In this document: in pieces, positions 1 to 64,000 of the stretch
How positions within the stretch are numbered: the stretch's first letter is position 1
How the letters are laid out: each line of letters opens with the position of its first letter
DNA from: an uncultured archaeon
Lineage (GTDB): Archaea > Aenigmatarchaeota > Aenigmatarchaeia > QMZP01
Direction: 5' to 3'
DNA length: 64,000 bases
NCBI GenBank assembly: GCA_964555875.1
Contig: CAZKUD010000003.1
Span: 14,659 to 78,658 of the forward strand
The notes under the pieces: generated by a model
Told to the model about the DNA's origin: nothing
What the model saw: the letters and a program-made list of their open reading frames with translations, nothing else
Database searches by the model: none
Made by a program: the position numbers and the translations under genes

Positions 1-2
1 TC

Positions 3-719
3 ATATTGTCCGGTCACCTCAGGCTGAGATATTTCGTTTCACTGGTACCTTTCATGGGAATAACGGCTTCTGTGGCGCTTCTGGAATTGAGGAAAAAGGA
101 AAGGCTCAGGGCGGCGGCAACTGCCCTGTTCACCATCATGCTCGCTTACACTTTCATTAACGCGGTATACATGGCACAGCTGGAGGAAACTACCCTCTGG
201 GGGGCAGAGGAGCTTAGGTCTTATGTTGATTCCATAGAGGGCGATGTGACGGTGGCGACGGCATATCTGCCGTATTACCTGGAGGCGACTTCCAGCAAAG
301 ACATCAGGGACGTGGTCGTGTATTATGATTTCGGGGACATGAAACTGGAATTCAGGGAGCTTTACGATATACTTGGGGATATGTCCCACCCAGACCATGG
401 TTCAATCTTCAGGCGGTATTCCAACGGGGATTTCGAGAGTTACAGGAATTTCGACCATGGCTGGTTCAAGGAAAACGGCGTGGACTATGTCATATTATCA
501 GCCTACAAGGATTATGAGAGGTCTGGAAGGACCGATTATTTCAGTCCTCCTGTGTTCCTGGGGCTGTTCAAGAGGGCCTACACCAACGGGAGGATTCCCC
601 CGGATTTTGAGTTCGAGTCAGATGTTTACAAATCAATAGACGGGGACCCCAGGTTCGAAAGGGAAGGGGACGTAAGAAAGGGCAGCCAGACCGTATTCAT
701 TTCATATAGAGTTCTTTGA
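3..719 (+). CDS. 3' portion of a gene entering from upstream of the window; function unclear, possibly the extracytoplasmic tail of a membrane glycosyltransferase-like protein
   Basis: Frame is open to the window edge; the listed start at 6 is a non-ATG codon. One TM-like segment is followed by a Tyr/Asp-rich soluble tail resembling the C-terminal tails of the GT-C-like ORFs at 2715-4295 and 25809-27557. Confidence 0.35.
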   Translation: MLSGHLRLRYFVSLVPFMGITASVALLELRKKERLRAAATALFTIMLAYTFINAVYMAQLEETTLWGAEELRSYVDSIEGDVTVATAYLPYYLEATSSKDIRDVVVYYDFGDMKLEFRELYDILGDMSHPDHGSIFRRYSNGDFESYRNFDHGWFKENGVDYVILSAYKDYERSGRTDYFSPPVFLGLFKRAYTNGRIPPDFEFESDVYKSIDGDPRFEREGDVRKGSQTVFISYRVL

Positions 720-1650
720 CGCCCTTGAACCAATCCACATGTTTTCTGACGCCTTCCTCTATGGAGTATTCCGGGGCGTATCCCAGGATTTCCTTGGCCC
801 TTGTTATGTCGGCACCGGTGTGGGACACGTCTCCCTGCTGGCTCTCTATGTGCCTGATGTCGGGCTCCTTTCCTATGACCTCACCCAGAACCTTGACGAG
901 GTCATTGACGCTTATCCTGTTTCCGCTAGCTATGTTGAATGTGCCATTGCCTTTCCTCATTGCAAGCATGTTGGCCTTCACGACGTCCAGCACGCATGTG
1001 AAGTCCCGTGTCTGCTTGCCGTCGCCATATATCTCTATGGTTTCGCCCCTGAATATCTTGTTTATGAACTTCTGTATGGCCTCGTCTGGCCTCTGCCTGG
1101 GCCCGTAGACAGTGAAATACCTGAGCATGACAGTCTTCATGCCGTATGATTCAGAGAACATGCTGCACCAGTTTTCGGCGTTAAGTTTGGAGAGGGCATA
1201 AGGTGATATGGGGCTTGGCGGGCGCCTCTCGCTGACCGGAAGGTCCCCTTCATTGACTTCGCCATAGACGGAAGAGGATGACGCCAAAACTAATTTTTCG
1301 GCGTCCCTGAAAGTATCGAGGAGCTTGACTGTGCCCAACACATTGACATTGCAGTATTTCTGGGGGTTCTTCATGGATGCCCTGACGCCTGCCATGGCTG
1401 CCTGGTGGCTGACAATCTCTATGCCTTTGGCCCTTATCTTCTGCAGGGCGGAGTCGTCCAGTATGGAGCCTAATATGAAATCGAAATTCCTGGACTTCTT
1501 CAGGATTTCGAGGTTGGCCTTCTTTATCTCAACAGAATAGTAGGGGTCAAGGTTATCTATTCCCGTGACGCTGTGGCCCTCTTTTAGCAGAGCCTCGGCT
1601 ATGTTTGACCCTATGAACCCGGCACACCCCGTAACTAAAATATTTGCCAT
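697..1650 (-). CDS. NAD-dependent nucleotide-sugar epimerase/dehydratase (extended SDR, UDP-sugar 4-epimerase type)
   Basis: N-terminal Rossmann motif ILVTGCAGFIGSN and the YxxxK-type SPYALSK motif. ATG at 1650 (MANILVTG) is preferred over the TTG at 1656. TATA-like TTATTTAAATATAT lies about 30 nt upstream. Confidence 0.8.
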   Translation of the reverse strand: MANILVTGCAGFIGSNIAEALLKEGHSVTGIDNLDPYYSVEIKKANLEILKKSRNFDFILGSILDDSALQKIRAKGIEIVSHQAAMAGVRASMKNPQKYCNVNVLGTVKLLDTFRDAEKLVLASSSSVYGEVNEGDLPVSERRPPSPISPYALSKLNAENWCSMFSESYGMKTVMLRYFTVYGPRQRPDEAIQKFINKIFRGETIEIYGDGKQTRDFTCVLDVVKANMLAMRKGNGTFNIASGNRISVNDLVKVLGEVIGKEPDIRHIESQQGDVSHTGADITRAKEILGYAPEYSIEEGVRKHVDWFKGVKELYMK

Positions 1651-1717
1651 ATTCAATCATTAGCATGGTTGTGATATATTTAAATAATTGCCCAATTCGC
1701 TACCATTTTACTTGGTG

Positions 1718-2671
1718 TTATGTCCTGAGCCGTACGGGATCCTTAAGCCAAAAGAAGAGTCCCATGGCCGCATTTATCCAATATCCTAATACAAGGTATA
1801 CAATCGAGAGGGCTATGGCCAGCTCAGGGGAAACCCCAATCAGGCCCAGGGAGAAAACGAGGAAGGCGTCCCGGGTGCCTATGCCGGATACTGATACCGG
1901 GATGAGCTCTATTATCACGACTATGCTCAGGACAGCCAGCATGTAAAGGTAATCTATTTGTATCCCGAGGGCAAGGGCGAATATCTGGACCTCAAGTATC
2001 TGGATGAGCCAGATGCCCACACTGAATATGGAAACCGCAGCCAAACTGCCCCTCCTTTTCCTGATATCCCCCATGGAGCCGTAGAATTCGTGGAAGCTTG
2101 CCCTCATCCTGTCCTCGTGGCGGGCGGGCACGAAAACCCTGAATATTGGTCTGAGGGCCCTCCTCATGAAACTTTTCCTGAACATGAGACCCAGAAGCGC
2201 GAAGCCTATGACGACAAAAGTTATTACCACATAAAGCAGAGCAGACTCTCCAAACCAGGCCGAGAATAGAACTATACCGAAGGAGGCGAACACCAGGGCC
2301 ACTGCAAGCTCTATGGCCCTGTCAATAACCACGGTGGATATGCATCTTCCAAGGCCTTTGCAGTGTTTGTTAAGGTACAGGGCCCTTATCAGGTCCCCTG
2401 CCCTTCCCGGGGTGATTATACCTGTAAGTGCGCCTATGAGCCACACCCTCACGCTCTGGCTGAAGCGGTAGTCGCATCCGTGCATCCCTATGACCATCTT
2501 CCATTTGAAGCCTTTCAAGACAGTTACCAAGGCCACCATCCCTATGCTCAGCAAAAGGTAGTAAAGGTCCACGTCGGATAGAACCTGGACTATTTTCAGC
2601 GGCCCTGCCCTGGCTATTATGAACACGAACAGGGCCAACCCTATCACGGGCAGTATCTTTGACAGCCTCAT
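1718..2671 (-). CDS. UPF0104 / lysylphosphatidylglycerol-synthase TM-region family membrane protein (flippase-like)
   Basis: About 8 predicted TM segments; the N-terminus and the PGRAGD-type loop (ITPGRAGDLIR) are typical of this family. Paralog at 12087-13019 has ITPGKIGTFSR. Confidence 0.6.
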   Translation of the reverse strand: MRLSKILPVIGLALFVFIIARAGPLKIVQVLSDVDLYYLLLSIGMVALVTVLKGFKWKMVIGMHGCDYRFSQSVRVWLIGALTGIITPGRAGDLIRALYLNKHCKGLGRCISTVVIDRAIELAVALVFASFGIVLFSAWFGESALLYVVITFVVIGFALLGLMFRKSFMRRALRPIFRVFVPARHEDRMRASFHEFYGSMGDIRKRRGSLAAVSIFSVGIWLIQILEVQIFALALGIQIDYLYMLAVLSIVVIIELIPVSVSGIGTRDAFLVFSLGLIGVSPELAIALSIVYLVLGYWINAAMGLFFWLKDPVRLRT

Positions 2672-2714
2672 GCGGTCACCTAATTATTTATGTAACAGAG
2701 CTGATATATAATCC

Positions 2715-4295
2715 ATGAAAATGGTCCTCCCCGGGAAAACGCTGTCCTTGGTGCTGGTTACAATACTAATTATCAGCGCCACGGGAATTTGGTGGGGGCT
2801 GCCGAACCATGTTTCTTGGTCATCTGATGATTTGGGAGGGCCCCTGACTCTGGGGCACATCTATCACGTGTTTTCCAACGGCTACAGGAATCCCCCGTTC
2901 CATTTCTTCGTGAATGCCGTATTTTATGCGCCTTACTTGGGATTCCTTTATCTTACTGGCGGCATCCAGTCCCCTGCAGCGTCATTCCCATACGGCTTCT
3001 TGGACCCGGTTGCATCGATGACTGTCCTTCACATGATAACAAGGGCGATAAACCTGGGGATGGCTGTTGGCATTGCATTTTTTGTGTATCTTATATCCAA
3101 GGAGATGTTCAATGAGAGGAAGGCCGCCCTCCTCTCGGCCCTGATGTTGGGGCTCAGCCCCCTGTTTGTTGTGCTGTCCAAAATAGGGAGGCTTGACGTT
3201 CCCATGGTATTCCATACCACCATCTCCCTGTACCTCCTCATAAGAGTGATAAAGGGAGGCAGGAAATGGGATTACGTCCTCTTCGGGCTGTCCATGGCGC
3301 TTGCCCTGGCGACAAAGCTGCAGTCCGTGTCATTTTACGTCATCATTGTTCCTGTTCTGCTTTATTTCCATTTCGGGGAGGGGAGAGGAAGCTACATAAG
3401 CAGGCTGCTGGACAGGAGGCTCCTCCTGATGATAATTGTATTCCTGGCCGCTTCCTTTTTGGCCCACAACCTAATTGATGTGGAAGAGAATATCTTCAGG
3501 CTCAATTATTGGCTGGGGGGGCATGGGGTGTCCAATTGGGCGGAGTTTTCCAACACACTTGAAGGGCATTCAATGCTTTTCATTAAGACCTCGGAAACCC
3601 TTGCGGCATCCATCGGCATATCGTCCCTCTTGGCCGCAATCAGCGGGGCGCTCTGCATGCTGCTGGGCAGGGTGGTGCCGAGGTCGGACGGCCGCTCCCG
3701 GCGTTTCATGCTCCTGCTCCTGGCCATAATAGTGTCACAGTATCTTTTCGTGATTGCTCCGGTAAGGTTCATTCTGCCGAGATATCTCCTGCAGATGATT
3801 GTCCCGCTTGCCGTTTTTGGGGGGTGGTTCCTTTCTTCGTTGTGGCAGGGCGGGAGAACCAAGAAGGCTGCAGTCATAATCATACTGACCCTGTCTCTGT
3901 CCCAGGCGCTTGCGATGGACCACATCATGCTGAACGATTCCAGATACCATGCTGAACAGTGGATGCTGTCCAACGTGGACAAGCATGACCAGATAGAGCT
4001 TTATGTGGGCCTGGAGGGGATGCCACGGCTAGACATCATGGGCTACACCAACATAAACAGGATGGACATGGACATGGAAACCCTGGACACGCTGCAGGAA
4101 AGGGGTCCAGACTACGTGCTTATGAGGCCGCTGACCTACAGGACGCCTGGCCAAGAAGAGGTTTTCTATAATTCAATCGTTGGTGGGGAACTGGGATACT
4201 TGGTAGAGAAGAGATTCAAGAGCCCCTCATTCCTGTTTCCGGATGTATACCCTGATTATGTGAACCCTGAAATAATCATCCTCAAGAAGGCCTGA
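2715..4295 (+). CDS. GT-C fold membrane glycosyltransferase (ArnT/PMT, GT39/GT83-like)
   Basis: 526 aa with a multi-TM N-terminal two thirds, a soluble C-terminal domain and a glycosylation-island context. The family call is by architecture only. Confidence 0.55.
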   Translation: MKMVLPGKTLSLVLVTILIISATGIWWGLPNHVSWSSDDLGGPLTLGHIYHVFSNGYRNPPFHFFVNAVFYAPYLGFLYLTGGIQSPAASFPYGFLDPVASMTVLHMITRAINLGMAVGIAFFVYLISKEMFNERKAALLSALMLGLSPLFVVLSKIGRLDVPMVFHTTISLYLLIRVIKGGRKWDYVLFGLSMALALATKLQSVSFYVIIVPVLLYFHFGEGRGSYISRLLDRRLLLMIIVFLAASFLAHNLIDVEENIFRLNYWLGGHGVSNWAEFSNTLEGHSMLFIKTSETLAASIGISSLLAAISGALCMLLGRVVPRSDGRSRRFMLLLLAIIVSQYLFVIAPVRFILPRYLLQMIVPLAVFGGWFLSSLWQGGRTKKAAVIIILTLSLSQALAMDHIMLNDSRYHAEQWMLSNVDKHDQIELYVGLEGMPRLDIMGYTNINRMDMDMETLDTLQERGPDYVLMRPLTYRTPGQEEVFYNSIVGGELGYLVEKRFKSPSFLFPDVYPDYVNPEIIILKKA

Positions 4296-4297
4296 AA

Positions 4298-5359
4298 TCA
4301 CAGCATTTTGTAGCAGGACTCCAGCATATCTATAACGTTCTTCCAGGAATATTTCCTGGCTGCCTTCAGGCAGTTCCTGGACATTTTTTTCCTCAGCTTC
4401 TCGTCCTTCAGCAGCCTTCCGAGCCTGTCAGCCAGTTCGTCAGGATTCTTGTCCCTTACCAGGAATCCAGTCTTTCCCTCTTCTATTATCTCAGGCACGC
4501 CCGCTATCCTGGTGGCCACCACAGGGAGGCCCACTGACATTGCTTCAAGTATCACGTTTGGGAAGCCTTCTCCCTTGCCTGACACAGAAGAGGAGACGAA
4601 GATGTTGCCCCTGGCCAGGTGTTTTTTTACGTCCTCTGGTCGCACCTTACCAACGAACTCCACGTCCATGCCCTTGGCCATCTCCTTCGCTTCTGGCATC
4701 TCCGGGCCGTCTCCCACCATTATGAGTTTAGCTCCCTTCAGTTTTTTCATTGCCTCCATCAGGTAGGGAATGCCCTTCCTGCTTATGAAATTGCCCACAA
4801 AGACTATGCCTTTTCCGCTGGAAATCCTGTTGCCAGGATCTATGCCGTTGGGTATGGCCCTCACATTCTTGTCAGGGAAGTCCTCCAGGACCTGTTTCCT
4901 GACAATTTCAGTCTGTGTCAGCACCAAATCAGCGTTTCTTATGGCAAAGTTTCCCAGCCATCTGCTCAGCCCGCTCTTCCTAAGGGAGTCAGTGTAGCTG
5001 CTTCTCAACCAGACTATTGTCTTCATGCCCGTTTTCCTTTTGGCCAGTGCGCCCACCACGCCGTTGGGCCTCAGCATCATGCACTGCAGCACATCCGGAT
5101 TCCCCGCTTTCCTTATCTCCTTCAGGGAGTTTCTGATGTGAGATAAGAGCCTCAGAACAGGGAAATTGATGACTTCAAATCTCCGTATCTCGAACCCGTC
5201 CATCTTTTCGTTTCTCTTGGCGCCTGGAGCCATTCTGGTGATTACCGTGACCTTGTGGCCCCTCTTTGCCAGCTGTCTGGCAATGCTGTAGCTCTGCGTT
5301 TCTGCGCCGCCCACGTAATGAGGCAAAAAGCCTGAAACCAGTATGGTTATTTTCATCAT
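4298..5359 (-). CDS. Glycosyltransferase family 4 (GT-B)
   Basis: N-terminus KITILVSGFLPHYVGGAETQ and C-terminal EGFPNVILEAMSVGLPVVAT (the E-x7-E region). The start ATG at 5359 forms an ATGA overlap with the upstream stop. Confidence 0.8.
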   Translation of the reverse strand: MMKITILVSGFLPHYVGGAETQSYSIARQLAKRGHKVTVITRMAPGAKRNEKMDGFEIRRFEVINFPVLRLLSHIRNSLKEIRKAGNPDVLQCMMLRPNGVVGALAKRKTGMKTIVWLRSSYTDSLRKSGLSRWLGNFAIRNADLVLTQTEIVRKQVLEDFPDKNVRAIPNGIDPGNRISSGKGIVFVGNFISRKGIPYLMEAMKKLKGAKLIMVGDGPEMPEAKEMAKGMDVEFVGKVRPEDVKKHLARGNIFVSSSVSGKGEGFPNVILEAMSVGLPVVATRIAGVPEIIEEGKTGFLVRDKNPDELADRLGRLLKDEKLRKKMSRNCLKAARKYSWKNVIDMLESCYKML

Positions 5360-6597
5360 TTCACCCTCTTGCACACCAGTATGTTCACCCTGCAAAGGGA
5401 TTTCAGGACAGCCGGCACGAGCATGCTCTCCATGGGGGGCATGAGGTTTATGCCATATCTCTTCTCTACCTTGAGGGCTGGCTCCAGCATCCGTTTCACC
5501 CTCCCGTAGCTCATCGGCCTGACGGGCCCCTCGTTGCTGGTTACTTCGTCCCTTCCCCTGGCCCCGGTCTTTATGGAATAGTTTATCCCGTATATGCTCC
5601 TGGAGTTCCAGAAAGATAATATCAAGGTTCCCCCTACCTTAAGTACCCTCACCATCTCGCCCATGAGCCTTTCCGGATCCGGGACTGTTTCCAGCTTGTT
5701 TATGCAGGTGACGCAGTCAAATGCCCTGTCCCCGTAGGGTATCCTGTATATCCCCCCTTTTTTCAGCACCAGTTCCTTTCCTATGCCTGATGCCTTCTTC
5801 CTTCTCCTTATGAAATCCAGCATCTCCTCGGATACCTCATACGCATGGAACCTGCTGTCGGAGTTCTTCATCATCTCCATCAGGTGGGCCCCGGCAAAGG
5901 GGAGGACGTCCAAAGTATTTCCCTCCTTGGGTATGAAGGAAGATACCTTTTTCATCGCCGCCAGGAATTCTTTCCTCTGTCCCGGGATGAATGCCTCGGG
6001 CGTCGGAGAAGTTGCCCTTATCCCCCTTGACCTGTAATCGGAAAGCGTATCCTCGTCCCATTCTTCCGGGAATACCCTGGCTTTTTTTCCTCCGGAAAAG
6101 GAATCGGCATGCATTATATCTTTCATGTCCCGCCTTTTCGGGGCAGGGGGGACAGCTGCCGGGTATCCAATAAAGACTGCAGCGACCACAAGTAAGCTGT
6201 CGGGTATGCCCAATATATCCCTCACCCGTTCCCTGTTGCCGCAATCGGCAACCCATACTGCCCCCAAACCAATGTCATGTGCTGCAAGGAGCATGTTCTG
6301 TATGGCAGCGGACGCGCTCTGCACGTTAGCCTGGAACTCGCTGTTCACGTCCTTCCTGTAAAGGACGTATATGGCAACTGGGGCGTTCTTGATGAATGCG
6401 GAGGCCTTTGCACTGTCGGCAAGCTTCCTTTTCACGTCTTCCTTTCTTACCACCACAAACTCCCACATCTGCTTGTTGCAAGCGGAAGGTGCCCACTGCG
6501 CAGCGTCTATTATGTCCCTTACCTTTTTATCCTCGACTTCCTTTTCCAGGAATCTCCTGACACTTCTTCTCTCCCGTATGGCTTTTCTTACTTCCAT
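5356..6597 (-). CDS. Fusion protein: N-terminal nitroreductase-like flavoprotein domain plus C-terminal class I methyltransferase-like domain
   Basis: N-terminus RRSVRRFLEKEV...APSACNKQMWEFVVV is a nitroreductase signature. The C-terminal region resembles Methyltransf_11 (RAFDCVTCINKLETVPDPERLMGEMVRVLKVGGTLILSF), but its glycine-rich SAM loop is degenerate (LDVLPFAGAH). Confidence 0.7.
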   Translation of the reverse strand: MEVRKAIRERRSVRRFLEKEVEDKKVRDIIDAAQWAPSACNKQMWEFVVVRKEDVKRKLADSAKASAFIKNAPVAIYVLYRKDVNSEFQANVQSASAAIQNMLLAAHDIGLGAVWVADCGNRERVRDILGIPDSLLVVAAVFIGYPAAVPPAPKRRDMKDIMHADSFSGGKKARVFPEEWDEDTLSDYRSRGIRATSPTPEAFIPGQRKEFLAAMKKVSSFIPKEGNTLDVLPFAGAHLMEMMKNSDSRFHAYEVSEEMLDFIRRRKKASGIGKELVLKKGGIYRIPYGDRAFDCVTCINKLETVPDPERLMGEMVRVLKVGGTLILSFWNSRSIYGINYSIKTGARGRDEVTSNEGPVRPMSYGRVKRMLEPALKVEKRYGINLMPPMESMLVPAVLKSLCRVNILVCKRVK

Positions 6598-7949
6598 TAC
6601 CTGTCCCTCATCAAAAGCTTTAGAGTCATTTTATCGATTTTTTCCTTTCCTTTTAAAGCAGTGTATGCTGACATGATGCCCTTCAGGGCGCCTCCCAGGA
6701 ACTTTATCCTGTTCTCCTTTATTATAGGGTTTCCTGTGTCAGAATCAACCGTATTGAACATGGTATCGCCCGTAATGAAGCCTCCCATGGCCTCCATGCC
6801 CGAGCCTATGGGATCAGTGTATTTCCTCCTATTTGTCAGCATTCTGAGCCTTGACATCACCACTATTATGTCGGCATGTGAATCGATGTCACAGTGGTTT
6901 CTTTTTCTGCCCATCCTTGGAAAGAAGCCCATCGGGGACTGTGTCCCCATCCATTTCTCTGCCCAATGCTCGGCCGCTTCCAGGAATGCCCTGTCCTTGA
7001 ATGCTTCATATGCGTCCAGCATGGCACCCGTGGCCATGTGATTCTCTATCACAGTGGATTCCCTGTCACATATTGTGCCCTTTCTGAGGTCGAACCCCCT
7101 CATGTACGTCCCGTCGTCCTTCCTATATCTGCCTATTCCCCCAAGGCTCTTGAGTGCCATCGACTTAATCTCGCTGCTCTTTGAAACTTCATACAGTCTT
7201 ATCAGGCCGTACAGCATATTCGTGTTCATCTTTGATATTGTGGCCGTGCCTCCTTCCCTGTTAAAGATGGGCAGTATCTTGTCGGGGAAGAGCGAATGTT
7301 TTCTGAAAGATTTCGTCGAACACCATCCCCTGGCAATTCTCATGGCCCCGTCCAGATGTTTCTCTTCCCTGGAGATGTCATAAAGGTTGGCAAGCTCCTC
7401 CATCAGTATGCCCGAAACCTGTGGCCTGAAGAACATGAATCCCCTCTTTGGCCAGGGAACATGCAATGCTGGAATCGCGGCGGAGTGCACAAACCCCCTG
7501 CCCGTTATGAAGCCCAGTATTCCGTCGCAAAGGCTTCCGTTCTCTTCAAGGAACCCCTTCTTCCCTGTCATCCTGTGTATCATGTTCACGCCCAGCACAG
7601 CATCCATGTGGCCTTGTGGATAAGCCGGAAAAAGGCGGCTCTGGCTGACGCGTCTGCTGCCGTCGGAAAGGGGGTAGTAGAGCCCGCACGGCTGCTTCAG
7701 CCTTTCCTTTATCAGACCCAGCTGATGGGCAGACCATTCGGTGTTTTTCCTGCCCCCTGACGCCATGTCATGCCAAACCATAAAAGGGGCAAAATCCCCG
7801 AAGTCGTCCGGCTCGCATATGTTGTCCGCCCAGACGTCCCTTACAGGGTCGTGGAAACCCGTCCTGAAAAGGCCCCATGGGTTGGGGGATTCATTCCTGA
7901 TGAACCTGCACAGCCTGTCCGCAATGTTGAGCATGTCATTGGGATTCAT
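6597..7949 (-). CDS. Hypothetical protein, about 450 aa, no recognisable family (possibly an alpha-helical toroid-type carbohydrate-active fold)
   Basis: Long ORF translationally coupled on both sides (ATGA at 7946-7949, TAATG at 6595-6599). No TM segments or catalytic motifs recognised. ATG at 7949 is preferred over 7964. Confidence 0.5.
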   Translation of the reverse strand: MNPNDMLNIADRLCRFIRNESPNPWGLFRTGFHDPVRDVWADNICEPDDFGDFAPFMVWHDMASGGRKNTEWSAHQLGLIKERLKQPCGLYYPLSDGSRRVSQSRLFPAYPQGHMDAVLGVNMIHRMTGKKGFLEENGSLCDGILGFITGRGFVHSAAIPALHVPWPKRGFMFFRPQVSGILMEELANLYDISREEKHLDGAMRIARGWCSTKSFRKHSLFPDKILPIFNREGGTATISKMNTNMLYGLIRLYEVSKSSEIKSMALKSLGGIGRYRKDDGTYMRGFDLRKGTICDRESTVIENHMATGAMLDAYEAFKDRAFLEAAEHWAEKWMGTQSPMGFFPRMGRKRNHCDIDSHADIIVVMSRLRMLTNRRKYTDPIGSGMEAMGGFITGDTMFNTVDSDTGNPIIKENRIKFLGGALKGIMSAYTALKGKEKIDKMTLKLLMRDR

Positions 7950-9238
7950 GCAAGAGCCTCCCATATCTTATGCCTTATGTACACGCTCCCAGCAAGGAAT
8001 GACGCCAAGGTAGACATTATTGCGCCATATATGCCGAACTGTGGTATCAGAATGTAGGCCATCACCATGCCCGCTGTTGCGGCTATGGCCGTGGCATAAC
8101 CTGTGTTTTTTACCCCACTGATGCCCATTGACGATGAGAACCAGGTATGTGCGAAGAAATTTATGTCCACTATGGCCACGAGGGAGAACAGGAGGATGAG
8201 AGGCAAAGATATGGCGTATTCTCTTCCGTAAAGGAACAGTATGATGAAGGCCAGCGACAGGACCGCCACAAAAACCAGAGGGTATAGCTTGAACATCCTG
8301 TTCATCTTCCTGAATATCATCTTCTTGTCCTTCTCCCTTGATGCGGCCGGGAAAAAGACTATTATGAAAGTCGTTATGAAGAAGCTTGCCACGTTAAGGG
8401 TGGAGAATGAATATGCCTGGTAAAGCCCGACTTCGCTGAAAGTGAGGAACACGTTTATGAGAATCTTGTTTATGTTGGTGTTTATGGTATAGGCCACTGT
8501 GCTGAGTATGACTATGGACCCGTACTTCAGCAGAGTCTTGCCCCATTTCCGGTCTATCTTGGGCCTGAAATACCTCCTAAGCTCGGGCAAGGCAAACGAG
8601 GATGCCAAGGCATATCCAACGGCCATTGCGGCTATGGGGACGAACGCGGTGTTGGAGAATACAAAAAGAACCAATGCGGTTCCCAAGAATAGCACGTTCA
8701 TGACTATGTTCGCCAGGCTTATCTTCTTCATCTTGTTCATGCCGCGCCATACCCTCTCGCTCATGGTCCACATGGAAAGCAGTATCGCAAGCAGGATGGC
8801 ACCGAAGACGCAGTTCTGAGTGACGTTGGAAAATGCCGCTATATGACTGGAGAACAAAGTGAGTAATAGCGTGGATGCCAGGGCCAGGAGAAGCACCATG
8901 CTGATTGAGGTCGATATTATCTTTTTCTTCTCATCATCGCTCCTGTCCTCGGCCAGGTATTTCACAAGGGCAACGGCCAGCCCCAACACCATAGGTATCC
9001 AGAAGAAGTTTGAAAGCGAAACTACCATCGTGAATTTCCCGTATTCCCCGGGACCCAGCACCCGCCCCGTATATATCTGGAAGAGCACGCTGAAGACCTT
9101 TGATATGGCTATTCCGAAGAACACGAGACTGAGGTTTCTCATGAACCCCATCGCCCCCTTTCCCGGAACCTCCCCAAAGACCTTGGGGTAAAAATACATT
9201 ATGACCTTCCTTGTGAAACTTTCTATGAACCTCTTCAT
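7946..9238 (-). CDS. Polysaccharide/oligosaccharide flippase (Wzx-like, MOP superfamily)
   Basis: 430 aa with about 12-14 TM segments and a typical N-terminal region (MRNLSLVFFGIAISKVFSVLFQIYTGRVLGPGEYG). The start at 9238 gives an ATGA overlap. The 5' extension to 9541 is low-complexity and overlaps the GT2 gene. Confidence 0.7.
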   Translation of the reverse strand: MKRFIESFTRKVIMYFYPKVFGEVPGKGAMGFMRNLSLVFFGIAISKVFSVLFQIYTGRVLGPGEYGKFTMVVSLSNFFWIPMVLGLAVALVKYLAEDRSDDEKKKIISTSISMVLLLALASTLLLTLFSSHIAAFSNVTQNCVFGAILLAILLSMWTMSERVWRGMNKMKKISLANIVMNVLFLGTALVLFVFSNTAFVPIAAMAVGYALASSFALPELRRYFRPKIDRKWGKTLLKYGSIVILSTVAYTINTNINKILINVFLTFSEVGLYQAYSFSTLNVASFFITTFIIVFFPAASREKDKKMIFRKMNRMFKLYPLVFVAVLSLAFIILFLYGREYAISLPLILLFSLVAIVDINFFAHTWFSSSMGISGVKNTGYATAIAATAGMVMAYILIPQFGIYGAIMSTLASFLAGSVYIRHKIWEALA

Positions 9239-10167
9239 TCTCTCCCCCTGAACATGCTTACAAGTATACCAAGCGACTGTGAAATCTGCTTGATGGTATG
9301 GATGAAAGGGAAAACCAGCATGGCCCTCGTCCTGCAGGCTTTGGTCCCTATGTAGAGGTAAACTAGGAAGAGGGACAGCAGTTGCAGCCCCGCCAGGGCC
9401 AGTAGCGGCAGCCAGAATACAGAGAGCAGGAGAAGTGCCAGGAACACCGGCATGTAGAGTATCCTGAGCCAGTATCCCCCTCCCCTCATCTCCCTGTGCT
9501 TGGAGCAGAGCAGCATGTAGTTCTTTCCATAGTTGTACCATTTTTTCAGCAGGCCCCTGATGCTTGTCGGATGGTAGTGCTTTACGGAGAGGGACCGGTC
9601 AAAAAGGAGCCTGTGCCCCCTCTTCCTTATCCTGAAATTGAACTCCGGATCCTCTCCTGCTGCCGCCCTGAATGTCTGGTCGAATTCCAATCCATTTATG
9701 GCGGACCTCCTGTAGACCACATCCATTGTCGCAAGGGAATCCACGAATTTCCTTTTTGTTGACATGTCTATGCCATACAGCAGGGAGTCCAGGGACTCTG
9801 ATACCATGCTCCTGTCAGTGCTTATGCCGGGCCCCCCCACTCCCGCGACCCTCCTGTCCCCAAGAAGTTTCAAGGCCTTGGCAGACCAATCCCTTGGCAG
9901 GACGACATCGGAGTCCACGAACGCGATGTAATCGAATCTGGCTGACCTGAGGCCCCTGTTCCTGGCCGATGCCGGCCCGCTGTTCTTCTGGGTGAACATC
10001 CTTATTCCTTTCATCTTTCTGAGTATGCTGGCCGTCCCGTCATTTGAGCCGTCGTCTACCACTATCACCTCTCCCGTGTTCCCCTGGGCCAGGACTGACT
10101 TCACGCAGTCCTTTATTGTATTCTCCGCATTGTATGCGGGAACAATGAACGATATCTTCCCTTTCAT
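9235..10167 (-). CDS. Glycosyltransferase family 2
   Basis: ISFIVPAYNAENTIKDCVKSVLAQ and VIVVDDGSNDGT, plus a DSD motif (AFVDSDVVL) and C-terminal TM segments. Confidence 0.8.
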   Translation of the reverse strand: MKGKISFIVPAYNAENTIKDCVKSVLAQGNTGEVIVVDDGSNDGTASILRKMKGIRMFTQKNSGPASARNRGLRSARFDYIAFVDSDVVLPRDWSAKALKLLGDRRVAGVGGPGISTDRSMVSESLDSLLYGIDMSTKRKFVDSLATMDVVYRRSAINGLEFDQTFRAAAGEDPEFNFRIRKRGHRLLFDRSLSVKHYHPTSIRGLLKKWYNYGKNYMLLCSKHREMRGGGYWLRILYMPVFLALLLLSVFWLPLLALAGLQLLSLFLVYLYIGTKACRTRAMLVFPFIHTIKQISQSLGILVSMFRGRE

Positions 10168-11240
10168 TTCGCACCTAATAATTTCAGCTCCTTTTCGAGC
10201 TCCATTTCAAGATTATGATTCATTCCTATATTTTTCTTTGCGTTTGCCCCCATTCTGGACGCCATTTTCGGGTTTTTGAGGAGGCAGGAAATCCCTTCAG
10301 AGAATTCCTTTTGGTTTCCGGGTTTCACCAGTATGCCTGATTTTTTGTCAAGATATTCCGGGATTCCTCCCACTCTGGTGGCCACAGTGGGCAGGCCTGC
10401 TGCCATGGCTTCCATAAGGGCCCTTGGGGAAGCATCATACCTGGATGTTATGGCAAATATGTCAGCTCCCTTCAGAAGCTCTGGCACTTTATCGGAGAAT
10501 CCCAGGAAGTGCACGTTATTGCCTGCCTCCTCCCTGCACCGTTCCATCAGGGGACCGTCTCCGCACACCACCAGATGGAGGTCTGGATGGGTTTCCAGGC
10601 AGAGCTTGTGGGCCCTTATCATGGTAATCGGGTCCTTTATGTCAATCAGCCTCCCGACGAATATGATTTTTTTCCCTCCGAGCTTCTTCATGAAGGGGCT
10701 TGGCTTGGCTCCGGTTATCCTGGACATTATTATGCCCTCGTTTATCGGCACCACCTTGTTTCCCACGAAATCCCGTACCTCATTATTGCCTGCTATAACA
10801 TGGTCCACGAACCTTACCAGCATCCTCTCCACGGGCCTTACCATGCCCCGCTTGAAGCCTTTGGTGGAGTTCCACCAAAGGTAATAATACTTTATGATGA
10901 CCCTCGTGCTGGCCAGCCTGTTGACCATGAACGCCAGCGGGAGGCTGGCCGCGCCGACAAGCCTCAACACCCTCAGACCATGCCTCTTCGTGTAGAACAA
11001 CACCACCATCCAGCCAAAAAGGATGTAGAAGAACCTGCTGTAAAGCCTTATGTGCCTGCAGTTCCTGGGCAGGTCCTTCTCATAATTCTTGGAATCATGG
11101 CTGAACACCAGGACATTATCGAAGGCTGAGCTGTACTTCCTGATGAGGAGCATCTCAGAGACTTGACTAACGTTGCCTGAACATTTCCTGAAAATTCCTT
11201 CGAATGAGCCATGGAAGCTCAGCAATATGCCAGCATTCAT
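10164..11240 (-). CDS. Glycosyltransferase family 4 (GT-B)
   Basis: C-terminal RYDASPRALMEAMAAGLPTVATRVGGIPE. The likely ATG start is MNAGILL, preceded by AAGGAGGA; the ORF-track start at 11288 is a TTG. The exact start coordinate is inferred from the ORF track frame. Confidence 0.7.
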   Translation of the reverse strand: MNAGILLSFHGSFEGIFRKCSGNVSQVSEMLLIRKYSSAFDNVLVFSHDSKNYEKDLPRNCRHIRLYSRFFYILFGWMVVLFYTKRHGLRVLRLVGAASLPLAFMVNRLASTRVIIKYYYLWWNSTKGFKRGMVRPVERMLVRFVDHVIAGNNEVRDFVGNKVVPINEGIIMSRITGAKPSPFMKKLGGKKIIFVGRLIDIKDPITMIRAHKLCLETHPDLHLVVCGDGPLMERCREEAGNNVHFLGFSDKVPELLKGADIFAITSRYDASPRALMEAMAAGLPTVATRVGGIPEYLDKKSGILVKPGNQKEFSEGISCLLKNPKMASRMGANAKKNIGMNHNLEMELEKELKLLGAK

Positions 11241-11314
11241 CAGACCACAATTCCTCCTTGGTTCAGCCAATATAAAGTTTTCTCCCAAATGCGTCCCATA
11301 ACGCCCTTTTAAGT

Positions 11315-12055
11315 ATGTTGATGGAATCTATAATTAATCATTTTATGGTCATGAGAAAGGCAAAGCTGTCGCTTATAATACCGGCATACAACGAAGAGAA
11401 GAGGATAAAAGATACATTGGAGCAGTATGCCAAGTTTTTTTCCGGGAAAATGGATTACGAGATCATCGTCATCACGGACGGCTGCACGGACAGGACGGTC
11501 GAAGTAATAAAGGAAGTGACCAGGAAACATCCGAATGTAAGGAATCGGGATTACCCCAAGAAGCTCGGGAAGGGCGGCGCTGTCCTTAAGGGATTTGAGC
11601 TGGCCAGGGGGGAGCTTGTCGCATATGCTGACGCTGACGGTGCGACCCCACCCAAAGAGCTCATGAAGCTCATTAAAAAAATGGGCCGCTATGATGGGGC
11701 GATAGGCTCCAGGTGGATGGAGGGGTCATCCATGATGCAAAAACAGCCCCTATCCAGGCGAATAGCGAGCAGGATACTAAACGCTCTTGTCAGGGCACTG
11801 CTTGGCATGCCTTACAAGGATACGCAGTGCGGCGCAAAGGTGTTCAAACGGAACGCTATAAAGGGCATCTTGGAGGGCGTCAAAACCACTAATTTTGCGT
11901 TCGACATAACGCTCCTGTTCCACATGAACAGGAAGGGGTTCAGAATAAAGGAAGTCCCCATAAAATGGTCGGACAGGGACTTCTCCACACTTAAGATAAG
12001 CAGGGCCGCCCCCAGGATGTTCCTTGTTATCATAAAACTGTTGTTCAAGAGATAG
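11315..12055 (+). CDS. GT2 polyprenyl(dolichyl)-phosphate hexosyltransferase-like glycosyltransferase
   Basis: LSLIIPAYNEEKRI, VITDGCTDRT and a DADG motif (AYADADGATPP); its size and layout resemble DPM1/AglD/AglJ-type enzymes. The true start is probably one of the internal Met codons (11345 or 11351). Confidence 0.75.
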   Translation: MLMESIINHFMVMRKAKLSLIIPAYNEEKRIKDTLEQYAKFFSGKMDYEIIVITDGCTDRTVEVIKEVTRKHPNVRNRDYPKKLGKGGAVLKGFELARGELVAYADADGATPPKELMKLIKKMGRYDGAIGSRWMEGSSMMQKQPLSRRIASRILNALVRALLGMPYKDTQCGAKVFKRNAIKGILEGVKTTNFAFDITLLFHMNRKGFRIKEVPIKWSDRDFSTLKISRAAPRMFLVIIKLLFKR

Positions 12056-12086
12056 CAAATTAAAGTATCGGATTCAAAAGAAGTAT

Positions 12087-13019
12087 ATGCTATCCAAAGC
12101 CAAGAAGCTCGTGCCTATCATAGGGATAGCCATACTCCTGTATCTTGTGCTTGAGGTGGGAGCATCGAACATAATCAATGCCATGTTGGGCGCGAATGTA
12201 ACATACCTTATGTTGGCCATTGTCTTGGTGGTGCCCTATCTTCTCCTACAGACGCATAAATGGTGGTACATAATAAGGAAACTGGAGGGGCCCCTCGGGT
12301 TCTCTTATCTCCTGAAGATATACATCATAGGGACGTTCTGGAGCGTAATAACCCCCGGAAAGATCGGGACGTTCTCCAGAATAGCTTACATAAAAAGGAA
12401 GACAGGAAAGGATCTTGGGGAGAGCAGCCTGAGCGTGGTTCTGGACAAGATGCTTGATATGTTCGCGCTTTTCATGCTTGCTATAATCGGGGGCGTGCTT
12501 CTTACTGGGTATGTATCAGGAATGATGCTTGTCATGATGGCCGTGCTGTTCGCGGCCTTTATTGTCATGTCTGCTCTTCTTATGAAGAAGAGCACAAGCA
12601 GGGCATTGATGAGGCTTGTCCATAGGTTCATACTGCCGCAAAGGTTCAGGTCCGGCGCCCACAAGTCATTCAATTCCTTCTACAAGAGCGTACCGTCCAT
12701 CAGGCGCCTCGTTGTCCCGTTCGTATCAACTGCACTGAGCTGGATTGTCATATACTCAGCCAATCATTTCGTGGCGCTGTCTCTTGGCATACATGTCCCA
12801 TGGCACATCTTCGTGACGCTTTTTCCCATAGCCACGATAATAGGGCTGATACCCATAACTGTTTCAGGATGGGGGACCCGTGAAGCAGTGCTAATAGGCC
12901 TTCTCGCCCCCTTCGCAGCGACCGCAGAGAGCGTGATAGCCATGAGCATATTAATATTTTTCATGACCGGTGTGCCGCCCGCTGCGCTGGGCGCCATCCT
13001 TTCATTCTCTGAGAAATAG
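12087..13019 (+). CDS. UPF0104 / LPG-synthase TM-region family membrane protein (second copy)
   Basis: Multi-TM protein that is a clear paralog of 1718-2671, with the same N-terminal and loop pattern. Confidence 0.6.
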   Translation: MLSKAKKLVPIIGIAILLYLVLEVGASNIINAMLGANVTYLMLAIVLVVPYLLLQTHKWWYIIRKLEGPLGFSYLLKIYIIGTFWSVITPGKIGTFSRIAYIKRKTGKDLGESSLSVVLDKMLDMFALFMLAIIGGVLLTGYVSGMMLVMMAVLFAAFIVMSALLMKKSTSRALMRLVHRFILPQRFRSGAHKSFNSFYKSVPSIRRLVVPFVSTALSWIVIYSANHFVALSLGIHVPWHIFVTLFPIATIIGLIPITVSGWGTREAVLIGLLAPFAATAESVIAMSILIFFMTGVPPAALGAILSFSEK

Positions 13020-13655
13020 TCAGATGAAGCCGTACTTTAGCATTAGCTCTGGATTGGCTGCGGACGCAAGCGCATCCACGTCATCCCTTATCTTCCTCAA
13101 CCTGTCCATCGCCATGTGCATGGATTCGACAAAAACCTTCTTCTCGCCGTGCCTGCTGAATATGTCCTCCATCCTCTCCTCAAAAGTCATGATTCTCTTG
13201 CCGTCCGAATGGAGGTCCCCGTATGCAACCAGTATCTCGTTCCATGTCTTGGGGAAGAATTCCTCCGGGTTAAAGTCCCTGTAAGGAGTCCCGTCCCTCC
13301 TCTCTATCTCCAGGGTTTCGCCGATTGTGAAGTGCGTCCTGACTGCCCTGGCTATCCTGGGCATACCCTCCCGCTCAAGATATTCCCCTGTCAGGATGGT
13401 TTCATGGAGGAAGTCCTCCGTGAAGCACTTGCCGAGGTCGTGTAATATGCCGGCCGCTTCGATTTCCTCGGGGCCCACATTAAATTCCGTGTTATACACC
13501 CTTATTGCAACTGCCCGGCCCCTGGCTATCTTGCCAGTGTCATAGGAGTGTTTCCGGTAGTTTGCCGGGTTCTGTATGAGCCCGCTTTCTGATATATGCC
13601 TCTCCAGGTAAGCCCCGGCATCTGCCGCTGTTTTTATCACCATATTCATCACCAA
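13020..13655 (-). CDS. HD-domain metal-dependent phosphohydrolase-family protein
   Basis: H...HD signature (RKHSYDTG ... AAGILHDLGK) with downstream His/Asp residues. It is divergent from the phosphonate operon across a 72-bp AT-rich spacer. Confidence 0.65.
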   Translation of the reverse strand: MVMNMVIKTAADAGAYLERHISESGLIQNPANYRKHSYDTGKIARGRAVAIRVYNTEFNVGPEEIEAAGILHDLGKCFTEDFLHETILTGEYLEREGMPRIARAVRTHFTIGETLEIERRDGTPYRDFNPEEFFPKTWNEILVAYGDLHSDGKRIMTFEERMEDIFSRHGEKKVFVESMHMAMDRLRKIRDDVDALASAANPELMLKYGFI

Positions 13656-13727
13656 TGGGGTATAAAATGGGAAAAAGGCTTAAATAGGCTCATTTTATAG
13701 TTAATTAAGAAACTTGAGGTAGGAACC

Positions 13728-15449
13728 ATGACGCTCAAGAACAAAATCATGCCTGATGCAAGGGTAGGGTCCCTGAAGAAGCTCCTTGACCAGGGAAGGC
13801 TCGTGAGGGTGATAGAGGCCCACAACGGGCTGAGCGCTATCATAGGCAACGATATATCAGTCGAAGACGGTGAGGGCAAGGGCAGGGGGTTTGATGCCCT
13901 GTGGGTGAGCAGCCTGACAGAGACCGCTGCAAAAGGCCACCCTGACGTCGAGATACTGGGGTTCACATCCAGGCTCAATACCATACACGAGGTGGCGGAG
14001 GTGTCCAACAAGCCTATAATAGTTGACGGCGATACAGGGATGGATTCCAACCATTTCGAATACATGGTAAAGAAGATGGAGAGGGCAGGGGTTTCCGCGG
14101 TCATAATAGAGGACAAGGTCTTCCCGAAAAGGAACAGCCTGGACGGGGAGGCAAAGCAGACACTAGAAGACCCCAAGACGTTTGCCGCAAAGATAAGGCG
14201 CGGGAGGGAGATCAGAATAAACGATTCCTTCCTGATAATAGCAAGGATAGAGAGCCTTATAGCGGGGGCAGGCCTTGAAGACGCCCTGATGAGGGCCAGG
14301 GCATATCTCGATGCCGGGGCAGATGGCATAATGATACACTCCAAGTCCAAGGACCCGGCAGAGATACTCAGGTTCGCGGAAGAATACAAGAAGATATGCC
14401 AAGAGCTCGGAGTGAAGAAGCCGCTCATTTCCGTTCCCACTGCATACAACACGATCACTGACGAGGAACTGCATAAGAGGGGCTTCAACATAGTCATTCA
14501 TGCCAATCATATGCTGAGGTCATCCTGCAAGGCGATGGAGGATGTGTGCAGGCTGATACTGGCGAGTGGGAGGTCCATGGAGACGGACCCCTTCTGTGCG
14601 CCCGTCAAGCATGTCTTCAGGCTCGTGGGTTTTGAGGACGTAAAGCAAAAGGATGCGGAGAACGAGGACATGCTAATGAACAAGATGAGGGTAATAATAC
14701 CGGCGGCCGGGGAGCACCCTGACCTTGAGGGCGTTCTGGGGGGCAGGCCGTGCTGCATGCTGGACATCAACGGCAAGACCATACTTGAGAGGCAGATAGA
14801 GGCCACCGGAAAGTTTGGGCTGAAGAATGTCGTGGTCATAAGGGGGCACCAGAAGGGACAGATAAGGGCCGAAGGCGTCAAGTTCTTTGACAACGACGAC
14901 TACGCAAATACGTCTGTCATGGCTTCCCTCATGAAGGCAAAGGAGGAGTTCGGGGAGGGATTCATATATGTGAATTCTGACATCATTTTCGAAGAGGAAA
15001 TGATTAAAGGGCTCATGGCAGAAGATTCTGATATCGTAATCATAGTTGACGGCAGCTACAGGAACCACAAACACGATGTCGACAAGAGGCTTGACCTGGT
15101 GACATTGAAGCACTCTTCTGGGGGCCACAGGAACCTCAAGAGGAAGGGGAATTTTGCGCTTAGGATAGGCAAGAACATACCCAAAGAAATGGCTGACGGC
15201 GAGTTCATAGGCATGGCCAAGTTCTCCAGGGAAGGGGCAGCTAACCTGAGGAAGGTATACGAGGACTGCATGGAAAAGCACAAGGGCAGGTTCCACGAAG
15301 CGGATTCTGTGGAAAGGTCCGGAATTACCGACATGTTGCAGGAGCTTATTGACAGGGGGTTCAAGGTTTCTGTCATCGAAGTGTACCAGGGATGGACCGA
15401 AATACACAACAAGGATGACATTGAAAGGGCAAGGGGTGAGGTTGCATGA
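13728..15449 (+). CDS. pepM: Phosphoenolpyruvate phosphomutase (PepM) fused to a C-terminal nucleotidyltransferase domain
   Basis: The N-terminal domain has EAHNGLSA, LWVSSL, IVDGDTGMD and IIEDKVFPKRNS (the EDKx5NS PepM signature). The C-terminal roughly 270 aa have an NTP-transferase fold start, VIIPAAGEHP...GGRPCCMLDINGKTILERQI. Confidence 0.85.
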   Translation: MTLKNKIMPDARVGSLKKLLDQGRLVRVIEAHNGLSAIIGNDISVEDGEGKGRGFDALWVSSLTETAAKGHPDVEILGFTSRLNTIHEVAEVSNKPIIVDGDTGMDSNHFEYMVKKMERAGVSAVIIEDKVFPKRNSLDGEAKQTLEDPKTFAAKIRRGREIRINDSFLIIARIESLIAGAGLEDALMRARAYLDAGADGIMIHSKSKDPAEILRFAEEYKKICQELGVKKPLISVPTAYNTITDEELHKRGFNIVIHANHMLRSSCKAMEDVCRLILASGRSMETDPFCAPVKHVFRLVGFEDVKQKDAENEDMLMNKMRVIIPAAGEHPDLEGVLGGRPCCMLDINGKTILERQIEATGKFGLKNVVVIRGHQKGQIRAEGVKFFDNDDYANTSVMASLMKAKEEFGEGFIYVNSDIIFEEEMIKGLMAEDSDIVIIVDGSYRNHKHDVDKRLDLVTLKHSSGGHRNLKRKGNFALRIGKNIPKEMADGEFIGMAKFSREGAANLRKVYEDCMEKHKGRFHEADSVERSGITDMLQELIDRGFKVSVIEVYQGWTEIHNKDDIERARGEVA

Positions 15450-16582
15450 ACTCCGGTGAATTCTGCTCAAGGCTGAAGGGCCTTGGATACAGCTTCTTTG
15501 CTGGCGTTCCCTGCTCCTTCTTCAAGGACACGATAAACTACGTGATAAGCGACAAGGACACGTTCTATGTTTCGGCTGTGAATGAGGGTGCAGCAGTAGG
15601 GATAGCGTCCGGCGCCCAGCTTGCCGGCAAGAAGGCCGCCGTGGTAATGCAGAACGCTGGCGTCGGCAACACCATAAACCCGCTGACATCTCTCAACATG
15701 ATATACAACATCCCAATCCTTATCTTCATAAGCGGAAGGGGTTATGGCGTGAAGGACGAGCCCCAGCACGCAATAATGGGCAGGGCCACACATAAGCTCA
15801 TGGAAGAGATAGGCGTTGAGGTGAAGGACCTGCCTGAAGATGATGATGAGGCCTTCAGGGAGATGGAGAGCTTTGATAAGAAGATGTCGGACGGAAAGCC
15901 CAGGGCTTTTGTCATCAGGAAGGGCACGATAGGGGCATGCGAGACTGAAAGGGGGGACATGAAGGAGAGGGTAATAGAGCCCCATTATTCCTCTGAAGAG
16001 AGGCCAAAGGGACTCATCAGCAGGTATGACGCCATAGAAACCGTAAGCAGGCTGATGGATGACAGAACCGCTGTTGTGGCCACCACAGGAAAGATATCAA
16101 GGGAGCTTTTCACCATAAATGACCGGCCGCTCAACTTCTACATGCAGGGATCCATGGGCCATGCCGCCGCGATAGGCCTGGGTGTAGCCATATGCAAGCC
16201 GGACAGGAAGGTCGTGGTGATGGACGGGGACGGGGCGGCCCTCATGCACATGGGCACGCTTTCGACCATAGGCCATTATGCTCCCGAGAACCTCACGCAT
16301 ATAGTGTTCGACAACGAGTGCCATGAAACAACCGGGGGGCAGGGCACCACATCAGTGACGGCCAGGCTTGACGATGTCGCCAGGTCATGCAGGTACAGCA
16401 GGGTGTACAGGGTGTACACGATAGAGGGCTTGGAGAATGCGGTCAGGGAGTCCTTGGAGGGGGATGGACCAGGGTTTATACTGGTGAAGGTCAGCAGGGA
16501 GAAGAAGGAAGGCATACCAAGGATAACCACTAAATACACAACGGAGGAAACCGCAAGGATATTCAGGGAGGCGCTTTCGTAA
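15446..16582 (+). CDS. ppd: Phosphonopyruvate decarboxylase (ThDP-dependent)
   Basis: The N-terminus GYSFFAGVPCSFFKD is typical of Ppd/AepY. ThDP motif: MDGDGAALMHMGTLSTIG...FDNECHETTGGQ. ATGA overlap with pepM. Confidence 0.8.
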   Translation: MNSGEFCSRLKGLGYSFFAGVPCSFFKDTINYVISDKDTFYVSAVNEGAAVGIASGAQLAGKKAAVVMQNAGVGNTINPLTSLNMIYNIPILIFISGRGYGVKDEPQHAIMGRATHKLMEEIGVEVKDLPEDDDEAFREMESFDKKMSDGKPRAFVIRKGTIGACETERGDMKERVIEPHYSSEERPKGLISRYDAIETVSRLMDDRTAVVATTGKISRELFTINDRPLNFYMQGSMGHAAAIGLGVAICKPDRKVVVMDGDGAALMHMGTLSTIGHYAPENLTHIVFDNECHETTGGQGTTSVTARLDDVARSCRYSRVYRVYTIEGLENAVRESLEGDGPGFILVKVSREKKEGIPRITTKYTTEETARIFREALS

Positions 16583-17721
16583 TGAGCCAGGAGATTGTTT
16601 TTGGGCCAGGCAAACTCCGTGAGCTTGGCAGCATAATAGAAAGGCTGGGGCCCAAATCCATCTTTCTCGTTACAGGCAAAAGGTCTTATGATTCCTGCGG
16701 AGCCAGGGAGATCGTAGAAGAGGCATGCAAAGGTAGGGAAGTCCACAGGTTCAGCGATTTCGAGGTCAACCCAAAGATTGAGGACGTCAAGAGGGGCATA
16801 AAGATTTGCCTGGAGAATGGCTGTGACCTTGTTGTGGCCGTCGGTGGGGGAAGCGTGATGGATGTCGGGAAGTCAGTTGCCATACTGTCCCGGCAAGAAG
16901 ACAAGGAACATCCGGAGAGATACATAACCAAGGAAGAGGCCCCTTTGCCTAAGACCCTCCCCATGGTTGCGGCTCCGACCACGTTCGGGACAGGGAGCGA
17001 ATCCACGCATTTTGCGGTGGTATACATAGGCAAGGACAAGTACTCACTTGCCGATGGGATGATGGTCCCCAAGGTCGCCATAATAGACCCCAGGATGTCT
17101 AAAACCCTGACAAGGAAGATAAAGGGAAGCACCGCATTCGATGCCATATGCCAGGCCCTGGAGGCCTACTGGTCAAACAGGTCCACGGAAGAGTCAAAAG
17201 AATACAGCACCAAGGCGCTGAAGCTCATGGTCCCATCAATTGAAAGGTTTGTCAATGAAGGGTATGACGAGAGGGCAGCATCTGACATGGCGCTTGGAAG
17301 CAACCTGGCGGGAAGGGCCATAAACATAGCCAAAACAACCGCTGTGCATTCGACTTCATATCCCATGACATCATATTTCGGTGTCCCCCATGGCCAGGCA
17401 TGCGCCATAACCCTGCCCGAATTTTTCAGGTTCAACTGCGGAGTGGGTGAGGGCAACATACAAGACAGCAGAGGCATTGGTTATGTCAAGGACATTATGA
17501 AGAGCATACCTGGACTGTTTGGGATGGAAAGCGAGGAGGAATGCTACAACAAGATTAAGACCCTTATGGTCAATTGCGGGCTTGCAACCAGATTGGGGGA
17601 CCTGAACATAAATGACATAAAGCTCATACTGGACAACGGCTTCAATCCGGAGAGGGTCAAGAACAACCCCGTGAAGGTCACAAGGTCTGATTTGAGGAGG
17701 CTGCTGGAGGGGATAGGATGA
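16582..17721 (+). CDS. Group III iron-containing alcohol dehydrogenase; candidate phosphonoacetaldehyde reductase (PhpC/FomC/Pdh-like)
   Basis: GGGSVMDVGK motif and His-rich metal site region (AVHSTSYPM...PHGQAC). TAATG overlap with ppd; the substrate assignment comes from operon context. Confidence 0.7.
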   Translation: MSQEIVFGPGKLRELGSIIERLGPKSIFLVTGKRSYDSCGAREIVEEACKGREVHRFSDFEVNPKIEDVKRGIKICLENGCDLVVAVGGGSVMDVGKSVAILSRQEDKEHPERYITKEEAPLPKTLPMVAAPTTFGTGSESTHFAVVYIGKDKYSLADGMMVPKVAIIDPRMSKTLTRKIKGSTAFDAICQALEAYWSNRSTEESKEYSTKALKLMVPSIERFVNEGYDERAASDMALGSNLAGRAINIAKTTAVHSTSYPMTSYFGVPHGQACAITLPEFFRFNCGVGEGNIQDSRGIGYVKDIMKSIPGLFGMESEEECYNKIKTLMVNCGLATRLGDLNINDIKLILDNGFNPERVKNNPVKVTRSDLRRLLEGIG

Positions 17722-18428
17722 AGGCTGTCATACTGGCCTCCGGCGCGGCCACCAGGCTCAGGCCGCTTACGGACAATGTGCCCAAGTGCCTCATAGAAGT
17801 CAATGGGGACACAATACTGGGAAGAATGCTGAGGGGGCTGGAAAGGAACGGGGTAAAGGATATCCTGATAACCACCGGCCACATGGGAGATGCTGTCAGA
17901 GAGTACGTGAAAAGCAATTTTCCGGGCCTTAACGTAGAGTATGTTCATAATCCCATGTTTGGGGACACAAATTACATATATTCCATGTGGCTTGCCAAAG
18001 ACAAGGTGACCGATGATGACATCCTGCTCCTTCACGGGGACCTGGTTTTTGACGAGACGCTCCTCGAAAGGGCGGTGAATGTAACCGGCAGCATGGTACT
18101 GGTCAACAAAAGCGTGCCTCCACCAGAGAAGGACTTCAAGGGCCTTGTTGTGGATGGGCACGTGAAGAACGTGGGAGTGAACGTGTTTGGGGATGGGGCA
18201 TTCTTCCTGGCCCCGATGTACAGGCTTTCCAAGGAAGCTTTCAAGGTATGGATGTCTGAGATAAACCGCTTTGTGGGCAATGGGAAGGTCAAATGCTATG
18301 CAGAGGATGCTTTCAACAACGTATCACATATAATAAAGGTTGCCCCCCTGTACTACACAGAATTCTGTATGGAAATAGATACCCCGGAAGACCTGGAAAA
18401 GGCAAAAAAGGCGCCCGAGATGGCCTGA
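17718..18428 (+). CDS. Nucleotidyltransferase (LicC/sugar-phosphate NTP-transferase fold); candidate phosphonate cytidylyltransferase
   Basis: AVILASGAATRLRPLTDNVPKCLIEVNG is the G-x-G-x-R-L signature. ATGA overlap with the upstream ADH gene. Confidence 0.7.
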   Translation: MKAVILASGAATRLRPLTDNVPKCLIEVNGDTILGRMLRGLERNGVKDILITTGHMGDAVREYVKSNFPGLNVEYVHNPMFGDTNYIYSMWLAKDKVTDDDILLLHGDLVFDETLLERAVNVTGSMVLVNKSVPPPEKDFKGLVVDGHVKNVGVNVFGDGAFFLAPMYRLSKEAFKVWMSEINRFVGNGKVKCYAEDAFNNVSHIIKVAPLYYTEFCMEIDTPEDLEKAKKAPEMA

Positions 18429-18489
18429 CAATTAATAGGCTAAGGTGGCACAATAAGCTTGGTAAAGGCATGCTTGGGGTGAGATGTCA

Positions 18490-18903
18490 TTATTTCAGTA
18501 TCCCGAACGTCAGCCTCTTGTGGCCGTTGAAGTTCCAGAAGACCACTATCAATATGGACAGCATCTTGGCCAGCATGTACCAGAGCCCGAAGAACTCGAC
18601 GAACACAAAGAGGAACATTTGGTTTAGGGCAAGCCCAACCATGGCAACGGCCACAAAAAGGCCGAACTGCTTTGCTATTTTTTTGCTCTTGTTCTTGAAA
18701 TTGAGGTACTTGTTAAGGGAGTAATCTGTCGCCATGCCCGCTATATAGGACAGTCCCGCAGAGAACAAGTACCATATGCCTAGGAATTCTGTCAGGGAGA
18801 ATAGCAGCCCCAAGTCAACAAGCGCAGCTATGCCACCGAAGAACATGTAGTTTATGAAGAGCCTCATGTCCTGCTTCCCGAATATCGGTTTTATCACATC
18901 CAT
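18490..18903 (-). CDS. GtrA-family membrane protein
   Basis: 137 aa with 4 TM segments and the GtrA-like motif FINYMFFGGIAALVDLGLLF. Confidence 0.7.
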   Translation of the reverse strand: MDVIKPIFGKQDMRLFINYMFFGGIAALVDLGLLFSLTEFLGIWYLFSAGLSYIAGMATDYSLNKYLNFKNKSKKIAKQFGLFVAVAMVGLALNQMFLFVFVEFFGLWYMLAKMLSILIVVFWNFNGHKRLTFGILK

Positions 18904-18906
18904 GTT

Positions 18907-19677
18907 TCAACTGACCCTGAATTTCTCGACTTCCCTTATTCCCCTGACGTGTAGCATGTAGACCATCAGCGCCTTGAGTATATTGGCGCTGTAGCCCACG
19001 AGTTCGGAGAATGACGGGTGCCGGGATTCCTTCCCGTAATGGGTAGGTATGGGCCTTTCCGTTATTTTCAGGCCCTTTATCTTGAACTGTATGAGGATGT
19101 CTGTATCGAACTCGTATGCGTCAGAACATTTCTTGAAAGGGACCTGATTCAGGGCGGCGCACCTGTAGACCCTGAACCCGGAGTGGTACTCCGAGAGCTT
19201 CAGCTTCAGCACGAAGTTTTCGATTCCGGTGAGGAACTTGTTGCCAATCAGCTTGAAGACTGGCATGCCCCCCCTCCTTGGGTTGCCCTCCATCCTTGAA
19301 CCGAAGACCATATCTGATTTGTCGCTCTTTATGGCGTCCAGAAGTGTGGGTATCTTCTCTGGAGCGTACTGGGCATCGCCGTGGAGCATCACAACGTAAT
19401 CATATCCCCTGTCTATGGCATACTGGTAGGCCACCTTCTGCGTGCCGCCGTATCCCAGGTTTCTCTTGTTCTTCAGGACGGTCAGGTTTGACATCCCCTT
19501 CCTTTTCTTGTACTGTACCCCAACGAGGTATGTGCTGTCCTGGCTGTCGTTGTCTATTATGAATATTTCCTTCACGACGTCCTTTATCTCCTTGGGTATC
19601 CTGTCTATGACCAGCGGGAGGGTATGGGCCACGTTATAGGCAGGTATGAATATGGCCACCTTCTCCTTCCTTTTCAT
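18907..19677 (-). CDS. Glycosyltransferase family 2 (polyprenyl-phosphate glycosyltransferase type, pairs with GtrA)
   Basis: VAIFIPAYNVAHTL, IFIIDNDSQDST and MLHGDAQY. The start at 19677 gives an ATGA overlap with rfbH; the 5' extension to 19842 overlaps rfbH and is low-complexity. Confidence 0.75.
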   Translation of the reverse strand: MKRKEKVAIFIPAYNVAHTLPLVIDRIPKEIKDVVKEIFIIDNDSQDSTYLVGVQYKKRKGMSNLTVLKNKRNLGYGGTQKVAYQYAIDRGYDYVVMLHGDAQYAPEKIPTLLDAIKSDKSDMVFGSRMEGNPRRGGMPVFKLIGNKFLTGIENFVLKLKLSEYHSGFRVYRCAALNQVPFKKCSDAYEFDTDILIQFKIKGLKITERPIPTHYGKESRHPSFSELVGYSANILKALMVYMLHVRGIREVEKFRVS

Positions 19678-21014
19678 CGTCCTCCCCTCCTCGATTTCAG
19701 GAAGCTGCCTATTCTTTCTGCCATGTAATCCAGCATCTCTTCTGTGATGCCCGGGTATACCCCGACCCAGAAGGTATTGTTCATTATTTTGTCCGTTTTC
19801 TCCAGGCCGCCGACTGTCCTGTGCTCCACTCCATTGAAACATGGCTGCCTGGTTATATTGCCTGAGAAGAGCAGCCTTGTGGCAATCTTGTTATCCTCGA
19901 GGTAGCTGACGATATCGGTCCTTGAGAACGGCGCCCCATCCTTCACGGTTATTGGGAATCCGAACCAGCTGGGGTCCGAGTTCTCAGTTGGCTTTGCGAA
20001 GGACAGGAGATTTTCGTGCTCATTGAGCCTTGCGTGAAGGCCCTTCCAGTTCCTTTTTCTGGCATCCACGAACCCCGGGAGCTTCCGGAGCTGCTCGACC
20101 CCTATGGCAGCCTGCATGTCTGTCAGCTTTAGGTTGTATCCCCTGTGGGAGTATATGTATTTATGGTCATAACCGTATGGCAGGGTGCCGAGCTTCCATT
20201 TGAACCTCTTCTTGCAGGTATCGTCGTGGCCCGGCTCGCACCAGCAATCCCTGCCCCAGTCTCTGAAGGACTCTATCAGCCTCTTCAACTGTGTGTCGTT
20301 GGTCACCAGTGCGCCCCCCTCTCCCATGGTCATGTGGTGCGGGGGATAGAAGCTGCACGTGGATATGTGCCCGAAGGTGCCTGTGTGTTTTCCCTTGTAT
20401 TTGGAACCCAGGGCATCGCAGTTGTCCTCTATCAGCCACAGGCCGTGCTTCTTGCATACCCTGCCTACTGTATCAAGGTCGAAGGGGTTGCCAAGGGTGT
20501 GGGCCAGGAATATGGCCTTTGTCTTGTCAGTCACTGCCTCTTCAATCCTGCTGCAGTCGATGTTAAGTGTGTCCTGGTTCACATCAAGGAATACCGGCAC
20601 CAGGCCGTTCTGGATGATGGGATTAACGGTTGTGGGGAAAGCGCATGCCACTGTTATGACCTCATCTCCCGGCTTGAGATGCCTCTCCCCCAGCTTGGGG
20701 GACGTGAGGGCAGACACCGCAAGCAGGTTGGCGGATGAGCCTGAGTTGGTAAGGGAGCAGTACTTGGCTCCCAGGAATTCTGAGAACTCTTTCTCGAATC
20801 GCCTGGCGAATCTTCCGGATGTCAGCCAGAAATCGAGGGACGCCTCCATGAGCGATTTTATCTCCTCGGCATCATACACCCTACCAGAGTACTTTATGTA
20901 TGTCTTCCCTGGCTTGAAGCTTTCCCTTCTCTTGTGGACTGCCTCAAAGTGCCTTTCAGCTATCTTACGTGCCTCCTTTCTCAGGGACTCGTCTTCTGCT
21001 TTATTTTCCATCAT
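19674..21014 (-). CDS. rfbH: CDP-4-keto-6-deoxy-D-glucose 3-dehydrase (E1; RfbH/DdhC/AscC type, PMP- and Fe-S-dependent)
   Basis: DegT-fold protein in which SFYPPHHMTMGEGG carries His where aminotransferases have the PLP-Lys. The Cys pattern C-x57-C-x1-C-x7-C was counted directly (DNC...RDCWCEPGHDDTC). Confidence 0.8.
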   Translation of the reverse strand: MMENKAEDESLRKEARKIAERHFEAVHKRRESFKPGKTYIKYSGRVYDAEEIKSLMEASLDFWLTSGRFARRFEKEFSEFLGAKYCSLTNSGSSANLLAVSALTSPKLGERHLKPGDEVITVACAFPTTVNPIIQNGLVPVFLDVNQDTLNIDCSRIEEAVTDKTKAIFLAHTLGNPFDLDTVGRVCKKHGLWLIEDNCDALGSKYKGKHTGTFGHISTCSFYPPHHMTMGEGGALVTNDTQLKRLIESFRDWGRDCWCEPGHDDTCKKRFKWKLGTLPYGYDHKYIYSHRGYNLKLTDMQAAIGVEQLRKLPGFVDARKRNWKGLHARLNEHENLLSFAKPTENSDPSWFGFPITVKDGAPFSRTDIVSYLEDNKIATRLLFSGNITRQPCFNGVEHRTVGGLEKTDKIMNNTFWVGVYPGITEEMLDYMAERIGSFLKSRRGGR

Positions 21015-22122
21015 TATCTAAAGTCTCCATGTAATTATCTATCTCCTTCTCCGTGGCCTCCCTCAGGCCGTCTCCCTTCTGGCTCCCATAATACCTCTTG
21101 TACCAGTCCACCGTTCTCTTAACAGTGTCATTTATACCGTACACTGGCTTCCAGCCAAGGGCGGAACACGCCTTCTCTATGTTGAGTTTGAGCAGTTTGG
21201 CCTCATGGGGCTTTCTGGAACCATCTACCGTATATTCCCCCCTGCCCCAATGCTTTATCAAGAGCTTGACCAGTTCCTCCACTGGTATTATGTTGCTGTC
21301 GTTTGGCCCGAAATTCCATGCCCCGCAGTATTTCGCCCCCCCTTTTCTCATCAGGGCGCCAAGCAGGAGGTAACCACAGAGCGGGTCAAGGATATATTGC
21401 CATGGCCTCACTGCACCAGGGGACCGGATGCTTATGGGCTCGCCCTTTGATATGGCCCTTATGCAGTCAGGAACTATTCTGTCAATTCCCCAGTCGCCCC
21501 CTCCTATGACATTGCCGGCCCTGACAGAAGAAAGGGCGACCTTGTTGGAGCTGTCCCCGTCACGCTGGCTGAAAAAGGACCTCCTGTATGCGCTTGTAAC
21601 CAGCTCTGCACAGCCCTTGCTGCAGCTGTACGGGTCGTATCCGCCCATAGGGTCGGTCTCCCTGTAGCCTCTGTCACATTCCATGTTCTCGTAGCACTTG
21701 TCGCTGGTAACATTCACACAAACCTTGGTGCTGCCAGACTTTCTGACACATTCCAGCACATTGATGGTTCCCATCACGTTCGTCTCGAATGTTAGCTTGG
21801 GCTCCTGGTAGGACGGCCTCACGAGTGATTGGGCAGCCATGTGGAAGACGAATTCAGGACAGTGTTCACTGAAAACGGACGCTAGCCTGCCCTCGTCCCT
21901 CACATCCCCCTTTATGTGGGTGACCAGATCATCAAGCCCTATGGAATCGAAGAGGTTGGGGATGCTAGGCGGCTCTAGGGAATATCCTATTACCTCAGCT
22001 CCCATGCGGTTGAGCCAGAGGGAGAGCCAGCTGCCCTTGAACCCCGTATGCCCAGTAACGAGCACCTTCTTTCCGCCGTAAGCTTCCCGCAGGGCTTCAG
22101 CCGTGCTTGATCTTCCAGTCAT
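21001..22122 (-). CDS. rfbG: CDP-glucose 4,6-dehydratase
   Basis: KKVLVTGHTGFKGSWLSLWL, a YSCSKGCAE (YxxxK) motif and about 370 aa, all typical of RfbG/DdhB. Confidence 0.85.
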   Translation of the reverse strand: MTGRSSTAEALREAYGGKKVLVTGHTGFKGSWLSLWLNRMGAEVIGYSLEPPSIPNLFDSIGLDDLVTHIKGDVRDEGRLASVFSEHCPEFVFHMAAQSLVRPSYQEPKLTFETNVMGTINVLECVRKSGSTKVCVNVTSDKCYENMECDRGYRETDPMGGYDPYSCSKGCAELVTSAYRRSFFSQRDGDSSNKVALSSVRAGNVIGGGDWGIDRIVPDCIRAISKGEPISIRSPGAVRPWQYILDPLCGYLLLGALMRKGGAKYCGAWNFGPNDSNIIPVEELVKLLIKHWGRGEYTVDGSRKPHEAKLLKLNIEKACSALGWKPVYGINDTVKRTVDWYKRYYGSQKGDGLREATEKEIDNYMETLDNDGK

Positions 22123-22555
22123 ATGGTATCTTATCCGTGTTCGGATCCATCCTCTTTATTTCATCAGGGTCGTGTGGTATGGTGGCGCAGTTGGCCACTA
22201 TCGAGGTTTCGTCGCCGACTCCCCTGAAGCCGTTCCAGACCATCGGGGGCACCTTCACCAGGCAATAGTTGTCCTGGCCCATGACAATCTCCATTATGTT
22301 TCCCTTGGTAGGCGAACCTTCCCTGGCATCATACAACACGAGTTTTATGTTGCCCTTGATTACCGCATAGTTGAGGGTCATCTTCTCATGTATGTGCCAT
22401 CCCTTCACGACGCCGGGATGGACAGAAGAGAAGTATATCTCCCCGAATTTCTCAAAGATGGGGTCATCGCTCCTGAGCATATGGTATATGCATCCCCGCT
22501 CGTCCTGTATCTTCTTCAGGGGCTTCACGACCACTCCTTCTATTGTGCTTTTCAT
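22097..22555 (-). CDS. RmlC-like cupin, NDP-4-keto-6-deoxyhexose 3,5- or 5-epimerase family
   Basis: 152 aa with DERGCIYHM and GWHIHEKMTLNYAVIKG (cupin His). The start at 22555 gives an ATGA overlap. The ORF-track extension to 22708 is rejected. Confidence 0.65.
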   Translation of the reverse strand: MKSTIEGVVVKPLKKIQDERGCIYHMLRSDDPIFEKFGEIYFSSVHPGVVKGWHIHEKMTLNYAVIKGNIKLVLYDAREGSPTKGNIMEIVMGQDNYCLVKVPPMVWNGFRGVGDETSIVANCATIPHDPDEIKRMDPNTDKIPYDWKIKHG

Positions 22556-23499
22556 TTCCCTCCCCCTTTCTTGTACCAGTCTATGGTCAGCTTCAGGCCT
22601 GTTTCCAGGACCATGTTCTTGGGATGCCACCCCAGCATCCTCTCCGCCTTGCTTATGTCGGCGCAGCAGAGCCATACCTCGTTGCTCCTGTGCTCCAGAG
22701 CATCCCACTGGGGATTGCCAGAACCCACTATCTCCCTTATCTTGTTGACCACGTCCTTCACGCTCACGGCCTTTCCTGTTCCTATGTTGAAAACCTCATG
22801 CCTGCTTGGGAATTTCCGGGACGATAGCAGCTTCATGTAAGCATCAACTATGTCCTCCACGTACACGAAATCCCATTTTTGCTTTCCTGTTGTCATTTTT
22901 TGGGTTTCCCCATCCATCATGCTCCTTATGGAGTGGGGTATTAGCTTCCTTTTGTGGTCGGCTGGCCCGTAAGGGGGGAACAGCCTGAGGGTGACAGCAC
23001 GCAGGCTTCCGTTCTTGGTATAGAAGTCACAGGCCTGCTCAGCGTATATCTTTGTGAGCGCATAAAGGTTCACCGGTTCCAGCTCTGATTCCTCTGTGAG
23101 CTTCCCGTCGCTTGCCTTGTATACGAAAGCCGTGCTGGTGTTGACAAAGAGCCTGGTTCCATGCTCCCTGGATGCTTCCAGGAGGTTTATGGCGCCTGTT
23201 GTGTTGGCGCCCATCATGGACTTTATTTCATCTGACCTATGATTGACAGCATAGTAGGTTGCAAGATGGAAGACTGCGTCCGGCCTGAAATCAGAGAATG
23301 CGGAAGAAACGCCGCCAGTGTCGCTCAGGTTTGCGTCATATGCCTTTATCTTGCTGATGCTGTCCTCTATGCGCCAGGTATCTGATTCAGTCCTCTTTAT
23401 TATGCCAACCTCAAAACCGTCTTTCAGCAACCTCTTCACCAGATGGGAGCCTATGAAGCCGGTGGCTCCCGTTATCATCACTCTTTTCATCTCAGTCAT
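22552..23499 (-). CDS. NAD(P)-dependent nucleotide-sugar reductase/epimerase (extended SDR); candidate CDP-4-keto-3,6-dideoxyhexose 4-reductase
   Basis: VMITGATGFIGSHL and YALTKIYAE (YxxxK). It sits between rfbF and the cupin epimerase. ATGA overlap at 23496-23499. Confidence 0.7.
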   Translation of the reverse strand: MTEMKRVMITGATGFIGSHLVKRLLKDGFEVGIIKRTESDTWRIEDSISKIKAYDANLSDTGGVSSAFSDFRPDAVFHLATYYAVNHRSDEIKSMMGANTTGAINLLEASREHGTRLFVNTSTAFVYKASDGKLTEESELEPVNLYALTKIYAEQACDFYTKNGSLRAVTLRLFPPYGPADHKRKLIPHSIRSMMDGETQKMTTGKQKWDFVYVEDIVDAYMKLLSSRKFPSRHEVFNIGTGKAVSVKDVVNKIREIVGSGNPQWDALEHRSNEVWLCCADISKAERMLGWHPKNMVLETGLKLTIDWYKKGGGK

Positions 23500-24275
23500 C
23501 CCCATGTCTTCCAGAAAGCCTTTTTATTGTTCCATAGGGTGTTGAGGAAAACCATGTCCCTATAGGTATCCATGCAGCCCCACTGCCCCCTGTGGACATG
23601 CACCATGAGCTGGCCCTCTTTTGCTAGCTTTTCAAGGGGGCCCATCTCGAAATCACAGTTCTTTTCCAGGGACAGATAATCGAATATCTTCCTGTTGAAC
23701 ACGAAGAACCCACCGTTTATCAGGCCCTCCGAAAGCTGGGGTTTTTCTGTGAAGGACACCACCTTGTCCCCGCTTATCACCATCTCTCCGAACCTGGAGG
23801 GCGGCCTGACACCCGTGACTGTCCCTATCTTGCCGTGCTTTTTGTGGAATTCTAGAAGCTCCTTTATGTTTACGTTGGCCACCCCGTCCCCGTATGTCAG
23901 CATGAACGTGTCCCCGTCTATGTATTTTTCTATCTGCTTTATCCTGGAGCCCTTCAGGTTGGCTTCTCCAGTGTCGGCAAGCGTGACTTTCCAGTCCCCC
24001 TCGCCATGGTTCCTGTGTATTTCTATCTTGTTGTGGTCTCCCAGCTCTATTGTGAAGTCGTTCTTCAGGACGCCGTAATTGTAGAAATATTCCTTTATCT
24101 TCTCGCCCTTGAATCCCAGGCAGAGGACGAAATCTTTGAATCCGTAGTTGGAATACGTCTTCATTATGTGCCAGAGCATGGGCTTTCCCCCTATCTCTAC
24201 CATGGGTTTTGGCTTGGATTCTGTCTCTTCCTTTAGCCTGGTGCCTGTTCCGCCGCATAGGATAACGACTTTCAT
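23496..24275 (-). CDS. rfbF: Glucose-1-phosphate cytidylyltransferase
   Basis: MKVVILCGGTGTRLKEETESKPKPMVEIGGKPMLWHIMK matches the RfbF/DdhA N-terminus nearly canonically; 259 aa. Confidence 0.85.
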   Translation of the reverse strand: MKVVILCGGTGTRLKEETESKPKPMVEIGGKPMLWHIMKTYSNYGFKDFVLCLGFKGEKIKEYFYNYGVLKNDFTIELGDHNKIEIHRNHGEGDWKVTLADTGEANLKGSRIKQIEKYIDGDTFMLTYGDGVANVNIKELLEFHKKHGKIGTVTGVRPPSRFGEMVISGDKVVSFTEKPQLSEGLINGGFFVFNRKIFDYLSLEKNCDFEMGPLEKLAKEGQLMVHVHRGQWGCMDTYRDMVFLNTLWNNKKAFWKTWG

Positions 24276-25084
24276 AATTTACTCCGAACCTCAGGCTTTT
24301 TATAAGTTTGCCTAATTTGCTTCTTGGCCTTTATTAATAAACCGACGCTTGTCCCGGAATTCTTGAAGAGGGCGTTATCAAGCTTTATGATTCCTGCAAC
24401 CGCCCTTTGGAGTGTCCCCGGGGCGGCCTTTCTTCCCGATATCATGGGCTTGCCTGGCCTCGATCTGTTAGTGGGATCGGGCTTGACTGACCTGGATAGG
24501 ATAAAAGAAAGGTAGTTCTCTAAGAGGCCCGCAAGATAATGGTTCAGGTATTCCATCTTTTCTATACTGAATCCTGCCCCCTCTATGATGCATGTGAGCA
24601 GCTCCCTGCTGTACAGCCTTAGGTGACCGAATCCCCACATGCCAATGGGCAGGTGCGCCCCAAGGGGCCTCAAGAAGCCGTTGACGGGGTCGTATGTCCA
24701 GGGGTATCTTGAATGGGGCACGGAAAGGACAAGATTCCCCCCATCCTTCAGGACCCTGAATATCTCAGATACCACTTTCTTGTCGTCCCTTATGTGTTCC
24801 AAGACATCCATACAGATTACGGCATCAAAGGAGTTGTCCCTGAAGGGAAGTTCCTCTCCCCCTGAAATTGCATAGTGGTTGTTGCCGCCACTGCCCAGTT
24901 TTGCAGACATGATATCGCTCCTGTTTATGTCCACCCCCACAGTACGGCTGAACATGGCAGACAGTGTCCTGTCGTATTCCCCGTCGCCGCAGCCCACGTT
25001 TAGCACAGTCCTTCCTTTGCCTATGTTTTCCATGGCTGTTTTCATCCTGTTGAAATAGCTGGGAGCTAAGGTCTTGATGGACAT
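24272..25084 (-). CDS. Class I SAM-dependent methyltransferase
   Basis: Motif I VLNVGCGDGEY and motif post-II FDAVICMDVLEHI. ATGA overlap with rfbF. Confidence 0.7.
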   Translation of the reverse strand: MSIKTLAPSYFNRMKTAMENIGKGRTVLNVGCGDGEYDRTLSAMFSRTVGVDINRSDIMSAKLGSGGNNHYAISGGEELPFRDNSFDAVICMDVLEHIRDDKKVVSEIFRVLKDGGNLVLSVPHSRYPWTYDPVNGFLRPLGAHLPIGMWGFGHLRLYSRELLTCIIEGAGFSIEKMEYLNHYLAGLLENYLSFILSRSVKPDPTNRSRPGKPMISGRKAAPGTLQRAVAGIIKLDNALFKNSGTSVGLLIKAKKQIRQTYKKPEVRSKL

Positions 25085-25091
25085 GGCAATC

Positions 25092-25808
25092 TTAAATGTT
25101 ATTCCGTATGTTTTTCCAGGTGCTGGTTTCTTCCTTTACTTTTCTGTCTTTCTTGCCCTGGCGTTTCCTTATCATCCAGAAGATCCAGAAGAGAGGTATG
25201 TATACGCCGTAAAAATACATGAAGTATTGAAGAAGGTCCAGAACGCCGAGCACATAAAGCACAGGGAGAAACATGTTCGCAAGGGTTATGTCATAGGCAA
25301 ATTTGGCCACACGCCCCGATTTCTTTTCCCTTCTAAGGGCCATGTGCTCTGCCCTGAGCTCGTGGAGCCTTAGCATCATCATGAATACCGAGGCAGATAT
25401 GCCCAGGAGCAGAAGTATCAAGCTGCCGCCCCTGAGGAACAGGCCAAGGCCTATGAAGATGTGGACGAAGTAGTACATGTCGTGACCCGCTATGTCAAGC
25501 AGCCTGCCATAGTAGGTTGGTCCGTGGTACCTGGCCAGCTCTCCGTCAACATGGTCGAAGACGTAGGCCACATTGAGCAGGATGGCACTCACGACTATGT
25601 TCCACCAACTGCCGCTCACAAGGAACGGGAAGAAGGAAGAGGCCATGAATATCAGCTGTATCACTGTGGCGGTGTTCGGGGCTATCCCCATAATGAGGAA
25701 GAGCTTTGTAACGTATATGGACACTTTCCTCATTACCCGCGTGTACAGGAATTCCTTCCCCAGTTCAGGGGGCTGGCATATTTTTCTGAGTTCCTTTATA
25801 GACTCCAT
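25092..25808 (-). CDS. CDP-alcohol phosphatidyltransferase-family membrane protein
   Basis: The signature D-x2-D-G-x2-A-R-x8-G-x3-D-x3-D is present as DHVDGELARYHGPTYYGRLLDIAGHD. Multi-TM, 238 aa. Confidence 0.75.
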   Translation of the reverse strand: MESIKELRKICQPPELGKEFLYTRVMRKVSIYVTKLFLIMGIAPNTATVIQLIFMASSFFPFLVSGSWWNIVVSAILLNVAYVFDHVDGELARYHGPTYYGRLLDIAGHDMYYFVHIFIGLGLFLRGGSLILLLLGISASVFMMMLRLHELRAEHMALRREKKSGRVAKFAYDITLANMFLPVLYVLGVLDLLQYFMYFYGVYIPLFWIFWMIRKRQGKKDRKVKEETSTWKNIRNNI

Positions 25809-27557
25809 TCAATCACCTTCCAGGCAATCGGTCCTGAATATCATTGACACCGGGACACCCCCTGCCGCGACAGAGTAAAGAGGCTCGCATCCTTCCATGT
25901 AGCTAGCCATCTCAACGGCATTGTAGGGCTCTGATGTGGAGGAGGAATCTACTATGCTTCTCCTGTTCAGGATGACGTAATAGTCTGCCCCCTCTTTCTC
26001 TGTTGAAATTATTATATCATTCCTTAAAATTCCTTCTTGGTCGAATATGGCAAGGTTGAGCCCTCTCGAGTCCAGGTCCGAAGAGGGCACCCTCTCCCCT
26101 ATCTGCCCTATGTCTCCATGTTTGTATGCATTGAATATGTTCCAGGCCATTGGCACATGGACAACTGCTTTCTCTTCCAGGTTGCTGTTCATCCAGGGAA
26201 CAAGATGCAGATACGATTCTCCCCAATAGTCGAGTTCAAATCCGGCCGCATATGCCCCCCCTGTGCCGCCCACAATTTCACTGTAATAGCTCACCATGTT
26301 GGGCATGCCACCAGCAAGGGGAATGACGGCAGAAGCCGCTATTATGGCTGCGAGGATGGCTGCTATATGTATCTTGTGCCCATATTTGTCTGACAATAGG
26401 CTGATGATTCTGTCTGCACCGATGCCGGATATCATTGCCACAAAGGGGAATATCGGCACGAACAATCTAACGACATCGTGGGGATCACCGAATGGAGTAG
26501 AAAAGAACGCCAATAAGAGGAATGCGCACAGGAAAGGCAACATGAATGCCCTGTCTTTTAGGGACACCGTATTCTTCAGCCCGAAGTATGTGCCCGCGAG
26601 CGCCAGTATCAGTATCGCTGCAGGCATGGTGACAGAAGACATGACCCATGGATAGTGCCAGGGGGGGCTCTGGAATATCTGCCCCAGGTAATAGACCGGA
26701 ACATGTATGTTGGCTGACTGGTTGGAGTAAAACCCGAAGTAATCTAGTAGCCTGGGAACAGTGTCCTTCCAGAGCCATGGCCAGGCAGCTATGAGCACCA
26801 GCGGCGTAAGCATTATGGAGGAATACGCAACAAGCGGTACTCTCCTTAGGGCCGCCACCATATTAGAGTGTTTTATCTTCCTGGCGGCGGGAACCAGCCT
26901 GTCCCTGTAGCTTATCAGCAGCCAGAGGGGTATGGCAACGAACAGTATGTATGCCTGTATCTTGCTTGCGAGTGCAAGTCCCATCATGACTCCCGTAAGG
27001 AGACCGAACCTCCAGTCACGGAGCCCCTTCCAGAAGAAATAAGATGCTATCAGCATCATTATGGCGGCTGTCACGTCAAGCGTCATGTAATGGGAGTGTG
27101 AAAAGAACCTCGGCATGAATATCAGGGACAAAGACGCGAAGGTGCCTGCCCTAATGCTGTATGCCTCTGATGTGAAGAGGAACAGCACAAAAACGCCTAT
27201 TGCCACCAGCAGCATGATGGCAATCCGGTGAGCCGCCACGGAGGACCAGAAATCAAGCTGTTGCCCGTTGAGGAAGAAAGTAATTGCCCAGGTGAAACCT
27301 GAGATGGTCTGGGCCAGTCTGGGTCTGTTATGCCAGCATCTTCCCCATCCGTCTCCCTCGGGCACATGATCTATGGTGCACATCTCCATTGGGGGGTTAC
27401 CTGTGGCCCAGGAATATATCGAATGCATCCTGACCTTTGATGCCGCAAGGTATCTGGTCTCATCCCATACCAGACCAGTCGTGTCTATCGTGGACACTGA
27501 AAGCGCCAAGTACAGAAGTACCAGTAATATGCCTAAAAGGTAAATGTTCTTGTTCAT
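25809..27557 (-). CDS. GT-C fold membrane glycosyltransferase (ArnT/PMT-like), third copy in window
   Basis: 582 aa with a multi-TM core and a C-terminal soluble domain. An early loop holds the acidic motif VWDETRY (a DE-type motif typical of GT-C enzymes). Confidence 0.6.
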   Translation of the reverse strand: MNKNIYLLGILLVLLYLALSVSTIDTTGLVWDETRYLAASKVRMHSIYSWATGNPPMEMCTIDHVPEGDGWGRCWHNRPRLAQTISGFTWAITFFLNGQQLDFWSSVAAHRIAIMLLVAIGVFVLFLFTSEAYSIRAGTFASLSLIFMPRFFSHSHYMTLDVTAAIMMLIASYFFWKGLRDWRFGLLTGVMMGLALASKIQAYILFVAIPLWLLISYRDRLVPAARKIKHSNMVAALRRVPLVAYSSIMLTPLVLIAAWPWLWKDTVPRLLDYFGFYSNQSANIHVPVYYLGQIFQSPPWHYPWVMSSVTMPAAILILALAGTYFGLKNTVSLKDRAFMLPFLCAFLLLAFFSTPFGDPHDVVRLFVPIFPFVAMISGIGADRIISLLSDKYGHKIHIAAILAAIIAASAVIPLAGGMPNMVSYYSEIVGGTGGAYAAGFELDYWGESYLHLVPWMNSNLEEKAVVHVPMAWNIFNAYKHGDIGQIGERVPSSDLDSRGLNLAIFDQEGILRNDIIISTEKEGADYYVILNRRSIVDSSSTSEPYNAVEMASYMEGCEPLYSVAAGGVPVSMIFRTDCLEGD

Positions 27558-28630
27558 TTTTCACCGAAAACTCTCCAGCTCCTGCCGTCTATGTCTGTTA
27601 TCCAAATGTTTTTAAGCCCGGCCTCCTTTAGCCAGCCTTCCATGTCTTCCCTCCTGTAATAGTTGTCCTTCGGAGTTGCCAGGAAGTCGAATGTGTCGGC
27701 ATGCTTCACCCTGAAGGGGAACTTTGCATAGCCTTTGAAGGGGGTCATCTCTGCCAGGCCGTTGAGCCTGAGCGCCCGGAGGGCGTGATACATGCCGTTT
27801 GATGAATGGTATAACATTGCCGGAAGGTAGCAGAGATAGTACAGCATCCCATGTGGCAGCCTCCTTGTCACCTTCCTTAGCCTTCCCAACACAGCCACCT
27901 TGAACCACCTGCCCTCCCTCCCGTAGACCCAGATGAATACCGAGCTGCCCCTCTTCGCGAACTTTGCCAGGCTGAGGTATGCGCCCTTCGGGTCCGGCAG
28001 GTGGTGTATCACGCCGATAGAGAATATGAAGTCGAACTTGCTCCTGAAGGGAAGGTTGTATGCGTCCCCCTGCACGATGTGCGCCTTTGGGAACTTCCTG
28101 ACGTTGTGGTATGCGGCCTCAACTGCATGGCTCAGGTCAAGGCCGACCACTTCTGCCCCGAACTCGGCGCTGTAGTATGTGTGCCGCCCGAAGCCGCAGC
28201 CGACATCAAGGACCAGCTTGTTCCTAAAAAAGGAAGGCTTTATGGGCTTTATGTAATTGAGGAAATTGGCCCTGAACTCTGGGAACATCTCATGGAACCT
28301 GTTCCACTGGAAACCGAATGACTCCAGCGTGTCCCTCTTCATCCTGGTGTCCTTCCCCTGCTTCTTTCCTTCCATCTCTTTTGGGAGCTTGCTGCTGTAT
28401 TTTTCCAGGAAGGCCGAGTATCTCTTTTCCACCTGGGAATCCCGAAGGGAGTCGGGCAGCATCCTGGGTATGCCGCCTATTATAGGGTACCATCTCCTGC
28501 ACTTGCAGGTGAGGACGCCATCTGTCACTTCCTTTATGCCTGACTCCCCCTTCTCCTCCCCGAAGGGGTGGAGTTTAAGGCTCCCCTTGCATTCGGGGCA
28601 AATCAGGATGTCCATCAGGCTCAGTTTCAT
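27554..28630 (-). CDS. Trm112-like zinc-ribbon domain fused to a class I SAM methyltransferase
   Basis: The N-terminus ILICPECKGSL...LTCKCRRWYPIIGGIPRML is a Trm112p-like fold. The methyltransferase motif is VLDVGCGFGRH. Confidence 0.7.
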   Translation of the reverse strand: MKLSLMDILICPECKGSLKLHPFGEEKGESGIKEVTDGVLTCKCRRWYPIIGGIPRMLPDSLRDSQVEKRYSAFLEKYSSKLPKEMEGKKQGKDTRMKRDTLESFGFQWNRFHEMFPEFRANFLNYIKPIKPSFFRNKLVLDVGCGFGRHTYYSAEFGAEVVGLDLSHAVEAAYHNVRKFPKAHIVQGDAYNLPFRSKFDFIFSIGVIHHLPDPKGAYLSLAKFAKRGSSVFIWVYGREGRWFKVAVLGRLRKVTRRLPHGMLYYLCYLPAMLYHSSNGMYHALRALRLNGLAEMTPFKGYAKFPFRVKHADTFDFLATPKDNYYRREDMEGWLKEAGLKNIWITDIDGRSWRVFGEK

Positions 28631-28636
28631 AGTATC

Positions 28637-29962
28637 CTACAAGGTCTTGTATCTTATGCCCAGCTCCTTTGCTCTTGATGCATCGAAGAATCTCCTGACA
28701 TCCACCAGTATCGGGTTCTGGGAAGATGCGCTTTTCACCGAGGACATGTCCATCGCCCTGAATGCGTCATGGTCGGTTACCAGCACCACACAGTCCATTT
28801 CCTTGGCCTCATCCATGCTCTCTATGCGCCTTATCCCGAACTGCTTTTCTATGTCTTCTTTCTTTAGGTGTGGCTCATATGCGAATACGTTCACGCCCTT
28901 GGATAGCAGCTCCTTGGTTATTGCCTCTGCCGGGGTATTCCTGTAATCCTTCACGTTCTTCTTGAATGTGAGGCCGAGGAGCAGGACGTTTGAGCCGTTC
29001 ATGCTTTTTTTCACCTCGTTGAGGGAGGCGGATATGATGCTGACGACGTGCATGGGCATGTAATTGTTGATGTCCCTCCCTGCGAGTATGACCTTGGAGT
29101 CGTATCCCATGTCCTTTGCCTTGTGCACCAGGTAGTACGGGTCCACAGGTATGCAGTGTCCTCCCACAAGCCCCGGCCTGTAGGGATGGAAGTTCCATTT
29201 GGTGCCTGCTGCCTCAAGCACCTTGTTGACATCTATGCCCATCTTCCCGAATATCAGGGCAAGTTCGTTGACAAGGGCTATGTTCAGGTCCCTCTGTATG
29301 TTCTCTATGACCTTCGCCGCTTCCGCTGTCTCTATGCTATCGGTTTTGTGGGTGCCCGCCTCTGTCACCTTCCCGTACAGCTCGGCAAGCACGTCCGTCG
29401 TCTCCTTGTCCTGACCCCCCACCACCTTGACTATCTTCTTCAGCGTATGCTCCCTGTCGCCCGGGTTTATCCTCTCTGGGGAATACCCCAGAAAGAAGTC
29501 CGTTCCTGCCTTCATGCCTGACGCCTTCTCCACTGCGGGCCCCAGTATGTTCCTTGTGACTCCCGGGTACACTGTGGATTCTAGCACTATGACCGCTCCC
29601 TTCTCTGCCGCCCTTCCTGCCACCGAACCAGCTGACTCGACGTACGCGAGGTCCGGCTCGTTTCCTTTCCTCAGGGGGGTCGGCACGCTTATGATGAAGA
29701 AGTCCGAGCCCTTTATGTCTTTCTCGTCGGAGGTGAACGTTATGTTCCCTGTGCTTATGGCACCCTCCAGCTCTTCCCTGCTTATGTCATTGTTGGTGTC
29801 CATCCCCTTGGAAAGGGTCTCCACCTTCTCCTTATTGATGTCGAACCCCCTCACCTTCAGGCCAGAGTTAGCAAATCCCAGTGCCAGGGGCAGGCCCACG
29901 TAGCCCAGGCCTAATATGCAGACTGTAGCGCTGCCGTCCCTAAGACTTTCCCTTGCTTTCAT
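28637..29962 (-). CDS. Nucleotide-sugar 6-dehydrogenase (UDP-GlcNAc/ManNAc/Glc dehydrogenase family, TviB/WbpO-like)
   Basis: VCILGLGYVGLPLALGF and the catalytic Cys region GLVGGHCIPVDPYY; 441 aa. Confidence 0.8.
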   Translation of the reverse strand: MKARESLRDGSATVCILGLGYVGLPLALGFANSGLKVRGFDINKEKVETLSKGMDTNNDISREELEGAISTGNITFTSDEKDIKGSDFFIISVPTPLRKGNEPDLAYVESAGSVAGRAAEKGAVIVLESTVYPGVTRNILGPAVEKASGMKAGTDFFLGYSPERINPGDREHTLKKIVKVVGGQDKETTDVLAELYGKVTEAGTHKTDSIETAEAAKVIENIQRDLNIALVNELALIFGKMGIDVNKVLEAAGTKWNFHPYRPGLVGGHCIPVDPYYLVHKAKDMGYDSKVILAGRDINNYMPMHVVSIISASLNEVKKSMNGSNVLLLGLTFKKNVKDYRNTPAEAITKELLSKGVNVFAYEPHLKKEDIEKQFGIRRIESMDEAKEMDCVVLVTDHDAFRAMDMSSVKSASSQNPILVDVRRFFDASRAKELGIRYKTL

Positions 29963-30881
29963 AGAACTTCACTGTCTCCTCCAGGCCTTCCTTCAGGGTG
30001 AACTTTGGCTCATATGACAGGAGCTTCCTGGCAAGGGATATGCCCGCCAGGGAATGTTTTATGTCGCCTTTCCTCTCTTCTGTATGCTCTGCCTTGATGC
30101 ATGTTCCCATTATCTCGTTCAGTATGTCTACAAGCATGTTTATCGTGACCCTTTCTCCCCTGGATATGTTGATTGCCCTACCTGCGGCCCTGGCGCTGTT
30201 CTCCATGGCCAGGATGTTGGCTGCCACCACATCCTTCACATAAGTGAAGTCCCTTGTCTGCTCTCCGTCGCCGTATATGGTCGGGCTCTTGCCGACCATT
30301 ATGCTGTTTATGAACTTGGGTATGACCGCGGAATATTGTGACGTCGGGTCCTGGTTCTCCCCGAAGACATTGAAGTACCTGAGCGAGACCGTCTCCATGC
30401 CGTGTATCTTATGGAAGACCTGGCAGTAATATTCCCCTGTGAGCTTGGAAACGGCATAAGGGGACATGGGCGCAGGCGCCATGGTCTCCACCTTGGGCAA
30501 GGTTTCCGATTCCCCATAGGCCGAGGATGACGCAGCATAAACGAATTTCTTGACCCCGGCATCCGCTGCAGCCACAAGCATGTTGAGCGTTCCCCCTATG
30601 TTGATGTCATTGGAGAGCACGGGCTCCTTCACTGACCTGGGGACAGAAGGGAGCGCAGCTTGGTGGAAGACGCAGTGGACGCCGTCGACTGCCTTCCTGA
30701 CCGTTTCCATGTCTCTGATGTCGCCTTCCAGTATCTCTGCCCTCTCCAGGCCGTCCAGGTTCTCCTTCTTTCCTGTAATCAGGCTGTCAAGTATCCTTAC
30801 ATTGAACCCTCTCTCGAGAAGCGCCTTGGCCAGGTTGGAACCTATAAAACCTGCGCCGCCTGTTACCAGAACTGTTTTCAT
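29940..30881 (-). CDS. NAD-dependent nucleotide-sugar 4-epimerase (TviC/WbpP-like)
   Basis: VLVTGGAGFIGSNL and SPYAVSKLTGE. It lies immediately upstream of the dehydrogenase. Confidence 0.8.
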   Translation of the reverse strand: MKTVLVTGGAGFIGSNLAKALLERGFNVRILDSLITGKKENLDGLERAEILEGDIRDMETVRKAVDGVHCVFHQAALPSVPRSVKEPVLSNDINIGGTLNMLVAAADAGVKKFVYAASSSAYGESETLPKVETMAPAPMSPYAVSKLTGEYYCQVFHKIHGMETVSLRYFNVFGENQDPTSQYSAVIPKFINSIMVGKSPTIYGDGEQTRDFTYVKDVVAANILAMENSARAAGRAINISRGERVTINMLVDILNEIMGTCIKAEHTEERKGDIKHSLAGISLARKLLSYEPKFTLKEGLEETVKFYESKGKS

Positions 30882-30914
30882 ATTCCACCATTATTATGAA
30901 TCATTTAAATAGGT

Positions 30915-31868
30915 TTACCCACTTCGCCCCCTGATGCTTCCGGAGAGGAGACCGAGCCCGAAAACCGCGCTTCTGAACATCAACATTATCGGGGACACCA
31001 AGGCGACTCCGGCTCCCATCCTGCGGGAACTGGCGGAAAAGGGCAGCGTGGTGATGAACAAGAGCAGGAGCAGGGCCGCGGCGGGCACGGGACCGATAAA
31101 AGGCAACGTAGCTATGGAAGCCAGGAAAAGGCAGACTAGGCCTATCTGGACCTTCAGGGACTGGGGAGTGTAGGAATCCTTCACTGCCTTCTTGGGGTGC
31201 TTCTTGTAGAGCAACACCCGCCAGTAGGCCCTCCAATATTTCTGCTTCAGGTACCTCGTCAGGCTGTCCGGATGGGTGTGGTAGACTATTGCCTTCCGGT
31301 TGAAGACCAGTTTGTGGCCCCTGGCCGCCATCCTGAATGAGAGTTCCGGGTCCTCCCCGGATGCCTTCGGGAAGCTCTTGTCAAACCCCCCGAACTTGCT
31401 GAACACGGACTTTCTGTAGGCGGCTGCGTACGTGCCTATGAAGTCTATGCAGTCCCCTTGGGACATCCTCCTGTACCTGTCCTCTATCTCTGCCTGGCAA
31501 AACCTGGCGACAAGGGATTTCTGCCTCGTCCTGTAGGCACCCTGGACCCCGGACACGCCCCTGTCGCTGAACGGCCTGAGCATCTCCCCGACCCAGTTTT
31601 TATCAGGCACGCAGTCAGCGTCGGTGAAAAGCAGTATGTCGCCCCTGGCGGCCTTCGACCCCATGTTCCTGGCCGCAGCAGGCCCCCTGTTCCTCTGGCT
31701 GATGACTTTTGCCCCAAGCTTCCTGGAGACCTCGGCCGTCCTGTCAGCGGAGCCGTCGTCCACCACTATCACTTCCAACGGCTTCTTGGTCTGGCGTTTC
31801 AGGGCACTGAGGCAATCACTTATAGCCTTCTCGGCATTGTAAGCAGGTATTATCACTGACGCCTTCAT
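30915..31868 (-). CDS. Glycosyltransferase family 2
   Basis: ASVIIPAYNAEKAI, VIVVDDGSADRT and FTDADCVP, with C-terminal TM segments. Confidence 0.8.
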   Translation of the reverse strand: MKASVIIPAYNAEKAISDCLSALKRQTKKPLEVIVVDDGSADRTAEVSRKLGAKVISQRNRGPAAARNMGSKAARGDILLFTDADCVPDKNWVGEMLRPFSDRGVSGVQGAYRTRQKSLVARFCQAEIEDRYRRMSQGDCIDFIGTYAAAYRKSVFSKFGGFDKSFPKASGEDPELSFRMAARGHKLVFNRKAIVYHTHPDSLTRYLKQKYWRAYWRVLLYKKHPKKAVKDSYTPQSLKVQIGLVCLFLASIATLPFIGPVPAAALLLLLFITTLPFSASSRRMGAGVALVSPIMLMFRSAVFGLGLLSGSIRGRSG

Positions 31869-31973
31869 ACTATATATACCGCTCCCGGACTTTTGTGTTT
31901 TTGCTGAAAGGACTTGGGAAAAGCTTTATAAGCTGTTTTCTCAAACTAAAGATAAGCCCCTAGTAGTGATTTT

Positions 31974-33395
31974 ATGAAAATCTTCATCGCCAACCCCCCG
32001 TTCATAAAGAACTTCAACCGACAGGTGAGGTGGTCAGCAAAGACGTCGGGCGGTCTCCACCCACCCATCTATCTTGCATACGCCGCGGCTGTACTGGCCA
32101 AGAAGCATGAGGTCAAGCTCGAGGACGCGGTCGCGGAGGGAAAGACTGTGGAGGGGTTCCTGAAGGACGTCAAGTCGTTCGGTCCTGACATGGTCGTGAT
32201 GGAGACGTCAACGCCGTCCATAGTCAACGATTCCAGGATAGCCGAGGAGATACGGAAGTTCTCGAAGGCCAAGATTGTGCTCACCGGTCCGCATACATCG
32301 GCCATGCCGGAGAGGACGCTCAAGGAGTCCATAGCGGATGCTGTAACAATAGGGGAATACGATTACACCCTGCCCGAAATCGCCGAAGCGTTCGAGAGGG
32401 GCGACACCCTGAAAGGCATAAAGGGGTGCGCATACAGGGAAGGCGGGAAGGCCGTCGTAAACCCCAGGAGGGAGCTGATAAGGGACCTGGACAAGCTGCC
32501 ATGGCCGCTCAGGGACCAGCTGCCGAACGAGAAGTATTCCGACACGCTCATGACGTCTCCCCTGACCTTCATAGTGACCGCAAGGGGCTGCCCCTTCCTA
32601 TGCAACTACTGCAACTGGCCCTCCACCATGTTCGGGCATATGATAAGGAAGCGAGACCCCATGGATGTGGTGGACGAGGTGGAGCACTGCGTGAAGAAAT
32701 ACAAGCTGAAGAGCTACAAGTTCTTTGACGACACATTCACCTGCGACAAGAACCACGTCAAGATAATCTGCAATGAACTGATAAAGAGGAAGATAAAGGC
32801 CAAGTGGATATGCAATGCCAGGGTGGACACGCTTGACGAGGAGACCATGAGGCTTATGAAGAAGGCCGGATGCAGCCTTTTCAAGATAGGTGTGGAGTCG
32901 GGCGACCAGGACATACTGGACTGGATAAAGAAGGGCACCAAGATAGAGCAGATAAGGAGCTTCTTCAAGCTGACAAAGAAGGTGGGGATACAGACATTCG
33001 CCTCCTTCATGATAGGCTATCCCCAGGAGACGGAGGAGACCATAAGGAAGACGTTCGACCTGGCTAAGGAGATAGGGCCGGACATGGCCCAGTTCGTCAT
33101 ACTTCAGCCCCTTCCCGGGACCGAACTCTGGGACTGGATGCAGAAAAAGGGGATGATACCCAAGGACATAAAGTGGGACGGCTACATAACAGAAGAGGGT
33201 TATGTGGACCTTGTTTTCAAGCACCCCAAGTTCTCGCAGGACGAGCTCAGGGAGATATGCTCCAGGCTCTGGAAAGGCTACTACATGAGGCCGGGATACA
33301 TAGCCAAGAGGGTCAAGAGGGGCATCACTTCTTCAAGGGAGATAAAGAGGAATGCTGCAGGCGTCAAGAAGATATTCAGGTACAGGAAGGCCTGA
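31974..33395 (+). CDS. B12-binding-domain radical SAM enzyme (class B rSAM family)
   Basis: N-terminal cobalamin-binding-like Rossmann region, then ARGCPFLCNYCNWP, which is the CxxxCxxC radical SAM cluster motif. Confidence 0.8.
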   Translation: MKIFIANPPFIKNFNRQVRWSAKTSGGLHPPIYLAYAAAVLAKKHEVKLEDAVAEGKTVEGFLKDVKSFGPDMVVMETSTPSIVNDSRIAEEIRKFSKAKIVLTGPHTSAMPERTLKESIADAVTIGEYDYTLPEIAEAFERGDTLKGIKGCAYREGGKAVVNPRRELIRDLDKLPWPLRDQLPNEKYSDTLMTSPLTFIVTARGCPFLCNYCNWPSTMFGHMIRKRDPMDVVDEVEHCVKKYKLKSYKFFDDTFTCDKNHVKIICNELIKRKIKAKWICNARVDTLDEETMRLMKKAGCSLFKIGVESGDQDILDWIKKGTKIEQIRSFFKLTKKVGIQTFASFMIGYPQETEETIRKTFDLAKEIGPDMAQFVILQPLPGTELWDWMQKKGMIPKDIKWDGYITEEGYVDLVFKHPKFSQDELREICSRLWKGYYMRPGYIAKRVKRGITSSREIKRNAAGVKKIFRYRKA

Positions 33396-33411
33396 TTCCC
33401 GGTGATCTCTC

Positions 33412-35262
33412 ATGTGCGGCATATGGGGCTTCAATTTTGAGGACAAGGAACTGCTCGCCAGGATGGGGAAGTCCCTGGAGCACAGGGGCCCTGACGGCAA
33501 AGGCAGCTTCTCTGACAAGCGCGTATCTCTGGGCCACAGGAGGCTTGCCATAATAGACCTGTCAGAAAGGGCCAGGCAGCCCATGGAGAGCGAGGACGGC
33601 AGCGTCGTGATGGTGTGCAATGGGGAGATATACAACTTCAGGGAGCTCAGGAAGGAGCTCGAGAAGGAGGGGCACAGGTTCTCCTCGGGCAGCGACTCAG
33701 AGGCTATCGTGCACGCATACGAGGAATGGGGGCCGAAATTCATAGACAGGTTGAGGGGCATATTCAGCCTGGCCATCTACGACAGGGACCGGGGGCTCCT
33801 GATACTGGCCAGGGACAGGCTTGGCGTGAAACCCCTCTACTACCACTTCGATGACAGGAAGTTCATCTTCGCGTCGGAAATAAAGGCAATCCTGGAATAC
33901 AGGAAATTTCCCCTTGACAAGGTGAGCCTGGATGAATTCTTCACGTTCCAGTATGTGCTGGCTCCCAGGACTCTGTTCGGGGGCATCAGAAAGCTCAGGC
34001 CCGCAGAAGCCATCGTGCTGGACCTGAAGAGCGGGAAGCTTTCGAGCAGCATATACTGGAAGCCCAACACGTCCAAAATGGAGGTTGGGGAAAGGCAGCT
34101 TGCCGGGGAGCTCGAGAAGCTGATAAGGGAATCAGTGGAGATGAGAATGGTAAGTGATGTGCCCATCGGCATATACCTGTCAGGGGGGCTGGACTCCAGT
34201 TACATAACCGCGCTTGCGTCAGAAGGCAGGAAGGACCTGAAGACATTCACCGTGGGCTTCGGGCACCACACGGACGAAACCGGGTATGCCAGGATGGTGG
34301 CCGAGGCATTCGGGACGGACCACAGGGAGGTCATAGTGGATGACGTGAAGATGGACATACTGCCGACTGTCACCTGGCACATGGATGTGCCCGCCGTGGA
34401 CATAGCAGCCATCCCGCTGTACGTGATGGCAAAAGAGTCCGGAAAGCATCTCACTGTAGCCCTGGCCGGGGACGGCGGGGACGAGATATTCGGGGGCTAT
34501 GACAAGTACAAGGCCATGTCTGCCAGGGGGCGCTATTCCAGGGTGCCGGGACCCATCAGAATGCCCGTGAACATCCTGGCCAAAAGAAAGATGGGAAAGG
34601 AAAATTACGGGAGGTTCAGGGAGCTCATGGGAAAGGACTGGCTGAGCTCCTACCTGGCCTACATATCCACCTTCTCAGAAGAGGAGAAAAGGAGGCTCTA
34701 CTCCACTGAATTCGTGAGGGCTGCGGACCTGGACGAAAGGGCGAAGCTTGCCACCCTGGTGAAGGGCAAAGGGAGCATGGACAACATAATATGCCTTGAC
34801 TTCAGGACCCAGTTGCCTGAGGACTACCTGATGAAGGTCGACAAGATGACGATGGCCAATGCCATAGAGGCCAGGGTGCCCCTCCTGGACCAGAAGGTAG
34901 TAGAGCTGTCCCTGAGGATACCAGCAGGCATGAAGGTGAGCGGGCTCAAGACCAAGTGCATGTTCAGGAAGATGGCCGCCAGGAAGCTGCCGAAGGAGAT
35001 AGTCCAGAGGAAGAAGAGCGGGTTCACCCTTCCTACAGAGAAGTGGATGGAGGAGGGCATGCGGGGGCTTGCCCTACAGATGTTCGATTCTGCCCCCAGG
35101 GAGATACTGGACAGGAAGGAAGCAGTGAAGATAATAGAGAACTATTCCAGGAGCAGGAGGTATTACACCAGGCAGCTGTGGACGGTTTTCTCGTTCATAT
35201 TGTGGCACAAGATGTATTTCAGCCCCGGCAAACATTCACTTAAGATGGGGGATTACCTATGA
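33412..35262 (+). CDS. asnB: Asparagine synthase (glutamine-hydrolysing) family amidotransferase
   Basis: N-terminal nucleophile MCGIWGF and the PP-loop YLSGGLDSS; 616 aa. Confidence 0.85.
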   Translation: MCGIWGFNFEDKELLARMGKSLEHRGPDGKGSFSDKRVSLGHRRLAIIDLSERARQPMESEDGSVVMVCNGEIYNFRELRKELEKEGHRFSSGSDSEAIVHAYEEWGPKFIDRLRGIFSLAIYDRDRGLLILARDRLGVKPLYYHFDDRKFIFASEIKAILEYRKFPLDKVSLDEFFTFQYVLAPRTLFGGIRKLRPAEAIVLDLKSGKLSSSIYWKPNTSKMEVGERQLAGELEKLIRESVEMRMVSDVPIGIYLSGGLDSSYITALASEGRKDLKTFTVGFGHHTDETGYARMVAEAFGTDHREVIVDDVKMDILPTVTWHMDVPAVDIAAIPLYVMAKESGKHLTVALAGDGGDEIFGGYDKYKAMSARGRYSRVPGPIRMPVNILAKRKMGKENYGRFRELMGKDWLSSYLAYISTFSEEEKRRLYSTEFVRAADLDERAKLATLVKGKGSMDNIICLDFRTQLPEDYLMKVDKMTMANAIEARVPLLDQKVVELSLRIPAGMKVSGLKTKCMFRKMAARKLPKEIVQRKKSGFTLPTEKWMEEGMRGLALQMFDSAPREILDRKEAVKIIENYSRSRRYYTRQLWTVFSFILWHKMYFSPGKHSLKMGDYL

Positions 35263-36392
35263 AGATAGCGATACTCGGCGCCAGGAGGTTCCCTCCCAGG
35301 ATGAGCGGGATAGACAAGCAGGTATACAACCTGTCGCTCAGGCTGGAGAGGATGGGCCATGAGGTGTTCGTCTTTGTCTCCGAGAGTGCCGGGAAGGCCC
35401 CCAGGAAGGGCATACACATAATCAGGATACCAAGCATAAACATTGAGCTGTCTGACATGAGCATGTCGTACCTCTCCTATAACGTGCTCTCGGTGCCCAA
35501 GGTAGTGTCTGCCATAAGGAAGCACAAGATAGACGTGCTTCATGCGAACAATCCCCCGTCAGGGGCCATAGCATACCTGGTGAAGAAGGCCACGGGCATA
35601 CCCGTAGTCTACACGCTTAGGGGGACCATACCTGACAACAGGAAGGCCAGGGGCAGGATGGTGTCTAAGCCGCTCTCCTTGATGGAGAAGATGGCGCTCA
35701 GGGTGGCTGACAAGTCCACCGCGCTCACCCAGCACATCAAGAGAACGACCGAAAGGTACCACAGGAGGAAGCTGGACATGGTCGTGATACCCAACGGCAT
35801 AGACACCGGCAGGAAAGGCGTGCCGGGAAGGATAAGGAAGGAGTTCGGGCTGAAGAGGAGTCATAAGGTGCTGGTCTTTGTGGGCAGGCTGGTGGGAGTG
35901 AAGGGACTGGCCTACCTGATGGACGCGATGAAGGGCGTGTGCAGGAAGCACCCGGACGCCAGGCTCCTTGTGGTAGGCGGAGGGCCCATAAAGCATTCCC
36001 TGGAGGAGCAGGCAAGGGTGAATGGCATAGGGAAGGCCGTGATATTCACTGGGCCCAGGGCAGACGTCCCTGACATACTCGCGGACTCCGACCTGATGGT
36101 CCTCCCGTCATTGCACGAAGGTTTCCCGAACGTCGTGCTGGAGGCCATGGTCGAGGGCAAGCCGGTGGTTGCCACAAGGGTCACCAGCAACCCTGAGATA
36201 GTCAGGCCGGCCTTCGGCACGCTTGCAGAGCCAAGGAACCCTGAGAGCCTGGAAAGGGCGATATGCTCCATGCTGTCCGGAGGAAAGCTGGAAAGCATGG
36301 GGAAGGCAGCCCTAAAGGAATCCAGGAAATATTCATGGGACAACGTGTCAAGGATGTTCGAGAGGGTCTTCAAAGAGGTTGCTCGCCGCTGA
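35259..36392 (+). CDS. Glycosyltransferase family 4 (GT-B)
   Basis: MKIAILGARRFPP... and C-terminal SLHEGFPNVVLEAMVEGKPVVATRV. ATGA overlap with asnB. Confidence 0.8.
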   Translation: MKIAILGARRFPPRMSGIDKQVYNLSLRLERMGHEVFVFVSESAGKAPRKGIHIIRIPSINIELSDMSMSYLSYNVLSVPKVVSAIRKHKIDVLHANNPPSGAIAYLVKKATGIPVVYTLRGTIPDNRKARGRMVSKPLSLMEKMALRVADKSTALTQHIKRTTERYHRRKLDMVVIPNGIDTGRKGVPGRIRKEFGLKRSHKVLVFVGRLVGVKGLAYLMDAMKGVCRKHPDARLLVVGGGPIKHSLEEQARVNGIGKAVIFTGPRADVPDILADSDLMVLPSLHEGFPNVVLEAMVEGKPVVATRVTSNPEIVRPAFGTLAEPRNPESLERAICSMLSGGKLESMGKAALKESRKYSWDNVSRMFERVFKEVARR

Positions 36393-38667
36393 TGCTCATG
36401 AAGCTGCTTATGTCATCAGTTCCCTCTTCAGGCTGTTTTGCAGGCTCGTCCCCATAGAGAACCTGGTATATCTTGACCGCGCCGTTGTCGAATGTTTTTT
36501 CCACCGGAAGGCCGAAGCCGTCCATGAACATGAGGCTGGAGAACACGTTCCTGTAGGCCTCTTCCGGCACGTAGAATACGCCGAAGTTGGTTATGGCAAC
36601 GCAGCCCCCTATGTTGGGGGTCTCCGTCCCCAAGGTTATTATGCCTGATGTGGTGCAGACGTCATTGACATATGCCCTGGAAACGTACTGGTCGCCTTCT
36701 GATATGAGGAACATGGGAGTCCCGGAAAGGCCTGCGCCCTCGAAAGGCAGCCATATACTGTACTGGCCTGCCTTGAACTCATATATGGTCTTGTTGCCCT
36801 GGGGGTAAGTGCCTGTCTGCTGGAACTGGAGCATGCCTGTTATCTCGCTTCCCTTGCTGCCTATCTTGGATATGGCCCCGTACTTCCCTGGAAGAGTGTA
36901 ATCCATAAGTATGTAGTCCACATGGTACCTCTCCTTCAGCCAGCTCTCGCAGGTGTAGTTCTCAACCTCGAATTCGCATGTGTCATCGCTCCAGTTCCTT
37001 GCGTCATTCATGAACCATACTGCTATGTCATACCTCGGGCCGGCGCCCCCGCCGTCGCTGACAGAGGGCCTCTGACCCCTTGTCTGGAACCAGTATCCGA
37101 AATCCCACCAGGACAGTATGTTGGAATCTTCGGGGGTCTCGGTGGCCAGGAATTCCATGGACTCCTTCCAGTAGTCGTTGAACGAGGGGCCTATGGAATT
37201 TGAGTAGACATATGCGCTGCCGAAGTTCGTTATCAGGAGGAGGGACATATAAACAGCGCCCAAGACCAGTACGGCGTTCCTCATATGTCTTATCCTTGAC
37301 ACTGCCTCTTTCCTGGTCACTTGCCGGGCCTTGTCAATCAGCCAGGATATTGCAATGGCACCCGAAACAGCAGCCGCAGGTCCCAGGACGAACAGGAGAC
37401 GTATCATGCCGAAGACCAGGGCTATGCTGGAGATTACCCAGAGAATCACGAACACCATGGACCAGTCGTATTTTTTGGTGTAGAATATGTATGCCATTAT
37501 TGCGACGCTGGCAAACATGAATATGTAAAGGGAAACGTACTGGGACATGAACCCCAGCTGCGGGATTATTGACGATATGTACCCCGTGCCAGTCGCCGAG
37601 TATATGTCGGCCCAGGAGCCCCCTATCTGCTCAGCTACAGTGCTGGCTGCAGTCGCCTTTTCCATTGATACCATGATTATTATGCCCTGCAGCGTGCTGT
37701 AAGCGACGTCAGAGAACATGGTGGATATGAAGAACCCTACGGCCCCGATGAGGGCCATGGCAGGCACGAAATATGGCAGATGCTCCTTCTTTACCAGGCC
37801 GTACCTCTCCACCCCGTGCCTCAGGCCCATGATTATCGCGGTGGCGATGAGCAGAAGATAGGACATCTCGGTCAGGCTGGTGTATTTGTAGGGGAACACG
37901 AAGTATCCGACTATTATGGTTATGAACATCGGCATAAAGGTCGCAGTCAGTTTCTTTGAATGCTGGTTCAGCAGCAGGAGTATGAGGGCGAACCCTGCGA
38001 TGAGCATGAAGAATATCCTGGCGCCTCCCCAGGTCTGTGCCACGAAAAGCAGGGCCAGTCCGGATACTATGCCCGAGATTGCGCTCGACTTCCAGGACTT
38101 GTCCTTGTAGCCCTTCAGGAAGAAGTAAATGCCCAGCATGAAGAAGGGGGCAGACATGCTCTCCTTCTCGAAGAAGCCCGCAGAGGTCCTGGTTATGAAG
38201 GCAGGGACAGTGGCCATGAAGAACGCTGCCAGCAGGCCCGCCTTCCTGTCGTACAAAAGCTTGCCCACGAAGTAGGTGATTGCTACAGCAAGCGCTCCCA
38301 TCATGGCAGGGAACAATATGGCGAACTGCAGATATGTCATGCTAAGGCCGCCCATGACTACGTAGAGTATGGCAGGGAGGTAGTACAGGGTCGGGGGGTC
38401 GTAAAGGCCGGGCTTTGCCCCGAACGGGTGGTGCCTCATCAGGTCTATTTCTGGCATCTGCCAGCTGTTCTCCAGCACGTACTCGCTGATCCTGAAGAGA
38501 TAGAAGGGGTCTATTGCCTGGAGCTCCCCGAACCTGGCCGGGAGGGCCCTGAGCCAGAACGCGGACACGACTATCAGGGCAAGCAACACCATGTAGATGA
38601 CGGTCTTTTTGTCTGCCTTTGGCATGCTGAAACTGGGAGCGATTTTGGATAATGCTTTTATGTCCAT
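36370..38667 (-). CDS. aglB: Archaeal oligosaccharyltransferase AglB (STT3 family)
   Basis: Multi-TM N-terminal domain plus a WWDYG-type motif, seen as ILSWWDFGYWFQ. ATG at 38667 (MDIKALSK) is preferred; 38625 is an alternative. The ORF-track start at 38730 would overlap aglH. Confidence 0.85.
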   Translation of the reverse strand: MDIKALSKIAPSFSMPKADKKTVIYMVLLALIVVSAFWLRALPARFGELQAIDPFYLFRISEYVLENSWQMPEIDLMRHHPFGAKPGLYDPPTLYYLPAILYVVMGGLSMTYLQFAILFPAMMGALAVAITYFVGKLLYDRKAGLLAAFFMATVPAFITRTSAGFFEKESMSAPFFMLGIYFFLKGYKDKSWKSSAISGIVSGLALLFVAQTWGGARIFFMLIAGFALILLLLNQHSKKLTATFMPMFITIIVGYFVFPYKYTSLTEMSYLLLIATAIIMGLRHGVERYGLVKKEHLPYFVPAMALIGAVGFFISTMFSDVAYSTLQGIIIMVSMEKATAASTVAEQIGGSWADIYSATGTGYISSIIPQLGFMSQYVSLYIFMFASVAIMAYIFYTKKYDWSMVFVILWVISSIALVFGMIRLLFVLGPAAAVSGAIAISWLIDKARQVTRKEAVSRIRHMRNAVLVLGAVYMSLLLITNFGSAYVYSNSIGPSFNDYWKESMEFLATETPEDSNILSWWDFGYWFQTRGQRPSVSDGGGAGPRYDIAVWFMNDARNWSDDTCEFEVENYTCESWLKERYHVDYILMDYTLPGKYGAISKIGSKGSEITGMLQFQQTGTYPQGNKTIYEFKAGQYSIWLPFEGAGLSGTPMFLISEGDQYVSRAYVNDVCTTSGIITLGTETPNIGGCVAITNFGVFYVPEEAYRNVFSSLMFMDGFGLPVEKTFDNGAVKIYQVLYGDEPAKQPEEGTDDISSFMSISGEQPL

Positions 38668-38717
38668 AAGTATGTTGAATATATTGTCAAGGTTTTTAAA
38701 TATTCGTCTGAGGCCAT

Positions 38718-39743
38718 ATGGAATCCGCAATAATAGTAACCGTCATATCCTTCCTTGCCACGCTGCTGATAGCCCCGAAGCTGATGGCTTTCTTGAGGGG
38801 TTGCGGGATAACAGGGATAGACCAGCAGAAGAAGGGCAGGCCCCTGCTGCCGAGCTCCGGCGGGCTTGCGGTCGCGCTGGGTCTGCTGGGAGGCATAATG
38901 GCCTACATAGCCCTCAGCACCTTCATACTAAAAAACGTCATAGACCTGAGCCTGATGCTGGCCGCGTCAAGCACCATACTAATAGTGGTGCTCGTGGGGG
39001 CGCTGGATGACATAAACATCAAGAGCACCAAGAGGCGCGATTCATCCGGGACGGAGGAGTTCAGGGTGGGCCTTCCCCAGTGGCTCAAGCCCCTGCTGAC
39101 GCTTCCGGCTGCCATACCGCTGATGGCAGTCTCTGCAGGGGAGAGCCTGATAACGCCCCCCCTCATAGGCACCCTGGAGCTCGGGCTCGCCTATCCCCTG
39201 ATTGTGGTTCCCGTTGCCGTCCTATGCGTCTCCAACGCCACCAACATGCTGGCGGGCATGAACGGGCTGGAGGCCGGCATGGGGTTCCTGGCGTCGCTGT
39301 CCGTTGGCATATATGCCCTCCTTCTGGGAAGGGTCGAGGGAGCCATAATAGCGCTTGCCCTTTCGGCCGCCCTGCTGGCCTTCCTGAGATACAACTGGTA
39401 CCCCGCAAAAATGCTCCCAGGTGATTCGCTGACTTATCTGATAGGCGCAACATTCGTTGCCGCTATAATAATAGCCAACGTGGAGATGTTCGCCCTCATA
39501 GTATTCGTCCCCTGGGTGGCCGAGGCGTTCCTGAAGCTCAGGGGCAGGTTCGCCGTCGCCAGCCTGGGAGACCTCCAGCCCGACGGCACGCTCAAGTCAA
39601 AGTACAGGAATATATACTCCCTCACCCACCTGATAATGAGACCGGGGAAGTTCGGGGAGAAGCAGATAACCCTGGTTCTGATGGGAATCGAGCTTGTGTT
39701 CATCTTGCTGGCGTTCGCTGTCTACTGGTACAATATAATATAG
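38718..39743 (+). CDS. Polyprenyl(dolichyl)-phosphate HexNAc-1-phosphate transferase (MraY/WecA/AglH family)
   Basis: Multi-TM protein with NATNMLAGMNGLEAG, the archaeal variant of the NxxDGxDGL motif. It is divergent from aglB. Confidence 0.75.
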   Translation: MESAIIVTVISFLATLLIAPKLMAFLRGCGITGIDQQKKGRPLLPSSGGLAVALGLLGGIMAYIALSTFILKNVIDLSLMLAASSTILIVVLVGALDDINIKSTKRRDSSGTEEFRVGLPQWLKPLLTLPAAIPLMAVSAGESLITPPLIGTLELGLAYPLIVVPVAVLCVSNATNMLAGMNGLEAGMGFLASLSVGIYALLLGRVEGAIIALALSAALLAFLRYNWYPAKMLPGDSLTYLIGATFVAAIIIANVEMFALIVFVPWVAEAFLKLRGRFAVASLGDLQPDGTLKSKYRNIYSLTHLIMRPGKFGEKQITLVLMGIELVFILLAFAVYWYNII

Positions 39744-39748
39744 GATGC

Positions 39749-40072
39749 TTATCCGTATTCTCTCCAGCTGAACCTGCATTTGGTGCAGCGCAGGAAAAGC
39801 GTCGGGGCCTCGTCCCCTGACCTGGTCTGCCTTAGCCACCATATGGCTTCCTTGTGGCCGCACTTGGGGCAGACCGTCTTTGTCTTGGGGAGGACCTCCT
39901 CGTTCTTCTCTATGACGATTACCTCGTCCGAGGGCTTCTTCTTGACGTCCTCCTCTATCTCGAGGGGCTTGTAGTGCTTGACCTTATGGCCGCACTTCCT
40001 GCACACGAGAACCGTCTTCTTCTTCTCTTCCTTCGCCACGAGGACGGTCCCGCATTTCTTGCAAAAGTCCAT
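39749..40072 (-). CDS. tfs: Transcription factor S (TFS / RNA polymerase subunit M-like)
   Basis: Two zinc ribbons (CKKCG...CRKCG; CPKCG...CTKC) and the acidic loop QTRSGDEAPTLFLRCTKCRFSWRE. Confidence 0.85.
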   Translation of the reverse strand: MDFCKKCGTVLVAKEEKKKTVLVCRKCGHKVKHYKPLEIEEDVKKKPSDEVIVIEKNEEVLPKTKTVCPKCGHKEAIWWLRQTRSGDEAPTLFLRCTKCRFSWREYG

Positions 40073-40088
40073 TGTAATCTACCATTTC

Positions 40089-40613
40089 TTATCTTGCGAA
40101 CTTAAAACCTTTTCGGCCCCTCTTTTTCCGCCCGTATTCGTAAACGGCATACGCCGCTATTGCCCCACCCGCGACCCAAAGGATGTTGGGCAACAATATT
40201 TCCATCACCCCTATCTTGACCCACCCGAGCCAGGGTATTATGGCTATCTTCTTGCCGTGTATCTGCTCGCTGCTTATCCTTTTCTCGAAGGGCAGCTGGT
40301 TGGCGTTCGCGTCTCCCTTTGTCTGGAACGTGCCGTCAGGGTTTACCTCTATTATCCTGTGCACTATCGCCCTGCCGCTCCCCTCAGGGAAGAACACTAT
40401 CACGTCACCCTCCCCCAGCTGCTCGGGGAGCGTGCCCTGCAGTATCAGCAGGTCTCCCTTGTAGAACGTGGGGACCATCGAGTTGGATTCCACTGCCACC
40501 ACCGGCATGTCAGTGGCCAGGGCTATTCCCAGACCCTGGTTTATCAGGAAAGCCAGCGCTATCCCTCCCAGTATGTACAGTATCGTGGACACGTTTTCGG
40601 GTATCTTTTTCAT
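40089..40613 (-). CDS. Signal peptidase I (archaeal/ER S26B type)
   Basis: N-terminal TM segment, catalytic Ser region VESNSMVPTFYKGDLLIL and His region IVHRI. Confidence 0.75.
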   Translation of the reverse strand: MKKIPENVSTILYILGGIALAFLINQGLGIALATDMPVVAVESNSMVPTFYKGDLLILQGTLPEQLGEGDVIVFFPEGSGRAIVHRIIEVNPDGTFQTKGDANANQLPFEKRISSEQIHGKKIAIIPWLGWVKIGVMEILLPNILWVAGGAIAAYAVYEYGRKKRGRKGFKFAR

Positions 40614-41773
40614 AATCTAAACCGGCCGCGCTGCCGGAAGGCATCCTTCTCGGGGCCCCTGCTTCCCAGCCTGAACTGCCTGGACTTCTCGAACTTCTTT
40701 GAAACCTCGGCCTCGAACTTCTGCAGGACTCCCCTGACTGCCTTGGTGACGTCCCAGGCATGGTCGCCGGCAAAGAAATCGCCTTTCTGGGTTATGAGCC
40801 TCCCCTTGACGGAGTATTTTATCCTCTTTCCGTCCTCCTCGTACTTGTCCACATGAAGGACCATGTACTCTATGGGCACGCTCTTGCCCAGCTTCCTGAC
40901 CTCGTTCCTGAGCTGCTCGTCCACAACGGTCTTTATGAAGGCGTCTTCGTCCTGCATCCCGGAAACCGTCACGCGCACGCCGCTGACCCCCCTTGAGAGC
41001 AGCTTGAGCACCTGGACAGGTGTCACTATGCCCTGGAACTTGCCCTTCTCTATTATGGCAGTGTCCGCCCCCCTGTCCATCATGGACTTGACAAGCCTGT
41101 CTATGGGCGTGTCCGGGCCGGCCCTGACAAGGCCTCCCTGCATGATGCTCCTGGAAGAGGCGAGGACCTTTCCAGGCCTTCCTTTGTCGCCCCCGAGCTC
41201 GCCGACCTGCACCCTGGACTTCTTGTCCATCGTGGCCTTCAGAAGGTCCAGGGTGTCTATGATGCCCTCTGCCCTGTCGTCCTTGTCCAGTATCACCAGC
41301 CTGTTCGCCCCGGTCTGCCTCATTATGGAACGGGCCACGTCCAGGCCTTCGTCAGTGCCTATGCAGTAGGGGAACACCATCACCTCAGAGGCTGGCTTCC
41401 CTTTCATGTCCTGCTTCGGGACGAGGGACATGAGGCCCAGCTTGGTGACCATGTGGTATTTGCCGCCCTTGTACATGGGCACAGACTTGTAGCTGTTTAT
41501 CAGCACCGAGTTTATCGTTTCCCTTGCGTCAGCGTCCGGGGAGAACGGGCTTATCGGGTTTATTGCCGCCTTCAGGCTGGATATCTCGGTCTTGTCGGGG
41601 TTCGGTATGCTCCTTTTCACGAGGTCCCTGGACGTTATGGTGCCCAAATACTCATTGCCGTCCGCTATCACCGCTTCGTTCTTCCTCTTCCTGTACATTT
41701 CAGAGGCTACCTTTGAGACAGTGTCGTCCGGCCTGAACACTAGGGCCGGCTCCGCAACGTCAGCCAGATTCAT
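40610..41773 (-). CDS. Protein with tandem CBS domains and a C-terminal HPF/RaiA (S30EA)-like domain
   Basis: CBS-pair patterns repeat over roughly the first 260 aa. The C-terminal roughly 110 aa (VRVTVSG...IEYMVLHVDKYEE...KYSVKGRLITQKGDFFAGDHAWDVTKAVRGVLQKFEAEVSKK) follow the hibernation-factor beta-alpha-beta-beta-beta-alpha pattern by eye. Confidence 0.55.
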   Translation of the reverse strand: MNLADVAEPALVFRPDDTVSKVASEMYRKRKNEAVIADGNEYLGTITSRDLVKRSIPNPDKTEISSLKAAINPISPFSPDADARETINSVLINSYKSVPMYKGGKYHMVTKLGLMSLVPKQDMKGKPASEVMVFPYCIGTDEGLDVARSIMRQTGANRLVILDKDDRAEGIIDTLDLLKATMDKKSRVQVGELGGDKGRPGKVLASSRSIMQGGLVRAGPDTPIDRLVKSMMDRGADTAIIEKGKFQGIVTPVQVLKLLSRGVSGVRVTVSGMQDEDAFIKTVVDEQLRNEVRKLGKSVPIEYMVLHVDKYEEDGKRIKYSVKGRLITQKGDFFAGDHAWDVTKAVRGVLQKFEAEVSKKFEKSRQFRLGSRGPEKDAFRQRGRFRL

Positions 41774-41781
41774 GCTTTATA

Positions 41782-41982
41782 TTATACCCCGCTCTGCTTT
41801 ATCTTTTTCATCTCATTGACTATTTCGCCGGCAAGTATGTTCCTTATCCTCTTTGATTCTATGGGCTTGACTTCTGACAGCACCTTCTTGTTCTTGGCGA
41901 AATCAGTCCCAAACTTGCCTCCGTGCTCCTTTATGAGATCCTTTGCCATTGTCTTTACGGCGGTTGGTTTTACCCTTCCCAT
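41782..41982 (-). CDS. rps17e: 30S ribosomal protein eS17
   Basis: MGRVKPTAVKTMAKDLIKEHGGKFGTDFAKNKKVL...KRIRNILAGEIV is typical of archaeal S17e; 66 aa. Confidence 0.85.
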   Translation of the reverse strand: MGRVKPTAVKTMAKDLIKEHGGKFGTDFAKNKKVLSEVKPIESKRIRNILAGEIVNEMKKIKQSGV

Positions 41983-41983
41983 A

Positions 41984-42055
41984 TGGGGTAGGTGGGAATC
42001 GAACCCACAACACCACGATCTTCAGTCGTGTGCTCTCCCATTGAGCTACTACCCC
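41984..42055 (-). tRNA. tRNA-Phe (anticodon GAA), no intron, CCA not encoded
   Basis: Hand-folded cloverleaf: GGGGTAG TA GCTC AATGGGA GAGC A CACGA CTGAAGA TCGTG GTGTT GTGGG TTCGATT CCCAC CTACCCC A. All four stems are Watson-Crick. Confidence 0.9.
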
Positions 42056-42058
42056 GAG

Positions 42059-42217
42059 CGCCTTGGGAAGGAATTCCCGGCAGGCGGCCCAGGCCGCTTG
42101 CCCTTCGAACCTTCGACCCCACGGTTTCCGCCTGTTTCTTGTTTGGATGAAGCCTTTATGGCGCAAGCCAAAGGCTCCCTTAACAGCCGTGTGCTCTAAC
42201 CGCTGAGCTACCAAGGC
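42059..42217 (-). tRNA. tRNA-Asn (anticodon GTT) with two predicted introns: about 55 nt at 37/38 (42126-42180) and about 31 nt in the T-loop at 59/60 (42073-42103)
   Basis: The exons join to GCCTTGG TA GCTC AGCGGTTA GAGC A CACGG CTGTTAA CCGTG GGGTC GAAGG TTCGAAT CCTTC CCAAGGC G, a perfect cloverleaf. Intron boundaries are ambiguous by +/-1 nt. Confidence 0.75.
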
Positions 42218-42240
42218 AGATATCTAATATTCGTTGCTGA

Positions 42241-42251
42241 TTATTTAAATA
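42241..42251 (-). promoter_or_regulatory. TATA-box-like element upstream of the tRNA-Asn/tRNA-Phe/rps17e unit
   Basis: TTATTTAAATA lies 24-34 nt upstream of tRNA-Asn position 1 (42217), the spacing expected for an archaeal promoter. Confidence 0.4.
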
Positions 42252-42266
42252 GTGTCCGGGGGGCGG

Positions 42267-42863
42267 TCAGACGAGTTCCCATCTCATAGTGCCTATCCTG
42301 GCCCTCAGCATGGAGACGTTGCCGAACATCTCTATCCTGTCGGGCTTGAATTCCATCCTTCCGAGGAAGTTGCCCATCTCCAGCGTCCCGTTGTCGGTGG
42401 TCATGTTGGGGACTATCTCGAACCTCATGCCTGCCAGGGAAAGGGACGTTATCCTCATGCCATCAAGCACTATGCTCTCCATCGGCAGGGTCACCTTCAG
42501 TGATGAGCCCTCCTCTGAGAGGGTCATGGTGTGGTTCAGGAAGTCGGCGCCCATTGTCCCGGAGAACCCTGTCACTTCCGTGCCGCCGGCAGACAGGTCC
42601 ACGCTCGACTCGGGCTTCAGGGAGAACTCATCCGGGTAGAGGATTACCTGCACCGTGCTGGAGCGCGCCTCAGGCTGTTCCAGGAACCCCCCGAAGGGGG
42701 AGCCGCTGAACCAGCTGCTTATCTTCTCTATTATGCCTGACAGCAGGCCCCCGATGCCGCCTTCGCTTGTGCTGGTTTCCCCTCCAGCGGGGCCGCCCAG
42801 GAAGACAGCTGATATGACTATCAGCGCAGCGAATGACGCGCCCAGTATCCTCCAATCTAACAT
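42267..42863 (-). CDS. Hypothetical membrane-anchored/secreted protein
   Basis: N-terminal TM/signal-like segment (ILGASFAALIVISAVFLGG) followed by a Gly/Ser/Thr-rich linker and a beta-rich domain. ATG at 42863 is preferred over 42896. Confidence 0.45.
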   Translation of the reverse strand: MLDWRILGASFAALIVISAVFLGGPAGGETSTSEGGIGGLLSGIIEKISSWFSGSPFGGFLEQPEARSSTVQVILYPDEFSLKPESSVDLSAGGTEVTGFSGTMGADFLNHTMTLSEEGSSLKVTLPMESIVLDGMRITSLSLAGMRFEIVPNMTTDNGTLEMGNFLGRMEFKPDRIEMFGNVSMLRARIGTMRWELV

Positions 42864-42904
42864 GATATCACTACCTTTATATTGGAGAAATTTCAATATA
42901 AACT

Positions 42905-44080
42905 ATGTTTGACCTCATGCAAATAGGTAACGAGAGCTGGTTCTCCTGGATTCTCTGGCTGGTGTTCTTCATGGTGTTCTTCCTGTTCTATCCCAGGATA
43001 ATGACCTCCCAGATAATGTGGAAGATAGAGAGGTCTGCCAAGATGCTTGAGGGCATGTCAAGGAACTCCAAGAAGTTCATACTCAAGGAGATGGGAGGGG
43101 GCAAGTCCGCCGCGACCCGGGAGGCAGTGGACAGGTTCTTCGAGTTCTTCATGATAGAGCCTGTAAGCGCCGACCCCTTCGGCATCATGCAGAAGCTGGA
43201 GCATCTGGTGGTCGAGCAGAAGGACAGGTTCAGTTATTTTGTCAAACACAATACTTCCCACATGGACGAGGAGAAGATGGCCTGCCTGGAGATGGGGCTG
43301 GCAGGCGGCATATCTGTGCACATGATAGCCAAGGTGGTCAGGCACTACGTGGAGCTCGTCAGGAAGACCAAGAGCGTCCAGATAGCCATGATACTGCAGA
43401 TGCAGCTTCCCATGATAGAGAGGATGGCCAAGGCCATGTACAAGGGGACGCAAGCCATGGCGAAGGGCCACCCAATAGGCGACGGGATAGGGCCGATGGT
43501 GGCAGCCGACCTTATGGAGAAGAAGCCTAAGGAGATGGGCGAAGATATAATGGTGTCCAGGAGGAAGGTCAGCGGAAGGAACGTCTTCATACTGAAGGCC
43601 AGGGGGCCCGGCGGCAGGCTGGGGAGGCCCGGGAAGGCGGTCGACTCCCTTGTGAAGAAGCATAAGATATCAAGGATAATATGCGTGGATGCCGCAGCCA
43701 AGCTGGAGGGCGAGAAGACCGGCAGCATAGCCGAAGGCGTGGGCGTGGCCATGGGAGGACCGGGAGTGGAGCGCTCATACATAGAGAACATAGCGGTCAA
43801 GAAGAACATCCCCCTCGACTCCGTGATAGTTAAGATGAGCCAGGAGCAGGCCATCATGCCCATGGCAAAGCCCATAAAGGACGCCCTGCCCCACGCAAAG
43901 GAAGGCATAAAGAGGAGCCTGGCCAGGGTCAAGAAGGGTGCCTCTGTCATAATAGTGGGCGTGGGCAACACCAGCGGCGTTGGAAACGGGCCAAGCGAAG
44001 TCAAGGCGGCAGCTGCCTGGGTCGACAAGTACGACAGGGTACAGAAGCTCAAGAAGAAAAAGAAAGAGAAACACGACTAA
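42905..44080 (+). CDS. Conserved archaeal membrane-anchored protein of unknown function (possibly DUF1512-like)
   Basis: N-terminal TM segment (WFSWILWLVFFMVFFLFYP), a soluble domain and a Lys-rich C-terminal tail (KLKKKKKEKHD). The family assignment is from memory only. Confidence 0.45.
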   Translation: MFDLMQIGNESWFSWILWLVFFMVFFLFYPRIMTSQIMWKIERSAKMLEGMSRNSKKFILKEMGGGKSAATREAVDRFFEFFMIEPVSADPFGIMQKLEHLVVEQKDRFSYFVKHNTSHMDEEKMACLEMGLAGGISVHMIAKVVRHYVELVRKTKSVQIAMILQMQLPMIERMAKAMYKGTQAMAKGHPIGDGIGPMVAADLMEKKPKEMGEDIMVSRRKVSGRNVFILKARGPGGRLGRPGKAVDSLVKKHKISRIICVDAAAKLEGEKTGSIAEGVGVAMGGPGVERSYIENIAVKKNIPLDSVIVKMSQEQAIMPMAKPIKDALPHAKEGIKRSLARVKKGASVIIVGVGNTSGVGNGPSEVKAAAAWVDKYDRVQKLKKKKKEKHD

Positions 44081-44112
44081 ACTTGTTAAAGCTGGGGTTC
44101 CATTATTTCTCT

Positions 44113-45387
44113 ATGAAGTTCATAGCCGACCTGCACATACACGGAAGGTACAGCCAGGCCACCAGCAAGGACATTAGCATACTGAACCTGGAGAAGTGGG
44201 CCAGGGTGAAGGGAGTGGGGCTGCTCGGCACAGGGGACTTCACGCACCCGAAGTGGATAGAGGAGCTGAAGGCCCACCTGAAGGAGGACGGGACAGGCAT
44301 ACTGAGGACTGCCTCGGGATTCCCCTTCATGCTTCAGACCGAGATATCCAACATCTATTCCCAGGACGGTAAGGGCAGGAGGGTGCACAACGTGGTACTG
44401 GCGCCGGACTTTGATGCAGTGTCCAAGATAACGGAATGGCTGCTCACCAGGGGAAGGGTGGATTATGACGGCAGGCCAATATTCGGGATACCCTGCCCGG
44501 AGTTCGTCGAGTCACTGAAGGGGCTGGACGAGAGGATAGAGGTCATACCCGCGCATGTCTGGACCCCCTGGTTCTCCGTGTTCGGGTCCAAGTCAGGATT
44601 CGACTCCGTGGAGGAGTGCTACAAGGACCAGGCGAAGCACATATTCGCCCTCGAGACGGGCCTGTCCTCGGACCCTCCCATGAACTGGAGGCTGTCGCAG
44701 CTGGACCGGTACACGCTCGTCAGCAACTCTGACTGCCATTCCTACTGGCCCTGGAGGCTGGGAAGGGAGGCCAACATGTTCGAGCTGCCCGAGGTGACCT
44801 ACGGTTCCATAATCGGGGCACTCAAGGGCAGGAAGGGATTCCTCGGAACCATAGAGGTCGACCCCTCATACGGCAAGTACCACCTGGACGGCCACAGGAA
44901 CTGCGGGGTCTGCCAGGAGCCCAGGAAAAGCGCTGAAAGCAGGGGCATGTGCCCTGTCTGTGGAAAGGCATTGACCATAGGTGTCCTCAACAGGGTGGAG
45001 GAGCTCGCGGACAGGCCGGAGGGCTATACGCCGAAGGACCCGGCCTCCTACAGGTCGCTCATACCCCTCTCCGACATACTCACCAAAGTGATGAAGATAG
45101 CCAGCCCGGCCTCCAAGAAGGTGTGGGAGGCTTACTACAGGCTCATCGAGGGCTTCGGCTCGGAGTTCTCTGTAATGCTGGATGCGCCCCGGGAAAGCAT
45201 AAGCGATATGTCCAGCCAGAAGGTGGCTGATGCAATCATGATGGTGAGGGAAGGCAGGCTTAAGGTGCAGCCAGGGTACGACGGGGTGTACGGGGTACCG
45301 CTGTTCGACGGCAGGAAGCCTGCAGCGCCCAGGCCTGTTGAAAGGGCGCGCGAAACCAAGAAACAGAAGAACCTGTCAGACTTCTAG
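44113..45387 (+). CDS. Endonuclease Q (EndoQ; PHP-like domain plus zinc finger)
   Basis: FIADLHIHGRYSQATS and GTGDFTHPKW, with the Zn finger CGVCQEP...CPVCGKALTIGVLNRVEELAD. ATG at 44113 is preferred. Confidence 0.75.
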   Translation: MKFIADLHIHGRYSQATSKDISILNLEKWARVKGVGLLGTGDFTHPKWIEELKAHLKEDGTGILRTASGFPFMLQTEISNIYSQDGKGRRVHNVVLAPDFDAVSKITEWLLTRGRVDYDGRPIFGIPCPEFVESLKGLDERIEVIPAHVWTPWFSVFGSKSGFDSVEECYKDQAKHIFALETGLSSDPPMNWRLSQLDRYTLVSNSDCHSYWPWRLGREANMFELPEVTYGSIIGALKGRKGFLGTIEVDPSYGKYHLDGHRNCGVCQEPRKSAESRGMCPVCGKALTIGVLNRVEELADRPEGYTPKDPASYRSLIPLSDILTKVMKIASPASKKVWEAYYRLIEGFGSEFSVMLDAPRESISDMSSQKVADAIMMVREGRLKVQPGYDGVYGVPLFDGRKPAAPRPVERARETKKQKNLSDF

Positions 45388-46274
45388 ATTCCCGTCACCG
45401 TGACCTTCGTGCTCTTCTCGATGAAGTAGTAGTATCCGTCCGCGCTGGCGGTCACTTGGACCTGCTTGGGGACGGACGGTATGCTGGCCTTCACCGTGCA
45501 AGTTATGGTGTTGGACTTGCCCTTGAAGAGGGTGAGTGTCCTGTTGGTGTCAACCGGGCAGTCGACGTTCTCAAGGTCATCCGGAAGGCTGACCCGGAAA
45601 TTGACCTTGTTCCAATCATTGCTGTCCTTTGACGTGGCGACCACCCCTCCCCCCACATTGGTTATCGTGAACTCTATCGGGAATTCGAGGCCGTCCTTGA
45701 AGACCTTTATCGGGCCCTTTGTCACTATGCCCACCGAGACTGGTCCGCTTGACGTGCTCAGGGTCTCGCCTGGAAGCTCTCCCCCGAGCTGCTCTATCCG
45801 CCTGGCCTCTGTGGAGGACAGGAGCGTTATGGACTTTATGGTGTTGGTGCTGTACCTGTAGCTCACCCTGACTGTCGGGGTGTACGACATGCTGAGGCCC
45901 TTTGATATGTCCGGAGACTTGTAGGCGTATATGCATGACTTGGAGCCTCCGGCAGTGCCCCTAGCCTCGTCAGGCGCGATTAGGCCCCATGTGTCAGTGA
46001 GGTCGCATGTGCTTCCCCCGCCCTTACCGAGGAGGCTCCATTTTTCCATGCCGAATATCTCTGCCTTCACGTCGCTGGCGTCGACGCTGCCCTTGTTCCT
46101 CACCATAAGCTGCAGCTGGATGGTCTCCCCCTCGGACGCAGCGCTGAAGTCGGGCTCGAATGCCTCTATGGTGACCCCTCTCCCGCTGGCCGAGGCGGTG
46201 AAGCCTGGGGCAGTGCATCCGGAAACCATCACCACCAGAAGCACAGGCAGCAACATCAGGAGAAGCCTTCTCAT
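45384..46274 (-). CDS. Secreted lipobox protein, paralog A of a three-member family (beta-rich, CARDB-like N-terminal region)
   Basis: Signal peptide MRRLLLMLLPVLLVVMVSGC ends in a lipobox-like SGC. Contains GETIQLQLMVRNKGSVDASDV and YTPTVRVSYRY, shared with paralog B. A TATA-like TTTATTTATTTAAG lies upstream. Confidence 0.6.
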   Translation of the reverse strand: MRRLLLMLLPVLLVVMVSGCTAPGFTASASGRGVTIEAFEPDFSAASEGETIQLQLMVRNKGSVDASDVKAEIFGMEKWSLLGKGGGSTCDLTDTWGLIAPDEARGTAGGSKSCIYAYKSPDISKGLSMSYTPTVRVSYRYSTNTIKSITLLSSTEARRIEQLGGELPGETLSTSSGPVSVGIVTKGPIKVFKDGLEFPIEFTITNVGGGVVATSKDSNDWNKVNFRVSLPDDLENVDCPVDTNRTLTLFKGKSNTITCTVKASIPSVPKQVQVTASADGYYYFIEKSTKVTVTGI

Positions 46275-46325
46275 GTATATAGATTGTGCAGGCAAACTTA
46301 AATAAATAAAAAATAGCGAAGTTTC

Positions 46326-47291
46326 TCAGAAGAAACTGCCCGATTCTCCGGTGCCTGTCACCTTTACGGATGTGCTGTCCTCTGTCTGGAACCTGTAGTT
46401 CAGGTCGACCTTTATCAGCCCCTCCTGCTGGTATGCCGGGGGGTTGGTCACCTCGAACTCGCAGGTGATTTCCGCTTCCTTTCCTTGCCAGAGGTCCAGG
46501 TCCACGAGGGAGCTGCAGTCAGAAGAGCCTGCCAGGCCGGTGTACCTGAAGTTGGTCCCTGAAGGCGGCGTTATCTCCATCTGAACCGGATAGTCTCCTT
46601 CGCCGAAGTAGGTTCCGAAGCCGCTGCCATGCGTGACCGTTCCGCTCTGCTCCCACTGGGTGTTCGTCACCTTTATGTAGACCGGGAATATGTCATACTC
46701 TGTCCCGAAGTCGTCTGATGTCTTGACATAGTTCCCTGTCTTTATCTCCACCGCAAGGGGGCCTGCCGAGTATGTCGTGGTCTTTCCGCTCAAGGACTTG
46801 CCCTGCTGCTTTATCTTCCTCAGCTCGTCCACGTCCACAAGGGTCAATGGCTTCTGTGCCGATGTCTTGTAGTCGTAGCTGACCTTTACTATGGGCGTGT
46901 AGGTGAAACTGGTTCCCTTTGCAAGCGACGGTGCTTCTAGCCTCCAATCGACTGTCCTTACATCCCCTGGCGTCTGTGATGCCCCGTCATAAGGCAGCAT
47001 GCTGGAGGCCACGTCCACATAGTCAGTGAAGCCCCCGAATGTGCCCCATTCGGTGGTGTCTATGCCCGCCAGTTCTGCAACGACATTTTCTGCCGGTAAC
47101 TCGCCCTGGTTCTGGATCCTGAGCTGGAGCCTTACTGCGTCGCCTGAATAGACGTCCGCCAGGTCGGGCTTCCAGTCCGTTATGGCAAGCCCATTTCCCA
47201 TTCCTGCGCCTGTAGGGCCTGTCACGCATCCAGAGATAAGCATCACTGCAAAAACTGGTATGAGCAATAGGGCGGTTGATTTTGCTGGCAT
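46326..47291 (-). CDS. Secreted lipobox protein, paralog B
   Basis: The signal peptide ends in ISGC. Contains GDAVRLQLRIQNQGELPAENV and YTPIVKVSYDY; the C-terminus is ...STSVKVTGTG. Confidence 0.6.
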   Translation of the reverse strand: MPAKSTALLLIPVFAVMLISGCVTGPTGAGMGNGLAITDWKPDLADVYSGDAVRLQLRIQNQGELPAENVVAELAGIDTTEWGTFGGFTDYVDVASSMLPYDGASQTPGDVRTVDWRLEAPSLAKGTSFTYTPIVKVSYDYKTSAQKPLTLVDVDELRKIKQQGKSLSGKTTTYSAGPLAVEIKTGNYVKTSDDFGTEYDIFPVYIKVTNTQWEQSGTVTHGSGFGTYFGEGDYPVQMEITPPSGTNFRYTGLAGSSDCSSLVDLDLWQGKEAEITCEFEVTNPPAYQQEGLIKVDLNYRFQTEDSTSVKVTGTGESGSFF

Positions 47292-47325
47292 GCTTTATAT
47301 TAAGGTCGGCATTAATTTATAAAAC

Positions 47326-48342
47326 TTATACGGGGCTCACTGTCACTTTTGCGGTCTTCCTGAACTCATATAGGTAGGATACCCGGGCATTAAGCTGGAA
47401 AGTGGCCTCCTTGTTGATGTCCGCCGGTATCTTCAGGCTGCAGGGAAGGCTCCTCTTGTCCTTTATCAGCTTGACGTCTTCGTTCGGTACATAGTGGCCG
47501 TCCTTTTCTGTGAGCTCACAGTTACCGGCATCAATCGGCGTGTCGCCGGGTATGGTCAGGTTGAAGGACTCCTTTATTATCCTGGGCCCTTTCGTGCCGG
47601 TCTTCCCGGACGTCGGGTCTGCCAGGAAGCCATATCCCATGTTGTGGATATCCAGTGACACGCTCGTGTAGGAATCCGTCCCGGGGGAGGCCGCTGGTAT
47701 GGGCTCCTGGTCATTAACAGTGAAATACGCCTTCACCGGCCCCTGGCCCTTGGTGGTGTAATGGGACTTGGTCTTGAAGGTGCCTGCCTCGAGCTGTCTC
47801 TTGTATTCGTTCTGGCTTATGAAGGAGAGGGTGGTCAGGCCGTCGGTCGTGTAGGGATACCTGACATAGACCTTGAACTCGCATGGCGTCTCAAGCTTGA
47901 CGTCCTTGGCTGCCTTGAGGGTCCAGTCGACCACCATGGTCTCGCCCGCAAGTATCTTGCTGAACGTGCAGTTCGTATTGTCAGCGCCCGGAACCCCGCT
48001 GGGGCAGCTGACACTGATGCCGCTTTTCTGGAAGAGGCCTTCGCAGTGGTCATAGAGCTGCACTACCACGTCCTCGTCCTTTAGCTTTTCGTCCAGCCCT
48101 ATGCTCTTCTGCGGAACCGCATCGTCCCCCATGTTCTCTATGTAGGCGACGAGCCTGACGTTCTCCCCTGCCCTGACAGAGCTGGGGATTGCGGAGAGGT
48201 CCTTGACTATGATGATGTCGCTCTCGTAGGTTGCGCCTGTGCTGAAGAAGGGCAGCTGGATGCCTCCAGGAAGCTCAGGCATGGTGCACCCGGAGGTGAG
48301 AACCACGAGAAGTACAGGAAGCAGCAGTAACAGCCTCTTCAT
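47326..48342 (-). CDS. Secreted lipobox protein, paralog C (more divergent)
   Basis: MKRLLLLLPVLLVVLTSGC; GENVRLVAYIENMGDDAVP; the C-terminus ...RKTAKVTVSPV parallels A and B. Start at 48342; the extension to 48519 is rejected. Confidence 0.6.
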   Translation of the reverse strand: MKRLLLLLPVLLVVLTSGCTMPELPGGIQLPFFSTGATYESDIIIVKDLSAIPSSVRAGENVRLVAYIENMGDDAVPQKSIGLDEKLKDEDVVVQLYDHCEGLFQKSGISVSCPSGVPGADNTNCTFSKILAGETMVVDWTLKAAKDVKLETPCEFKVYVRYPYTTDGLTTLSFISQNEYKRQLEAGTFKTKSHYTTKGQGPVKAYFTVNDQEPIPAASPGTDSYTSVSLDIHNMGYGFLADPTSGKTGTKGPRIIKESFNLTIPGDTPIDAGNCELTEKDGHYVPNEDVKLIKDKRSLPCSLKIPADINKEATFQLNARVSYLYEFRKTAKVTVSPV

Positions 48343-48378
48343 GATAATAATTAATCCCGGAAGATATATATTAATTGG

Positions 48379-48891
48379 ATGGGCAGGAAAAAGGGCCAGA
48401 TGATTTTCGAGTTCATGGTTGCCGCAGTCCTTTTCTTCGGCATAGTACTCTACATAATGAGCTACCTGAGCGCCAGCATGGCGTCTTTCAGCGACGATTT
48501 CCATGTCAACACCCTGCACAGCAAGGCCTTCGCAGCGTCAGAGCTGCTGGTGCACACGAAGGGTGCCTGGTCAGGCAGCGTGCCTGTTTCCATGGGCCTG
48601 ATGAAGGAGTACCCTATGCTGGACGGCACCAAGATGGGCTACATGGGGTCTTACTGCCAGGGGAACTACAGGGACGTGCAGGAGGCGCTGGGCCTGGTGG
48701 ACACCCCCCTCTTCATGTCAGGGGCCGAAAGGCGGTACAACGTCAGGATAGAGATAAACGAGACCGACGGCACGCCGAGGATGCAGTGCGGCTCTTATGG
48801 AGGGGAAGAGGTGTTCGCCTCCGTGGACAGGGTCGCGCTCTCCGATGACCCTGTCCCGAAGAAGCTGCTGGTCAGGGTCGTCGTCTGGTAG
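48379..48891 (+). CDS. Type IV pilin-like protein (class III signal peptide)
   Basis: MGRKKGQMIFEFMVAAVLFFGIVLYIM has a basic leader, Gly at the predicted cleavage site, Glu at +5 and a hydrophobic helix. It is divergent from paralog C across a 36-bp AT-rich spacer. Confidence 0.55.
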   Translation: MGRKKGQMIFEFMVAAVLFFGIVLYIMSYLSASMASFSDDFHVNTLHSKAFAASELLVHTKGAWSGSVPVSMGLMKEYPMLDGTKMGYMGSYCQGNYRDVQEALGLVDTPLFMSGAERRYNVRIEINETDGTPRMQCGSYGGEEVFASVDRVALSDDPVPKKLLVRVVVW

Positions 48892-48893
48892 AA

Positions 48894-50237
48894 CTAGAAT
48901 ACCCTGTTGACAAGCTTGCCTAGCACGTCGCTAAGTGTCGGTTTTCCCACTTCCTTGAGGTTGTACCTTATCCTGACTATGGGCTTCCTGCTCTTGACGA
49001 GCCGCCTGAGGTCTATGGGGGTGCCGGCTATCACGGCGTCTATCTTCGAGTTGGCGTTGCTTATGGTCTTCTGCAGGTCCTTCACCTGGCCGGGGCTGTA
49101 CCCCATCGCCGGGAGGACGTTCTTGAGGTGGGGATAGTCCTCATACACCTTCTTCATAGTGCCCGCAGCAAACTGCTTTGCCGGCACTATCCTGCATCTC
49201 ATCTTCCTGGCCGCCACCGTCCCTGCCCCTATGGTCATGCCCCCGTGGGTCAGGGTTGGGCCGTCCTCGACGACAAGAACCCTCTTCCTCTGGACCAGTT
49301 CCGGCTTGGCCACGGTAACCTCTGAGTCAGCATCTATCACTATGGCGGAGGGGTTGTACTTCTTTATGTTCTCCTTCACTGTCCCTATGTTCCTCTTGCT
49401 GGCGCTGCCCTCCTTGTTCACTATTATGACGTCAGCCAGCCTGAGGTTGGTCTCCCCGGGATAGAAGTCTTTTTCATGTCCCGGCCTTAGGGGGTCCACC
49501 AGGGTTATCTGCATGTCAGGCCTGAAGAAGGGGGTGTCATTGTTGCCCCCGTCCCATATTATTACTCCGTCCTTCCTTCCTATGACCTTCTCTGCGCTGC
49601 GGAGTATCCTCTCGTAATCGACGCCCGCAAAGAGCGTCACGCCCATCTCTATCAGGGGCTCGTACTCCTCCCTCTCCTCTATGGTGCACCTGTGCCTGTC
49701 AAGGTCATCATATGTCGTGTATTTTTGGCACGCCTGCTTGGCCAGGTCGCCGTAAGGCATGGGGTGCCTGACAACGACCACCTTCTTGCCCTGTTCCTTC
49801 AGCACCGAGGCGACCTTCCTGGTCGTCTGTGACTTGCCGCACCCTGTCCTGACGGCTGTCACGGCTATGACGGGCTTGGTGGACCTGAGCATGGTGTACT
49901 TGGCGCCCAACATCACGAAGTCAGCTCCCAGGGAATTGACCAGGGCGGCCTTGTGCATGACTGTCGTATGGTGGAGGTCGGAGTATGACATTATGACCTC
50001 GTCGACGTTGTAGGTGGCTATCAGCTCTGGCAGCTTCTCCTCCGGGTATATGGGTATGCCCTTCGGGTAGAGCCTGCCTGCAAGCTTTGCCGGGTACTTC
50101 CTGCCCGAGATGTTGGGTATCTGTGCCGCGGTGAAAGCCACCACATCGTACCTGGCCCTGTTCCTGTAGACGACGTTGAAGTTGTGGAAGTCCCTGCCGG
50201 CCGCCCCCATTATTATGACCTTAACTTTCTTTGCCAT
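48894..50237 (-). CDS. Conserved archaeal P-loop protein (COG2403-type predicted GTPase/NTPase)
   Basis: VKVIIMGAAGRDFHNFNVVYR and a Walker A-like AVRTGCGKSQTT. The family is recalled from archaeal annotations; its function is unknown. Confidence 0.55.
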   Translation of the reverse strand: MAKKVKVIIMGAAGRDFHNFNVVYRNRARYDVVAFTAAQIPNISGRKYPAKLAGRLYPKGIPIYPEEKLPELIATYNVDEVIMSYSDLHHTTVMHKAALVNSLGADFVMLGAKYTMLRSTKPVIAVTAVRTGCGKSQTTRKVASVLKEQGKKVVVVRHPMPYGDLAKQACQKYTTYDDLDRHRCTIEEREEYEPLIEMGVTLFAGVDYERILRSAEKVIGRKDGVIIWDGGNNDTPFFRPDMQITLVDPLRPGHEKDFYPGETNLRLADVIIVNKEGSASKRNIGTVKENIKKYNPSAIVIDADSEVTVAKPELVQRKRVLVVEDGPTLTHGGMTIGAGTVAARKMRCRIVPAKQFAAGTMKKVYEDYPHLKNVLPAMGYSPGQVKDLQKTISNANSKIDAVIAGTPIDLRRLVKSRKPIVRIRYNLKEVGKPTLSDVLGKLVNRVF

Positions 50238-50266
50238 GGTATCACTTGATTATTGTCCCAGCCGGC

Positions 50267-50641
50267 TTATTTTCTTTTTGCGAGCCTGTCCAGCTTCTTC
50301 TCTATCCTGTCCAGCCTCTTGCCCATGTCGTCCCACATGTCCTGCACTATCTCATGTGGGGGCTTAGGCCTCATGTGCGCAGGCAGCGGCTTCTTTTCCC
50401 TCAGGAAACGGAGTATCTCCCTGTTCTTCAGGAAGTAGTACTTCTTGCCTCCCTTCCACTCGCTGTCCACCAGGCCAATCTCCGCCAGGAGCGTCAGGTG
50501 GAAATCGACTGTCTGGGGCTTCTTGTCTATCTCGTTCGCAATCTCCGTCAGGTACTTCTCCTTCTGGCTTATGCTGAGCAGTATCTTCCTGCGTATCTCG
50601 CTGGCCAGAGCCTTGTGGACGATGTCCTCGAAGAGGGGCAT
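50267..50641 (-). CDS. ArsR-family winged-helix transcriptional regulator
   Basis: ASEIRRKILLSISQKEKYLTEIANEIDKKPQTVDFHLTLLAEIGLV is an HTH_5 (ArsR) pattern. Confidence 0.75.
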   Translation of the reverse strand: MPLFEDIVHKALASEIRRKILLSISQKEKYLTEIANEIDKKPQTVDFHLTLLAEIGLVDSEWKGGKKYYFLKNREILRFLREKKPLPAHMRPKPPHEIVQDMWDDMGKRLDRIEKKLDRLAKRK

Positions 50642-50755
50642 GCTTTATTTTCGGGTTTCTTATTAAAATCCTTTATTTCGGCTTTTCTAGTATGACCGAA
50701 ACATTTAAGTACCTGTTTGTTTAATAATATCATAGAAAACTCGAAATTGGAGGTG

Positions 50756-50947
50756 ATGAATATGCCACCGCACCATAAGAAGGGCAATTGGGCCCTGGCA
50801 GGGGGCCTCCTGGCTTCCTCGGTGATAACTCTAGCGTTGGCAGCATCAATGCACCTGGGAGGGATACACATAACGACCATCCTCCCGACATCAGCGCCCA
50901 TATGGATGGGTTTCTCCACGATGCTGTTCATGCTGCTTAAGGAATAA
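50756..50947 (+). CDS. Small hypothetical membrane protein (63 aa)
   Basis: GGAGGTGA lies directly before the ATG, and there are two TM-like segments. Divergent from the ArsR gene. Confidence 0.35.
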   Translation: MNMPPHHKKGNWALAGGLLASSVITLALAASMHLGGIHITTILPTSAPIWMGFSTMLFMLLKE

Positions 50948-50959
50948 GGAGGTGAAGAA

Positions 50960-51184
50960 ATGGTAGAGCCAAGAAAGACACATGAGCTGTATGCCAGACG
51001 CTACATGGATACGCTGCCCGAGCCCTGCTGGGACTGCAGCCCGCTTTACAGGGCAGGCTACAGGGCCCTGGAGGGGTTCACAGAAAGGGGCGAATTCTGG
51101 GAAGCGTACGTGCTCGGCATGGAGCTTGAGCGGGGATGCTCGGGTGGGATTCCCGGGTTCCCTGTGACAGAAGACCACCCGTAA
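50960..51184 (+). CDS. Small hypothetical protein (74 aa)
   Basis: AAGGAGGTGAAGAA precedes the ATG, 12 nt after the previous stop. No recognisable family. Confidence 0.3.
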   Translation: MVEPRKTHELYARRYMDTLPEPCWDCSPLYRAGYRALEGFTERGEFWEAYVLGMELERGCSGGIPGFPVTEDHP

Positions 51185-51207
51185 ACAGGCGCTAGGATAA
51201 GGGGCCC

Positions 51208-52044
51208 CTATCTTATCGCCCTGTGTATATTGTCGGCGACGTCGATTGCCATCAGGCCCTCGCCTGCCTCTTTGGCTGCGATGTCGCCTGCCCTTCCGTT
51301 TATCCAGGCAGCTGCGCATGCCGCGTCGAACGGGCCGGTTCCCCTGGCGAGCAGCCCGCCGAGTATGCCGGCCAGCGTGTCCCCTGTGCCGCCCTTTGTC
51401 ATGCAAGGGTTGCCTGTCCTGTTGGCTGCCACATTCCTTCCGTCTGATATCACGTCGATGTGGCCCTTCAATAACACTGTCGCACCGAGCTTCTTGGCTG
51501 CCGCCTTCACCTGCTCTGCCCGCTTCTTTGTCTTCTCGCTTGGTTTTACTCCTGTCAGCACCTGGAACTCGTATGAGTGCGGAGTGAACACGCATCCTGC
51601 CTTCAGCTTGATTGGCTTCTTGGCGAACGCGTATATCGCGTCTGCGTCAATCACGCACGGGACCTTCACGGCCTTCAGAAACCTGGGGACGAAACCGAAC
51701 ACGTGGGCGTTCCTTCCCATCCCCCCTCCAATTACCACGGCCTCCGACCTTTCCGAGAGCCTGAGCAGCTCCCTCAGGTGCCATGGGTTTATGTAGTCCC
51801 CTTTCAGGGGGTGCGTTATCATGTCAGGCCCGAAGCCTGCTATTATGTCTGCCGCCCTTTTCGGCGCAGCCACCAGCACCAGGTCTGCGCCGGCCTTTAT
51901 CGCCCCCATTGCGGCAAGCGCAGGCGAGCCGGAATACAGCTTGCTTCCCCCTATTACCATCAGGTGCCCGAAGTCCCCCTTGTGGCACCAGGGCCGCCTC
52001 CTCTTGAAAATCCTCCTCACGAACTGCCTGTCTGTCGCCTTCAT
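51208..52044 (-). CDS. nnrD: ADP/ATP-dependent NAD(P)H-hydrate dehydratase (YjeF C-terminal / carbohydrate kinase family)
   Basis: HKGDFGHLMVIGGSKLYSGSPALAAMGAIKAGADLV and KGGTGDTLAGILGGLLA. Confidence 0.8.
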   Translation of the reverse strand: MKATDRQFVRRIFKRRRPWCHKGDFGHLMVIGGSKLYSGSPALAAMGAIKAGADLVLVAAPKRAADIIAGFGPDMITHPLKGDYINPWHLRELLRLSERSEAVVIGGGMGRNAHVFGFVPRFLKAVKVPCVIDADAIYAFAKKPIKLKAGCVFTPHSYEFQVLTGVKPSEKTKKRAEQVKAAAKKLGATVLLKGHIDVISDGRNVAANRTGNPCMTKGGTGDTLAGILGGLLARGTGPFDAACAAAWINGRAGDIAAKEAGEGLMAIDVADNIHRAIR

Positions 52045-52712
52045 TCCACCACAGTCCCCTTGAACTTCTTCCCCTTTAGGGCTGCGTCCAGGTTCTCTAT
52101 GTCAGTGCCCCTCATTATCAGGACCCTGAGGCCGAGCCCGTCCGCTTCCTTTGACGCTATCGGGTCGAATGGGAGGTTCGCTCCCGGTACCCACTTGTCG
52201 CCGACTATCTTCCTGAATGCCTTCCAGCCTATCCTGCCTATCGGCTTGGCGTCCTTGTGGTACTTTGGGTCCTTGTCGCACACCTGCGCGATGTTGCTGA
52301 GGTTTATGACCGTCTTGGCTCCGTAGCCTTTTGCCAGCAGAACCGCGTCATAGTCTGTGCTGAAGCCGGGCTTCCAGCCGGCGGCTATTATCACCTTCTC
52401 GTCGCACATTATCGGCCTGGTCGGGTCCTTTATTATCCTGGGATGCGCAACGTCCCTGAGTATGGTCCTCAGCAGGTGGGCGTTCAGCCTGGTGGCGTGT
52501 ATGCCTATCCAGTCTAGGTCCTCGTTGTCCAGGGTGAAGACCTCCTTGGCGCCTCTCTGGTATTTTCTGGTCGTGCTGCCGCCTCCGCAGATTATGGTGA
52601 ACCTCTTCCCAGATTTGACGTGGTCTAATATGAGCTTCCTGAACCTCTTGAGGAAGCTGACGTCCACGTCATCGGGGACTATTATGGAGCCCCCCAAGGA
52701 CACCACTACCAT
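52041..52712 (-). CDS. pyrH: UMP kinase (archaeal type)
   Basis: MVVVSLGGSIIVP...FTIICGGGSTTRKY. ATG at 52712 avoids overlap with the upstream gene's stop at 52714. ATGA overlap with nnrD. Confidence 0.8.
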   Translation of the reverse strand: MVVVSLGGSIIVPDDVDVSFLKRFRKLILDHVKSGKRFTIICGGGSTTRKYQRGAKEVFTLDNEDLDWIGIHATRLNAHLLRTILRDVAHPRIIKDPTRPIMCDEKVIIAAGWKPGFSTDYDAVLLAKGYGAKTVINLSNIAQVCDKDPKYHKDAKPIGRIGWKAFRKIVGDKWVPGANLPFDPIASKEADGLGLRVLIMRGTDIENLDAALKGKKFKGTVVE

Positions 52713-52713
52713 C

Positions 52714-54087
52714 TCATCCGCGCCTTTTCCTGTACTCGGCATAATTATACATCACTCCCATGGCGTTGGCTGCCCTGGCGGGGTAGGAGAAGCAGGGCAC
52801 CCCGCTGGACTCGAGGCATTTCTTCAGCACCTCAGTGTACCTGCCCCCGGATGCGACAACCACTATGGGCTTCCTGCTGTTCTTGCTGGCCTCTGCTATG
52901 ACAGACGTCACCTCCGGCGTAAGGGCAGGCACCTGGAATAGGACGATGGCCATTATCATGTCCACGTTCGGGTCTTCCATTGCAGCATTGATTGCCTTCT
53001 CGTAATGCCAGCTCTCTGCGTTCCCGGTCAGGTCTATGGGGTTCTTTATTATGAAATATGGGGGCAGGGCCTTCTTCAGTTCCCTGAGGGTCTTCTTCTT
53101 CATCCCGGCCAGTTCCAGGCCGTTCCTTATTATGCTGTCCACTGCCATCACGCCAAACCCGCCTCCGTCGGTTATGACCTGCACCCTCTTTCCCTTGGGA
53201 AGGGGCTGGGTGCTGAGCAGCCTGGCGAAGTCGAACATCTCCTCCATGTCGTCTGCCTGTATTATGCCCGACTGCCTGAATGCAGCAGAGAACACCTCCT
53301 CGGAGCCGGCGAGGCTTCCTGTGTGGCTCTGGACAGCGGCGCTGCCCTCCTTGGTGATGCCCCCCTTCTGCACCATTATGGGCTTCCTGTGGCTTAACTT
53401 CCTGGCGACGTCGAAGAGCTTCCTGCCGTCCTTTATGCCCTCGAAATATGCGCATATCACCTTGGTGTCCCTGTCCCTGGACAGGTACCCTATAAGCTCG
53501 TCCGCCCCTATGTCCGTCTCGTTGCCGTAGGAAACGAAGCGGGATATCTTGTAGCCCTTCATCGCCATCCAGTCCAGCATGACCGTCCCTATCGCGCCGG
53601 ACTGGCTTATGTACGCTATGTTGCCCTTGTCGGGCCTTTCGAGCTTGTACCTGGGGTTGAATATGGTGTCCACCCCGGAGTAGGGGTCGTATATGCCGAT
53701 GCAGTTGGTGCCGATGAGGCGCATCCTGTGCTTCCTGGCGACGGCCTTCACTTTCTCCTCTAGTTCCGCATTGCCTATCTCCTTGAAGCCGGCGGATATC
53801 ACCACTGCGTGCCTTATGCCCTTCCTGCCGCACTGCCCGAGGGCGGCCGGGACCAGGGAAGCGGGGACCACTATGATTGCGAGGTCCACCTTCCCAGGTA
53901 TGTCCTCCACGCTCCTGTAGCACTTCTGACCGAACAGCTCCCTGGCCTTCGGGTTGACCGGGTACACCTTTCCTTTGAAGTTGCCCTCGAAGAAGTTCCT
54001 GAAGATGACGTGGCCCGGCTTGCCGGGGCTCCTTGAGGCGCCGACAACGGCGACGGATCTGGGCTCGAAGAACTTGTCCAGGCTCAT
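52714..54087 (-). CDS. ADP-forming acetyl-CoA synthetase alpha subunit / CoA-binding succinyl-CoA-ligase-like protein
   Basis: FFEPRSVAVVGASRSPGKPGHVI, VNPK, and the phosphohistidine-loop-like SHTGSLAGS; 457 aa. Confidence 0.75.
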   Translation of the reverse strand: MSLDKFFEPRSVAVVGASRSPGKPGHVIFRNFFEGNFKGKVYPVNPKARELFGQKCYRSVEDIPGKVDLAIIVVPASLVPAALGQCGRKGIRHAVVISAGFKEIGNAELEEKVKAVARKHRMRLIGTNCIGIYDPYSGVDTIFNPRYKLERPDKGNIAYISQSGAIGTVMLDWMAMKGYKISRFVSYGNETDIGADELIGYLSRDRDTKVICAYFEGIKDGRKLFDVARKLSHRKPIMVQKGGITKEGSAAVQSHTGSLAGSEEVFSAAFRQSGIIQADDMEEMFDFARLLSTQPLPKGKRVQVITDGGGFGVMAVDSIIRNGLELAGMKKKTLRELKKALPPYFIIKNPIDLTGNAESWHYEKAINAAMEDPNVDMIMAIVLFQVPALTPEVTSVIAEASKNSRKPIVVVASGGRYTEVLKKCLESSGVPCFSYPARAANAMGVMYNYAEYRKRRG

Positions 54088-54120
54088 GGTGTTTATTATT
54101 TGTCGGCCGCAATATTAATT

Positions 54121-55287
54121 ATGCTGAGGAGCATACTCTCCGAGAGGGGGCAGGAGCTTCCCGGGATAGTGATAGGCAAGCTCCTGAAGATAGCGGTCGA
54201 GGACAGGTCGGTGGTTTCCCTCGGGCCGGGCGAGCCCGACTTCACGACGCCCAAGGAGATACTGGCGGCTGCAAGGAAGGCCCTGGGAGAGGGCCGCACC
54301 CACTACTCCCCGCCCCAGGGAAGGCTGGAACTGAGGCAGGCGATAGCAGAGAAGCTGAAGAAGGAGAACAGGATAACCGCTGACCCGGACGACATCATAG
54401 TGACCACGGGCTCGACAGAAGGCATACTGCTTTCCCTCATGGCCATGGTTGACCCCGGGGAGGGCGTGCTCCTGACAGACCCGGGCTTCCTAGCGTACAA
54501 GCCCACCATAGAGCTGCTGAGCGGGATGCCGCTCTCCGTGCCCCTGAAGGAGGAGCAGGGATGGCAGATAGACGTGGACGAGCTGGAGCGCGCCATCGTC
54601 CCGGAGAAGACAAACGCGATTATAATAAACACCCCCACCAACCCGACGGGCACGGTCTACACGAAGCAGACCCTGGAGGACATCGCGGACTTTGCGACAG
54701 AGCATGACATCATAATAATATCAGACGAGGCGTACGAGAAGCTGACCTACGACGATGCCAGGCACATTTCCATAGGCTCCCTGAACGGGATGGGGGAAAG
54801 GGTGCTGACCATGCAGTCTGTCTCAAAGACGTACGCGATGGCAGGGTTCAGGGTCGGCTGGCTCCACGGGCCCCAGAAGCTCGTCAAGGCGATGACAAAG
54901 CTCCATCTCTTCTCCACGCTTTCCGCGCCCACTGTTTCCCAGATTGCGGTGACGTCAGCGCTAAGGGGGAAGCAGGCAGCGACCGAAGAGATGAGGAAGG
55001 AGTATGACAGGAGGAGGAAGCTTATTGTCAGGAGGCTCAACAAGATGGGCCTGCACTGCGTGGAGCCCAAGGGCGCATTCTATGCCTTCCCGAAGATATC
55101 GCACCTCACCAAGAAGTCCTCGTTCAAGTTCGCTGAGTGGCTGCTGAAGGAGGGCAAGGTCGCCGTCGTGCCGGGAACAGAGTTCGGAAGGATGGGGGAA
55201 GGCTACATAAGGCTGAGCTACGCGACAGCGTACGAGAAGATAGTCACTGCGATGGGAAGGATGGAGAGGGCACTGAAGAAGCTCTAG
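54121..55287 (+). CDS. Class I/II pyridoxal-phosphate aminotransferase (aspartate aminotransferase family)
   Basis: SLGPGEPDFTTP, NPTNPTG and the PLP-Lys region SVSKTYAMAGFRVGW. ATG at 54121 is preferred over the TTG at 54100. Confidence 0.8.
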   Translation: MLRSILSERGQELPGIVIGKLLKIAVEDRSVVSLGPGEPDFTTPKEILAAARKALGEGRTHYSPPQGRLELRQAIAEKLKKENRITADPDDIIVTTGSTEGILLSLMAMVDPGEGVLLTDPGFLAYKPTIELLSGMPLSVPLKEEQGWQIDVDELERAIVPEKTNAIIINTPTNPTGTVYTKQTLEDIADFATEHDIIIISDEAYEKLTYDDARHISIGSLNGMGERVLTMQSVSKTYAMAGFRVGWLHGPQKLVKAMTKLHLFSTLSAPTVSQIAVTSALRGKQAATEEMRKEYDRRRKLIVRRLNKMGLHCVEPKGAFYAFPKISHLTKKSSFKFAEWLLKEGKVAVVPGTEFGRMGEGYIRLSYATAYEKIVTAMGRMERALKKL

Positions 55288-55658
55288 ACATCCACTGCGT
55301 TCAGGACATCATCCATCGAGAGCCACATGTCCTCGTCATAGTTGCCGTCCGCTATGTGGTTCAGGAGTATCATCTTCCACTTGTCCTGGGGCGGCTTCCA
55401 GGCAAGTATGCCGATGGCGCTCGCCTGCCTGCACCATTCCTGGAAGTCCCTTATCTTGTCCTTTGACAGGCGGGGCATTTTGTTCCAGGCCTTGCTTTCT
55501 ATCGCTATCACAAGACCCTTCTTTATCGCGACTATGTCTGCCGGAGTTAGCCAGCCCCCTGAAGACGCAGCGCGTATGCAGGAGAAGCCCCTCTTGGTCA
55601 GGATGTGCAGGAGGTCCCTCTCGTGCCTGGCGCCCTTGGCGTACGTCTTGATGGGCAT
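55284..55658 (-). CDS. hjc: Holliday junction resolvase Hjc
   Basis: KGARHERDLLHILTKRGFSCIRAASSG...DIVAIKKGLVIAIESKA contains the E...D...ExK nuclease motifs; 124 aa. Confidence 0.8.
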   Translation of the reverse strand: MPIKTYAKGARHERDLLHILTKRGFSCIRAASSGGWLTPADIVAIKKGLVIAIESKAWNKMPRLSKDKIRDFQEWCRQASAIGILAWKPPQDKWKMILLNHIADGNYDEDMWLSMDDVLNAVDV

Positions 55659-55783
55659 GAATACTAATTGTTCTCAAAGGATAAAAGGCAAGGCATAGCA
55701 GCGTTCCGCTATTCCGTTAGGCAGCGGAAGGCTTATATCTTTTTCTGGCGTGGGTTTTTATAACATTAAGACAAATATCGAAC

Positions 55784-56509
55784 ATGGATAACATGACTGA
55801 CGAACTGGCCGTCAGCCGCAGGGGCCTGGCCAAGGACATAGTCGGCGAGATAGTGCTATCTGATTCTCCCGAGCGCGTGATAAAGAAGTGGAGGGAGATA
55901 TTCAAGGTCTCCCAGAAGCGCCTCGCTCAGAGCCTGGGCATAACGTCGTCGGTGATAAGCGACTATGAGTCAGGGAGAAGGAGGTCCCCCGGCATAAAGG
56001 TGGTCAACAAGTATGTCAGCTCCCTTCTGGACATAGACCTGGAGCGGGGAGGCAACATCATAAAGAGCTTCTCCAAGGACGGCCCCCCGCCAGGCATGTC
56101 AGACGCCATACTGGACATGAGGGAACTCGAGGGCGGGGTGAGCGTGAACAGGTTTTGTAAGAGCATAAGCGCCTCTCTCCTCACAGACAGCCAGTCGAGC
56201 AAGCCCCTGTATGGCTACACCATCATAGACTCATTCAAGGCGATAACAGAGTTCTCGTTCAAGGAGCTTGTGCGGCTTTACGGCGCCACCACACAGAGGG
56301 CGCTGGTCTTCACCAAGGTGGAGACAGGAAGGACCCCAATGGTCGCAATCAAGCTCACAGGCCTGCAGCCGGCTCTGGTGGTGCTCCATGGGCTGGACAC
56401 GGTCGACGACGTCGCAAAGAGGATAGCAGAGGTAGAGGGCATACCCCTCGCTGTCTGCAGGCTGGATAACGCAGACAATATAGTGGAGGCCCTGACATCC
56501 ATTAAGTGA
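55784..56509 (+). CDS. XRE-type helix-turn-helix transcriptional regulator with a C-terminal uncharacterised domain
   Basis: KVSQKRLAQSLGITSSVISDYESGRR is a Cro/C1 HTH pattern. Confidence 0.65.
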   Translation: MDNMTDELAVSRRGLAKDIVGEIVLSDSPERVIKKWREIFKVSQKRLAQSLGITSSVISDYESGRRRSPGIKVVNKYVSSLLDIDLERGGNIIKSFSKDGPPPGMSDAILDMRELEGGVSVNRFCKSISASLLTDSQSSKPLYGYTIIDSFKAITEFSFKELVRLYGATTQRALVFTKVETGRTPMVAIKLTGLQPALVVLHGLDTVDDVAKRIAEVEGIPLAVCRLDNADNIVEALTSIK

Positions 56510-57184
56510 TTACAGCTTGGTTTGTTTTGACTCGCAGGACGCCTTTCCCGCCTTTATCTCCACCATGCCATAATAGCCGTCATAGACCGGGCCAGGATAA
56601 AAGAGCGTGGTGCCCCCCAGCCGGTCCTCTCCCCTGTTCTCATGTATGTGGGCGGAGATGGCCAGAAGCGGCTTCTTGGATTCTATGAATGCGCGTATCG
56701 CCTGGGATCCCACGTGGCCTCCCTTCGTCTTGTCCAGCTTGGTGTCCTTCGGGGGGCTGTGCACGACGAGGACGAACCCCCTGGGCGCCTTGGAAGAGAG
56801 CCTGTCCAGCCAGGCCGCAGTCTCCTTCTCGCTCGGCTCTATTATCGTGTTGAAGGGCGTCGCTGCGCCGCCGAACCCCAGGAAAGTGGTGCCCCCCCGC
56901 TTCTCTGTGGTGCAGTGGAGGTTAACCCCGTAGTTCCTGAACAGTTCTATTATCTCATACGGGTCATGGTTGCCGGGGACACATAGCACGGGCTTGCCTA
57001 TCGCAAGCAGCTGCTGAAGCACCATGTTGGCGACGTCCATCTGGGTGAAGTCCTGGGGGACACTGAACATGTCAGTGACGTCTCCGGGACAGACCACCAG
57101 GTCGAAGTCCTTTCCGGCAGCGTCTATCACCTTGGACAGCGCCCGCCTCTCACCATGTATATCAGCGAGTACCAGTATCCTCAT
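56510..57184 (-). CDS. Calcineurin-like metallophosphoesterase
   Basis: MRILVLADIHG, CPGDVTD, VPGNHD and HSPP motifs. Confidence 0.75.
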   Translation of the reverse strand: MRILVLADIHGERRALSKVIDAAGKDFDLVVCPGDVTDMFSVPQDFTQMDVANMVLQQLLAIGKPVLCVPGNHDPYEIIELFRNYGVNLHCTTEKRGGTTFLGFGGAATPFNTIIEPSEKETAAWLDRLSSKAPRGFVLVVHSPPKDTKLDKTKGGHVGSQAIRAFIESKKPLLAISAHIHENRGEDRLGGTTLFYPGPVYDGYYGMVEIKAGKASCESKQTKL

Positions 57185-57274
57185 ACTACTAATTGAAGCC
57201 TAATATTAAAAAATGCCTGACACCACGGTTTCCTGTGGAACTTGCCTTTTTTCTTTATTTCAGTTCTTTCAAAG

Positions 57275-57290
57275 TATTACAGTGTAATAT
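57275..57290. repeat. 16-nt palindromic element TATTACAGTGTAATAT, copy 1
   Basis: Exact duplicate of 57383-57398. Arms TATTAC/GTAATA surround a 3-4 nt centre. Confidence 0.8.
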
Positions 57291-57382
57291 TTAGAAATAG
57301 TTTTATAATACCCGATTTCCATAAGAAATAAAGGTGTCTGGGGTCCACATGAAATGAGGTGATCGTGGGCGCAGAGTACCGA

Positions 57383-57398
57383 TATTACAGTGTAATAT
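57383..57398. repeat. 16-nt palindromic element TATTACAGTGTAATAT, copy 2
   Basis: Exact duplicate of 57275-57290, 108 bp downstream. It lies about 57 nt upstream of the cdc6 ATG and about 30 nt upstream of a TATA-like ATTTAAA (57427-57433). Confidence 0.8.
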
Positions 57399-57454
57399 AA
57401 CAGGAGGGAAGAAACCCACAACAAGAATTTAAACCCCGGTTTCATATAGAGATT

Positions 57455-58654
57455 ATGGTCCAACAAACCCTGGGCGACATCTTCAGCGGCTATGTGCAGA
57501 AGGCAGGAGCGGTCTTCTCCAACAGGAACATCCTGTCACATGACCACATGCCTGAGCAGGCCATGCACAGGGACGAGCAGATGCAGCACCTTGCCACCAT
57601 ACTTGCCCCCTCCATACAGGGAGCCCGCCCCTCCAACGTGTTCCTCTACGGCAAGACCGGGACAGGCAAGACCCTGGTCGCCAGGCAGGTGACCAAGGAG
57701 CTGGAGAAGGCGTCTGACAGGGTGGTTGTGCTGTACATGAACTGCAAGATGAAGAGGGTGGCTGACACAGAGTACAGGCTTTTCGCAGAGCTCTCCCGGG
57801 AGCTCGGCAAGACCGTGCCCGCCACCGGCCTGCCGACAGACGAGGTGTACAGGATATTCTACGAGGCAATCGACTCCAGGCCCCAGAACGTCATACTCGT
57901 GCTAGACGAGATAGATGCCCTGGTCAGGAAGGTCGGCGACGAAATACTCTACAACCTCACCAGGGTCAATACAGAGCTGAAGCAGGCCAGGCTCTCGATG
58001 GTAGGCATCTCTAACAACATATCCTTCATAGAGTCCCTTGATTCCAGGGTGAAGTCCTCCCTCTCCGAGGAGGAGATAATATTCCCCCCATACAACGCCA
58101 ACCAGCTGAAGGACATCCTGTCCACCAGGGCAGAGAAGGCCTTCCACTCAGGCGCGCTCGGCGGCGGGGTGATAGAGAAGTGTGCCGCCCTGGCAGCACA
58201 GGAGCACGGCGACGCAAGAAAGGCGCTGGACCTGCTTCGGGTTGCAGGAGAGATGGCGGAGAGGAAGAAGGAGCCGACAGTGACATCGGGCTTCGTCGAT
58301 GCAGCGGAAGACAAGTTAGACCTGGACAGGACCACAGAGGTGGTGCAGGCACAGCCCAAGCAGTCCCTGGCCGTCCTTGCGGGCATCCTCAAGCTGACGG
58401 ACAAGGGAGAGAAGGACATCCAGACAGGGGACATCTTCCTGGAATATGAAAAGATATCAGCCAAGTGCGGCCTCAAGCCCCTCACCCAGAGGAGGGTCTC
58501 CGACCTTATAGCCGAGCTGGACATGCTGGGCATAATAAACGCAAAGGTGATATCAAAGGGCCGCTACGGAAGGACAAGGGAGATAAGGATACTCCTTGCA
58601 AGGCCCGCTGTGGAGAAGATACGGAGGGTGCTGGAAAGGAACTACCTGGTTTGA
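57455..58654 (+). CDS. cdc6: Orc1/Cdc6 replication initiator
   Basis: Walker A YGKTGTGKT, Walker B ILVLDEID, sensor regions and a C-terminal winged helix; 399 aa. Confidence 0.9.
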   Translation: MVQQTLGDIFSGYVQKAGAVFSNRNILSHDHMPEQAMHRDEQMQHLATILAPSIQGARPSNVFLYGKTGTGKTLVARQVTKELEKASDRVVVLYMNCKMKRVADTEYRLFAELSRELGKTVPATGLPTDEVYRIFYEAIDSRPQNVILVLDEIDALVRKVGDEILYNLTRVNTELKQARLSMVGISNNISFIESLDSRVKSSLSEEEIIFPPYNANQLKDILSTRAEKAFHSGALGGGVIEKCAALAAQEHGDARKALDLLRVAGEMAERKKEPTVTSGFVDAAEDKLDLDRTTEVVQAQPKQSLAVLAGILKLTDKGEKDIQTGDIFLEYEKISAKCGLKPLTQRRVSDLIAELDMLGIINAKVISKGRYGRTREIRILLARPAVEKIRRVLERNYLV

Positions 58655-58656
58655 TT

Positions 58657-59559
58657 ATGGACAAGAGGGAGATAGTGAGGAAGGCGCTGGAAAGGGGCGT
58701 GATGGTTTCCCCCGAGGCGCTTGAGGGCGCCGACTGGTCAGATATAGACTCGGTACTGGAGGAGGCCAAGCACATGCTAGTATACGGGTCCCCTGCGGGC
58801 GAAAAGAGGGGCCCAAACGTTTCTGTCAAGGAATCCGTCCCGAAGGCCAGGCTGAAGCCGAAGGACGTGGCGGACTTCTACAGCCAGAAATACAAGGCCA
58901 TGAGGCAGCTGCTGCTGAAGAAAGTCAAGGCAGTATCCATCAACAAGGCCCAGGACCTCAAATCAGGCGTGTCGGTCATAGGCATAGTGAAGGAACTGAC
59001 GCCCTCCGGCGCCGTCCTCGAGGACCAGACAGGCGAGATAGACGCCATAGGAAAGATTGATGCCGGAGAGGGCGATGTCCTGGGCGCCAAAGGCCAGGTA
59101 AGGGAGGGCAAGGTGATGGTTTCCGAAACCGTCTGGCCCGATGTCCCCCTTGTCAGGAAGCCCGGACGCATACATAACACGACCCTCCTCCTCACCTCAA
59201 AGGATGAGAAGGACGCGGACGTCATATTCTCCTCCTCAGGGGCAGAGGGCGCGACCCACGTTTCCCATTCCCCCACCTGGCTGACAGTCTCCAACAACGG
59301 CTCCTCCCTGACCGTGCTCGCCTACAAGACGGGCGAGAAGGACCTGAAGGCTGCTGCAGGCTGGCTCAAGAAGCGGTGCCTCCCGCACGAGGAGGTCCCT
59401 GGCCCGAAGAACCTTCACGTGATAGACCCTGTTCCTGACATCCTCTGGCTGATAGGGCCGCCTGCAGGGAAGGAGATTTACAAGGGAGTCTTAATAGTCT
59501 CCTGCGGAGAGGGCTCAGCCAAGGTCAACCTAGAGACGCTGGAAGCGGAGTTCAAGTAG
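58657..59559 (+). CDS. Short PolD small-subunit (DP1/B-subunit)-like protein: N-terminal helical domain plus OB fold, with degenerate or absent phosphoesterase motifs
   Basis: The N-terminus MDKREIVRKALERGVMVSPEALE resembles DP1 N-termini. OB-like segment VSVIGIVKELTPSGAVLEDQTGEIDAIG. The remaining roughly 160 aa lack the DxH/GDxxDG/GNHD motifs. The start is 2 nt after the cdc6 stop. Confidence 0.45.
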   Translation: MDKREIVRKALERGVMVSPEALEGADWSDIDSVLEEAKHMLVYGSPAGEKRGPNVSVKESVPKARLKPKDVADFYSQKYKAMRQLLLKKVKAVSINKAQDLKSGVSVIGIVKELTPSGAVLEDQTGEIDAIGKIDAGEGDVLGAKGQVREGKVMVSETVWPDVPLVRKPGRIHNTTLLLTSKDEKDADVIFSSSGAEGATHVSHSPTWLTVSNNGSSLTVLAYKTGEKDLKAAAGWLKKRCLPHEEVPGPKNLHVIDPVPDILWLIGPPAGKEIYKGVLIVSCGEGSAKVNLETLEAEFK

Positions 59560-59758
59560 AGTCCTTTTCTTCCCTTCTCCGCTCCTCAATGTTCCTGAAG
59601 TATTCGTCCCTTATCTGGTGCTCATTGTTCCTGCTCATATACTTCCAGCAGCCGTAGCCCGCAATCCCCATGAATGTAAGTGCCGGCAAGCCTATCATTA
59701 TGATCTCGTCCAGATACCCGCCAATGCCATCGAGCATAACAATTCTTGTCGCAAACAT
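59552..59758 (-). CDS. Small hypothetical membrane protein (68 aa)
   Basis: One TM segment (IIMIGLPALTFMGIAGYGCW) and a charged tail. It lies directly downstream of the TctA-like gene on the same strand. Confidence 0.3.
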   Translation of the reverse strand: MFATRIVMLDGIGGYLDEIIMIGLPALTFMGIAGYGCWKYMSRNNEHQIRDEYFRNIEERRREEKDST

Positions 59759-59767
59759 TCTTAAGCC

Positions 59768-60982
59768 TTACATGAGGCCGAAGTAGAACAGCATGATGGG
59801 CAGCATCAGGACCCCCATACAGCTGGTCCTCTTCACGCCAAACAGGGGAGGGAGGAGGCCTATGGACGTTGAAGTCACCATATACAGCATGCCGATGGGC
59901 CCTGTCATCAGCGCCACCATGCCGACCAGCATGACTATTATGGCCACCGACACCCTCCTGTAATCAAGCCTCTGGAACAGCCTGGCGAACCCCCTTCCGG
60001 CCCTTATTGTAAGGAAGGCCCCTGCCCCGGCAGAGAACAGGGCAGTCGCCATCAGGAGCAGCATCTCCCCGTAGCCGAAGTTCACGAGCACCTCCTGGAC
60101 AGCTACCGCAGCCCCTGACCTTGGCCTGGATATCAGGTACAGCGCCATGAGGGAGAACAGCGCTGCCACAGTGTTTATGCCTCCCAGGGAAACCATGAAC
60201 TCCCTAATCGACTTCCTCATGGAGAGCTCATGCGCCAGCACCCCTGCCTGCGCGGCGCCTATCCCGGGCAGCACTCCCATGAGCATGCCTGAGAAGAACC
60301 CCTTCACGCTTCCCATCACAGTCTCCTTCACAGGAAGCCTCACAGGAGCCTGGCTCTGCCTGGGCACCGATATGCCGGAGCCTATGCTTATAATTAGTGT
60401 GCTTATCCCGAACAGTCCAGTGAAGATGGGAAACAGCATGCTCTGATCTGGCAATAATGGCGTCTCCATTGTCATGACACCCAATATACCGGAAAGCCCG
60501 AACACAATCAGGCCATAGACCCTCTTCATCCCCTCATCCAGAAGTATCATGACCCCGGCTATCGCCAGCAGGAGCCAGGCCATGTATGACTTGATTCCCA
60601 TATATAGTATGGGCAGGACAACGGAGACCAGAGGGAACAGGACAACTGACAGCATGATAACGCCCAGCCCGCCCGCCACTGTCAGGCATACCGCCTCCTG
60701 CGCCTGGCCCTTCAGCAGGAACCTGTGCCCAGGCAGGACAGAGAGGGCGGTCTCCCCTTCCGGCGCGCCTATGAACACAGACGGTATGAAGTTAAGGAAA
60801 GTGTTGGAGATGGCCATCGATGTGACGAACACAGCTATAGCGTGAGGCGTGAAGAAGAGCAGGAGCGAGGAGGTGGATGCTAGCATGACTGCAGCCACAG
60901 TGTTCGGGTGTACCCCGGGTATCAGGCCTGTGAATGTGCCTCCCAACACCCCAATCATGGCCATTAGCGCGAACTCCATCAT
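59768..60982 (-). CDS. TctA/DUF112-family integral membrane protein (putative transporter)
   Basis: 404 aa, highly hydrophobic, with GLIPGVHPNT and LPGIGAAQAGV motifs typical of DUF112/TctA. Confidence 0.6.
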   Translation of the reverse strand: MMEFALMAMIGVLGGTFTGLIPGVHPNTVAAVMLASTSSLLLFFTPHAIAVFVTSMAISNTFLNFIPSVFIGAPEGETALSVLPGHRFLLKGQAQEAVCLTVAGGLGVIMLSVVLFPLVSVVLPILYMGIKSYMAWLLLAIAGVMILLDEGMKRVYGLIVFGLSGILGVMTMETPLLPDQSMLFPIFTGLFGISTLIISIGSGISVPRQSQAPVRLPVKETVMGSVKGFFSGMLMGVLPGIGAAQAGVLAHELSMRKSIREFMVSLGGINTVAALFSLMALYLISRPRSGAAVAVQEVLVNFGYGEMLLLMATALFSAGAGAFLTIRAGRGFARLFQRLDYRRVSVAIIVMLVGMVALMTGPIGMLYMVTSTSIGLLPPLFGVKRTSCMGVLMLPIMLFYFGLM

Positions 60983-61347
60983 AGTCCCAGGCTGTCAGCC
61001 AGTATCTCCACGCTCCCCTTGTACATCCCCACCTTTCCCAGCGCGCATATGTTGTCCCCCTCCTTGAGGGAGTAGGGGTTGCCTGTCATTCCCCTGGCAG
61101 TGCCATTGAACACGACCACGCTGATGGTTCCTGTCTCGTCAGTCAGCCTGAAGAAGAGATGGTTGTTCTTCGAAACATGCTTGTATGTTATGTTCCCGCA
61201 TACCTTTGCTGCCACGCCTGTCATGTCCCCTGTGACGCCGCCTATCTCCAGTGCGTTCTCAGACACCTGGCCTGAAACCAGGAATATCGAGAGCAGCCCA
61301 AGGAGCGAGCAGGCAAGGGAGAGCTTCAGGAGCCCTGATTCCTCCAT
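60979..61347 (-). CDS. Membrane-anchored OB-fold (tRNA_anti-like) protein
   Basis: N-terminal TM segment, then FFRLTDETGTISVVVFNG...LKEGDNICALGKVGMYKGSVEI, an OB-fold pattern. ATG at 61347 is preferred. ATGA-type overlap with the downstream gene. Confidence 0.55.
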   Translation of the reverse strand: MEESGLLKLSLACSLLGLLSIFLVSGQVSENALEIGGVTGDMTGVAAKVCGNITYKHVSKNNHLFFRLTDETGTISVVVFNGTARGMTGNPYSLKEGDNICALGKVGMYKGSVEILADSLGL

Positions 61348-61398
61348 AATGAATCCTTCTCCCGGCCTCAGATATGCCTGACGTTGAGGGAGAATCAA

Positions 61399-61625
61399 CC
61401 TGAATGTTTACTTCACACCCCTTCATTTCACATGGAACATTACGTCACATGAACTTCACCCCCTCGTTTCAGGTGGAAAAGTCCGCATGATGTCGAAATG
61501 AAATTCACATGAAGACACCCTTGTTTCATGTGCAACACCCGTTAACTTCATGTCCAGCTTCAGAATCCTTCATTTCCAGGCGTGAACAAGAGATTACGCA
61601 GAATCAGCAGGAATGAAGGTAATGT
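61399..61625. repeat. Intergenic cluster of ORB-like short repeats (core TTCAYRTG, several followed by a CACCC string)
   Basis: TTTCACATGGAA (61426-61437), GTCACATGAACTTCACCCCC (61444-61463), TTTCAGGTGGAAAA (61467-61480), TTCACATGAAGACACCC (61504-61520), TTTCATGTGCAACACCC (61524-61540), CTTCATGTCCAGC (61546-61558). CCTTCATTTC occurs twice (about 61419 and 61567). Confidence 0.6.
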
Positions 61626-64000
61626 TCAGTTCACGACAGCCTCAGCAGGCCCGTTGGCTGAGGCGAAATTGAGCTTGCCCCCGCAGCTGCAGGTTCCCAT
61701 CAGGGGCATCCTCTGGTAATGCTTGCTGCATTTTGAGCACAGGAAGCCCGTCATCTCATCCTTCTTGATACTTTTCATCACCTTGGGCCCATCCTCCGCA
61801 GCATTCGCTGCCCTCCCCTTCCTGAGTATGTCCAGCAGGCCCACTTGCTTGCCCCCTCCCATCAGCTCGGACTTCGTGATGCCCATGGCACCGAATATCC
61901 TCTCCAGGGGAGGCATGAGCTGGTTGTCTATATAATAAGAGGCGTCTATCTGCAGCCCCTTCTCCTTTATGTATGATGGGTCCTCTGCCCTCTTGCTCAG
62001 CATCTCCTTGCCCTTCACTATGACGTACTCTATCCTGTCCCCCACGCCAGGGGCGTCTACAGCGTTCCTGGCTTTCATTTTGGTGACAAGCTCTATGTGC
62101 GGCTGCACCCCCTTGTAGTGCTTGGGCGCCTTGGTCATGGTCTTGGTGATTATCAGCTTGCTTATGTCTATCTTCCCTGCCAGCAGGTCGTCTATCACAC
62201 CCTTGAAATACTTCATGGCCCCCTTCACGTCCTCCTGCTTCAGTATTATCTCTATGACCTCCTTGAGGGTCTCTCCCACCAGCTTGCACCAGTCCCTCCT
62301 AACGGTCTCTATGCCCTTCATCTCCAGGCCCTCGTCCCATCCCTCCTTCGTCCTCTCGAACTTCCAGGCAGCGTACCTCTTCTTGGTGAGGGGCAGGAAC
62401 CTCTTGAATATCTTCTCGAACTCCAGCTCCTGGGTGCCCAGCAGGTTCGCCGTTATCTCCCCCGCTATCTTGTCTGCTATCCTCCCCATCTCATCCATGT
62501 CCTCTATGCCCTTGAGCTTGGCGAAGACGGAATCAGTGTCCCCGTACACTATCTGGTAGCCGTACTTCTTCTCGACGACGTCTTTGGTGTTGTGTATGGT
62601 CTCCCTGCCTATTGAGGTGATGGAATTTGCTATGTCCAGGTCGAACAGCTTTGACCTGGCGTACCCGAAGTATCCGTACATGGCATTGGCCATTATCTTC
62701 AGCGCCCATTGCTTGGCGTGCATCTCCCTGTGCTTGTTCTCGTCCTTCACGTCCTTCATGGCCTTCTTCACGGCCCCCCTCTCGTTCATGAGGGTCTCCA
62801 GGAGGTCCGGCACTATGCCCCTCTTCCTCTCCTTCTTGAGGAACCATGTCCCCGCAGGCGTGATGGTAAGGTCCTCCTTCTTCACGCCCGCCTCCTCTTC
62901 CTGCCCCTGGTTGACCTTGGTCGTCGGGCAGATGTTGAACGACCTTATGATGGAGGGGTACATGGACTTGAAGTCCAGCACAGCCACGGACGAATGCAGG
63001 CCCTTCACCGGCTCCAGCACCGCCCCTCCTCCCAGCTCCTCTTTCCTTCCCAGGCCTCTCTTCGCTGCCGTGGCATCGTCGGGCTTGCATGGGAATACAT
63101 ACCCCTTCTGGTTGAACACCCTCAGCATGTAGTTCTCTATCCTTGTGGTCTCCCCGGAATCCAGGGTGTCCTGCAGCAGCGTGCCCGACACCTTTGAAAG
63201 AGCGGTGTGCTTGTCTATCAGCTTCATCTTCTGCACAAGGTCCAGCGCCAGCTGCGAGTCCTTCCTGCAGTATTCTGCCAGCTTCCTGAACTCCTCGTCG
63301 CTTCCCTTCCAGAACTTCTCTATCTCCGAGTGCTTCACGTCCTCCTTCTGCTCCCCGATGAGGGCATTGGCCACGAAGTTCAGGCTGTACCTCTGGAGGG
63401 AGAAGTCCTTCTTCACTATGGCGAAGGAGTCCAGCGCTATCCTTCCGGTCAGGTTGACCTTTGTGCTTATGCCTATCTTCCTGTGCGACGTCCTCTTCTG
63501 CAGGCACCTCCCCAGGAACGGCTTAACGTCAAGCTTGTACATCCTGTCGAGTATGTAGGGGAAGTCGAAGTTGTTGCAGTTGTAGCCTGTCATGAAGTCA
63601 GGGTCATACCTCTTCACCATCTTCACGAACTCTTCCAGCATCCCGCTCTCAGAATCGAACGACATCACATTGTCCCCCTTCCTCGTGCTCAGAACCACGG
63701 ACTTGTTGCCCTCGAACGGGTGGCTGAACACCAGGGAAACCATTATGATGGGGTCCTTCTTGGGGTCCGGAAGGGCTCCAGAGGAAGACACGCACTCCAG
63801 GTCGAATGCCAGGTACTTCAGGTCAGCATTCCCGCCCTTGTCTATGGGCACAAGCTTCTTCACGGTGAACTTCTTGTCAGCCTGGACGGTTTCCGTGTTC
63901 GCGAACTGGTCCCCCTCGGTCCTGCACCACCCCATGCCCGACAGGCCCATGTCAGCCATGACCCTGTACTTGAAGAGGACGTCCGCCTCGTATACCGTTA
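61626..64000 (-). CDS. polB: Family B DNA polymerase (PolB), 5' end beyond the window
   Basis: Exo I FDLE, motif A DFKSMYPSII, motif B KIMANAMYGYFG and motif C YGDTDS. The frame stays open upstream of the listed Met to the window edge (..YEADVLFKYRVMADMGL..). Confidence 0.9.
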   Translation of the reverse strand, partial: TVYEADVLFKYRVMADMGLSGMGWCRTEGDQFANTETVQADKKFTVKKLVPIDKGGNADLKYLAFDLECVSSSGALPDPKKDPIIMVSLVFSHPFEGNKSVVLSTRKGDNVMSFDSESGMLEEFVKMVKRYDPDFMTGYNCNNFDFPYILDRMYKLDVKPFLGRCLQKRTSHRKIGISTKVNLTGRIALDSFAIVKKDFSLQRYSLNFVANALIGEQKEDVKHSEIEKFWKGSDEEFRKLAEYCRKDSQLALDLVQKMKLIDKHTALSKVSGTLLQDTLDSGETTRIENYMLRVFNQKGYVFPCKPDDATAAKRGLGRKEELGGGAVLEPVKGLHSSVAVLDFKSMYPSIIRSFNICPTTKVNQGQEEEAGVKKEDLTITPAGTWFLKKERKRGIVPDLLETLMNERGAVKKAMKDVKDENKHREMHAKQWALKIMANAMYGYFGYARSKLFDLDIANSITSIGRETIHNTKDVVEKKYGYQIVYGDTDSVFAKLKGIEDMDEMGRIADKIAGEITANLLGTQELEFEKIFKRFLPLTKKRYAAWKFERTKEGWDEGLEMKGIETVRRDWCKLVGETLKEVIEIILKQEDVKGAMKYFKGVIDDLLAGKIDISKLIITKTMTKAPKHYKGVQPHIELVTKMKARNAVDAPGVGDRIEYVIVKGKEMLSKRAEDPSYIKEKGLQIDASYYIDNQLMPPLERIFGAMGITKSELMGGGKQVGLLDILRKGRAANAAEDGPKVMKSIKKDEMTGFLCSKCSKHYQRMPLMGTCSCGGKLNFASANGPAEAVVN

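Follow-up and report, generated by a model that had tools for sequence, protein, structure and literature searches.

A doubly interrupted tRNA-Asn gene in an Aenigmatarchaeota archaeon, and a tRNA-Phe gene one nucleotide from rps17e that may set the 5' end of its mRNA

The window analysed here (the whole stretch of 64,000 nucleotides) comes from an uncultured archaeon of the Aenigmatarchaeota (DPANN). On its minus strand, a TATA box is followed in order by a tRNA-Asn gene with two introns, 3 nucleotides, a tRNA-Phe gene, 1 nucleotide and rps17e, which codes for ribosomal protein eS17. The features of the locus, in minus-strand order, are as follows.

42242-42249, minus strand: TATA box TTTAAATA, at -32 to -25 from the tRNA-Asn 5' end
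42218-42233, minus strand: 16-nt element CGAATATTAGATATCT, between the TATA box and the tRNA 5' end; initiation region
42181-42217, minus strand: tRNA-Asn exon 1, positions 1-37 (acceptor 5' strand, D arm, anticodon stem 5' strand, C32-A37 with GTT)
42126-42180, minus strand: intron 1, 55 nt, at 37/38, relaxed bulge-helix-bulge (BHB)
42104-42125, minus strand: tRNA-Asn exon 2, positions 38-59 (anticodon stem 3' strand, variable loop, T stem 5' strand, TTCGAA)
42073-42103, minus strand: intron 2, 31 nt, at 59/60, near-canonical hBHBh'
42059-42072, minus strand: tRNA-Asn exon 3, positions 60-73 (U60, T stem 3' strand, acceptor 3' strand, discriminator G73)
42056-42058, minus strand: Asn-Phe spacer CTC, 3 nt, read from the sequence
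41984-42055, minus strand: tRNA-Phe(GAA), 72 nt, intronless (ARAGORN; Rfam RF00005, 73.1 bits)
41983, minus strand: single T, flanked by Phe discriminator A41984 and the ATG; predicted RNase Z cut directly 5' of it
41782-41982, minus strand: rps17e (eS17, 66 aa), from PF00833 and homologues
41773-40610, minus strand: gene for a CBS-domain protein, 8-nt gap after rps17e
40613-40089, minus strand: gene for a signal-peptidase-like protein, 4-nt overlap with the CBS gene
40072-39749, minus strand: gene for a TFS/RPB9-like zinc-ribbon protein, 16-nt gap after the signal-peptidase-like gene

The exon, intron, spacer and start-codon coordinates of the first-pass annotation all hold when re-read on the minus strand, including its 3-nucleotide gap between the tRNAs (CTC) and its 1-nucleotide gap (T41983) ahead of the eS17 ATG at 41982-41980. 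Four other contigs (from three JGI metagenome samples and one ENA assembly) encode the same eS17 protein and carry an identical tRNA region, and the two of them that were compared over 4.2 kb are 99.9-100% identical to the window. Because this region recurs on contigs from different samples, we rejected an assembly artefact as the source of the arrangement. A motif scan for D arms and T arms gave only tRNA-Asn and tRNA-Phe as tRNAs in the window; isolated D- and T-arm motif matches outside a tRNA context were taken as chance. A promoter/exon-1 19-mer searched against metagenome contigs returned one chance match, L092, which is not a tRNA locus.

When the three exons (37, 22 and 14 nucleotides) are joined, ARAGORN accepts the 73-nucleotide product as tRNA-Asn(gtt) with a perfect cloverleaf, as had been proposed from assembly of the exons by hand. 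With intron 2 removed by hand, ARAGORN run with the -i option finds the 55-nucleotide intron at 37/38. The universal positions of the spliced tRNA, read directly, are intact (U33, A37, G18G19, TTCRA, G53-C61, G15-C48 and G73), and CCA is encoded neither here nor in tRNA-Phe. The 21 cloverleaf pairs all hold in the window and in every tRNA-Asn of the relatives, with six pairs changed on both sides, and the compensatory pairs 4:69 and 5:68 are formed between exons 1 and 3 of the window gene.

Given the intact window, ARAGORN and Rfam at its gathering score report tRNA-Phe and miss tRNA-Asn, and Rfam in E-value mode also misses tRNA-Asn when the whole window is searched. When 1.2 kb is searched in that mode, a sub-threshold tRNA match appears at 42217-42108 (18.6 bits) with a 56-nt insert skipped. 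That the standard finders do not call the gene is compatible with a pseudogene broken by two insertions, with a working intronless tRNA-Asn elsewhere in the genome. We consider this highly improbable: the exons are perfect, every universal tRNA position is intact and the acceptor changes specific to the window are compensatory across the introns.

The positions of the inserts also speak against a pseudogene, since both lie in BHB-type motifs and in exactly the register that restores tRNA-Asn. The criterion for a BHB is a pair of 3-nt bulges on either side of a 4-bp helix, with outer helices h and h'; relaxed forms have one bulge or outer helix less. A relaxed motif could be folded at 37/38 and a near-canonical one at 59/60, the two junctions named by the first-pass annotation. 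Neither intron matches the strict canonical BHB, and both fit the relaxed definition of PMC5829648. In intron 1, the anticodon stem is followed by a 4-bp central helix (C32-G, U33-G, G34-C and U35-G) and then by the 3' bulge AA^A, while a local hairpin takes the place of outer helix h' after the 5' site UA^A. The intron scores 4/4 for h and 4/4 for the central helix, with h' absent, and does so only in the 37/38 register. Registers 36/37 and 38/39 would yield the same spliced product and were rejected because both the h and central helices are destroyed. Intron 1 is classed by its predicted fold as relaxed hBH or bulge-helix-loop type. A C/D box sRNA within intron 1 was ruled out, as neither a C box (TGATGA) nor a D box (CTGA) is present on direct reading.

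In intron 2, the T stem serves as h and the central helix consists of U54-A, U55-G, C56-G and a G57xG mismatch. The bulges are AA^G and AU^U, and h' (GGCA/UGCC) is capped by a GCGGC-CUGG-GCCGC hairpin, giving scores of 4/4 for h, 3/4 for the central helix and 4/5 for h' with two 3-nt bulges. Shuffled introns reach the same BHB scores in 4% of cases for intron 1 and 0.9% for intron 2. A fold constrained to the cloverleaf shows the 3' bulge AA^A together with both previously noted intron hairpins, the one capping h' in intron 2 and AGCCTTT/AAAGGCT in intron 1. The minimum-energy fold of intron 2 favors a register shifted by one. The absence of h' in intron 1, and the GxG mismatch and shifted fold of intron 2, suggest that both would need a broad-specificity endonuclease, such as one of the (alpha-beta)2, epsilon2 or loop-bearing alpha4 type. 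When the 60 ORFs of the window were searched against Pfam, no tRNA_int_endo domain was found among them, nor were domains of EndA, RNase Z, RtcB or a CCA-adding enzyme.

Relatives, designated by L numbers, also bear on the splice junctions. An uninterrupted tRNA-Asn is found at the syntenic site behind the same promoter in L005, L087 and L091, and relatives hold the predicted exon-exon junctions of the window gene as continuous DNA. The tRNA-Asn of L007 has only a homologue of intron 1, of 48 nucleotides, in which the central helix is kept and U33-G has become U33-A. Among the relatives' tRNA-Phe genes, the number of introns ranges from 0 to 4, with clean BHBs and three of the introns at 59/60; those of L010, L012 and L015 share the position (59/60) and design of window intron 2. 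At 96.9% DNA identity, genomes already differ by a single intron with exact boundaries. In this comparative series, which cleanly documents how tRNA introns have been gained and lost in nature, position 59/60 is a recurrent insertion hot spot. A pseudogene is difficult to reconcile with the locus being orthologous and syntenic to the intronless tRNA-Asn of relatives, with a lineage in which multi-intron tRNAs are routine and with an identical tRNA region on the four contigs from other samples. The doubly interrupted reading is strongly supported by the spliced product, the comparison with relatives and the BHB-type motifs, and the tRNA-Asn is very probably a functional gene with two introns.

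The first-pass annotation had set these introns in the context of Thermoproteales and ARMAN. The host belongs to neither group, being one of the Aenigmatarchaeota (DPANN). As in the multi-intron pre-tRNAs of Thermoproteales and ARMAN-2 (PMC5829648), a non-canonical site is occupied, here 59/60 in the T loop next to an intron at the canonical position 37/38, and the junctions adopt the arrangement of 3-nt bulge, 4-bp helix and 3-nt bulge or a relaxed form of it. The pre-tRNA-Cys of ARMAN-2 (Ca. Micrarchaeum) has an hBH intron at 59/60 (PMC5829648), and that system likewise has a DPANN host, with related genes here too carrying several introns each. Unlike in the systems of that survey, whose DPANN genomes do not include Aenigmatarchaeota, intron presence in the present case varies between genomes as close as 96.9% DNA identity. 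The two-intron tRNA-Asn is a further case of a known type of multi-intron archaeal tRNA, and a direct description of tRNA introns in Aenigmarchaeota was not found in the open-access literature. The only tRNA-Asn candidate in the region escapes the standard finders. DPANN genomes annotated in this way will seem to be without essential tRNAs, and the same worry, that disrupted tRNA genes of DPANN and Asgard archaea go undetected, has been raised previously (PMC5829648).

The TATA-like box reported upstream of tRNA-Asn is present as TTTAAATA at 42249-42242 and is kept in L005, L087 and L091. Between this box and the tRNA, CGAATATTAGATATCT is identical in the window, L005, L007, L087 and L091; as the initiation region, it suggests that the leader is very short or absent. 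By a crude composition filter for 8-mers with at least 7/8 A/T, applied from the upstream ORF stop (42267) to the eS17 ATG, matches occur only at 42253-42238 and 42232-42220, with none within or between the tRNAs from 42220 to 41983, although archaeal promoters can be weakly AT-rich. TTTAAATA is thus the sole predicted promoter-like element of the tRNA-Asn/tRNA-Phe/rps17e unit. No T5 run is found from the tRNA-Asn promoter to the end of the operon.

The start of rps17e is well defined. PF00833 is present in 25/25 eS17 matches, and the protein begins with MGR(V/I)K in all 24 of the aligned homologues (M1, G2, R3 and K5 are invariant), which identifies the ATG at 41982-41980 as the real start. 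The 3' end of tRNA-Phe adjoins this codon through the 1-nt spacer and, by sequence, there is no Shine-Dalgarno (SD) motif before rps17e and no promoter or T5 terminator in the junction. Packing at 3 and 1 nucleotides behind one promoter suggests that tRNA excision probably makes the start of the rps17e mRNA. Downstream gene synteny is kept in L001, L002, L005 and L006. The CBS, signal-peptidase-like and zinc-ribbon genes are probably part of the same unit, and the TFS/RPB9-like gene may have its own promoter.

The same junction, A-T-ATG(GG), is found in six distinct lineages (the window, L005, L007, L087, L091 and L006). In more distant relatives, tRNA-Phe lies 13-60 nt upstream of rps17e, and 5/7 of the spacers contain a GGTG SD motif. 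The SD-bearing spacers of L016, L010 and L011 are only 13-16 nt long, which leaves no room for a promoter and argues that co-transcription is ancestral. L006, with its 1-nt spacer, is 80% identical in DNA to L011, with a 16-nt spacer. The 1-nt tRNA-Phe/rps17e junction probably arose twice. In the close relatives L088-L090, whose eS17 is 82% identical, rps17e has an SD motif and a different upstream context; the linkage to a tRNA is therefore not obligatory. The spacer between the two tRNAs also varies, being CTCAC in L087 and 31-36 nt of AT-rich sequence with its own TATA-like box before tRNA-Phe in L005, L007 and L091, so the locus gains and loses promoters.

We propose that the single TATA box (42249-42242) would direct a precursor starting at or a few nucleotides from tRNA-Asn, and that this RNA would contain the two-intron tRNA-Asn, CUC, tRNA-Phe, U, the rps17e AUG and probably then the CBS-protein and peptidase genes. 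The archaeal splicing endonuclease would cut at both BHB motifs (relaxed at 37/38, near-canonical at 59/60), and a ligase would join the three exons into the 73-nt tRNA-Asn(GUU). RNase P and RNase Z would free both tRNAs, with CCA added later. The RNase Z cut directly after the tRNA-Phe discriminator would become the 5' end of the rps17e mRNA, 5'-p-U-AUG, and this SD-less mRNA would be translated by the leaderless pathway. We infer co-transcription, the enzymes involved and leaderless translation from the sequence and from analogy. A co-transcript yielding a leaderless rps17e mRNA had been suggested at first pass; it fits the sole TATA box, the lack of T5 runs, the conserved A-T-ATG and the short spacers, and it keeps the status of a proposal. 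The reading that we favor, a single tRNA-tRNA-mRNA transcript from which RNase Z would cut free an rps17e mRNA with essentially no leader, has in our estimate a probability of about 60%.

Alternatively, the tRNAs and rps17e could be expressed separately, with a weak, unrecognised promoter in tRNA-Phe or tRNA-Asn exon 3 from which rps17e is transcribed directly as a leaderless mRNA beginning close to or at the ATG. The tight spacing would then reflect nothing but genome compaction. DPANN genomes are compact, promoters of the leaderless type are common in the window (on crude ORF calls) and the TATA-like, AT-rich spacers before tRNA-Phe in L005, L007 and L091 are in keeping with such a promoter. 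However, the last 30 nt ahead of the ATG belong to the T arm and acceptor strand of tRNA-Phe and are rich in G+C, the region between 42220 and 41983 has no 8-mer of at least 7/8 A/T, and tRNA sequence is too constrained to double as a TATA/BRE promoter. The 13-16-nt SD-bearing spacers of L016, L010 and L011 are likewise too short for one. We consider separate expression unlikely.

With regard to translation of the proposed processed mRNA, several window genes that are first in their operons lack an SD motif and are preceded by a TATA-like box some 22-32 nt ahead of the ATG, and SD motifs occur mainly at internal genes (both on crude ORF calls). Judged from this promoter spacing on crude ORF calls, the evidence that the host translates leaderless mRNAs is suggestive. 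The processed rps17e mRNA would carry a 5' monophosphate, an attribute that may count against a productive leaderless reading.

Another doubtful alternative accepts co-transcription, to which the same sequence support applies equally, and holds that tRNA maturation and eS17 synthesis compete, such that the 5'-monophosphate mRNA decays quickly or is poorly translated and the junction acts as a throttle. A 5' monophosphate is a preferred entry point for archaeal 5'-3' exonucleases and favors such decay. The tRNase Z downstream product does have a 5' phosphate (PMC4326828). Against this, eS17 is a stoichiometric ribosomal protein, and rps17e offers no alternative start codon or SD motif. Moreover, the SD-less 1-nt junction has been fixed in several lineages and probably arose twice, and repeated fixation is hard to square with an unproductive mRNA. 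In mitochondria, the mRNAs released by tRNA-processing enzymes are the ones that are translated. The model summarised in PMC10941002 has the same enzymes freeing those mRNAs. Productive translation of the processed rps17e mRNA remains the reading that we prefer.

Several known systems resemble parts of the proposed pathway. In the E. coli thrU-tyrU-glyT-thrT-tufB operon, tRNAs are co-transcribed with a downstream gene for a translation component. In Thermococcus kodakarensis, tRNA-Lys lies within the 5' UTR of TK0306 (PMC4247193). Both resemble the present unit in the co-transcription of tRNA genes with a downstream protein gene, but their mRNAs retain a 5' UTR once the tRNA has been removed, in contrast to the 1-nt spacer and the lost SD motif of the present unit. 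Archaeal tRNA-sRNA as well as tRNA-mRNA co-transcripts are already known (PMC3491384, PMC4247193). Nanoarchaeum equitans has a dicistronic precursor of tRNA-Val and C/D box sRNA8, and there the sRNA, lying just downstream of the tRNA, receives its 5' end from RNase Z (PMC3491384). In Haloferax volcanii, tRNase Z acting at a t-element upstream of 5S rRNA makes the 5S rRNA 5' end, leaving a 5' phosphate on the downstream product (PMC4326828). As proposed here, 3' cleavage of a tRNA or tRNA-like element automatically makes the 5' end of the downstream RNA in these two archaea, but that RNA is non-coding, whereas here it would be a protein-coding mRNA with its start codon 1 nt from the cut.

A further parallel is the tRNA punctuation model of mitochondria (Ojala, Montoya and Attardi 1981; summarised in PMC10941002). 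The two share a tRNA that adjoins the next start codon, an mRNA 5' end that RNase Z would set and a resulting mRNA without leader or SD motif. They differ in that the present case is a single junction in an archaeal chromosome instead of a genome-wide scheme, involves an upstream tRNA that needs intron splicing and an archaeal translation machinery, and is proposed from DNA sequence. The tRNA-Phe/rps17e junction would represent a new form of tRNA punctuation, in an archaeon, and not a new principle, and no direct description of an archaeal tRNA/start-codon junction was found in the open-access literature. The first-pass annotation considered the coupling of tRNA processing to ribosomal-protein expression unusual; this coupling has precedents (PMC3491384, PMC4247193, PMC10941002).

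More broadly, we see an even chance that Aenigmatarchaeota practice chromosomal tRNA punctuation, in which an old tRNA-Phe/rps17e unit would have lost its SD spacer at least twice independently and RNase Z would make a 5'-monophosphate leaderless mRNA. If this is true, eS17 synthesis would be tied directly to tRNA transcription and processing, and in the window lineage eS17 would sit behind a tRNA that needs two splicing events. Should RNA data confirm it, the junction would provide a natural archaeal mRNA whose leaderless 5' end comes from processing and not from transcription initiation. Such an mRNA would bear on how well archaeal leaderless initiation tolerates a 5' monophosphate, and would represent a convergence with mitochondrial gene expression.

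The tRNA-Asn gene on the minus strand is interrupted twice and is followed closely by tRNA-Phe and rps17e. The features of this locus, all on the minus strand, are as follows.

42249-42242, TATA-like TTTAAATA, at -32 to -25 from the tRNA-Asn 5' end
42217-42181, tRNA-Asn exon 1 (37 nt)
42180-42126, intron 1 (55 nt, position 37/38)
42125-42104, tRNA-Asn exon 2 (22 nt)
42103-42073, intron 2 (31 nt, position 59/60)
42072-42059, tRNA-Asn exon 3 (14 nt)
42055-41984, tRNA-Phe(GAA), 73.1 bits (ARAGORN; Rfam)
41983, T, the sole base between the tRNA-Phe discriminator and the ATG of a 66-aa ORF coding for ribosomal protein eS17 (PF00833)

On re-reading of the sequence, the coordinates that the first-pass annotation had assigned to exons, introns, spacers, TATA box and start codon were all correct. 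Its proposal that the three exons join into a perfect 73-nt cloverleaf also held, because ARAGORN reads the spliced 73-nt sequence as tRNA-Asn(gtt). On intact DNA the gene is called neither by ARAGORN nor by Rfam at the gathering score, and the sole match is tRNA-Phe(GAA). Rfam carries tRNA-Asn as a sub-threshold match of 18.6 bits that skips a 56-nt insert, and ARAGORN in intron mode reports the 55-nt intron at 37/38 once the second insert is taken out by hand.

Loci on other contigs are given L numbers (L001-L018 and L087-L091). The eS17 protein of the window is unchanged on 12 contigs. Four of these, from three JGI metagenome samples and one ENA assembly, were examined and carry the same tRNA region, which rules out an assembly artefact; two contigs compared with the window over 4.2 kb are 99.9-100% identical. 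A metagenome scan with the conserved promoter/exon-1 19-mer returned a chance match only. The best named relatives are 'Candidatus Aenigmatarchaeota archaeon' metagenome-assembled genomes from this DPANN phylum, as are most top matches of a genome scan with the eS17 alignment. The conserved gene order is DUF1512, a 198-aa ORF, the tRNAs, rps17e, a CBS protein, a peptidase-like protein and a TFS-like protein. The closest loci compare as follows.

Window and L001-L004: eS17 100%; tRNA-Asn with introns 1 and 2; Asn-Phe spacer CTC, with nothing else between the tRNAs; tRNA-Phe intronless; Phe-ATG 1 nt (T)
L087: eS17 89%; tRNA-Asn intronless; spacer CTCAC; tRNA-Phe intronless; Phe-ATG 1 nt (T)
L007: eS17 85%; tRNA-Asn with a homologous intron 1 only (48 nt); spacer 31 nt, AT-rich; tRNA-Phe with a 30-nt D-arm intron; Phe-ATG 1 nt (T)
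L005: eS17 83%; tRNA-Asn intronless; spacer 31 nt, AT-rich; tRNA-Phe with a 30-nt D-arm intron; Phe-ATG 1 nt (T)
L091: eS17 82%; tRNA-Asn intronless; spacer about 36 nt; tRNA-Phe intronless; Phe-ATG 1 nt (T)
L006: eS17 68%; tRNA-Asn intronless and on the opposite strand (spacer not applicable); tRNA-Phe with two introns; Phe-ATG 1 nt (T)

The uninterrupted tRNA-Asn genes of L087, L091 and L005 occupy the syntenic place, are preceded by the TATA box of the window and an invariant 16-mer, CGAATATTAGATATCT, and match the predicted exon-exon junctions exactly. Across three distinct tRNA-Asn sequences (window and relatives) all 21 stem pairs are standard and six have changed on both sides, including pairs 4:69 and 5:68, which join exon 1 to exon 3 and are U-A in the window versus C-G in relatives. 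The paired changes and the matching uninterrupted genes indicate that the exons are under selection as one tRNA, making it very unlikely that the locus is a pseudogene. A second tRNA-Asn gene may exist elsewhere in the genome. L005 and L007 share 96.9% DNA identity over 3.2 kb and differ at this locus (2793-2867 in L005) by the 48-nt tRNA-Asn intron at 37/38, present in L007 only. Its boundaries are exact, and the loss or gain is very recent.

Junctions were scored against the canonical archaeal bulge-helix-bulge (BHB) geometry, which reads 5' to 3' on each strand as outer helix, 4-nt central helix, 3-nt bulge and other outer helix, with the cut after the second base of the bulge. Both junctions proposed in the first-pass annotation can be folded into such a motif, in relaxed form at 37/38. 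For intron 1 this is the only register that works. Outer helix h comes from the anticodon stem (4/4), and the central helix (4/4) pairs C32-U35 with intron bases GCGG, including two G-U pairs. The 3' bulge reads AA^A; after the 5' site, UA^A, a local hairpin stands in place of outer helix h'. Thus, intron 1 is classed by its predicted fold as a relaxed hBH or bulge-helix-loop type. In the L007 copy the central helix is retained, U33-A taking the place of U33-G. For intron 2, h comes from the T stem (4/4), and the central helix reaches 3/4, with U54, U55 and C56 paired with the intron and G57 opposite G. The bulges are AA^G and AU^U, and h' is GGCA/UGCC, lengthened by a GCGGC-CUGG-GCCGC hairpin. 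Among shuffled introns, 4% reach the intron 1 score and 0.9% the intron 2 score. A cloverleaf-constrained fold (-65.8 kcal/mol) gives the intron 1 3' bulge and the hairpin previously placed in each intron, and favours the intron 2 central helix one base out of register. Both acceptor stems still form when the 258-nt precursor is folded freely.

Introns are also present in the tRNA-Phe genes adjoining rps17e in relatives, which carry 0-4 of them at 8/9 or 9/10, in the D arm, around the anticodon loop, in the T stem or at 59/60. We examined these genes in the roughly 450 nt preceding the eS17 start in L018, L015, L010, L011, L012 and L006, and standard tRNA finders missed the intron-bearing genes of all six. 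At 59/60, L010 (112 nt), L012 (34 nt) and L015 (124 nt) have introns that follow the design of the window's intron 2, with central-helix scores of 4/4, 4/4 and 3/4, respectively. Most scored tRNA-Phe junctions show a clean 4-bp central helix in BHB register. L018 has the most inserts, with four apparent, and its T-loop insert gave no such helix on scoring. An hBH-motif intron at 59/60 has been described for the pre-tRNA-Cys of ARMAN-2, and loop-bearing endonucleases in DPANN lineages have been tied to more disrupted tRNA genes (PMC5829648).

The single nucleotide noted earlier between tRNA-Phe and the eS17 ATG is borne out, since the N-terminus MGR(V/I)K is shared by 24/24 aligned homologues and fixes the start codon. 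Between the upstream ORF stop (42267) and this ATG, 8-mers with at least 7/8 A/T are confined to the TATA box and the stretch directly before tRNA-Asn, with none within or between the two tRNAs. There is no T run of at least 5 on this strand from 42300 to 39500. Longer Asn-Phe spacers in L005, L007 and L091 include a TATA-like box suitably spaced for tRNA-Phe, and the spacer is cut down to 3-5 nt in the window and L087. In more distant Aenigmatarchaeota, tRNA-Phe also precedes rps17e, at spacings of 13, 15, 16, 25, 29, 56 and 60 nt, and 5/7 of these spacers contain a GGTG Shine-Dalgarno (SD) motif. A promoter would not fit into spacers of 13-16 nt, so the ancestral state looks to have been co-transcription with SD-led translation. 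A junction of 1 nt is found in the window clade and, separately, in L006, but L011, a close relative of L006 (80% DNA identity), has a 16-nt spacer with an SD motif, so the motif was probably lost at least twice. In L088, L089 and L090 (eS17 82% identical) no tRNA adjoins rps17e, and a different small ORF and a GGTGA SD motif ('cacaggtgatatt ATG') lie upstream. Thus, the tRNA-rps17e linkage is not universal and is broken in part of the clade.

From this gene anatomy we infer the RNA steps of maturation. The tRNA-Asn promoter probably starts one transcript a few nt from the tRNA 5' end. Splicing endonuclease and ligase would take out both introns, and RNase P and RNase Z would free both tRNAs, with CCA added after release because it is not encoded in the tRNA genes. 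RNase Z cleavage falls directly 3' of the discriminator, and such a cut after tRNA-Phe would leave an rps17e mRNA beginning 5'-p-UAUG, to be read as a leaderless message. The CBS-protein gene, 8 nt downstream of rps17e, and the peptidase gene, which then overlaps by 4 nt, are probably on the same RNA. No gene for the endonuclease, RNase Z, RNase P, ligase or CCA-adding enzyme lies within the window.

Several first-in-operon genes in the window (for example 47291-, 55784+, 57184-, 57455+ and 42905+) lack an SD motif and carry a TATA-like box roughly 22-32 nt upstream of the ATG, and GGTG or GGAGG motifs mostly precede internal operon genes. This arrangement, read from crude ORF calls, suggests that leaderless translation may be normal, and leaderless mRNAs widely used, in this organism.

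Elsewhere in the window, a large glycosylation cluster (about 1-39743) codes for many glycosyltransferases, sugar epimerases and an AglB/STT3 oligosaccharyltransferase (36370-38730). Inside it, a phosphonate-type module (13728-18428, +) comprises a PEP mutase-nucleotidyltransferase fusion, a TPP-dependent decarboxylase-like enzyme, an iron alcohol dehydrogenase and a further nucleotidyltransferase. This module hints that a DPANN archaeon decorates its surface glycans with phosphonate. The 270-nt intergenic region 57185-57454, upstream of Orc1/Cdc6 (57455-58654, +), is a candidate replication origin. In it the near-palindromic 16-mer TATTACAGTGTAATAT occurs twice without mismatch (57275-57290 and 57383-57398), and PolB (61626-63959) and Hjc (55284-55658) are near Orc1/Cdc6. 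Rfam places an ssnA RNA motif at 54259-54305 (+), on the 5' end of an aminotransferase gene, but below threshold (25.9 bits, with the gathering score at 37.3; E = 0.013), and this match is probably due to chance.

Thermoproteales and ARMAN are already known to have multi-intron tRNAs with relaxed BHB motifs (PMC5829648), and the locus described here supplies an example from Aenigmatarchaeota. RNase Z cleavage sets the 5' end of a downstream RNA in N. equitans tRNA-Val/sRNA8 (PMC3491384) and that of H. volcanii 5S rRNA, where the product has a 5' phosphate (PMC4326828), and a T. kodakarensis tRNA is located in an mRNA 5' UTR (PMC4247193). Searches of open-access papers gave no description of a chromosomal tRNA in archaea with its 3' end 1 nt away from a ribosomal-protein start codon. 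The closest functional analogue is the tRNA punctuation model of mitochondria (summarised in PMC10941002). Comparison of the loci indicates that the 1-nt tRNA-Phe/rps17e junction is conserved and probably recurrent.

What the first reader, a model, noticed from the sequence alone, without database searches (positions are those of the whole stretch)
57185..57454. Candidate oriC: inverted ORB-like elements flanking an AT-rich core directly upstream of orc1/cdc6
Seen: the 270-bp non-coding spacer between a metallophosphoesterase gene and cdc6 contains three related elements. They are CACGGTTTCCTGTGGAAC (57224-57241), its inverted relative GGGGTCCACATGAAATGAGGTG (57340-57361) and a third, CCCCGGTTTCATATAGAG (57434-57451), in the same orientation as the first. 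The first two bracket an AT-rich stretch of about 95 bp (57242-57335) rich in T-tracts. The dyad core TCCACAKGAAA with an adjacent G/C string resembles archaeal origin recognition boxes (the TCCAGTGGAAA type). Established: archaeal origins typically lie next to orc1/cdc6, with inverted ORBs around a DNA unwinding element.
Basis: partly seen in the sequence, partly recalled or inferred. Interest (0 to 1): 0.6.

Follow-up and report, generated by a model that had tools for sequence, protein, structure and literature searches.

The report
Archaeal replication origin beside cdc6
The 270-bp gap upstream of the orc1/cdc6 gene of this uncultured DPANN archaeon (Aenigmatarchaeota) is very probably its chromosomal replication origin, of the standard archaeal design, with an added conserved palindrome whose binding protein is unknown.

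Summary
The three elements are real, at the stated coordinates, and far beyond chance. One is a fourth origin recognition box (ORB, 57316-57339), the true inverted partner of the first. The other is two identical 16-bp palindromes (PAL, 57275-57290 and 57383-57398).

Corrected layout: ORB-a(-) | 75-bp 24% GC unwinding element with PAL1 at its centre | ORB-b(+) ORB-c(+) | PAL2 | TATA box | ORB-d(-) | cdc6 ATG.

- The boxes fit the archaeal ORB consensus: TTCCA-N3-GAAAY followed by a GGKGT string.
- The adjacent protein is an Orc1-1 orthologue.
- The layout recurs upstream of cdc6 in about 35 related genomes. The ORB-to-PAL distance is fixed at 45-52 bp in 27 loci and exactly 57 bp in one family.
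- A replication-type strand-composition switch maps to this locus in G000 and in most relatives tested. Its polarity is opposite to Pyrococcus and Sulfolobus. Gene orientation still favours an origin over a terminus.
- PAL also occurs 1-41 times per genome, mostly just upstream of genes. Its closest analogue is the Sulfolobus ucm/UBP origin element.

Verdict: a supported, essentially ordinary oriC1-type origin with a lineage-specific accessory element. No binding or marker-frequency data could be obtained.

The parts
55784..56509 (+). XRE-type HTH protein (241 aa), syntenic with the origin; speculative candidate PAL binder
   Evidence: Pfam HTH_3. Single copy in 39 of 41 relatives and usually within 1-2.5 kb of cdc6 on the origin side. 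Its recognition helix does not covary with the PAL variant.
56510..57184 (-). Metallophosphoesterase gene, transcribed divergently from cdc6
   Evidence: Pfam Metallophos, 1.7e-19. The same 224-aa gene flanks the origin in most relatives. It keeps a PAL upstream even when unlinked from cdc6 (G036, G012).
57203..57213 (-). Putative TATA box of the phosphoesterase gene (TTTTTAATAT on the - strand), about 23 nt from its ATG
   Evidence: Read from the sequence; inference, no transcript data.
57216..57241 (-). ORB-a: GTTCCACAGGAAAC-CGT-GGTGTCAGG (dyad 57229-57239, G-string on the side away from the AT-rich core)
   Evidence: (I1, I4). Conserved in the same-genus genome G001.
57242..57316 (.). AT-rich core, the putative duplex unwinding element (75 bp, 24% GC; genome 56%)
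   Evidence: The equivalent inter-ORB region in relatives is 6-26% GC.
57275..57290 (.). PAL1: palindrome TATTACA-G-TGTAATA(T). Its centre is 48 bp from the ORB-a dyad centre and 41 bp from the ORB-b dyad centre
   Evidence: The ORB(-)-to-PAL distance is 45-52 bp in 27 loci and 57 bp in the 4 loci of family f6.
57316..57339 (+).
   Evidence: (I1). Its core and G-string match an ORB in relative G028 exactly (L026).
57343..57361 (+).
57383..57398 (.). PAL2: second identical copy of the 16-bp palindrome, 40 bp upstream of the cdc6 TATA box
57428..57433 (+). Putative cdc6 TATA box (TTTAAA), about 24 nt before the ATG, implying a leaderless mRNA
   Evidence: Sequence. The block TTTAAACC..TTTCATATRGA followed by about 4 nt and the ATG recurs in about 10 relatives. 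Inference, no transcript data.
57434..57451 (-).
57455..58654 (+). orc1/cdc6 initiator gene, an Orc1-1 orthologue
   Evidence: Pfam Cdc6_lid and Cdc6_C. NF001625 at 499.9 bits and TIGR02928 at 425.7 bits. Best PDB matches are 2qby_A (Sso Cdc6-1, 2.8e-102) and 2v1u_A (Ape ORC1, 5.3e-98), with a nearly identical winged-helix wing GRYGRTREI.
58657..59559 (+). DP1-like (PolD small subunit / B-subunit-like) gene coupled to cdc6
   Evidence: Weak NCBIfam match to DNA polymerase II small subunit, 2.1e-12 over the OB region. No PolD large subunit in 21 genomes of the order.
61414..61535 (-). Second ORB cluster: three full ORBs in direct orientation plus TTCAYRTG repeats. It lies in the 61399-61625 spacer between an OB-fold gene and polB
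   Evidence: Comparable second clusters lie 3.5-7.6 kb from the cdc6 spacer in G034, G036, G029, G012, G039 and G005.

Best explanation
The spacer 57185-57454 is the chromosomal replication origin (oriC1 type) of an Aenigmatarchaeota genome.

Inferred mechanism:
1. Monomers of the adjacent Orc1-1 orthologue bind four polar ORBs. The winged-helix domain contacts the TCCA-N3-GAAA dyad and the AAA+ ISM contacts the GGKGT string.
2. ORB-a (-) and ORB-b (+) are inverted, with their dyads facing a 75-bp, 24% GC unwinding element. ATP-bound Orc1 would load MCM there.
3. A palindrome (PAL1) sits at the centre of that element, a conserved ~49 bp from the ORB-a dyad. A dimeric sequence-specific protein, not yet identified, probably binds it and modulates origin firing and/or the two divergent promoters.
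4. ORB-d lies between the cdc6 TATA box and the start codon, and the ORB-a G-string abuts the phosphoesterase TATA box. Orc1 occupancy should therefore also repress cdc6 (autoregulation) and its divergent neighbour.
5. A second ORB cluster 4 kb downstream (61414-61535) brackets cdc6, as in Thermococcales. It may extend the Orc1 nucleoprotein complex or act as a regulatory sink.

Shown here: the sequence elements, their non-random clustering, their conservation and fixed spacing, the identity of the initiator, and a strand-composition switch at the locus. Inferred: binding, unwinding, MCM loading, autoregulation and the role of PAL.
For: ORBs:
- They match the archaeal consensus CTTCCAGTGGAAACGAAAGGGGT and the Methanomassiliicoccales ORBs in dyad, spacing and G-string.
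- All 7 extended-pattern hits in the window, and the only clusters in the genome, lie at this locus.
- ORB-a and ORB-b form 25-nt inverted arms 76 nt apart. The GC content between the dyads is 24%.

Initiator:
- It is closest to the two Orc1 proteins solved on ORB DNA, and the DNA-binding wing is conserved.

Conservation:
- In same-genus G001 all four ORBs, both PALs and the TATA/ORB-d block are kept, while the stretches between them hold most of the substitutions and the gaps.
- The order ORB(-), PAL, ORB(+), cdc6 recurs in 31 of 36 loci across six families.

Strand asymmetry:
- Third-position amino/keto skew differs between genes pointing away from and toward the locus: pooled p = 2.6e-55, G000 contig p = 2.9e-8.
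- The orientation-corrected switch lies -93, +222, -3 and -12 bp from the spacer in G034, G039, G003 and G012, and -2.0 kb in G000 (permutation p = 0.001).
- C3 is the only large G000 contig with a V-shaped curve; the other contigs are nearly all monotonic or level off.
- Genes prefer the strand that would be leading if this is the origin: 54% of genes and 57% of coding bp in G000 (p = 0.024); 85 against 42 genes in G034C2 and 35 against 17 in G005C1.

Other:
- The second Orc1 paralogue (C5) has no ORBs upstream.
Against: - No experimental evidence exists: no Orc1 binding, no marker frequency, no initiation-point mapping.
- The skew polarity is the reverse of Pyrococcus abyssi and Sulfolobus, whose mapped origins sit at MK-disparity maxima. 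Here the locus is an MK minimum. On the usual rule that the leading strand is G+T-rich, it would read as a terminus.
- Plain GC skew and cumulative gene orientation on the G000 contig alone are uninformative.
- The G000 switch is 2-3 kb from the spacer, not on it.
- In G036 and G005 the switch coincides with the second ORB cluster rather than the cdc6-proximal one.
- Two contigs (G029C6, G027C5) show no significant corrected switch.
- The assembly is 89% complete and lies in 15 contigs, so another origin in a gap cannot be excluded.
Confidence: 0.85

Rival explanations
1. The spacer is only a divergent promoter and operator region. Orc1 at the ORBs and a PAL-binding factor regulate cdc6 and the phosphoesterase gene. 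Replication starts elsewhere, for example at the second ORB cluster (61414-61535) or at an unassembled locus.
For: ORB-d and the ORB-a G-string overlap the two core promoters. Outside the origin, PAL behaves like an operator, 17-100 bp upstream of gene starts. In G036C1 and G005C1 the skew switch sits at the second cluster.
Against: In G000 the second cluster has direct, not inverted, ORBs and lacks the long T/A-rich tracts of the cdc6 spacer. The cdc6-proximal spacer has the inverted pair and the 24% GC core. In four relatives the switch falls within 0.2 kb of the cdc6 spacer. Dual promoter and origin roles are normal for archaeal oriC1, so the two readings do not exclude each other.
Confidence: 0.08
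2. The locus is the replication terminus, or a fork-pausing site created by Orc1-bound ORBs. The strand asymmetry then follows the usual rule, with a G+T-rich leading strand.
For: The MK disparity is at a minimum here, whereas mapped origins of P. abyssi and Sulfolobus lie at maxima.
Against: Genes would then be preferentially head-on to replication: 57% of coding bp in G000 and 68-74% on G034C2 and G005C1, which would be very unusual for a prokaryote. The switch is sharp (within about 0.2 kb of the spacer) in four genera, whereas archaeal termination is generally held to be diffuse (from general knowledge, not checked here). ORB pairs next to orc1 mark the mapped origins covered in the papers read here. 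No other ORB cluster exists in the assembly.
Confidence: 0.04
3. The repeats are chance similarities or remnants of a mobile element carrying its own orc1, not the chromosomal origin.
For: Extra orc1/origin pairs in archaeal chromosomes have been attributed to captured extrachromosomal elements.
Against: Clustering is far beyond chance. The gene order HTH, phosphoesterase, spacer, cdc6, DP1-like is conserved across six families with 51-65% Orc1 identity. The initiator is the conserved Orc1-1 type.
Confidence: 0.02

Closest known systems
Sulfolobus/Saccharolobus oriC1 (ORB3-DUE-ORB2 bound by Orc1-1, with the ucm element bound by UBP; PMC12141716)
   Same: Inverted polar ORBs flank an AT-rich unwinding element next to an Orc1-1 gene. 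A separate short sequence motif lies inside that element. The same motif also occurs at many other, mostly intergenic, genomic sites.
   Different: The ucm is an 11-bp motif bound by a UBP monomer. PAL is a 7-1-7 palindrome, which implies a dimer. PAL copy number is 1-41 per genome rather than more than 300. PAL keeps a fixed ~49-bp distance to one ORB. No PAL binder has been identified, and a UBP homologue was not searched for.
Thermococcales oriC (Pyrococcus abyssi/furiosus; PMC1904270)
   Same: Gene order oriC, cdc6, dp1. The cdc6 gene lies between two ORB clusters inside a region of about 5 kb. ORBs share the TTCC...GAA core plus a G/C string.
   Different: In Pyrococcus the second cluster lies inside dp1. 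Here it lies 2.7 kb past cdc6, between an OB-fold gene and polB. Here DP1 is a 300-aa remnant and PolD DP2 is absent. Skew polarity is opposite.
Archaeal consensus ORB (Pelve et al. 2013) and Methanomassiliicoccales ORBs (PMC4153887, Table 2)
   Same: TTCCA-N3-GAAA(C/T), then 2-4 nt, then a GGGGT-like string. The boxes occur in inverted pairs next to orc1/cdc6.1.
   Different: The central triplet is variable (CAG, TAA, CAT, TAT) rather than GTG. The G-string is mostly GGTGT.
Haloarcula hispanica oriC2 with a downstream ORB cluster acting as a negative regulator (PMC4010727)
   Same: An additional ORB cluster a few kb from the origin.
   Different: A regulatory role for the cluster at 61414-61535 is untested.

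Membership tests
Archaeal oriC1-type origin (ORB-DUE-ORB next to orc1/cdc6) | Repeated ORB elements with the conserved dyad core (TTCCA-N3-GAAA) and a 3' G-string | tested here: met
   Four ORBs in 57216-57451 fit the consensus quoted.
Archaeal oriC1-type origin (ORB-DUE-ORB next to orc1/cdc6) | At least one ORB pair in inverted orientation flanking an AT-rich unwinding element | tested here: met
   ORB-a(-) and ORB-b(+) are 25-nt inverted arms 76 nt apart. The 75 bp between them are 24% GC against 56% for the genome.
Archaeal oriC1-type origin (ORB-DUE-ORB next to orc1/cdc6) | Adjacent cognate initiator gene of the Orc1-1 clade | tested here: met
   cdc6 starts 4 nt after ORB-d. Best PDB hits are Sso Cdc6-1 and Ape ORC1. 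TIGR02928 scores above its cut-off.
Archaeal oriC1-type origin (ORB-DUE-ORB next to orc1/cdc6) | Conservation of the elements in orthologous positions in related genomes | tested here: met
   31 of 36 loci show the ORB(-)-PAL module, and the same-genus alignment shows footprints.
Archaeal oriC1-type origin (ORB-DUE-ORB next to orc1/cdc6) | Strand-composition switch at the locus | tested here: met
   A switch is present at or near the locus in 7 of 9 contigs. Its sign is opposite to Pyrococcus and Sulfolobus. Gene orientation supports an origin.
Archaeal oriC1-type origin (ORB-DUE-ORB next to orc1/cdc6) | Specific Orc1 binding to the ORBs, and replication initiation in vivo (marker frequency, initiation-point mapping, autonomous replication) | not testable with these tools
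The organism is uncultured.
ucm/UBP-type origin accessory element (Sulfolobales) | Sequence motif inside the unwinding element between inverted ORBs, also dispersed at many intergenic sites | tested here: met
   PAL lies at the centre of the inter-ORB region. There are 1-41 copies per genome against 0-1 for the control pattern. Most copies are intergenic.
ucm/UBP-type origin accessory element (Sulfolobales) | Same motif sequence, with a monomeric UBP-type binder | tested here: not met
   PAL is a 7-1-7 palindrome, unlike the 11-bp ucm that a UBP monomer binds. The two are analogous, not the same family. The presence of a UBP homologue was not tested.

The most novel reading that the evidence does not exclude
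PAL and an unidentified dimeric binder form an independently evolved, Aenigmatarchaeota-wide origin co-factor system analogous to ucm/UBP. It sits a fixed ~49 bp from the Orc1-bound ORB, leaving a gap of about 36 bp that might hold one MCM hexamer (my own estimate). It would gate helicase loading or egress. The same factor would act as operator-binding regulator of genes around the origin, such as polB, the phosphoesterase gene and cdc6, so coupling origin firing to replication-gene expression. Candidate binders are the origin-linked XRE-HTH protein and the divergent Orc1 paralogue. Separately, this PolD-less lineage would replicate with an inverted leading-strand composition bias (A+C-rich).
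Probability: 0.3. Interest if true: 0.7.

Novelty: new variant of a known kind. Interest (0 to 1): 0.45.

Why it matters
None of the papers found in the literature searches run here describes a replication origin of a DPANN archaeon; genomes are simply rotated to orc1. This locus gives a concrete, phylogenetically footprinted origin model for Aenigmatarchaeota, with four ORBs, an unwinding element and promoter overlaps.

It also shows that a second, non-Orc1 sequence element sits inside the unwinding element at a fixed distance from an ORB. That is the arrangement recently shown to be essential in Sulfolobus (ucm/UBP), but here with an unrelated, palindromic motif. If functional, accessory origin factors would be a recurrent, independently evolved feature of archaeal origins.

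The reversed skew polarity in a lineage lacking PolD is a testable oddity for models of replication-associated mutation bias. In practice, the origin coordinate allows correct rotation and skew-based checking of assemblies in this group.

Tried and rejected
- Plain cumulative GC skew and Z-curve on the G000 contig alone were noisy, with no clear V in GC skew.
- Cumulative gene orientation on C3 showed no inflection.
- Rfam found no RNA family in 55000-62500.
- A hairpin or cruciform role for PAL looks unlikely. The single-strand hairpins are weak, -2.5 to -2.7 kcal/mol, so sequence-specific protein recognition is favoured.
- Covariation between the PAL variant (ATTAC in G000/G001, ATAAC elsewhere) and the recognition helix of the origin-linked XRE-HTH protein was tested. 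The helix is identical in both groups, so this gives no support.
- A second origin next to the Orc1 paralogue on C5 is not supported: the spacer is short and has no ORBs.
- PAL was compared from memory with known operator types (Fur-type 7-1-7 boxes, NrdR boxes, SurR and others). Nothing convincing emerged, and these are recollections, not tests.
- A parS-like enrichment of PAL near the origin is only marginal once the origin copies are removed (hand counts).
- No literature search for the PAL sequence itself was attempted.

Full report
OBSERVATION

The window is contig C3:14659-78658 of a 1.09-Mb, 15-contig, 56% GC, 89%-complete assembly. Relatives found with the Orc1 protein are titled Candidatus Aenigmatarchaeota.

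The flanking genes are a calcineurin-type metallophosphoesterase (56510-57184, -) and an Orc1/Cdc6 (57455-58654, +).

- A fourth box, TTTCCATAAGAAATAAAGGTGTCT (57316-57339, +), lies inside the supposed 95-bp AT-rich core. It forms 25-nt inverted arms with the first box (CCTGACACCACGGTTTCCTGTGGAA, 57216-57240), 76 nt apart.
- Two identical 16-bp palindromes, TATTACAGTGTAATAT (PAL), occupy 57275-57290 and 57383-57398.

The corrected map is:
- phosphoesterase ATG (57184, -)
- TATA-like box (57203-57213, -)
- ORB-a (57216-57241, -)
- 75-bp AT-rich core (57242-57316, 24% GC) with PAL1 at its centre
- ORB-b (57316-57339, +)
- ORB-c (57343-57361, +)
- PAL2 (57383-57398)
- TTTAAA (57428-57433)
- ORB-d (57434-57451, -)
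- cdc6 ATG (57455)

IS IT MORE THAN CHANCE?

The pattern TCCANNNGAAAYNNNGG (up to 1 mismatch) hits the window 7 times, against about 3 expected. All 7 hits fall in two spacers: 4 in 57223-57450 and 3 in 61420-61534. In the whole assembly there are 34 hits, and those two spacers are the only clusters.

The G000 form of PAL (ATWACANTGTWAT) occurs at six sites in 1.09 Mb, two of them here. From base composition I estimate about 0.1 expected; that is my own arithmetic, not a tool result.

WHAT THE BOXES ARE

The archaeal consensus ORB is CTTCCAGTGGAAACGAAAGGGGT. Methanomassiliicoccales ORBs read GTTCCAGTGGAAATGG-AGGGGT (PMC4153887 Table 2). Pyrococcus ORBs share the invariant TTCC and GAA cores plus a C/G string (PMC1904270).

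Read on their own strands, the window's boxes are:
- ORB-a: GTTCCACAGGAAAC-CGT-GGTGT
- ORB-b: TTTCCATAAGAAAT-AAA-GGTGT
- ORB-c: GGTCCACATGAAAT-GA-GGTGA
- ORB-d: CTCTATATGAAAC-CG-GGGT

They have the same dyad, the same 3-nt centre length and the same 3' G-string. In the inverted pair ORB-a/ORB-b, the dyads face the AT-rich core and the G-strings point away.

The adjacent protein is an Orc1-1 orthologue. Its best PDB matches are S. solfataricus Cdc6-1 (2qby_A, 2.8e-102) and A. pernix ORC1 (2v1u_A, 5.3e-98). Both were crystallised on ORB DNA, which I state from general knowledge. The winged-helix wing is almost unchanged: GRYGRTREI against GRYGKTKEI and GRYGKTREV.

A second, divergent Orc1 paralogue on contig C5 has a short upstream spacer with no ORB.

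COMPARATIVE EVIDENCE

Orc1 orthologues (51-89% identity) were located in 40 relatives spanning six families of one order. Upstream regions were read in 35 of them.

The same layout recurs: an ORB on the minus strand, a palindrome ATAACAnTGTTAT, one or more ORBs on the plus strand, and often an ORB fused to TTTAAA just before the ATG.

In the same-genus genome G001, all four ORBs, both PALs and the TATA/ORB-d block are kept, while the stretches between them hold most of the substitutions and the gaps.

The distance from the minus-strand ORB dyad centre to the PAL centre is 45-52 bp in 27 loci (mode 49-50). It is exactly 57 bp in the four loci of family f6. The PAL-to-next-ORB distance varies from 15 to 66 bp, and the intervening DNA is 6-26% GC. 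The fixed spacing, set against unconserved intervening sequence, argues for a physical constraint between whatever binds the ORB and whatever binds PAL.

G000 and G001 carry a symmetric variant (ATTAC...GTAAT) at every site. Another Aenigmatarchaeota-like record has ATTACAGCGTAAT. Thermoplasmata and Syntrophoarchaeum loci have no PAL.

Plain GC skew on the G000 contig is uninformative. The amino/keto (MK) disparity behaves differently.

Raw MK disparity:
- The cumulative minimum lies within 0.2 kb of the cdc6 spacer in G034C2, G003C3, G027C5 and G012C16.
- It lies within 2.2-3.5 kb in G039C2, G000C3 and G005C1.

Third codon positions, used to separate replication from transcription effects:
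- Genes pointing away from the spacer are A+C-rich. Genes pointing toward it are not.
- Pooled means are +0.086 against -0.041 (p = 2.6e-55).
- G000C3 gives +0.071 against -0.008 (p = 2.9e-8).

Orientation-corrected cumulative curve:
- The minimum lies -93, +222, -3 and -12 bp from the spacer in G034, G039, G003 and G012.
- It lies -2.0 kb away in G000 (permutation p = 0.001), +3.5 kb in G005 and -5 kb in G036.
- There is no significant signal in G029C6 or G027C5.

Across all G000 contigs the corrected curves are nearly all monotonic or level off. C3 is the only large contig with a V. This is what one origin in the assembled sequence would give.

POLARITY CAVEAT

In P. abyssi and Sulfolobus, mapped origins lie at MK maxima. 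Here the locus is a minimum. Either the leading strand is A+C-rich in this lineage, or the locus is a terminus.

- In G000, 54% of genes and 57% of coding bp lie on the strand that would be leading if this is the origin (p = 0.024).
- On G034C2 the counts are 85 against 42 genes, and on G005C1 they are 35 against 17.

The sharpness of the switch and its coincidence with the only ORB clusters and the initiator gene point the same way. I put the terminus reading at about 4%.

The order lacks a PolD large subunit (0 of 21 genomes). That is a possible but untested correlate of the unusual polarity.

THE PALINDROME

PAL is not origin-specific. ATAACANTGTTAT occurs 1-41 times per genome in 35 of 41 genomes, against 0-1 for the control pattern.

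On nine contigs, nearly all non-origin copies are intergenic, 17-100 bp upstream of start codons. The downstream genes include:
- the 224-aa phosphoesterase, even where it is unlinked from cdc6 (G036, G012)
- polB (G003)
- the TctA-like membrane gene that neighbours cdc6 in G000
- unrelated genes such as IPP isomerase and a mevalonate-pathway enzyme (named by eye, not by a family search)

PAL hairpins are weak, so a dimeric sequence-specific protein is the likely reader.

The closest known analogue is the Sulfolobus ucm. It is an 11-bp motif inside the oriC1 unwinding element, required for origin activity. It is bound by UBP, which contacts MCM and also binds more than 300 mostly intergenic sites (PMC12141716). 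UBP binds as a monomer to its 11-bp site, so PAL is an analogue and not a member of that family.

One candidate binder is the XRE-HTH protein at 55784-56509. It is single-copy in 39 of 41 genomes and nearly always within 1-2.5 kb of cdc6 on the origin side. Its recognition helix does not covary with the PAL variant, so this remains speculation. The divergent Orc1 paralogue is another candidate.

SECOND ORB CLUSTER

The spacer 61399-61625, between an OB-fold gene and polB, holds three full ORBs in direct orientation plus TTCAYRTG repeats. It lacks the long T/A-rich tracts of the cdc6 spacer.

Comparable clusters lie 3.5-7.6 kb from the cdc6 spacer in six relatives. In G036 it is an inverted pair. 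In G036 and G005 the skew switch sits there.

With cdc6 bracketed by two ORB clusters and followed by a dp1-like gene, the locus resembles the Thermococcales arrangement. A regulatory role like that proposed for the ORB cluster downstream of Haloarcula oriC2 is also possible.

The resolution of the skew data cannot decide which cluster hosts the first unwinding. The AT-rich inverted-ORB module makes 57242-57316 the better candidate in G000.

MECHANISM

The mechanism is inferred. Orc1-1 monomers bind the polar ORBs. The inverted ORB-a/ORB-b pair directs MCM loading onto the 75-bp core. PAL1 and its binder sit in the middle, 48 bp from the ORB-a dyad centre and 41 bp from the ORB-b dyad centre.

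ORB-d lies between the predicted TATA box and the start codon, and the mRNA is predicted to be leaderless. That position gives Orc1 autorepression. The ORB-a G-string abuts the divergent phosphoesterase TATA box. None of the binding or transcription steps has been observed.

VERDICT

As an origin it is an ordinary member of a well-known kind. Three features make it a variant worth a modest follow-up: the fixed-spacing palindrome inside the unwinding element, the twin ORB clusters, and the reversed skew polarity.

Noticed in passing
G000 whole genome; relatives G034C2, G003C3, G012C16, G039C2: The replication-associated strand asymmetry has the opposite sign to Pyrococcus and Sulfolobus. The strand running away from the cdc6 locus is A+C-rich at third codon positions, so the locus is an MK-disparity minimum rather than a maximum.
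   Followed up: partly
window 58657-59559 and 61626-63959+: The gene after cdc6 is a 300-aa DP1-like protein: only its OB region matches the PolD small subunit, and Pfam finds no domain, phosphoesterase or other. The PolD large subunit is absent from 21 genomes of the order. PolB lies 2 kb away and ends in a Cys-rich tail. This may be a PolB plus B-subunit pairing.
   Followed up: partly
window 55784-56509: An XRE-HTH protein of 241 aa is single-copy in 39 of 41 relatives and almost always sits within 1-2.5 kb of cdc6 on the origin side, in either orientation. This conserved linkage is unexplained.
   Followed up: partly
window 61399-61625; G036C1:12460-12760; G034C2:90440-90720: The second ORB clusters carry an extra short repeat, TTCAYRTGAA / CGTGAAC (E-box-like). 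In G034 the cluster is flanked by two PAL copies.
   Followed up: partly
G000 C1:30919, C3:146806, C5:64984, C7:4: These are the four non-origin PAL copies in G000, all outside the ORFs called there (one lies at a contig end). One abuts a TTTAAA box 36 bp upstream of a small HTH gene that is divergent from a small ORF (107 aa) followed by a KaiC/RadA-like ATPase gene. One lies between a tRNA gene and a LAGLIDADG-like ORF. Gene names here are by eye, not from a family search.
   Followed up: partly
window 55284-55658: A Holliday junction resolvase gene (Hjc) lies in the same cluster, so cdc6, the DP1-like gene, polB, an OB-fold protein and hjc all sit within 9 kb of the origin as a replication island.
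   Followed up: no
G000 C5:~41600-42689: A divergent Orc1/Cdc6 paralogue (350 aa, about 32% identical to Orc1-1, with an altered winged-helix wing) is present in most relatives. It has no ORBs nearby, and its role is unknown.
   Followed up: partly

Follow-up and report, generated by a model that had tools for sequence, protein, structure and literature searches.

The spacer between the stop codon of polB and the start of a neighbouring OB-fold gene (61399-61625) in the window analysed here, a 64-kb stretch of an archaeal genome (contig C3:14659-78658), is crowded with sequences resembling those upstream of orc1/cdc6. This raises the question of whether it represents a second replication origin, an operator, the target of another DNA-binding protein, or an auxiliary part of the cdc6-proximal origin, which lies about 4 kb away. 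The initial annotation, which had described a dense group of ORB-like repeats centred on TTCAYRTG, offered extra Orc1/Cdc6 sites within a split, extended or second origin, an Orc1/Cdc6-dependent operator, and sites for a different regulator as candidate explanations.

The origin region and its neighbours

The genome comprises 1.09 Mb in 15 contigs. The locus begins with a minus-strand metallophosphoesterase gene (56510-57184), followed on the plus strand by orc1/cdc6 (57455-58654), encoding a 399-aa protein with Cdc6_lid, Cdc6_C and AAA domains, and by a conserved gene for a 300-aa protein (58657-59559) that comes next after cdc6 across the class and has no Pfam match. The remaining genes are on the minus strand and encode TctA (59768-60982), an OB-fold membrane protein (60979-61347) and the family B DNA polymerase PolB (61626-63959), the last two flanking the spacer as originally described. 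When the OB-fold gene is taken to start at the likelier ATG (61347), the spacer measures 278 bp. As also claimed, it is less AT-rich than the cdc6 spacer (GC 0.446 vs 0.359). Its ORBs (hereafter cluster B) begin 70 nt past the polB stop codon and 2.8 kb past the cdc6 stop codon, with three genes intervening, and are thus not directly adjacent to orc1/cdc6. An Rfam scan of 56.9-61.9 kb returned no credible family, single-strand folding of the polB spacer is unremarkable (z = -1.9), and cumulative GC skew along the 166-kb contig C3 tracks gene strand, with no inflection at the locus, and is uninformative.

The true origin is the spacer upstream of cdc6 (57185-57454), which contains the four ORBs of cluster A (57221-57450): A1 (TCCACAGGAAACCGTGGTG; 57221-57239, minus strand), A2 (TCCATAAGAAATAAAGGTG; 57318-57336, plus), A3 (TCCACATGAAATGAGGTG; 57344-57361, plus) and A4 (TCTATATGAAACCGGGG; 57434-57450, minus). 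The AT-rich core between A1 and A2 holds the least stable 40-mer of the entire window, at 57271 (-39.0 kcal/mol; 15% GC), and the ORBs around it are inverted with their cores facing inward. A4 fits exactly between a TATA-like TTTAAA (57428-57433) and the cdc6 ATG (57455), a position that makes it plausible that Orc1/Cdc6 represses its own, probably leaderless, transcript. The same spacer carries two identical 16-nt palindromes, TATTACAGTGTAATAT, at 57275-57290 and 57383-57398 (108 bp apart), which are unrelated to the ORB motif.

Anatomy and rarity of the polB-side sites

Four full ORBs, all in direct orientation, occupy 61416-61556 on the minus (polB-coding) strand. The unit in cluster B is TCCAYRTGAAAY followed after 2-4 nt by GGGGTG, and the resemblance to the element upstream of cdc6 noted at the outset holds, as both spacers share a general unit of 19-21 nt composed of a core and, 2-4 nt further on, a G-string: TCC(A)-N4-GAAAY, 2-4 nt, GGKG. 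B1 (TCCATGTGAAATGAAGGGGTG; 61416-61436) has the full TTCC-N4-GAA core and G-string, and is followed by B2 (TCCACCTGAAACGAGGGGGTG; 61457-61477), B3 (TGCACATGAAACAAGGGTG; 61516-61534) and the ORB-like B4 (TGGACATGAAGTTAACGGGTG; 61536-61556), which is of the GAAGT type. A half ORB (TGGAAATGAAGGATTC; 61563-61578), consisting of the GAAATGAAGG part only, lies beyond these on the same strand. The core dyad TTCC-N4-GAA(A) is exact in B1 (TTCCATGTGAAAT) and B2 (TTCCACCTGAAAC), and deviates at one position in B3 and two in B4; G-strings (GGGGTG, GGGGGTG, GGGTG and GGGTG) follow the four cores at 2-4 nt. Mutagenesis has shown that the TTCC-N4-GAA core is required for Cdc6 binding in Pyrococcus (Matsunaga et al., PMC1904270).

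Other conserved elements are interleaved with the ORBs. A palindromic box, reading GTGAAGTTCATGTGAC on the minus strand (61442-61459), abuts the G-string of B2 and contains ATGAACTTCAC on the plus strand (61449-61459), a sequence of the GTGAA-N-TTCAY type. A box TTCATGTGAATTTCAT (61498-61513) includes a further palindrome of this type, ATGAAATTCAC (61498-61508, plus strand). Between these, 3 nt upstream of B2, lies a non-ORB block on the minus strand (TTCATTTCGACATCATGCGGAC; 61481-61502; consensus TTCATTTC-N5-6-CATGCG-RRC), which is present as a single copy in the genome. Both the palindromic box after B2-type ORBs and the non-ORB block beside them have kept their place in at least eight genera. 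A C/D-box sRNA was considered for the conserved CATGATG block and rejected, given that there is no D box and that ATGAT is not conserved among relatives.

The sequences first reported from the spacer are all present, though in a different register. The three strings described as running from the TTCAYRTG motif into cytosines (GTCACATGAACTTCACCCCC at 61444-61463, TTCACATGAAGACACCC at 61504-61520 and TTTCATGTGCAACACCC at 61524-61540) were assigned wrongly, in that each C-string belongs to the next core downstream on the plus strand. The reported duplication of CCTTCATTTC (61420-61429 and 61567-61576) corresponds to the GAAATGAAGG part of the ORB unit. TTCAYRTG itself occurs exactly five times, at four places (61427-61532), and one-mismatch copies (TTCAGGTG and TTCATGTC) bring the total to six sites, against the at least six originally counted. 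This octamer is mildly enriched over the window (14 vs 7.1 expected; 4 of 100 shuffles reach 14). Its clustering within the spacer is not due to chance: five copies fall within 227 bp, where 0.05 would be expected (Poisson P ~2e-9).

A more specific pattern, TCCACAKGAAAYNNNGGTG, was derived from the ORBs of the cdc6 spacer alone, thereby avoiding circularity, and searched at up to three mismatches. The window contains nine matches against 1.9 expected, a number reached by none of 100 shuffles; of these, the cdc6 spacer accounts for four and the polB spacer for three. Across the whole 1.09-Mb genome there are 22 matches, of which seven are within these two spacers (~550 bp together), as are four of the six found at two mismatches or fewer and all five matches to a looser regular expression. 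The initial annotation had reasoned, among other things, that its proposal would fail if the motif were common in many promoters genome-wide. The elements of cluster B instead equal the boxes beside orc1/cdc6 and are rare elsewhere, and this near-confinement to two spacers indicates that promoters do not generally carry the motif.

Conservation across the order and class

The distribution of ORBs among relatives was examined by searching 31 genomes of the order with a strict pattern, TCCAYNKGAAAYN{1,5}GGKG, and placing the sites by polB and cdc6 coordinates. By manual count, 40 of the 41 distinct sites are at the cdc6 or polB/TctA loci, with 19 just upstream of cdc6 and 21 in the polB/TctA spacer; the other is on a 7.4-kb contig (G007:C76:6664-6680; L048). 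The reversed pattern, used as a control, yielded two matches in the same genomes. Linkage of polB and cdc6 is seen in nearly all of the 30 relatives within the order. In G021, where the two genes appear unlinked, the contig breaks inside TctA just past the polB-side ORB. Within the order, the two-cluster layout extends to 26 genera, and elsewhere in the class it recurs in at least four families.

The usual arrangement within the order, based on 20 mapped loci, is metallophosphoesterase, cluster A, cdc6 and the 300-aa gene (both forward), sometimes other genes, forward TctA, cluster B and reverse polB. In most genera of the order, cluster B is therefore situated where TctA and polB converge, between their 3' ends, and even with genomes of ~1 Mb these convergent spacers still measure 215-300 bp. 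Class-wide sampling (90 genomes of the phylum and 16 further loci) revealed a layout of cluster A, forward cdc6, 300-aa gene and polB, cluster B, and reverse TctA, with the 300-aa gene following cdc6 in every examined locus except that of G096. Cluster B was found by pattern in four other families (G031, G064, G090 and G094) and is missing by pattern in several families of the class, indicating that it is dispensable in some relatives; in two families that lack it (f8 and f23), the polB/TctA spacer is just 64-72 bp.

Compared with other members of the class, the window's order has the entire polB-cluster B-TctA block inverted. The OB-fold/TctA pair itself is inverted only here and in a few other genomes (G002, G006 and G012), such that the cluster precedes the pair; the gene orders thus record two nested rearrangements, the second being a re-inversion of OB-fold/TctA within the inverted block. 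In G025 (C16:6841-11658), the polB match is divided into three pieces of one 1730-aa open frame, which suggests inteins.

Conservation of sequence is concentrated in the core of the spacer. Between the window genome and its same-genus relative G001, the module that begins with B4 and ends with the box following B2 is 87% identical, compared with 66-67% for the flanking parts of the spacer and 53% for 4-fold degenerate sites of polB; the PolB proteins are 85% identical. Comparison of these sequences indicates that the core module is under purifying selection. In at least eight genera with PolB proteins that share only 55-60% identity with the one here, the elements of a 95-nt module (a B3-type ORB, a TTCAC box, the TTCATTTC-N5-6-CATGCG block, a B2-type ORB and a TTCAYRTGA box) follow one another in the same order and at the same spacing.

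Two further changes were observed among individual ORBs. B1 is flipped in place between the window (TCCATGTGAAATGAAGGGG) and G001, with the flanks conserved; after reverse complementing, 18 of 19 positions of the G001 copy are identical, so that its presence but not its orientation has been kept. In four genera, free-standing LAGLIDADG_3 genes encoding 127-232 aa are present within the polB-side cluster (L036 of G003, 537-1281; L025 of G006, 640-1121; L030 of G012, 659-1550; and L033 of G005). In three of the four, the gene lies between direct repeats of 40-49 nt that are 95-100% identical and contain a B4-type box (TSCACATGAAGT-N4-GGGT), of which the window has a single, empty copy. B4 may be an insertion or homing target for the LAGLIDADG gene.

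Possible roles of the polB-side cluster

The suggestion that the region is a second, independent origin (oriC2), served by the same Orc1/Cdc6 and located 4 kb from the first, is very unlikely, even though its four full ORBs are as similar to the origin ORBs as the latter are to one another. In a further family of this order (G019, G024, G027 and G030), the polB-side cluster even includes a pair of inverted ORBs with cores facing inward, ~45 bp apart. In this genome, however, all four polB-side ORBs point in the same direction, where an origin would have inverted ORBs around an AT-rich DUE, and the spacer contains no DUE-like DNA: its least stable 40-mer (-49.0 kcal/mol, against -39.0 kcal/mol in the cdc6 spacer) is only within the top 3% of the window, and the GC content of the spacer is 0.446. 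The same is true of relatives. At the 17 loci compared, the least stable DNA (or nearly the least stable, at loci where cluster A is cut by a contig end) is in the cdc6 spacer, whereas cluster B ranks at 0.2-13% (4-11% at the loci with inverted pairs) and is never the extreme; none of the 17 has a DUE on the polB side. The distance to orc1/cdc6 also counts against an origin, and GC skew is uninformative here. Given the absence of a DUE and of inverted ORBs, the polB spacer is not considered a second origin. An operator function is likewise improbable as the main role. According to this proposal, Orc1/Cdc6 would be a transcription factor that represses the OB-fold/TctA operon, or would serve as a transcriptional roadblock or a terminator where polB ends. 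The cluster is upstream of the OB-fold/TctA pair in this genome, with B1 ending ~5 nt from a weak TATA-like sequence (AAGTAAAC) that is conserved in G001; the position of A4 makes Orc1 autoregulation plausible at cdc6, and cluster B has stayed at the polB 3' end even as the polB-TctA block was inverted. Among most genera of the order, and more widely in the class, though, the cluster lies between convergent TctA and polB 3' ends, where no promoter is expected, most relatives have no OB-fold gene at that position, and no other promoter in the genome carries the ORB motif. As the sites are not at a promoter wherever they are conserved, promoter control is not their conserved role. What survives of this proposal is a possible local side effect on the OB-fold/TctA promoter.

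Another alternative is that the main occupant is a different DNA-binding protein which recognizes a GTGAA/TTCAY half-site, with the resemblance to ORBs being a partial overlap. Candidates are a conserved AAA_22 plus winged-helix protein (G000:C2:37813-38856, G000 being the window genome) and a second Cdc6 paralog (C5:41727-42668). Of all TTCAY/RTGAA loci in the genome, only the promoter region of the AAA_22 plus winged-helix gene is denser than cluster B (14 half-sites per 250 bp vs a mean of 1.2); cluster B contains two of the ten RTGAA-N-TTCAY palindromes in the genome, and its boxes and non-ORB block are conserved in place across at least eight genera. Nevertheless, many of the TTCAY counts are ORB cores, and a 5-nt half-site does not account for the full 19-21-nt likeness to the cdc6 ORBs, spacer and G-string included. 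Moreover, the array at the AAA_22 gene consists of direct TTCAC-N6-TTCAC repeats, and all five genomic cases of this arrangement are there and none is in cluster B. This explanation is therefore unlikely for the region as a whole, but may hold for the GTGAA/TTCAY boxes and the non-ORB block.

The preferred reading, with a probability of roughly 0.7, is that 61399-61625 is a DUE-less accessory Orc1/Cdc6 cluster of the origin region that controls or shapes the neighbouring origin. The proposal of extra Orc1/Cdc6 sites is well supported by the ORB architecture of cluster B, by its near-confinement, with cluster A, to two spacers and by the signature of purifying selection. Several ORBs are located away from the origin itself, across the initiator gene from it; they are specific to two loci, are conserved in position and as a module, and have neither an origin nor a general promoter context. 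Counting against this reading are the absence of cluster B from several families of the class, the deviations of B3 and B4 from the core, and the chance that B4 is instead a target of LAGLIDADG insertion. From the sequence, we infer that Orc1/Cdc6 occupies cluster B and that this would influence the origin in one of two ways. Cluster B marks the far end of a replication-gene island (cdc6, the 300-aa gene and polB), and its sites would be occupied by Orc1/Cdc6 produced from the neighbouring gene. They may hold the initiator off the origin, amounting to titration and hence negative control, by analogy with oriC2D of Haloarcula hispanica. Alternatively, cluster B may be bridged to the complex on the cdc6 spacer in a higher-order loop, as proposed for oriC and dp1 of Pyrococcus. 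Both mechanisms are plausible. As cluster B is 4 kb from the DUE, it would be copied within seconds of firing, and a sink of this type would double right after initiation. The orientation of the cluster follows polB through the ancient inversion, which could mean that it is tied to the 3' end of polB and not to the origin.

The closest parallel is in Pyrococcus and Thermococcus, where cdc6 is located between two ORB clusters, one at oriC and the other inside dp1, in a layout conserved in Thermococcales (PMC1904270). In Pyrococcus, ChIP and gel shifts (EMSA) have shown binding of Cdc6 to both clusters, and looping between them has been proposed (Matsunaga et al., NAR 2007, PMC1904270). The present locus similarly has cdc6 between two ORB clusters, the second of them at a DNA polymerase gene, in an order-wide layout and with the TTCC-N4-GAA core. 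It differs in that cluster B is intergenic and behind polB, whereas the dp1 cluster is inside coding sequence; in its greater distance from the DUE (4 kb with three genes between, vs 1.5 kb); in having four full ORBs, each with a G-string, where dp1 has a single 23-bp ORB and mini-ORBs; and in the non-ORB motifs interleaved with these. Cdc6 binding is established in Pyrococcus, while here it is predicted from sequence. In haloarchaea, ORBs commonly occur in both spacers around cdc6 genes (PMC3528665). The ORB-rich oriC2D of H. hispanica, downstream of cdc6E, has no ARS activity (Wu et al., NAR 2014, PMC3936714) and restrains oriC2, probably by titrating Cdc6E (PMC3936714). Like cluster B, oriC2D is a separate ORB cluster on the far side of the initiator gene; it has no origin activity of its own, as is predicted for cluster B, and has been explained as an initiator sink, a role that cluster B may share by analogy. 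Unlike cluster B, whose four ORBs span 140 bp at the single conserved cdc6 locus of a 1-Mb genome, it packs 11 ORBs into the 722 bp that immediately follow cdc6E and is part of a secondary origin that was probably acquired. Among bacteria, Bacillus subtilis has DnaA-box clusters on both sides of dnaA, only one of which has an unwinding element, and the DUE-less box cluster datA near the Escherichia coli origin lowers initiation potential (PMC1904270, PMC3936714). These bipartite origins and datA are analogous to cluster B in logic only, given that they depend on DnaA and not Orc1/Cdc6.

To our knowledge, experimental evidence for accessory clusters that bind the initiator comes from just two groups of archaea, the Thermococcales and the haloarchaea, and a literature search found no paper on origins in Aenigmatarchaeota. 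The two-cluster layout is now seen to extend through an entire order, and into parts of a class, of DPANN archaea whose genomes measure about 1 Mb. Genomes of this sort tolerate little non-coding DNA, which argues for a real role of cluster B in replication control. Annotations of these genomes should not label ORB clusters behind polB as second origins. With only 140 bp and a fixed arrangement of ORBs and a second motif, the module also offers a defined substrate on which to study recombinant Orc1/Cdc6, MCM and candidate partners in vitro.

The interleaved boxes and non-ORB block, whose geometry is fixed across at least eight genera, point to a second factor, the role of which could be dominant. 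It is tentatively possible that the spacer is a composite control locus, with Orc1/Cdc6 on the ORBs and a second conserved protein on the GTGAA-N-TTCAY boxes and the TTCATTTC-N5-6-CATGCG block. If the two-factor reading is true, the polB spacer would be an archaeal origin-control site with an accessory factor, comparable to the action of the ucm and UBP at Sulfolobus oriC1, but away from the DUE. The best candidate for such a factor is the single-copy AAA_22 plus winged-helix protein, since its own promoter has the densest TTCAC array; the other is the second Cdc6 paralog, beside which no box array was found on C5. The gene for the former, which encodes 348 aa, is present in single copy in 30 of 31 relatives, and in many of them TTCAC boxes precede its TATA box. 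In the window genome, its array has 16 TTCAY/RTGAA half-sites per 250 bp (C2:38857-39146). Because the phased TTCAC-N6-TTCAC arrangement is absent from cluster B, what connects the two loci is the shared half-site, and the link is no more than suggestive. Gene and array together span C2:37813-39146 (L067:2311-3647). The array occupies a 290-bp divergent spacer that contains four of the TTCAC-N6-TTCAC repeats, with one more ~550 bp beyond it.
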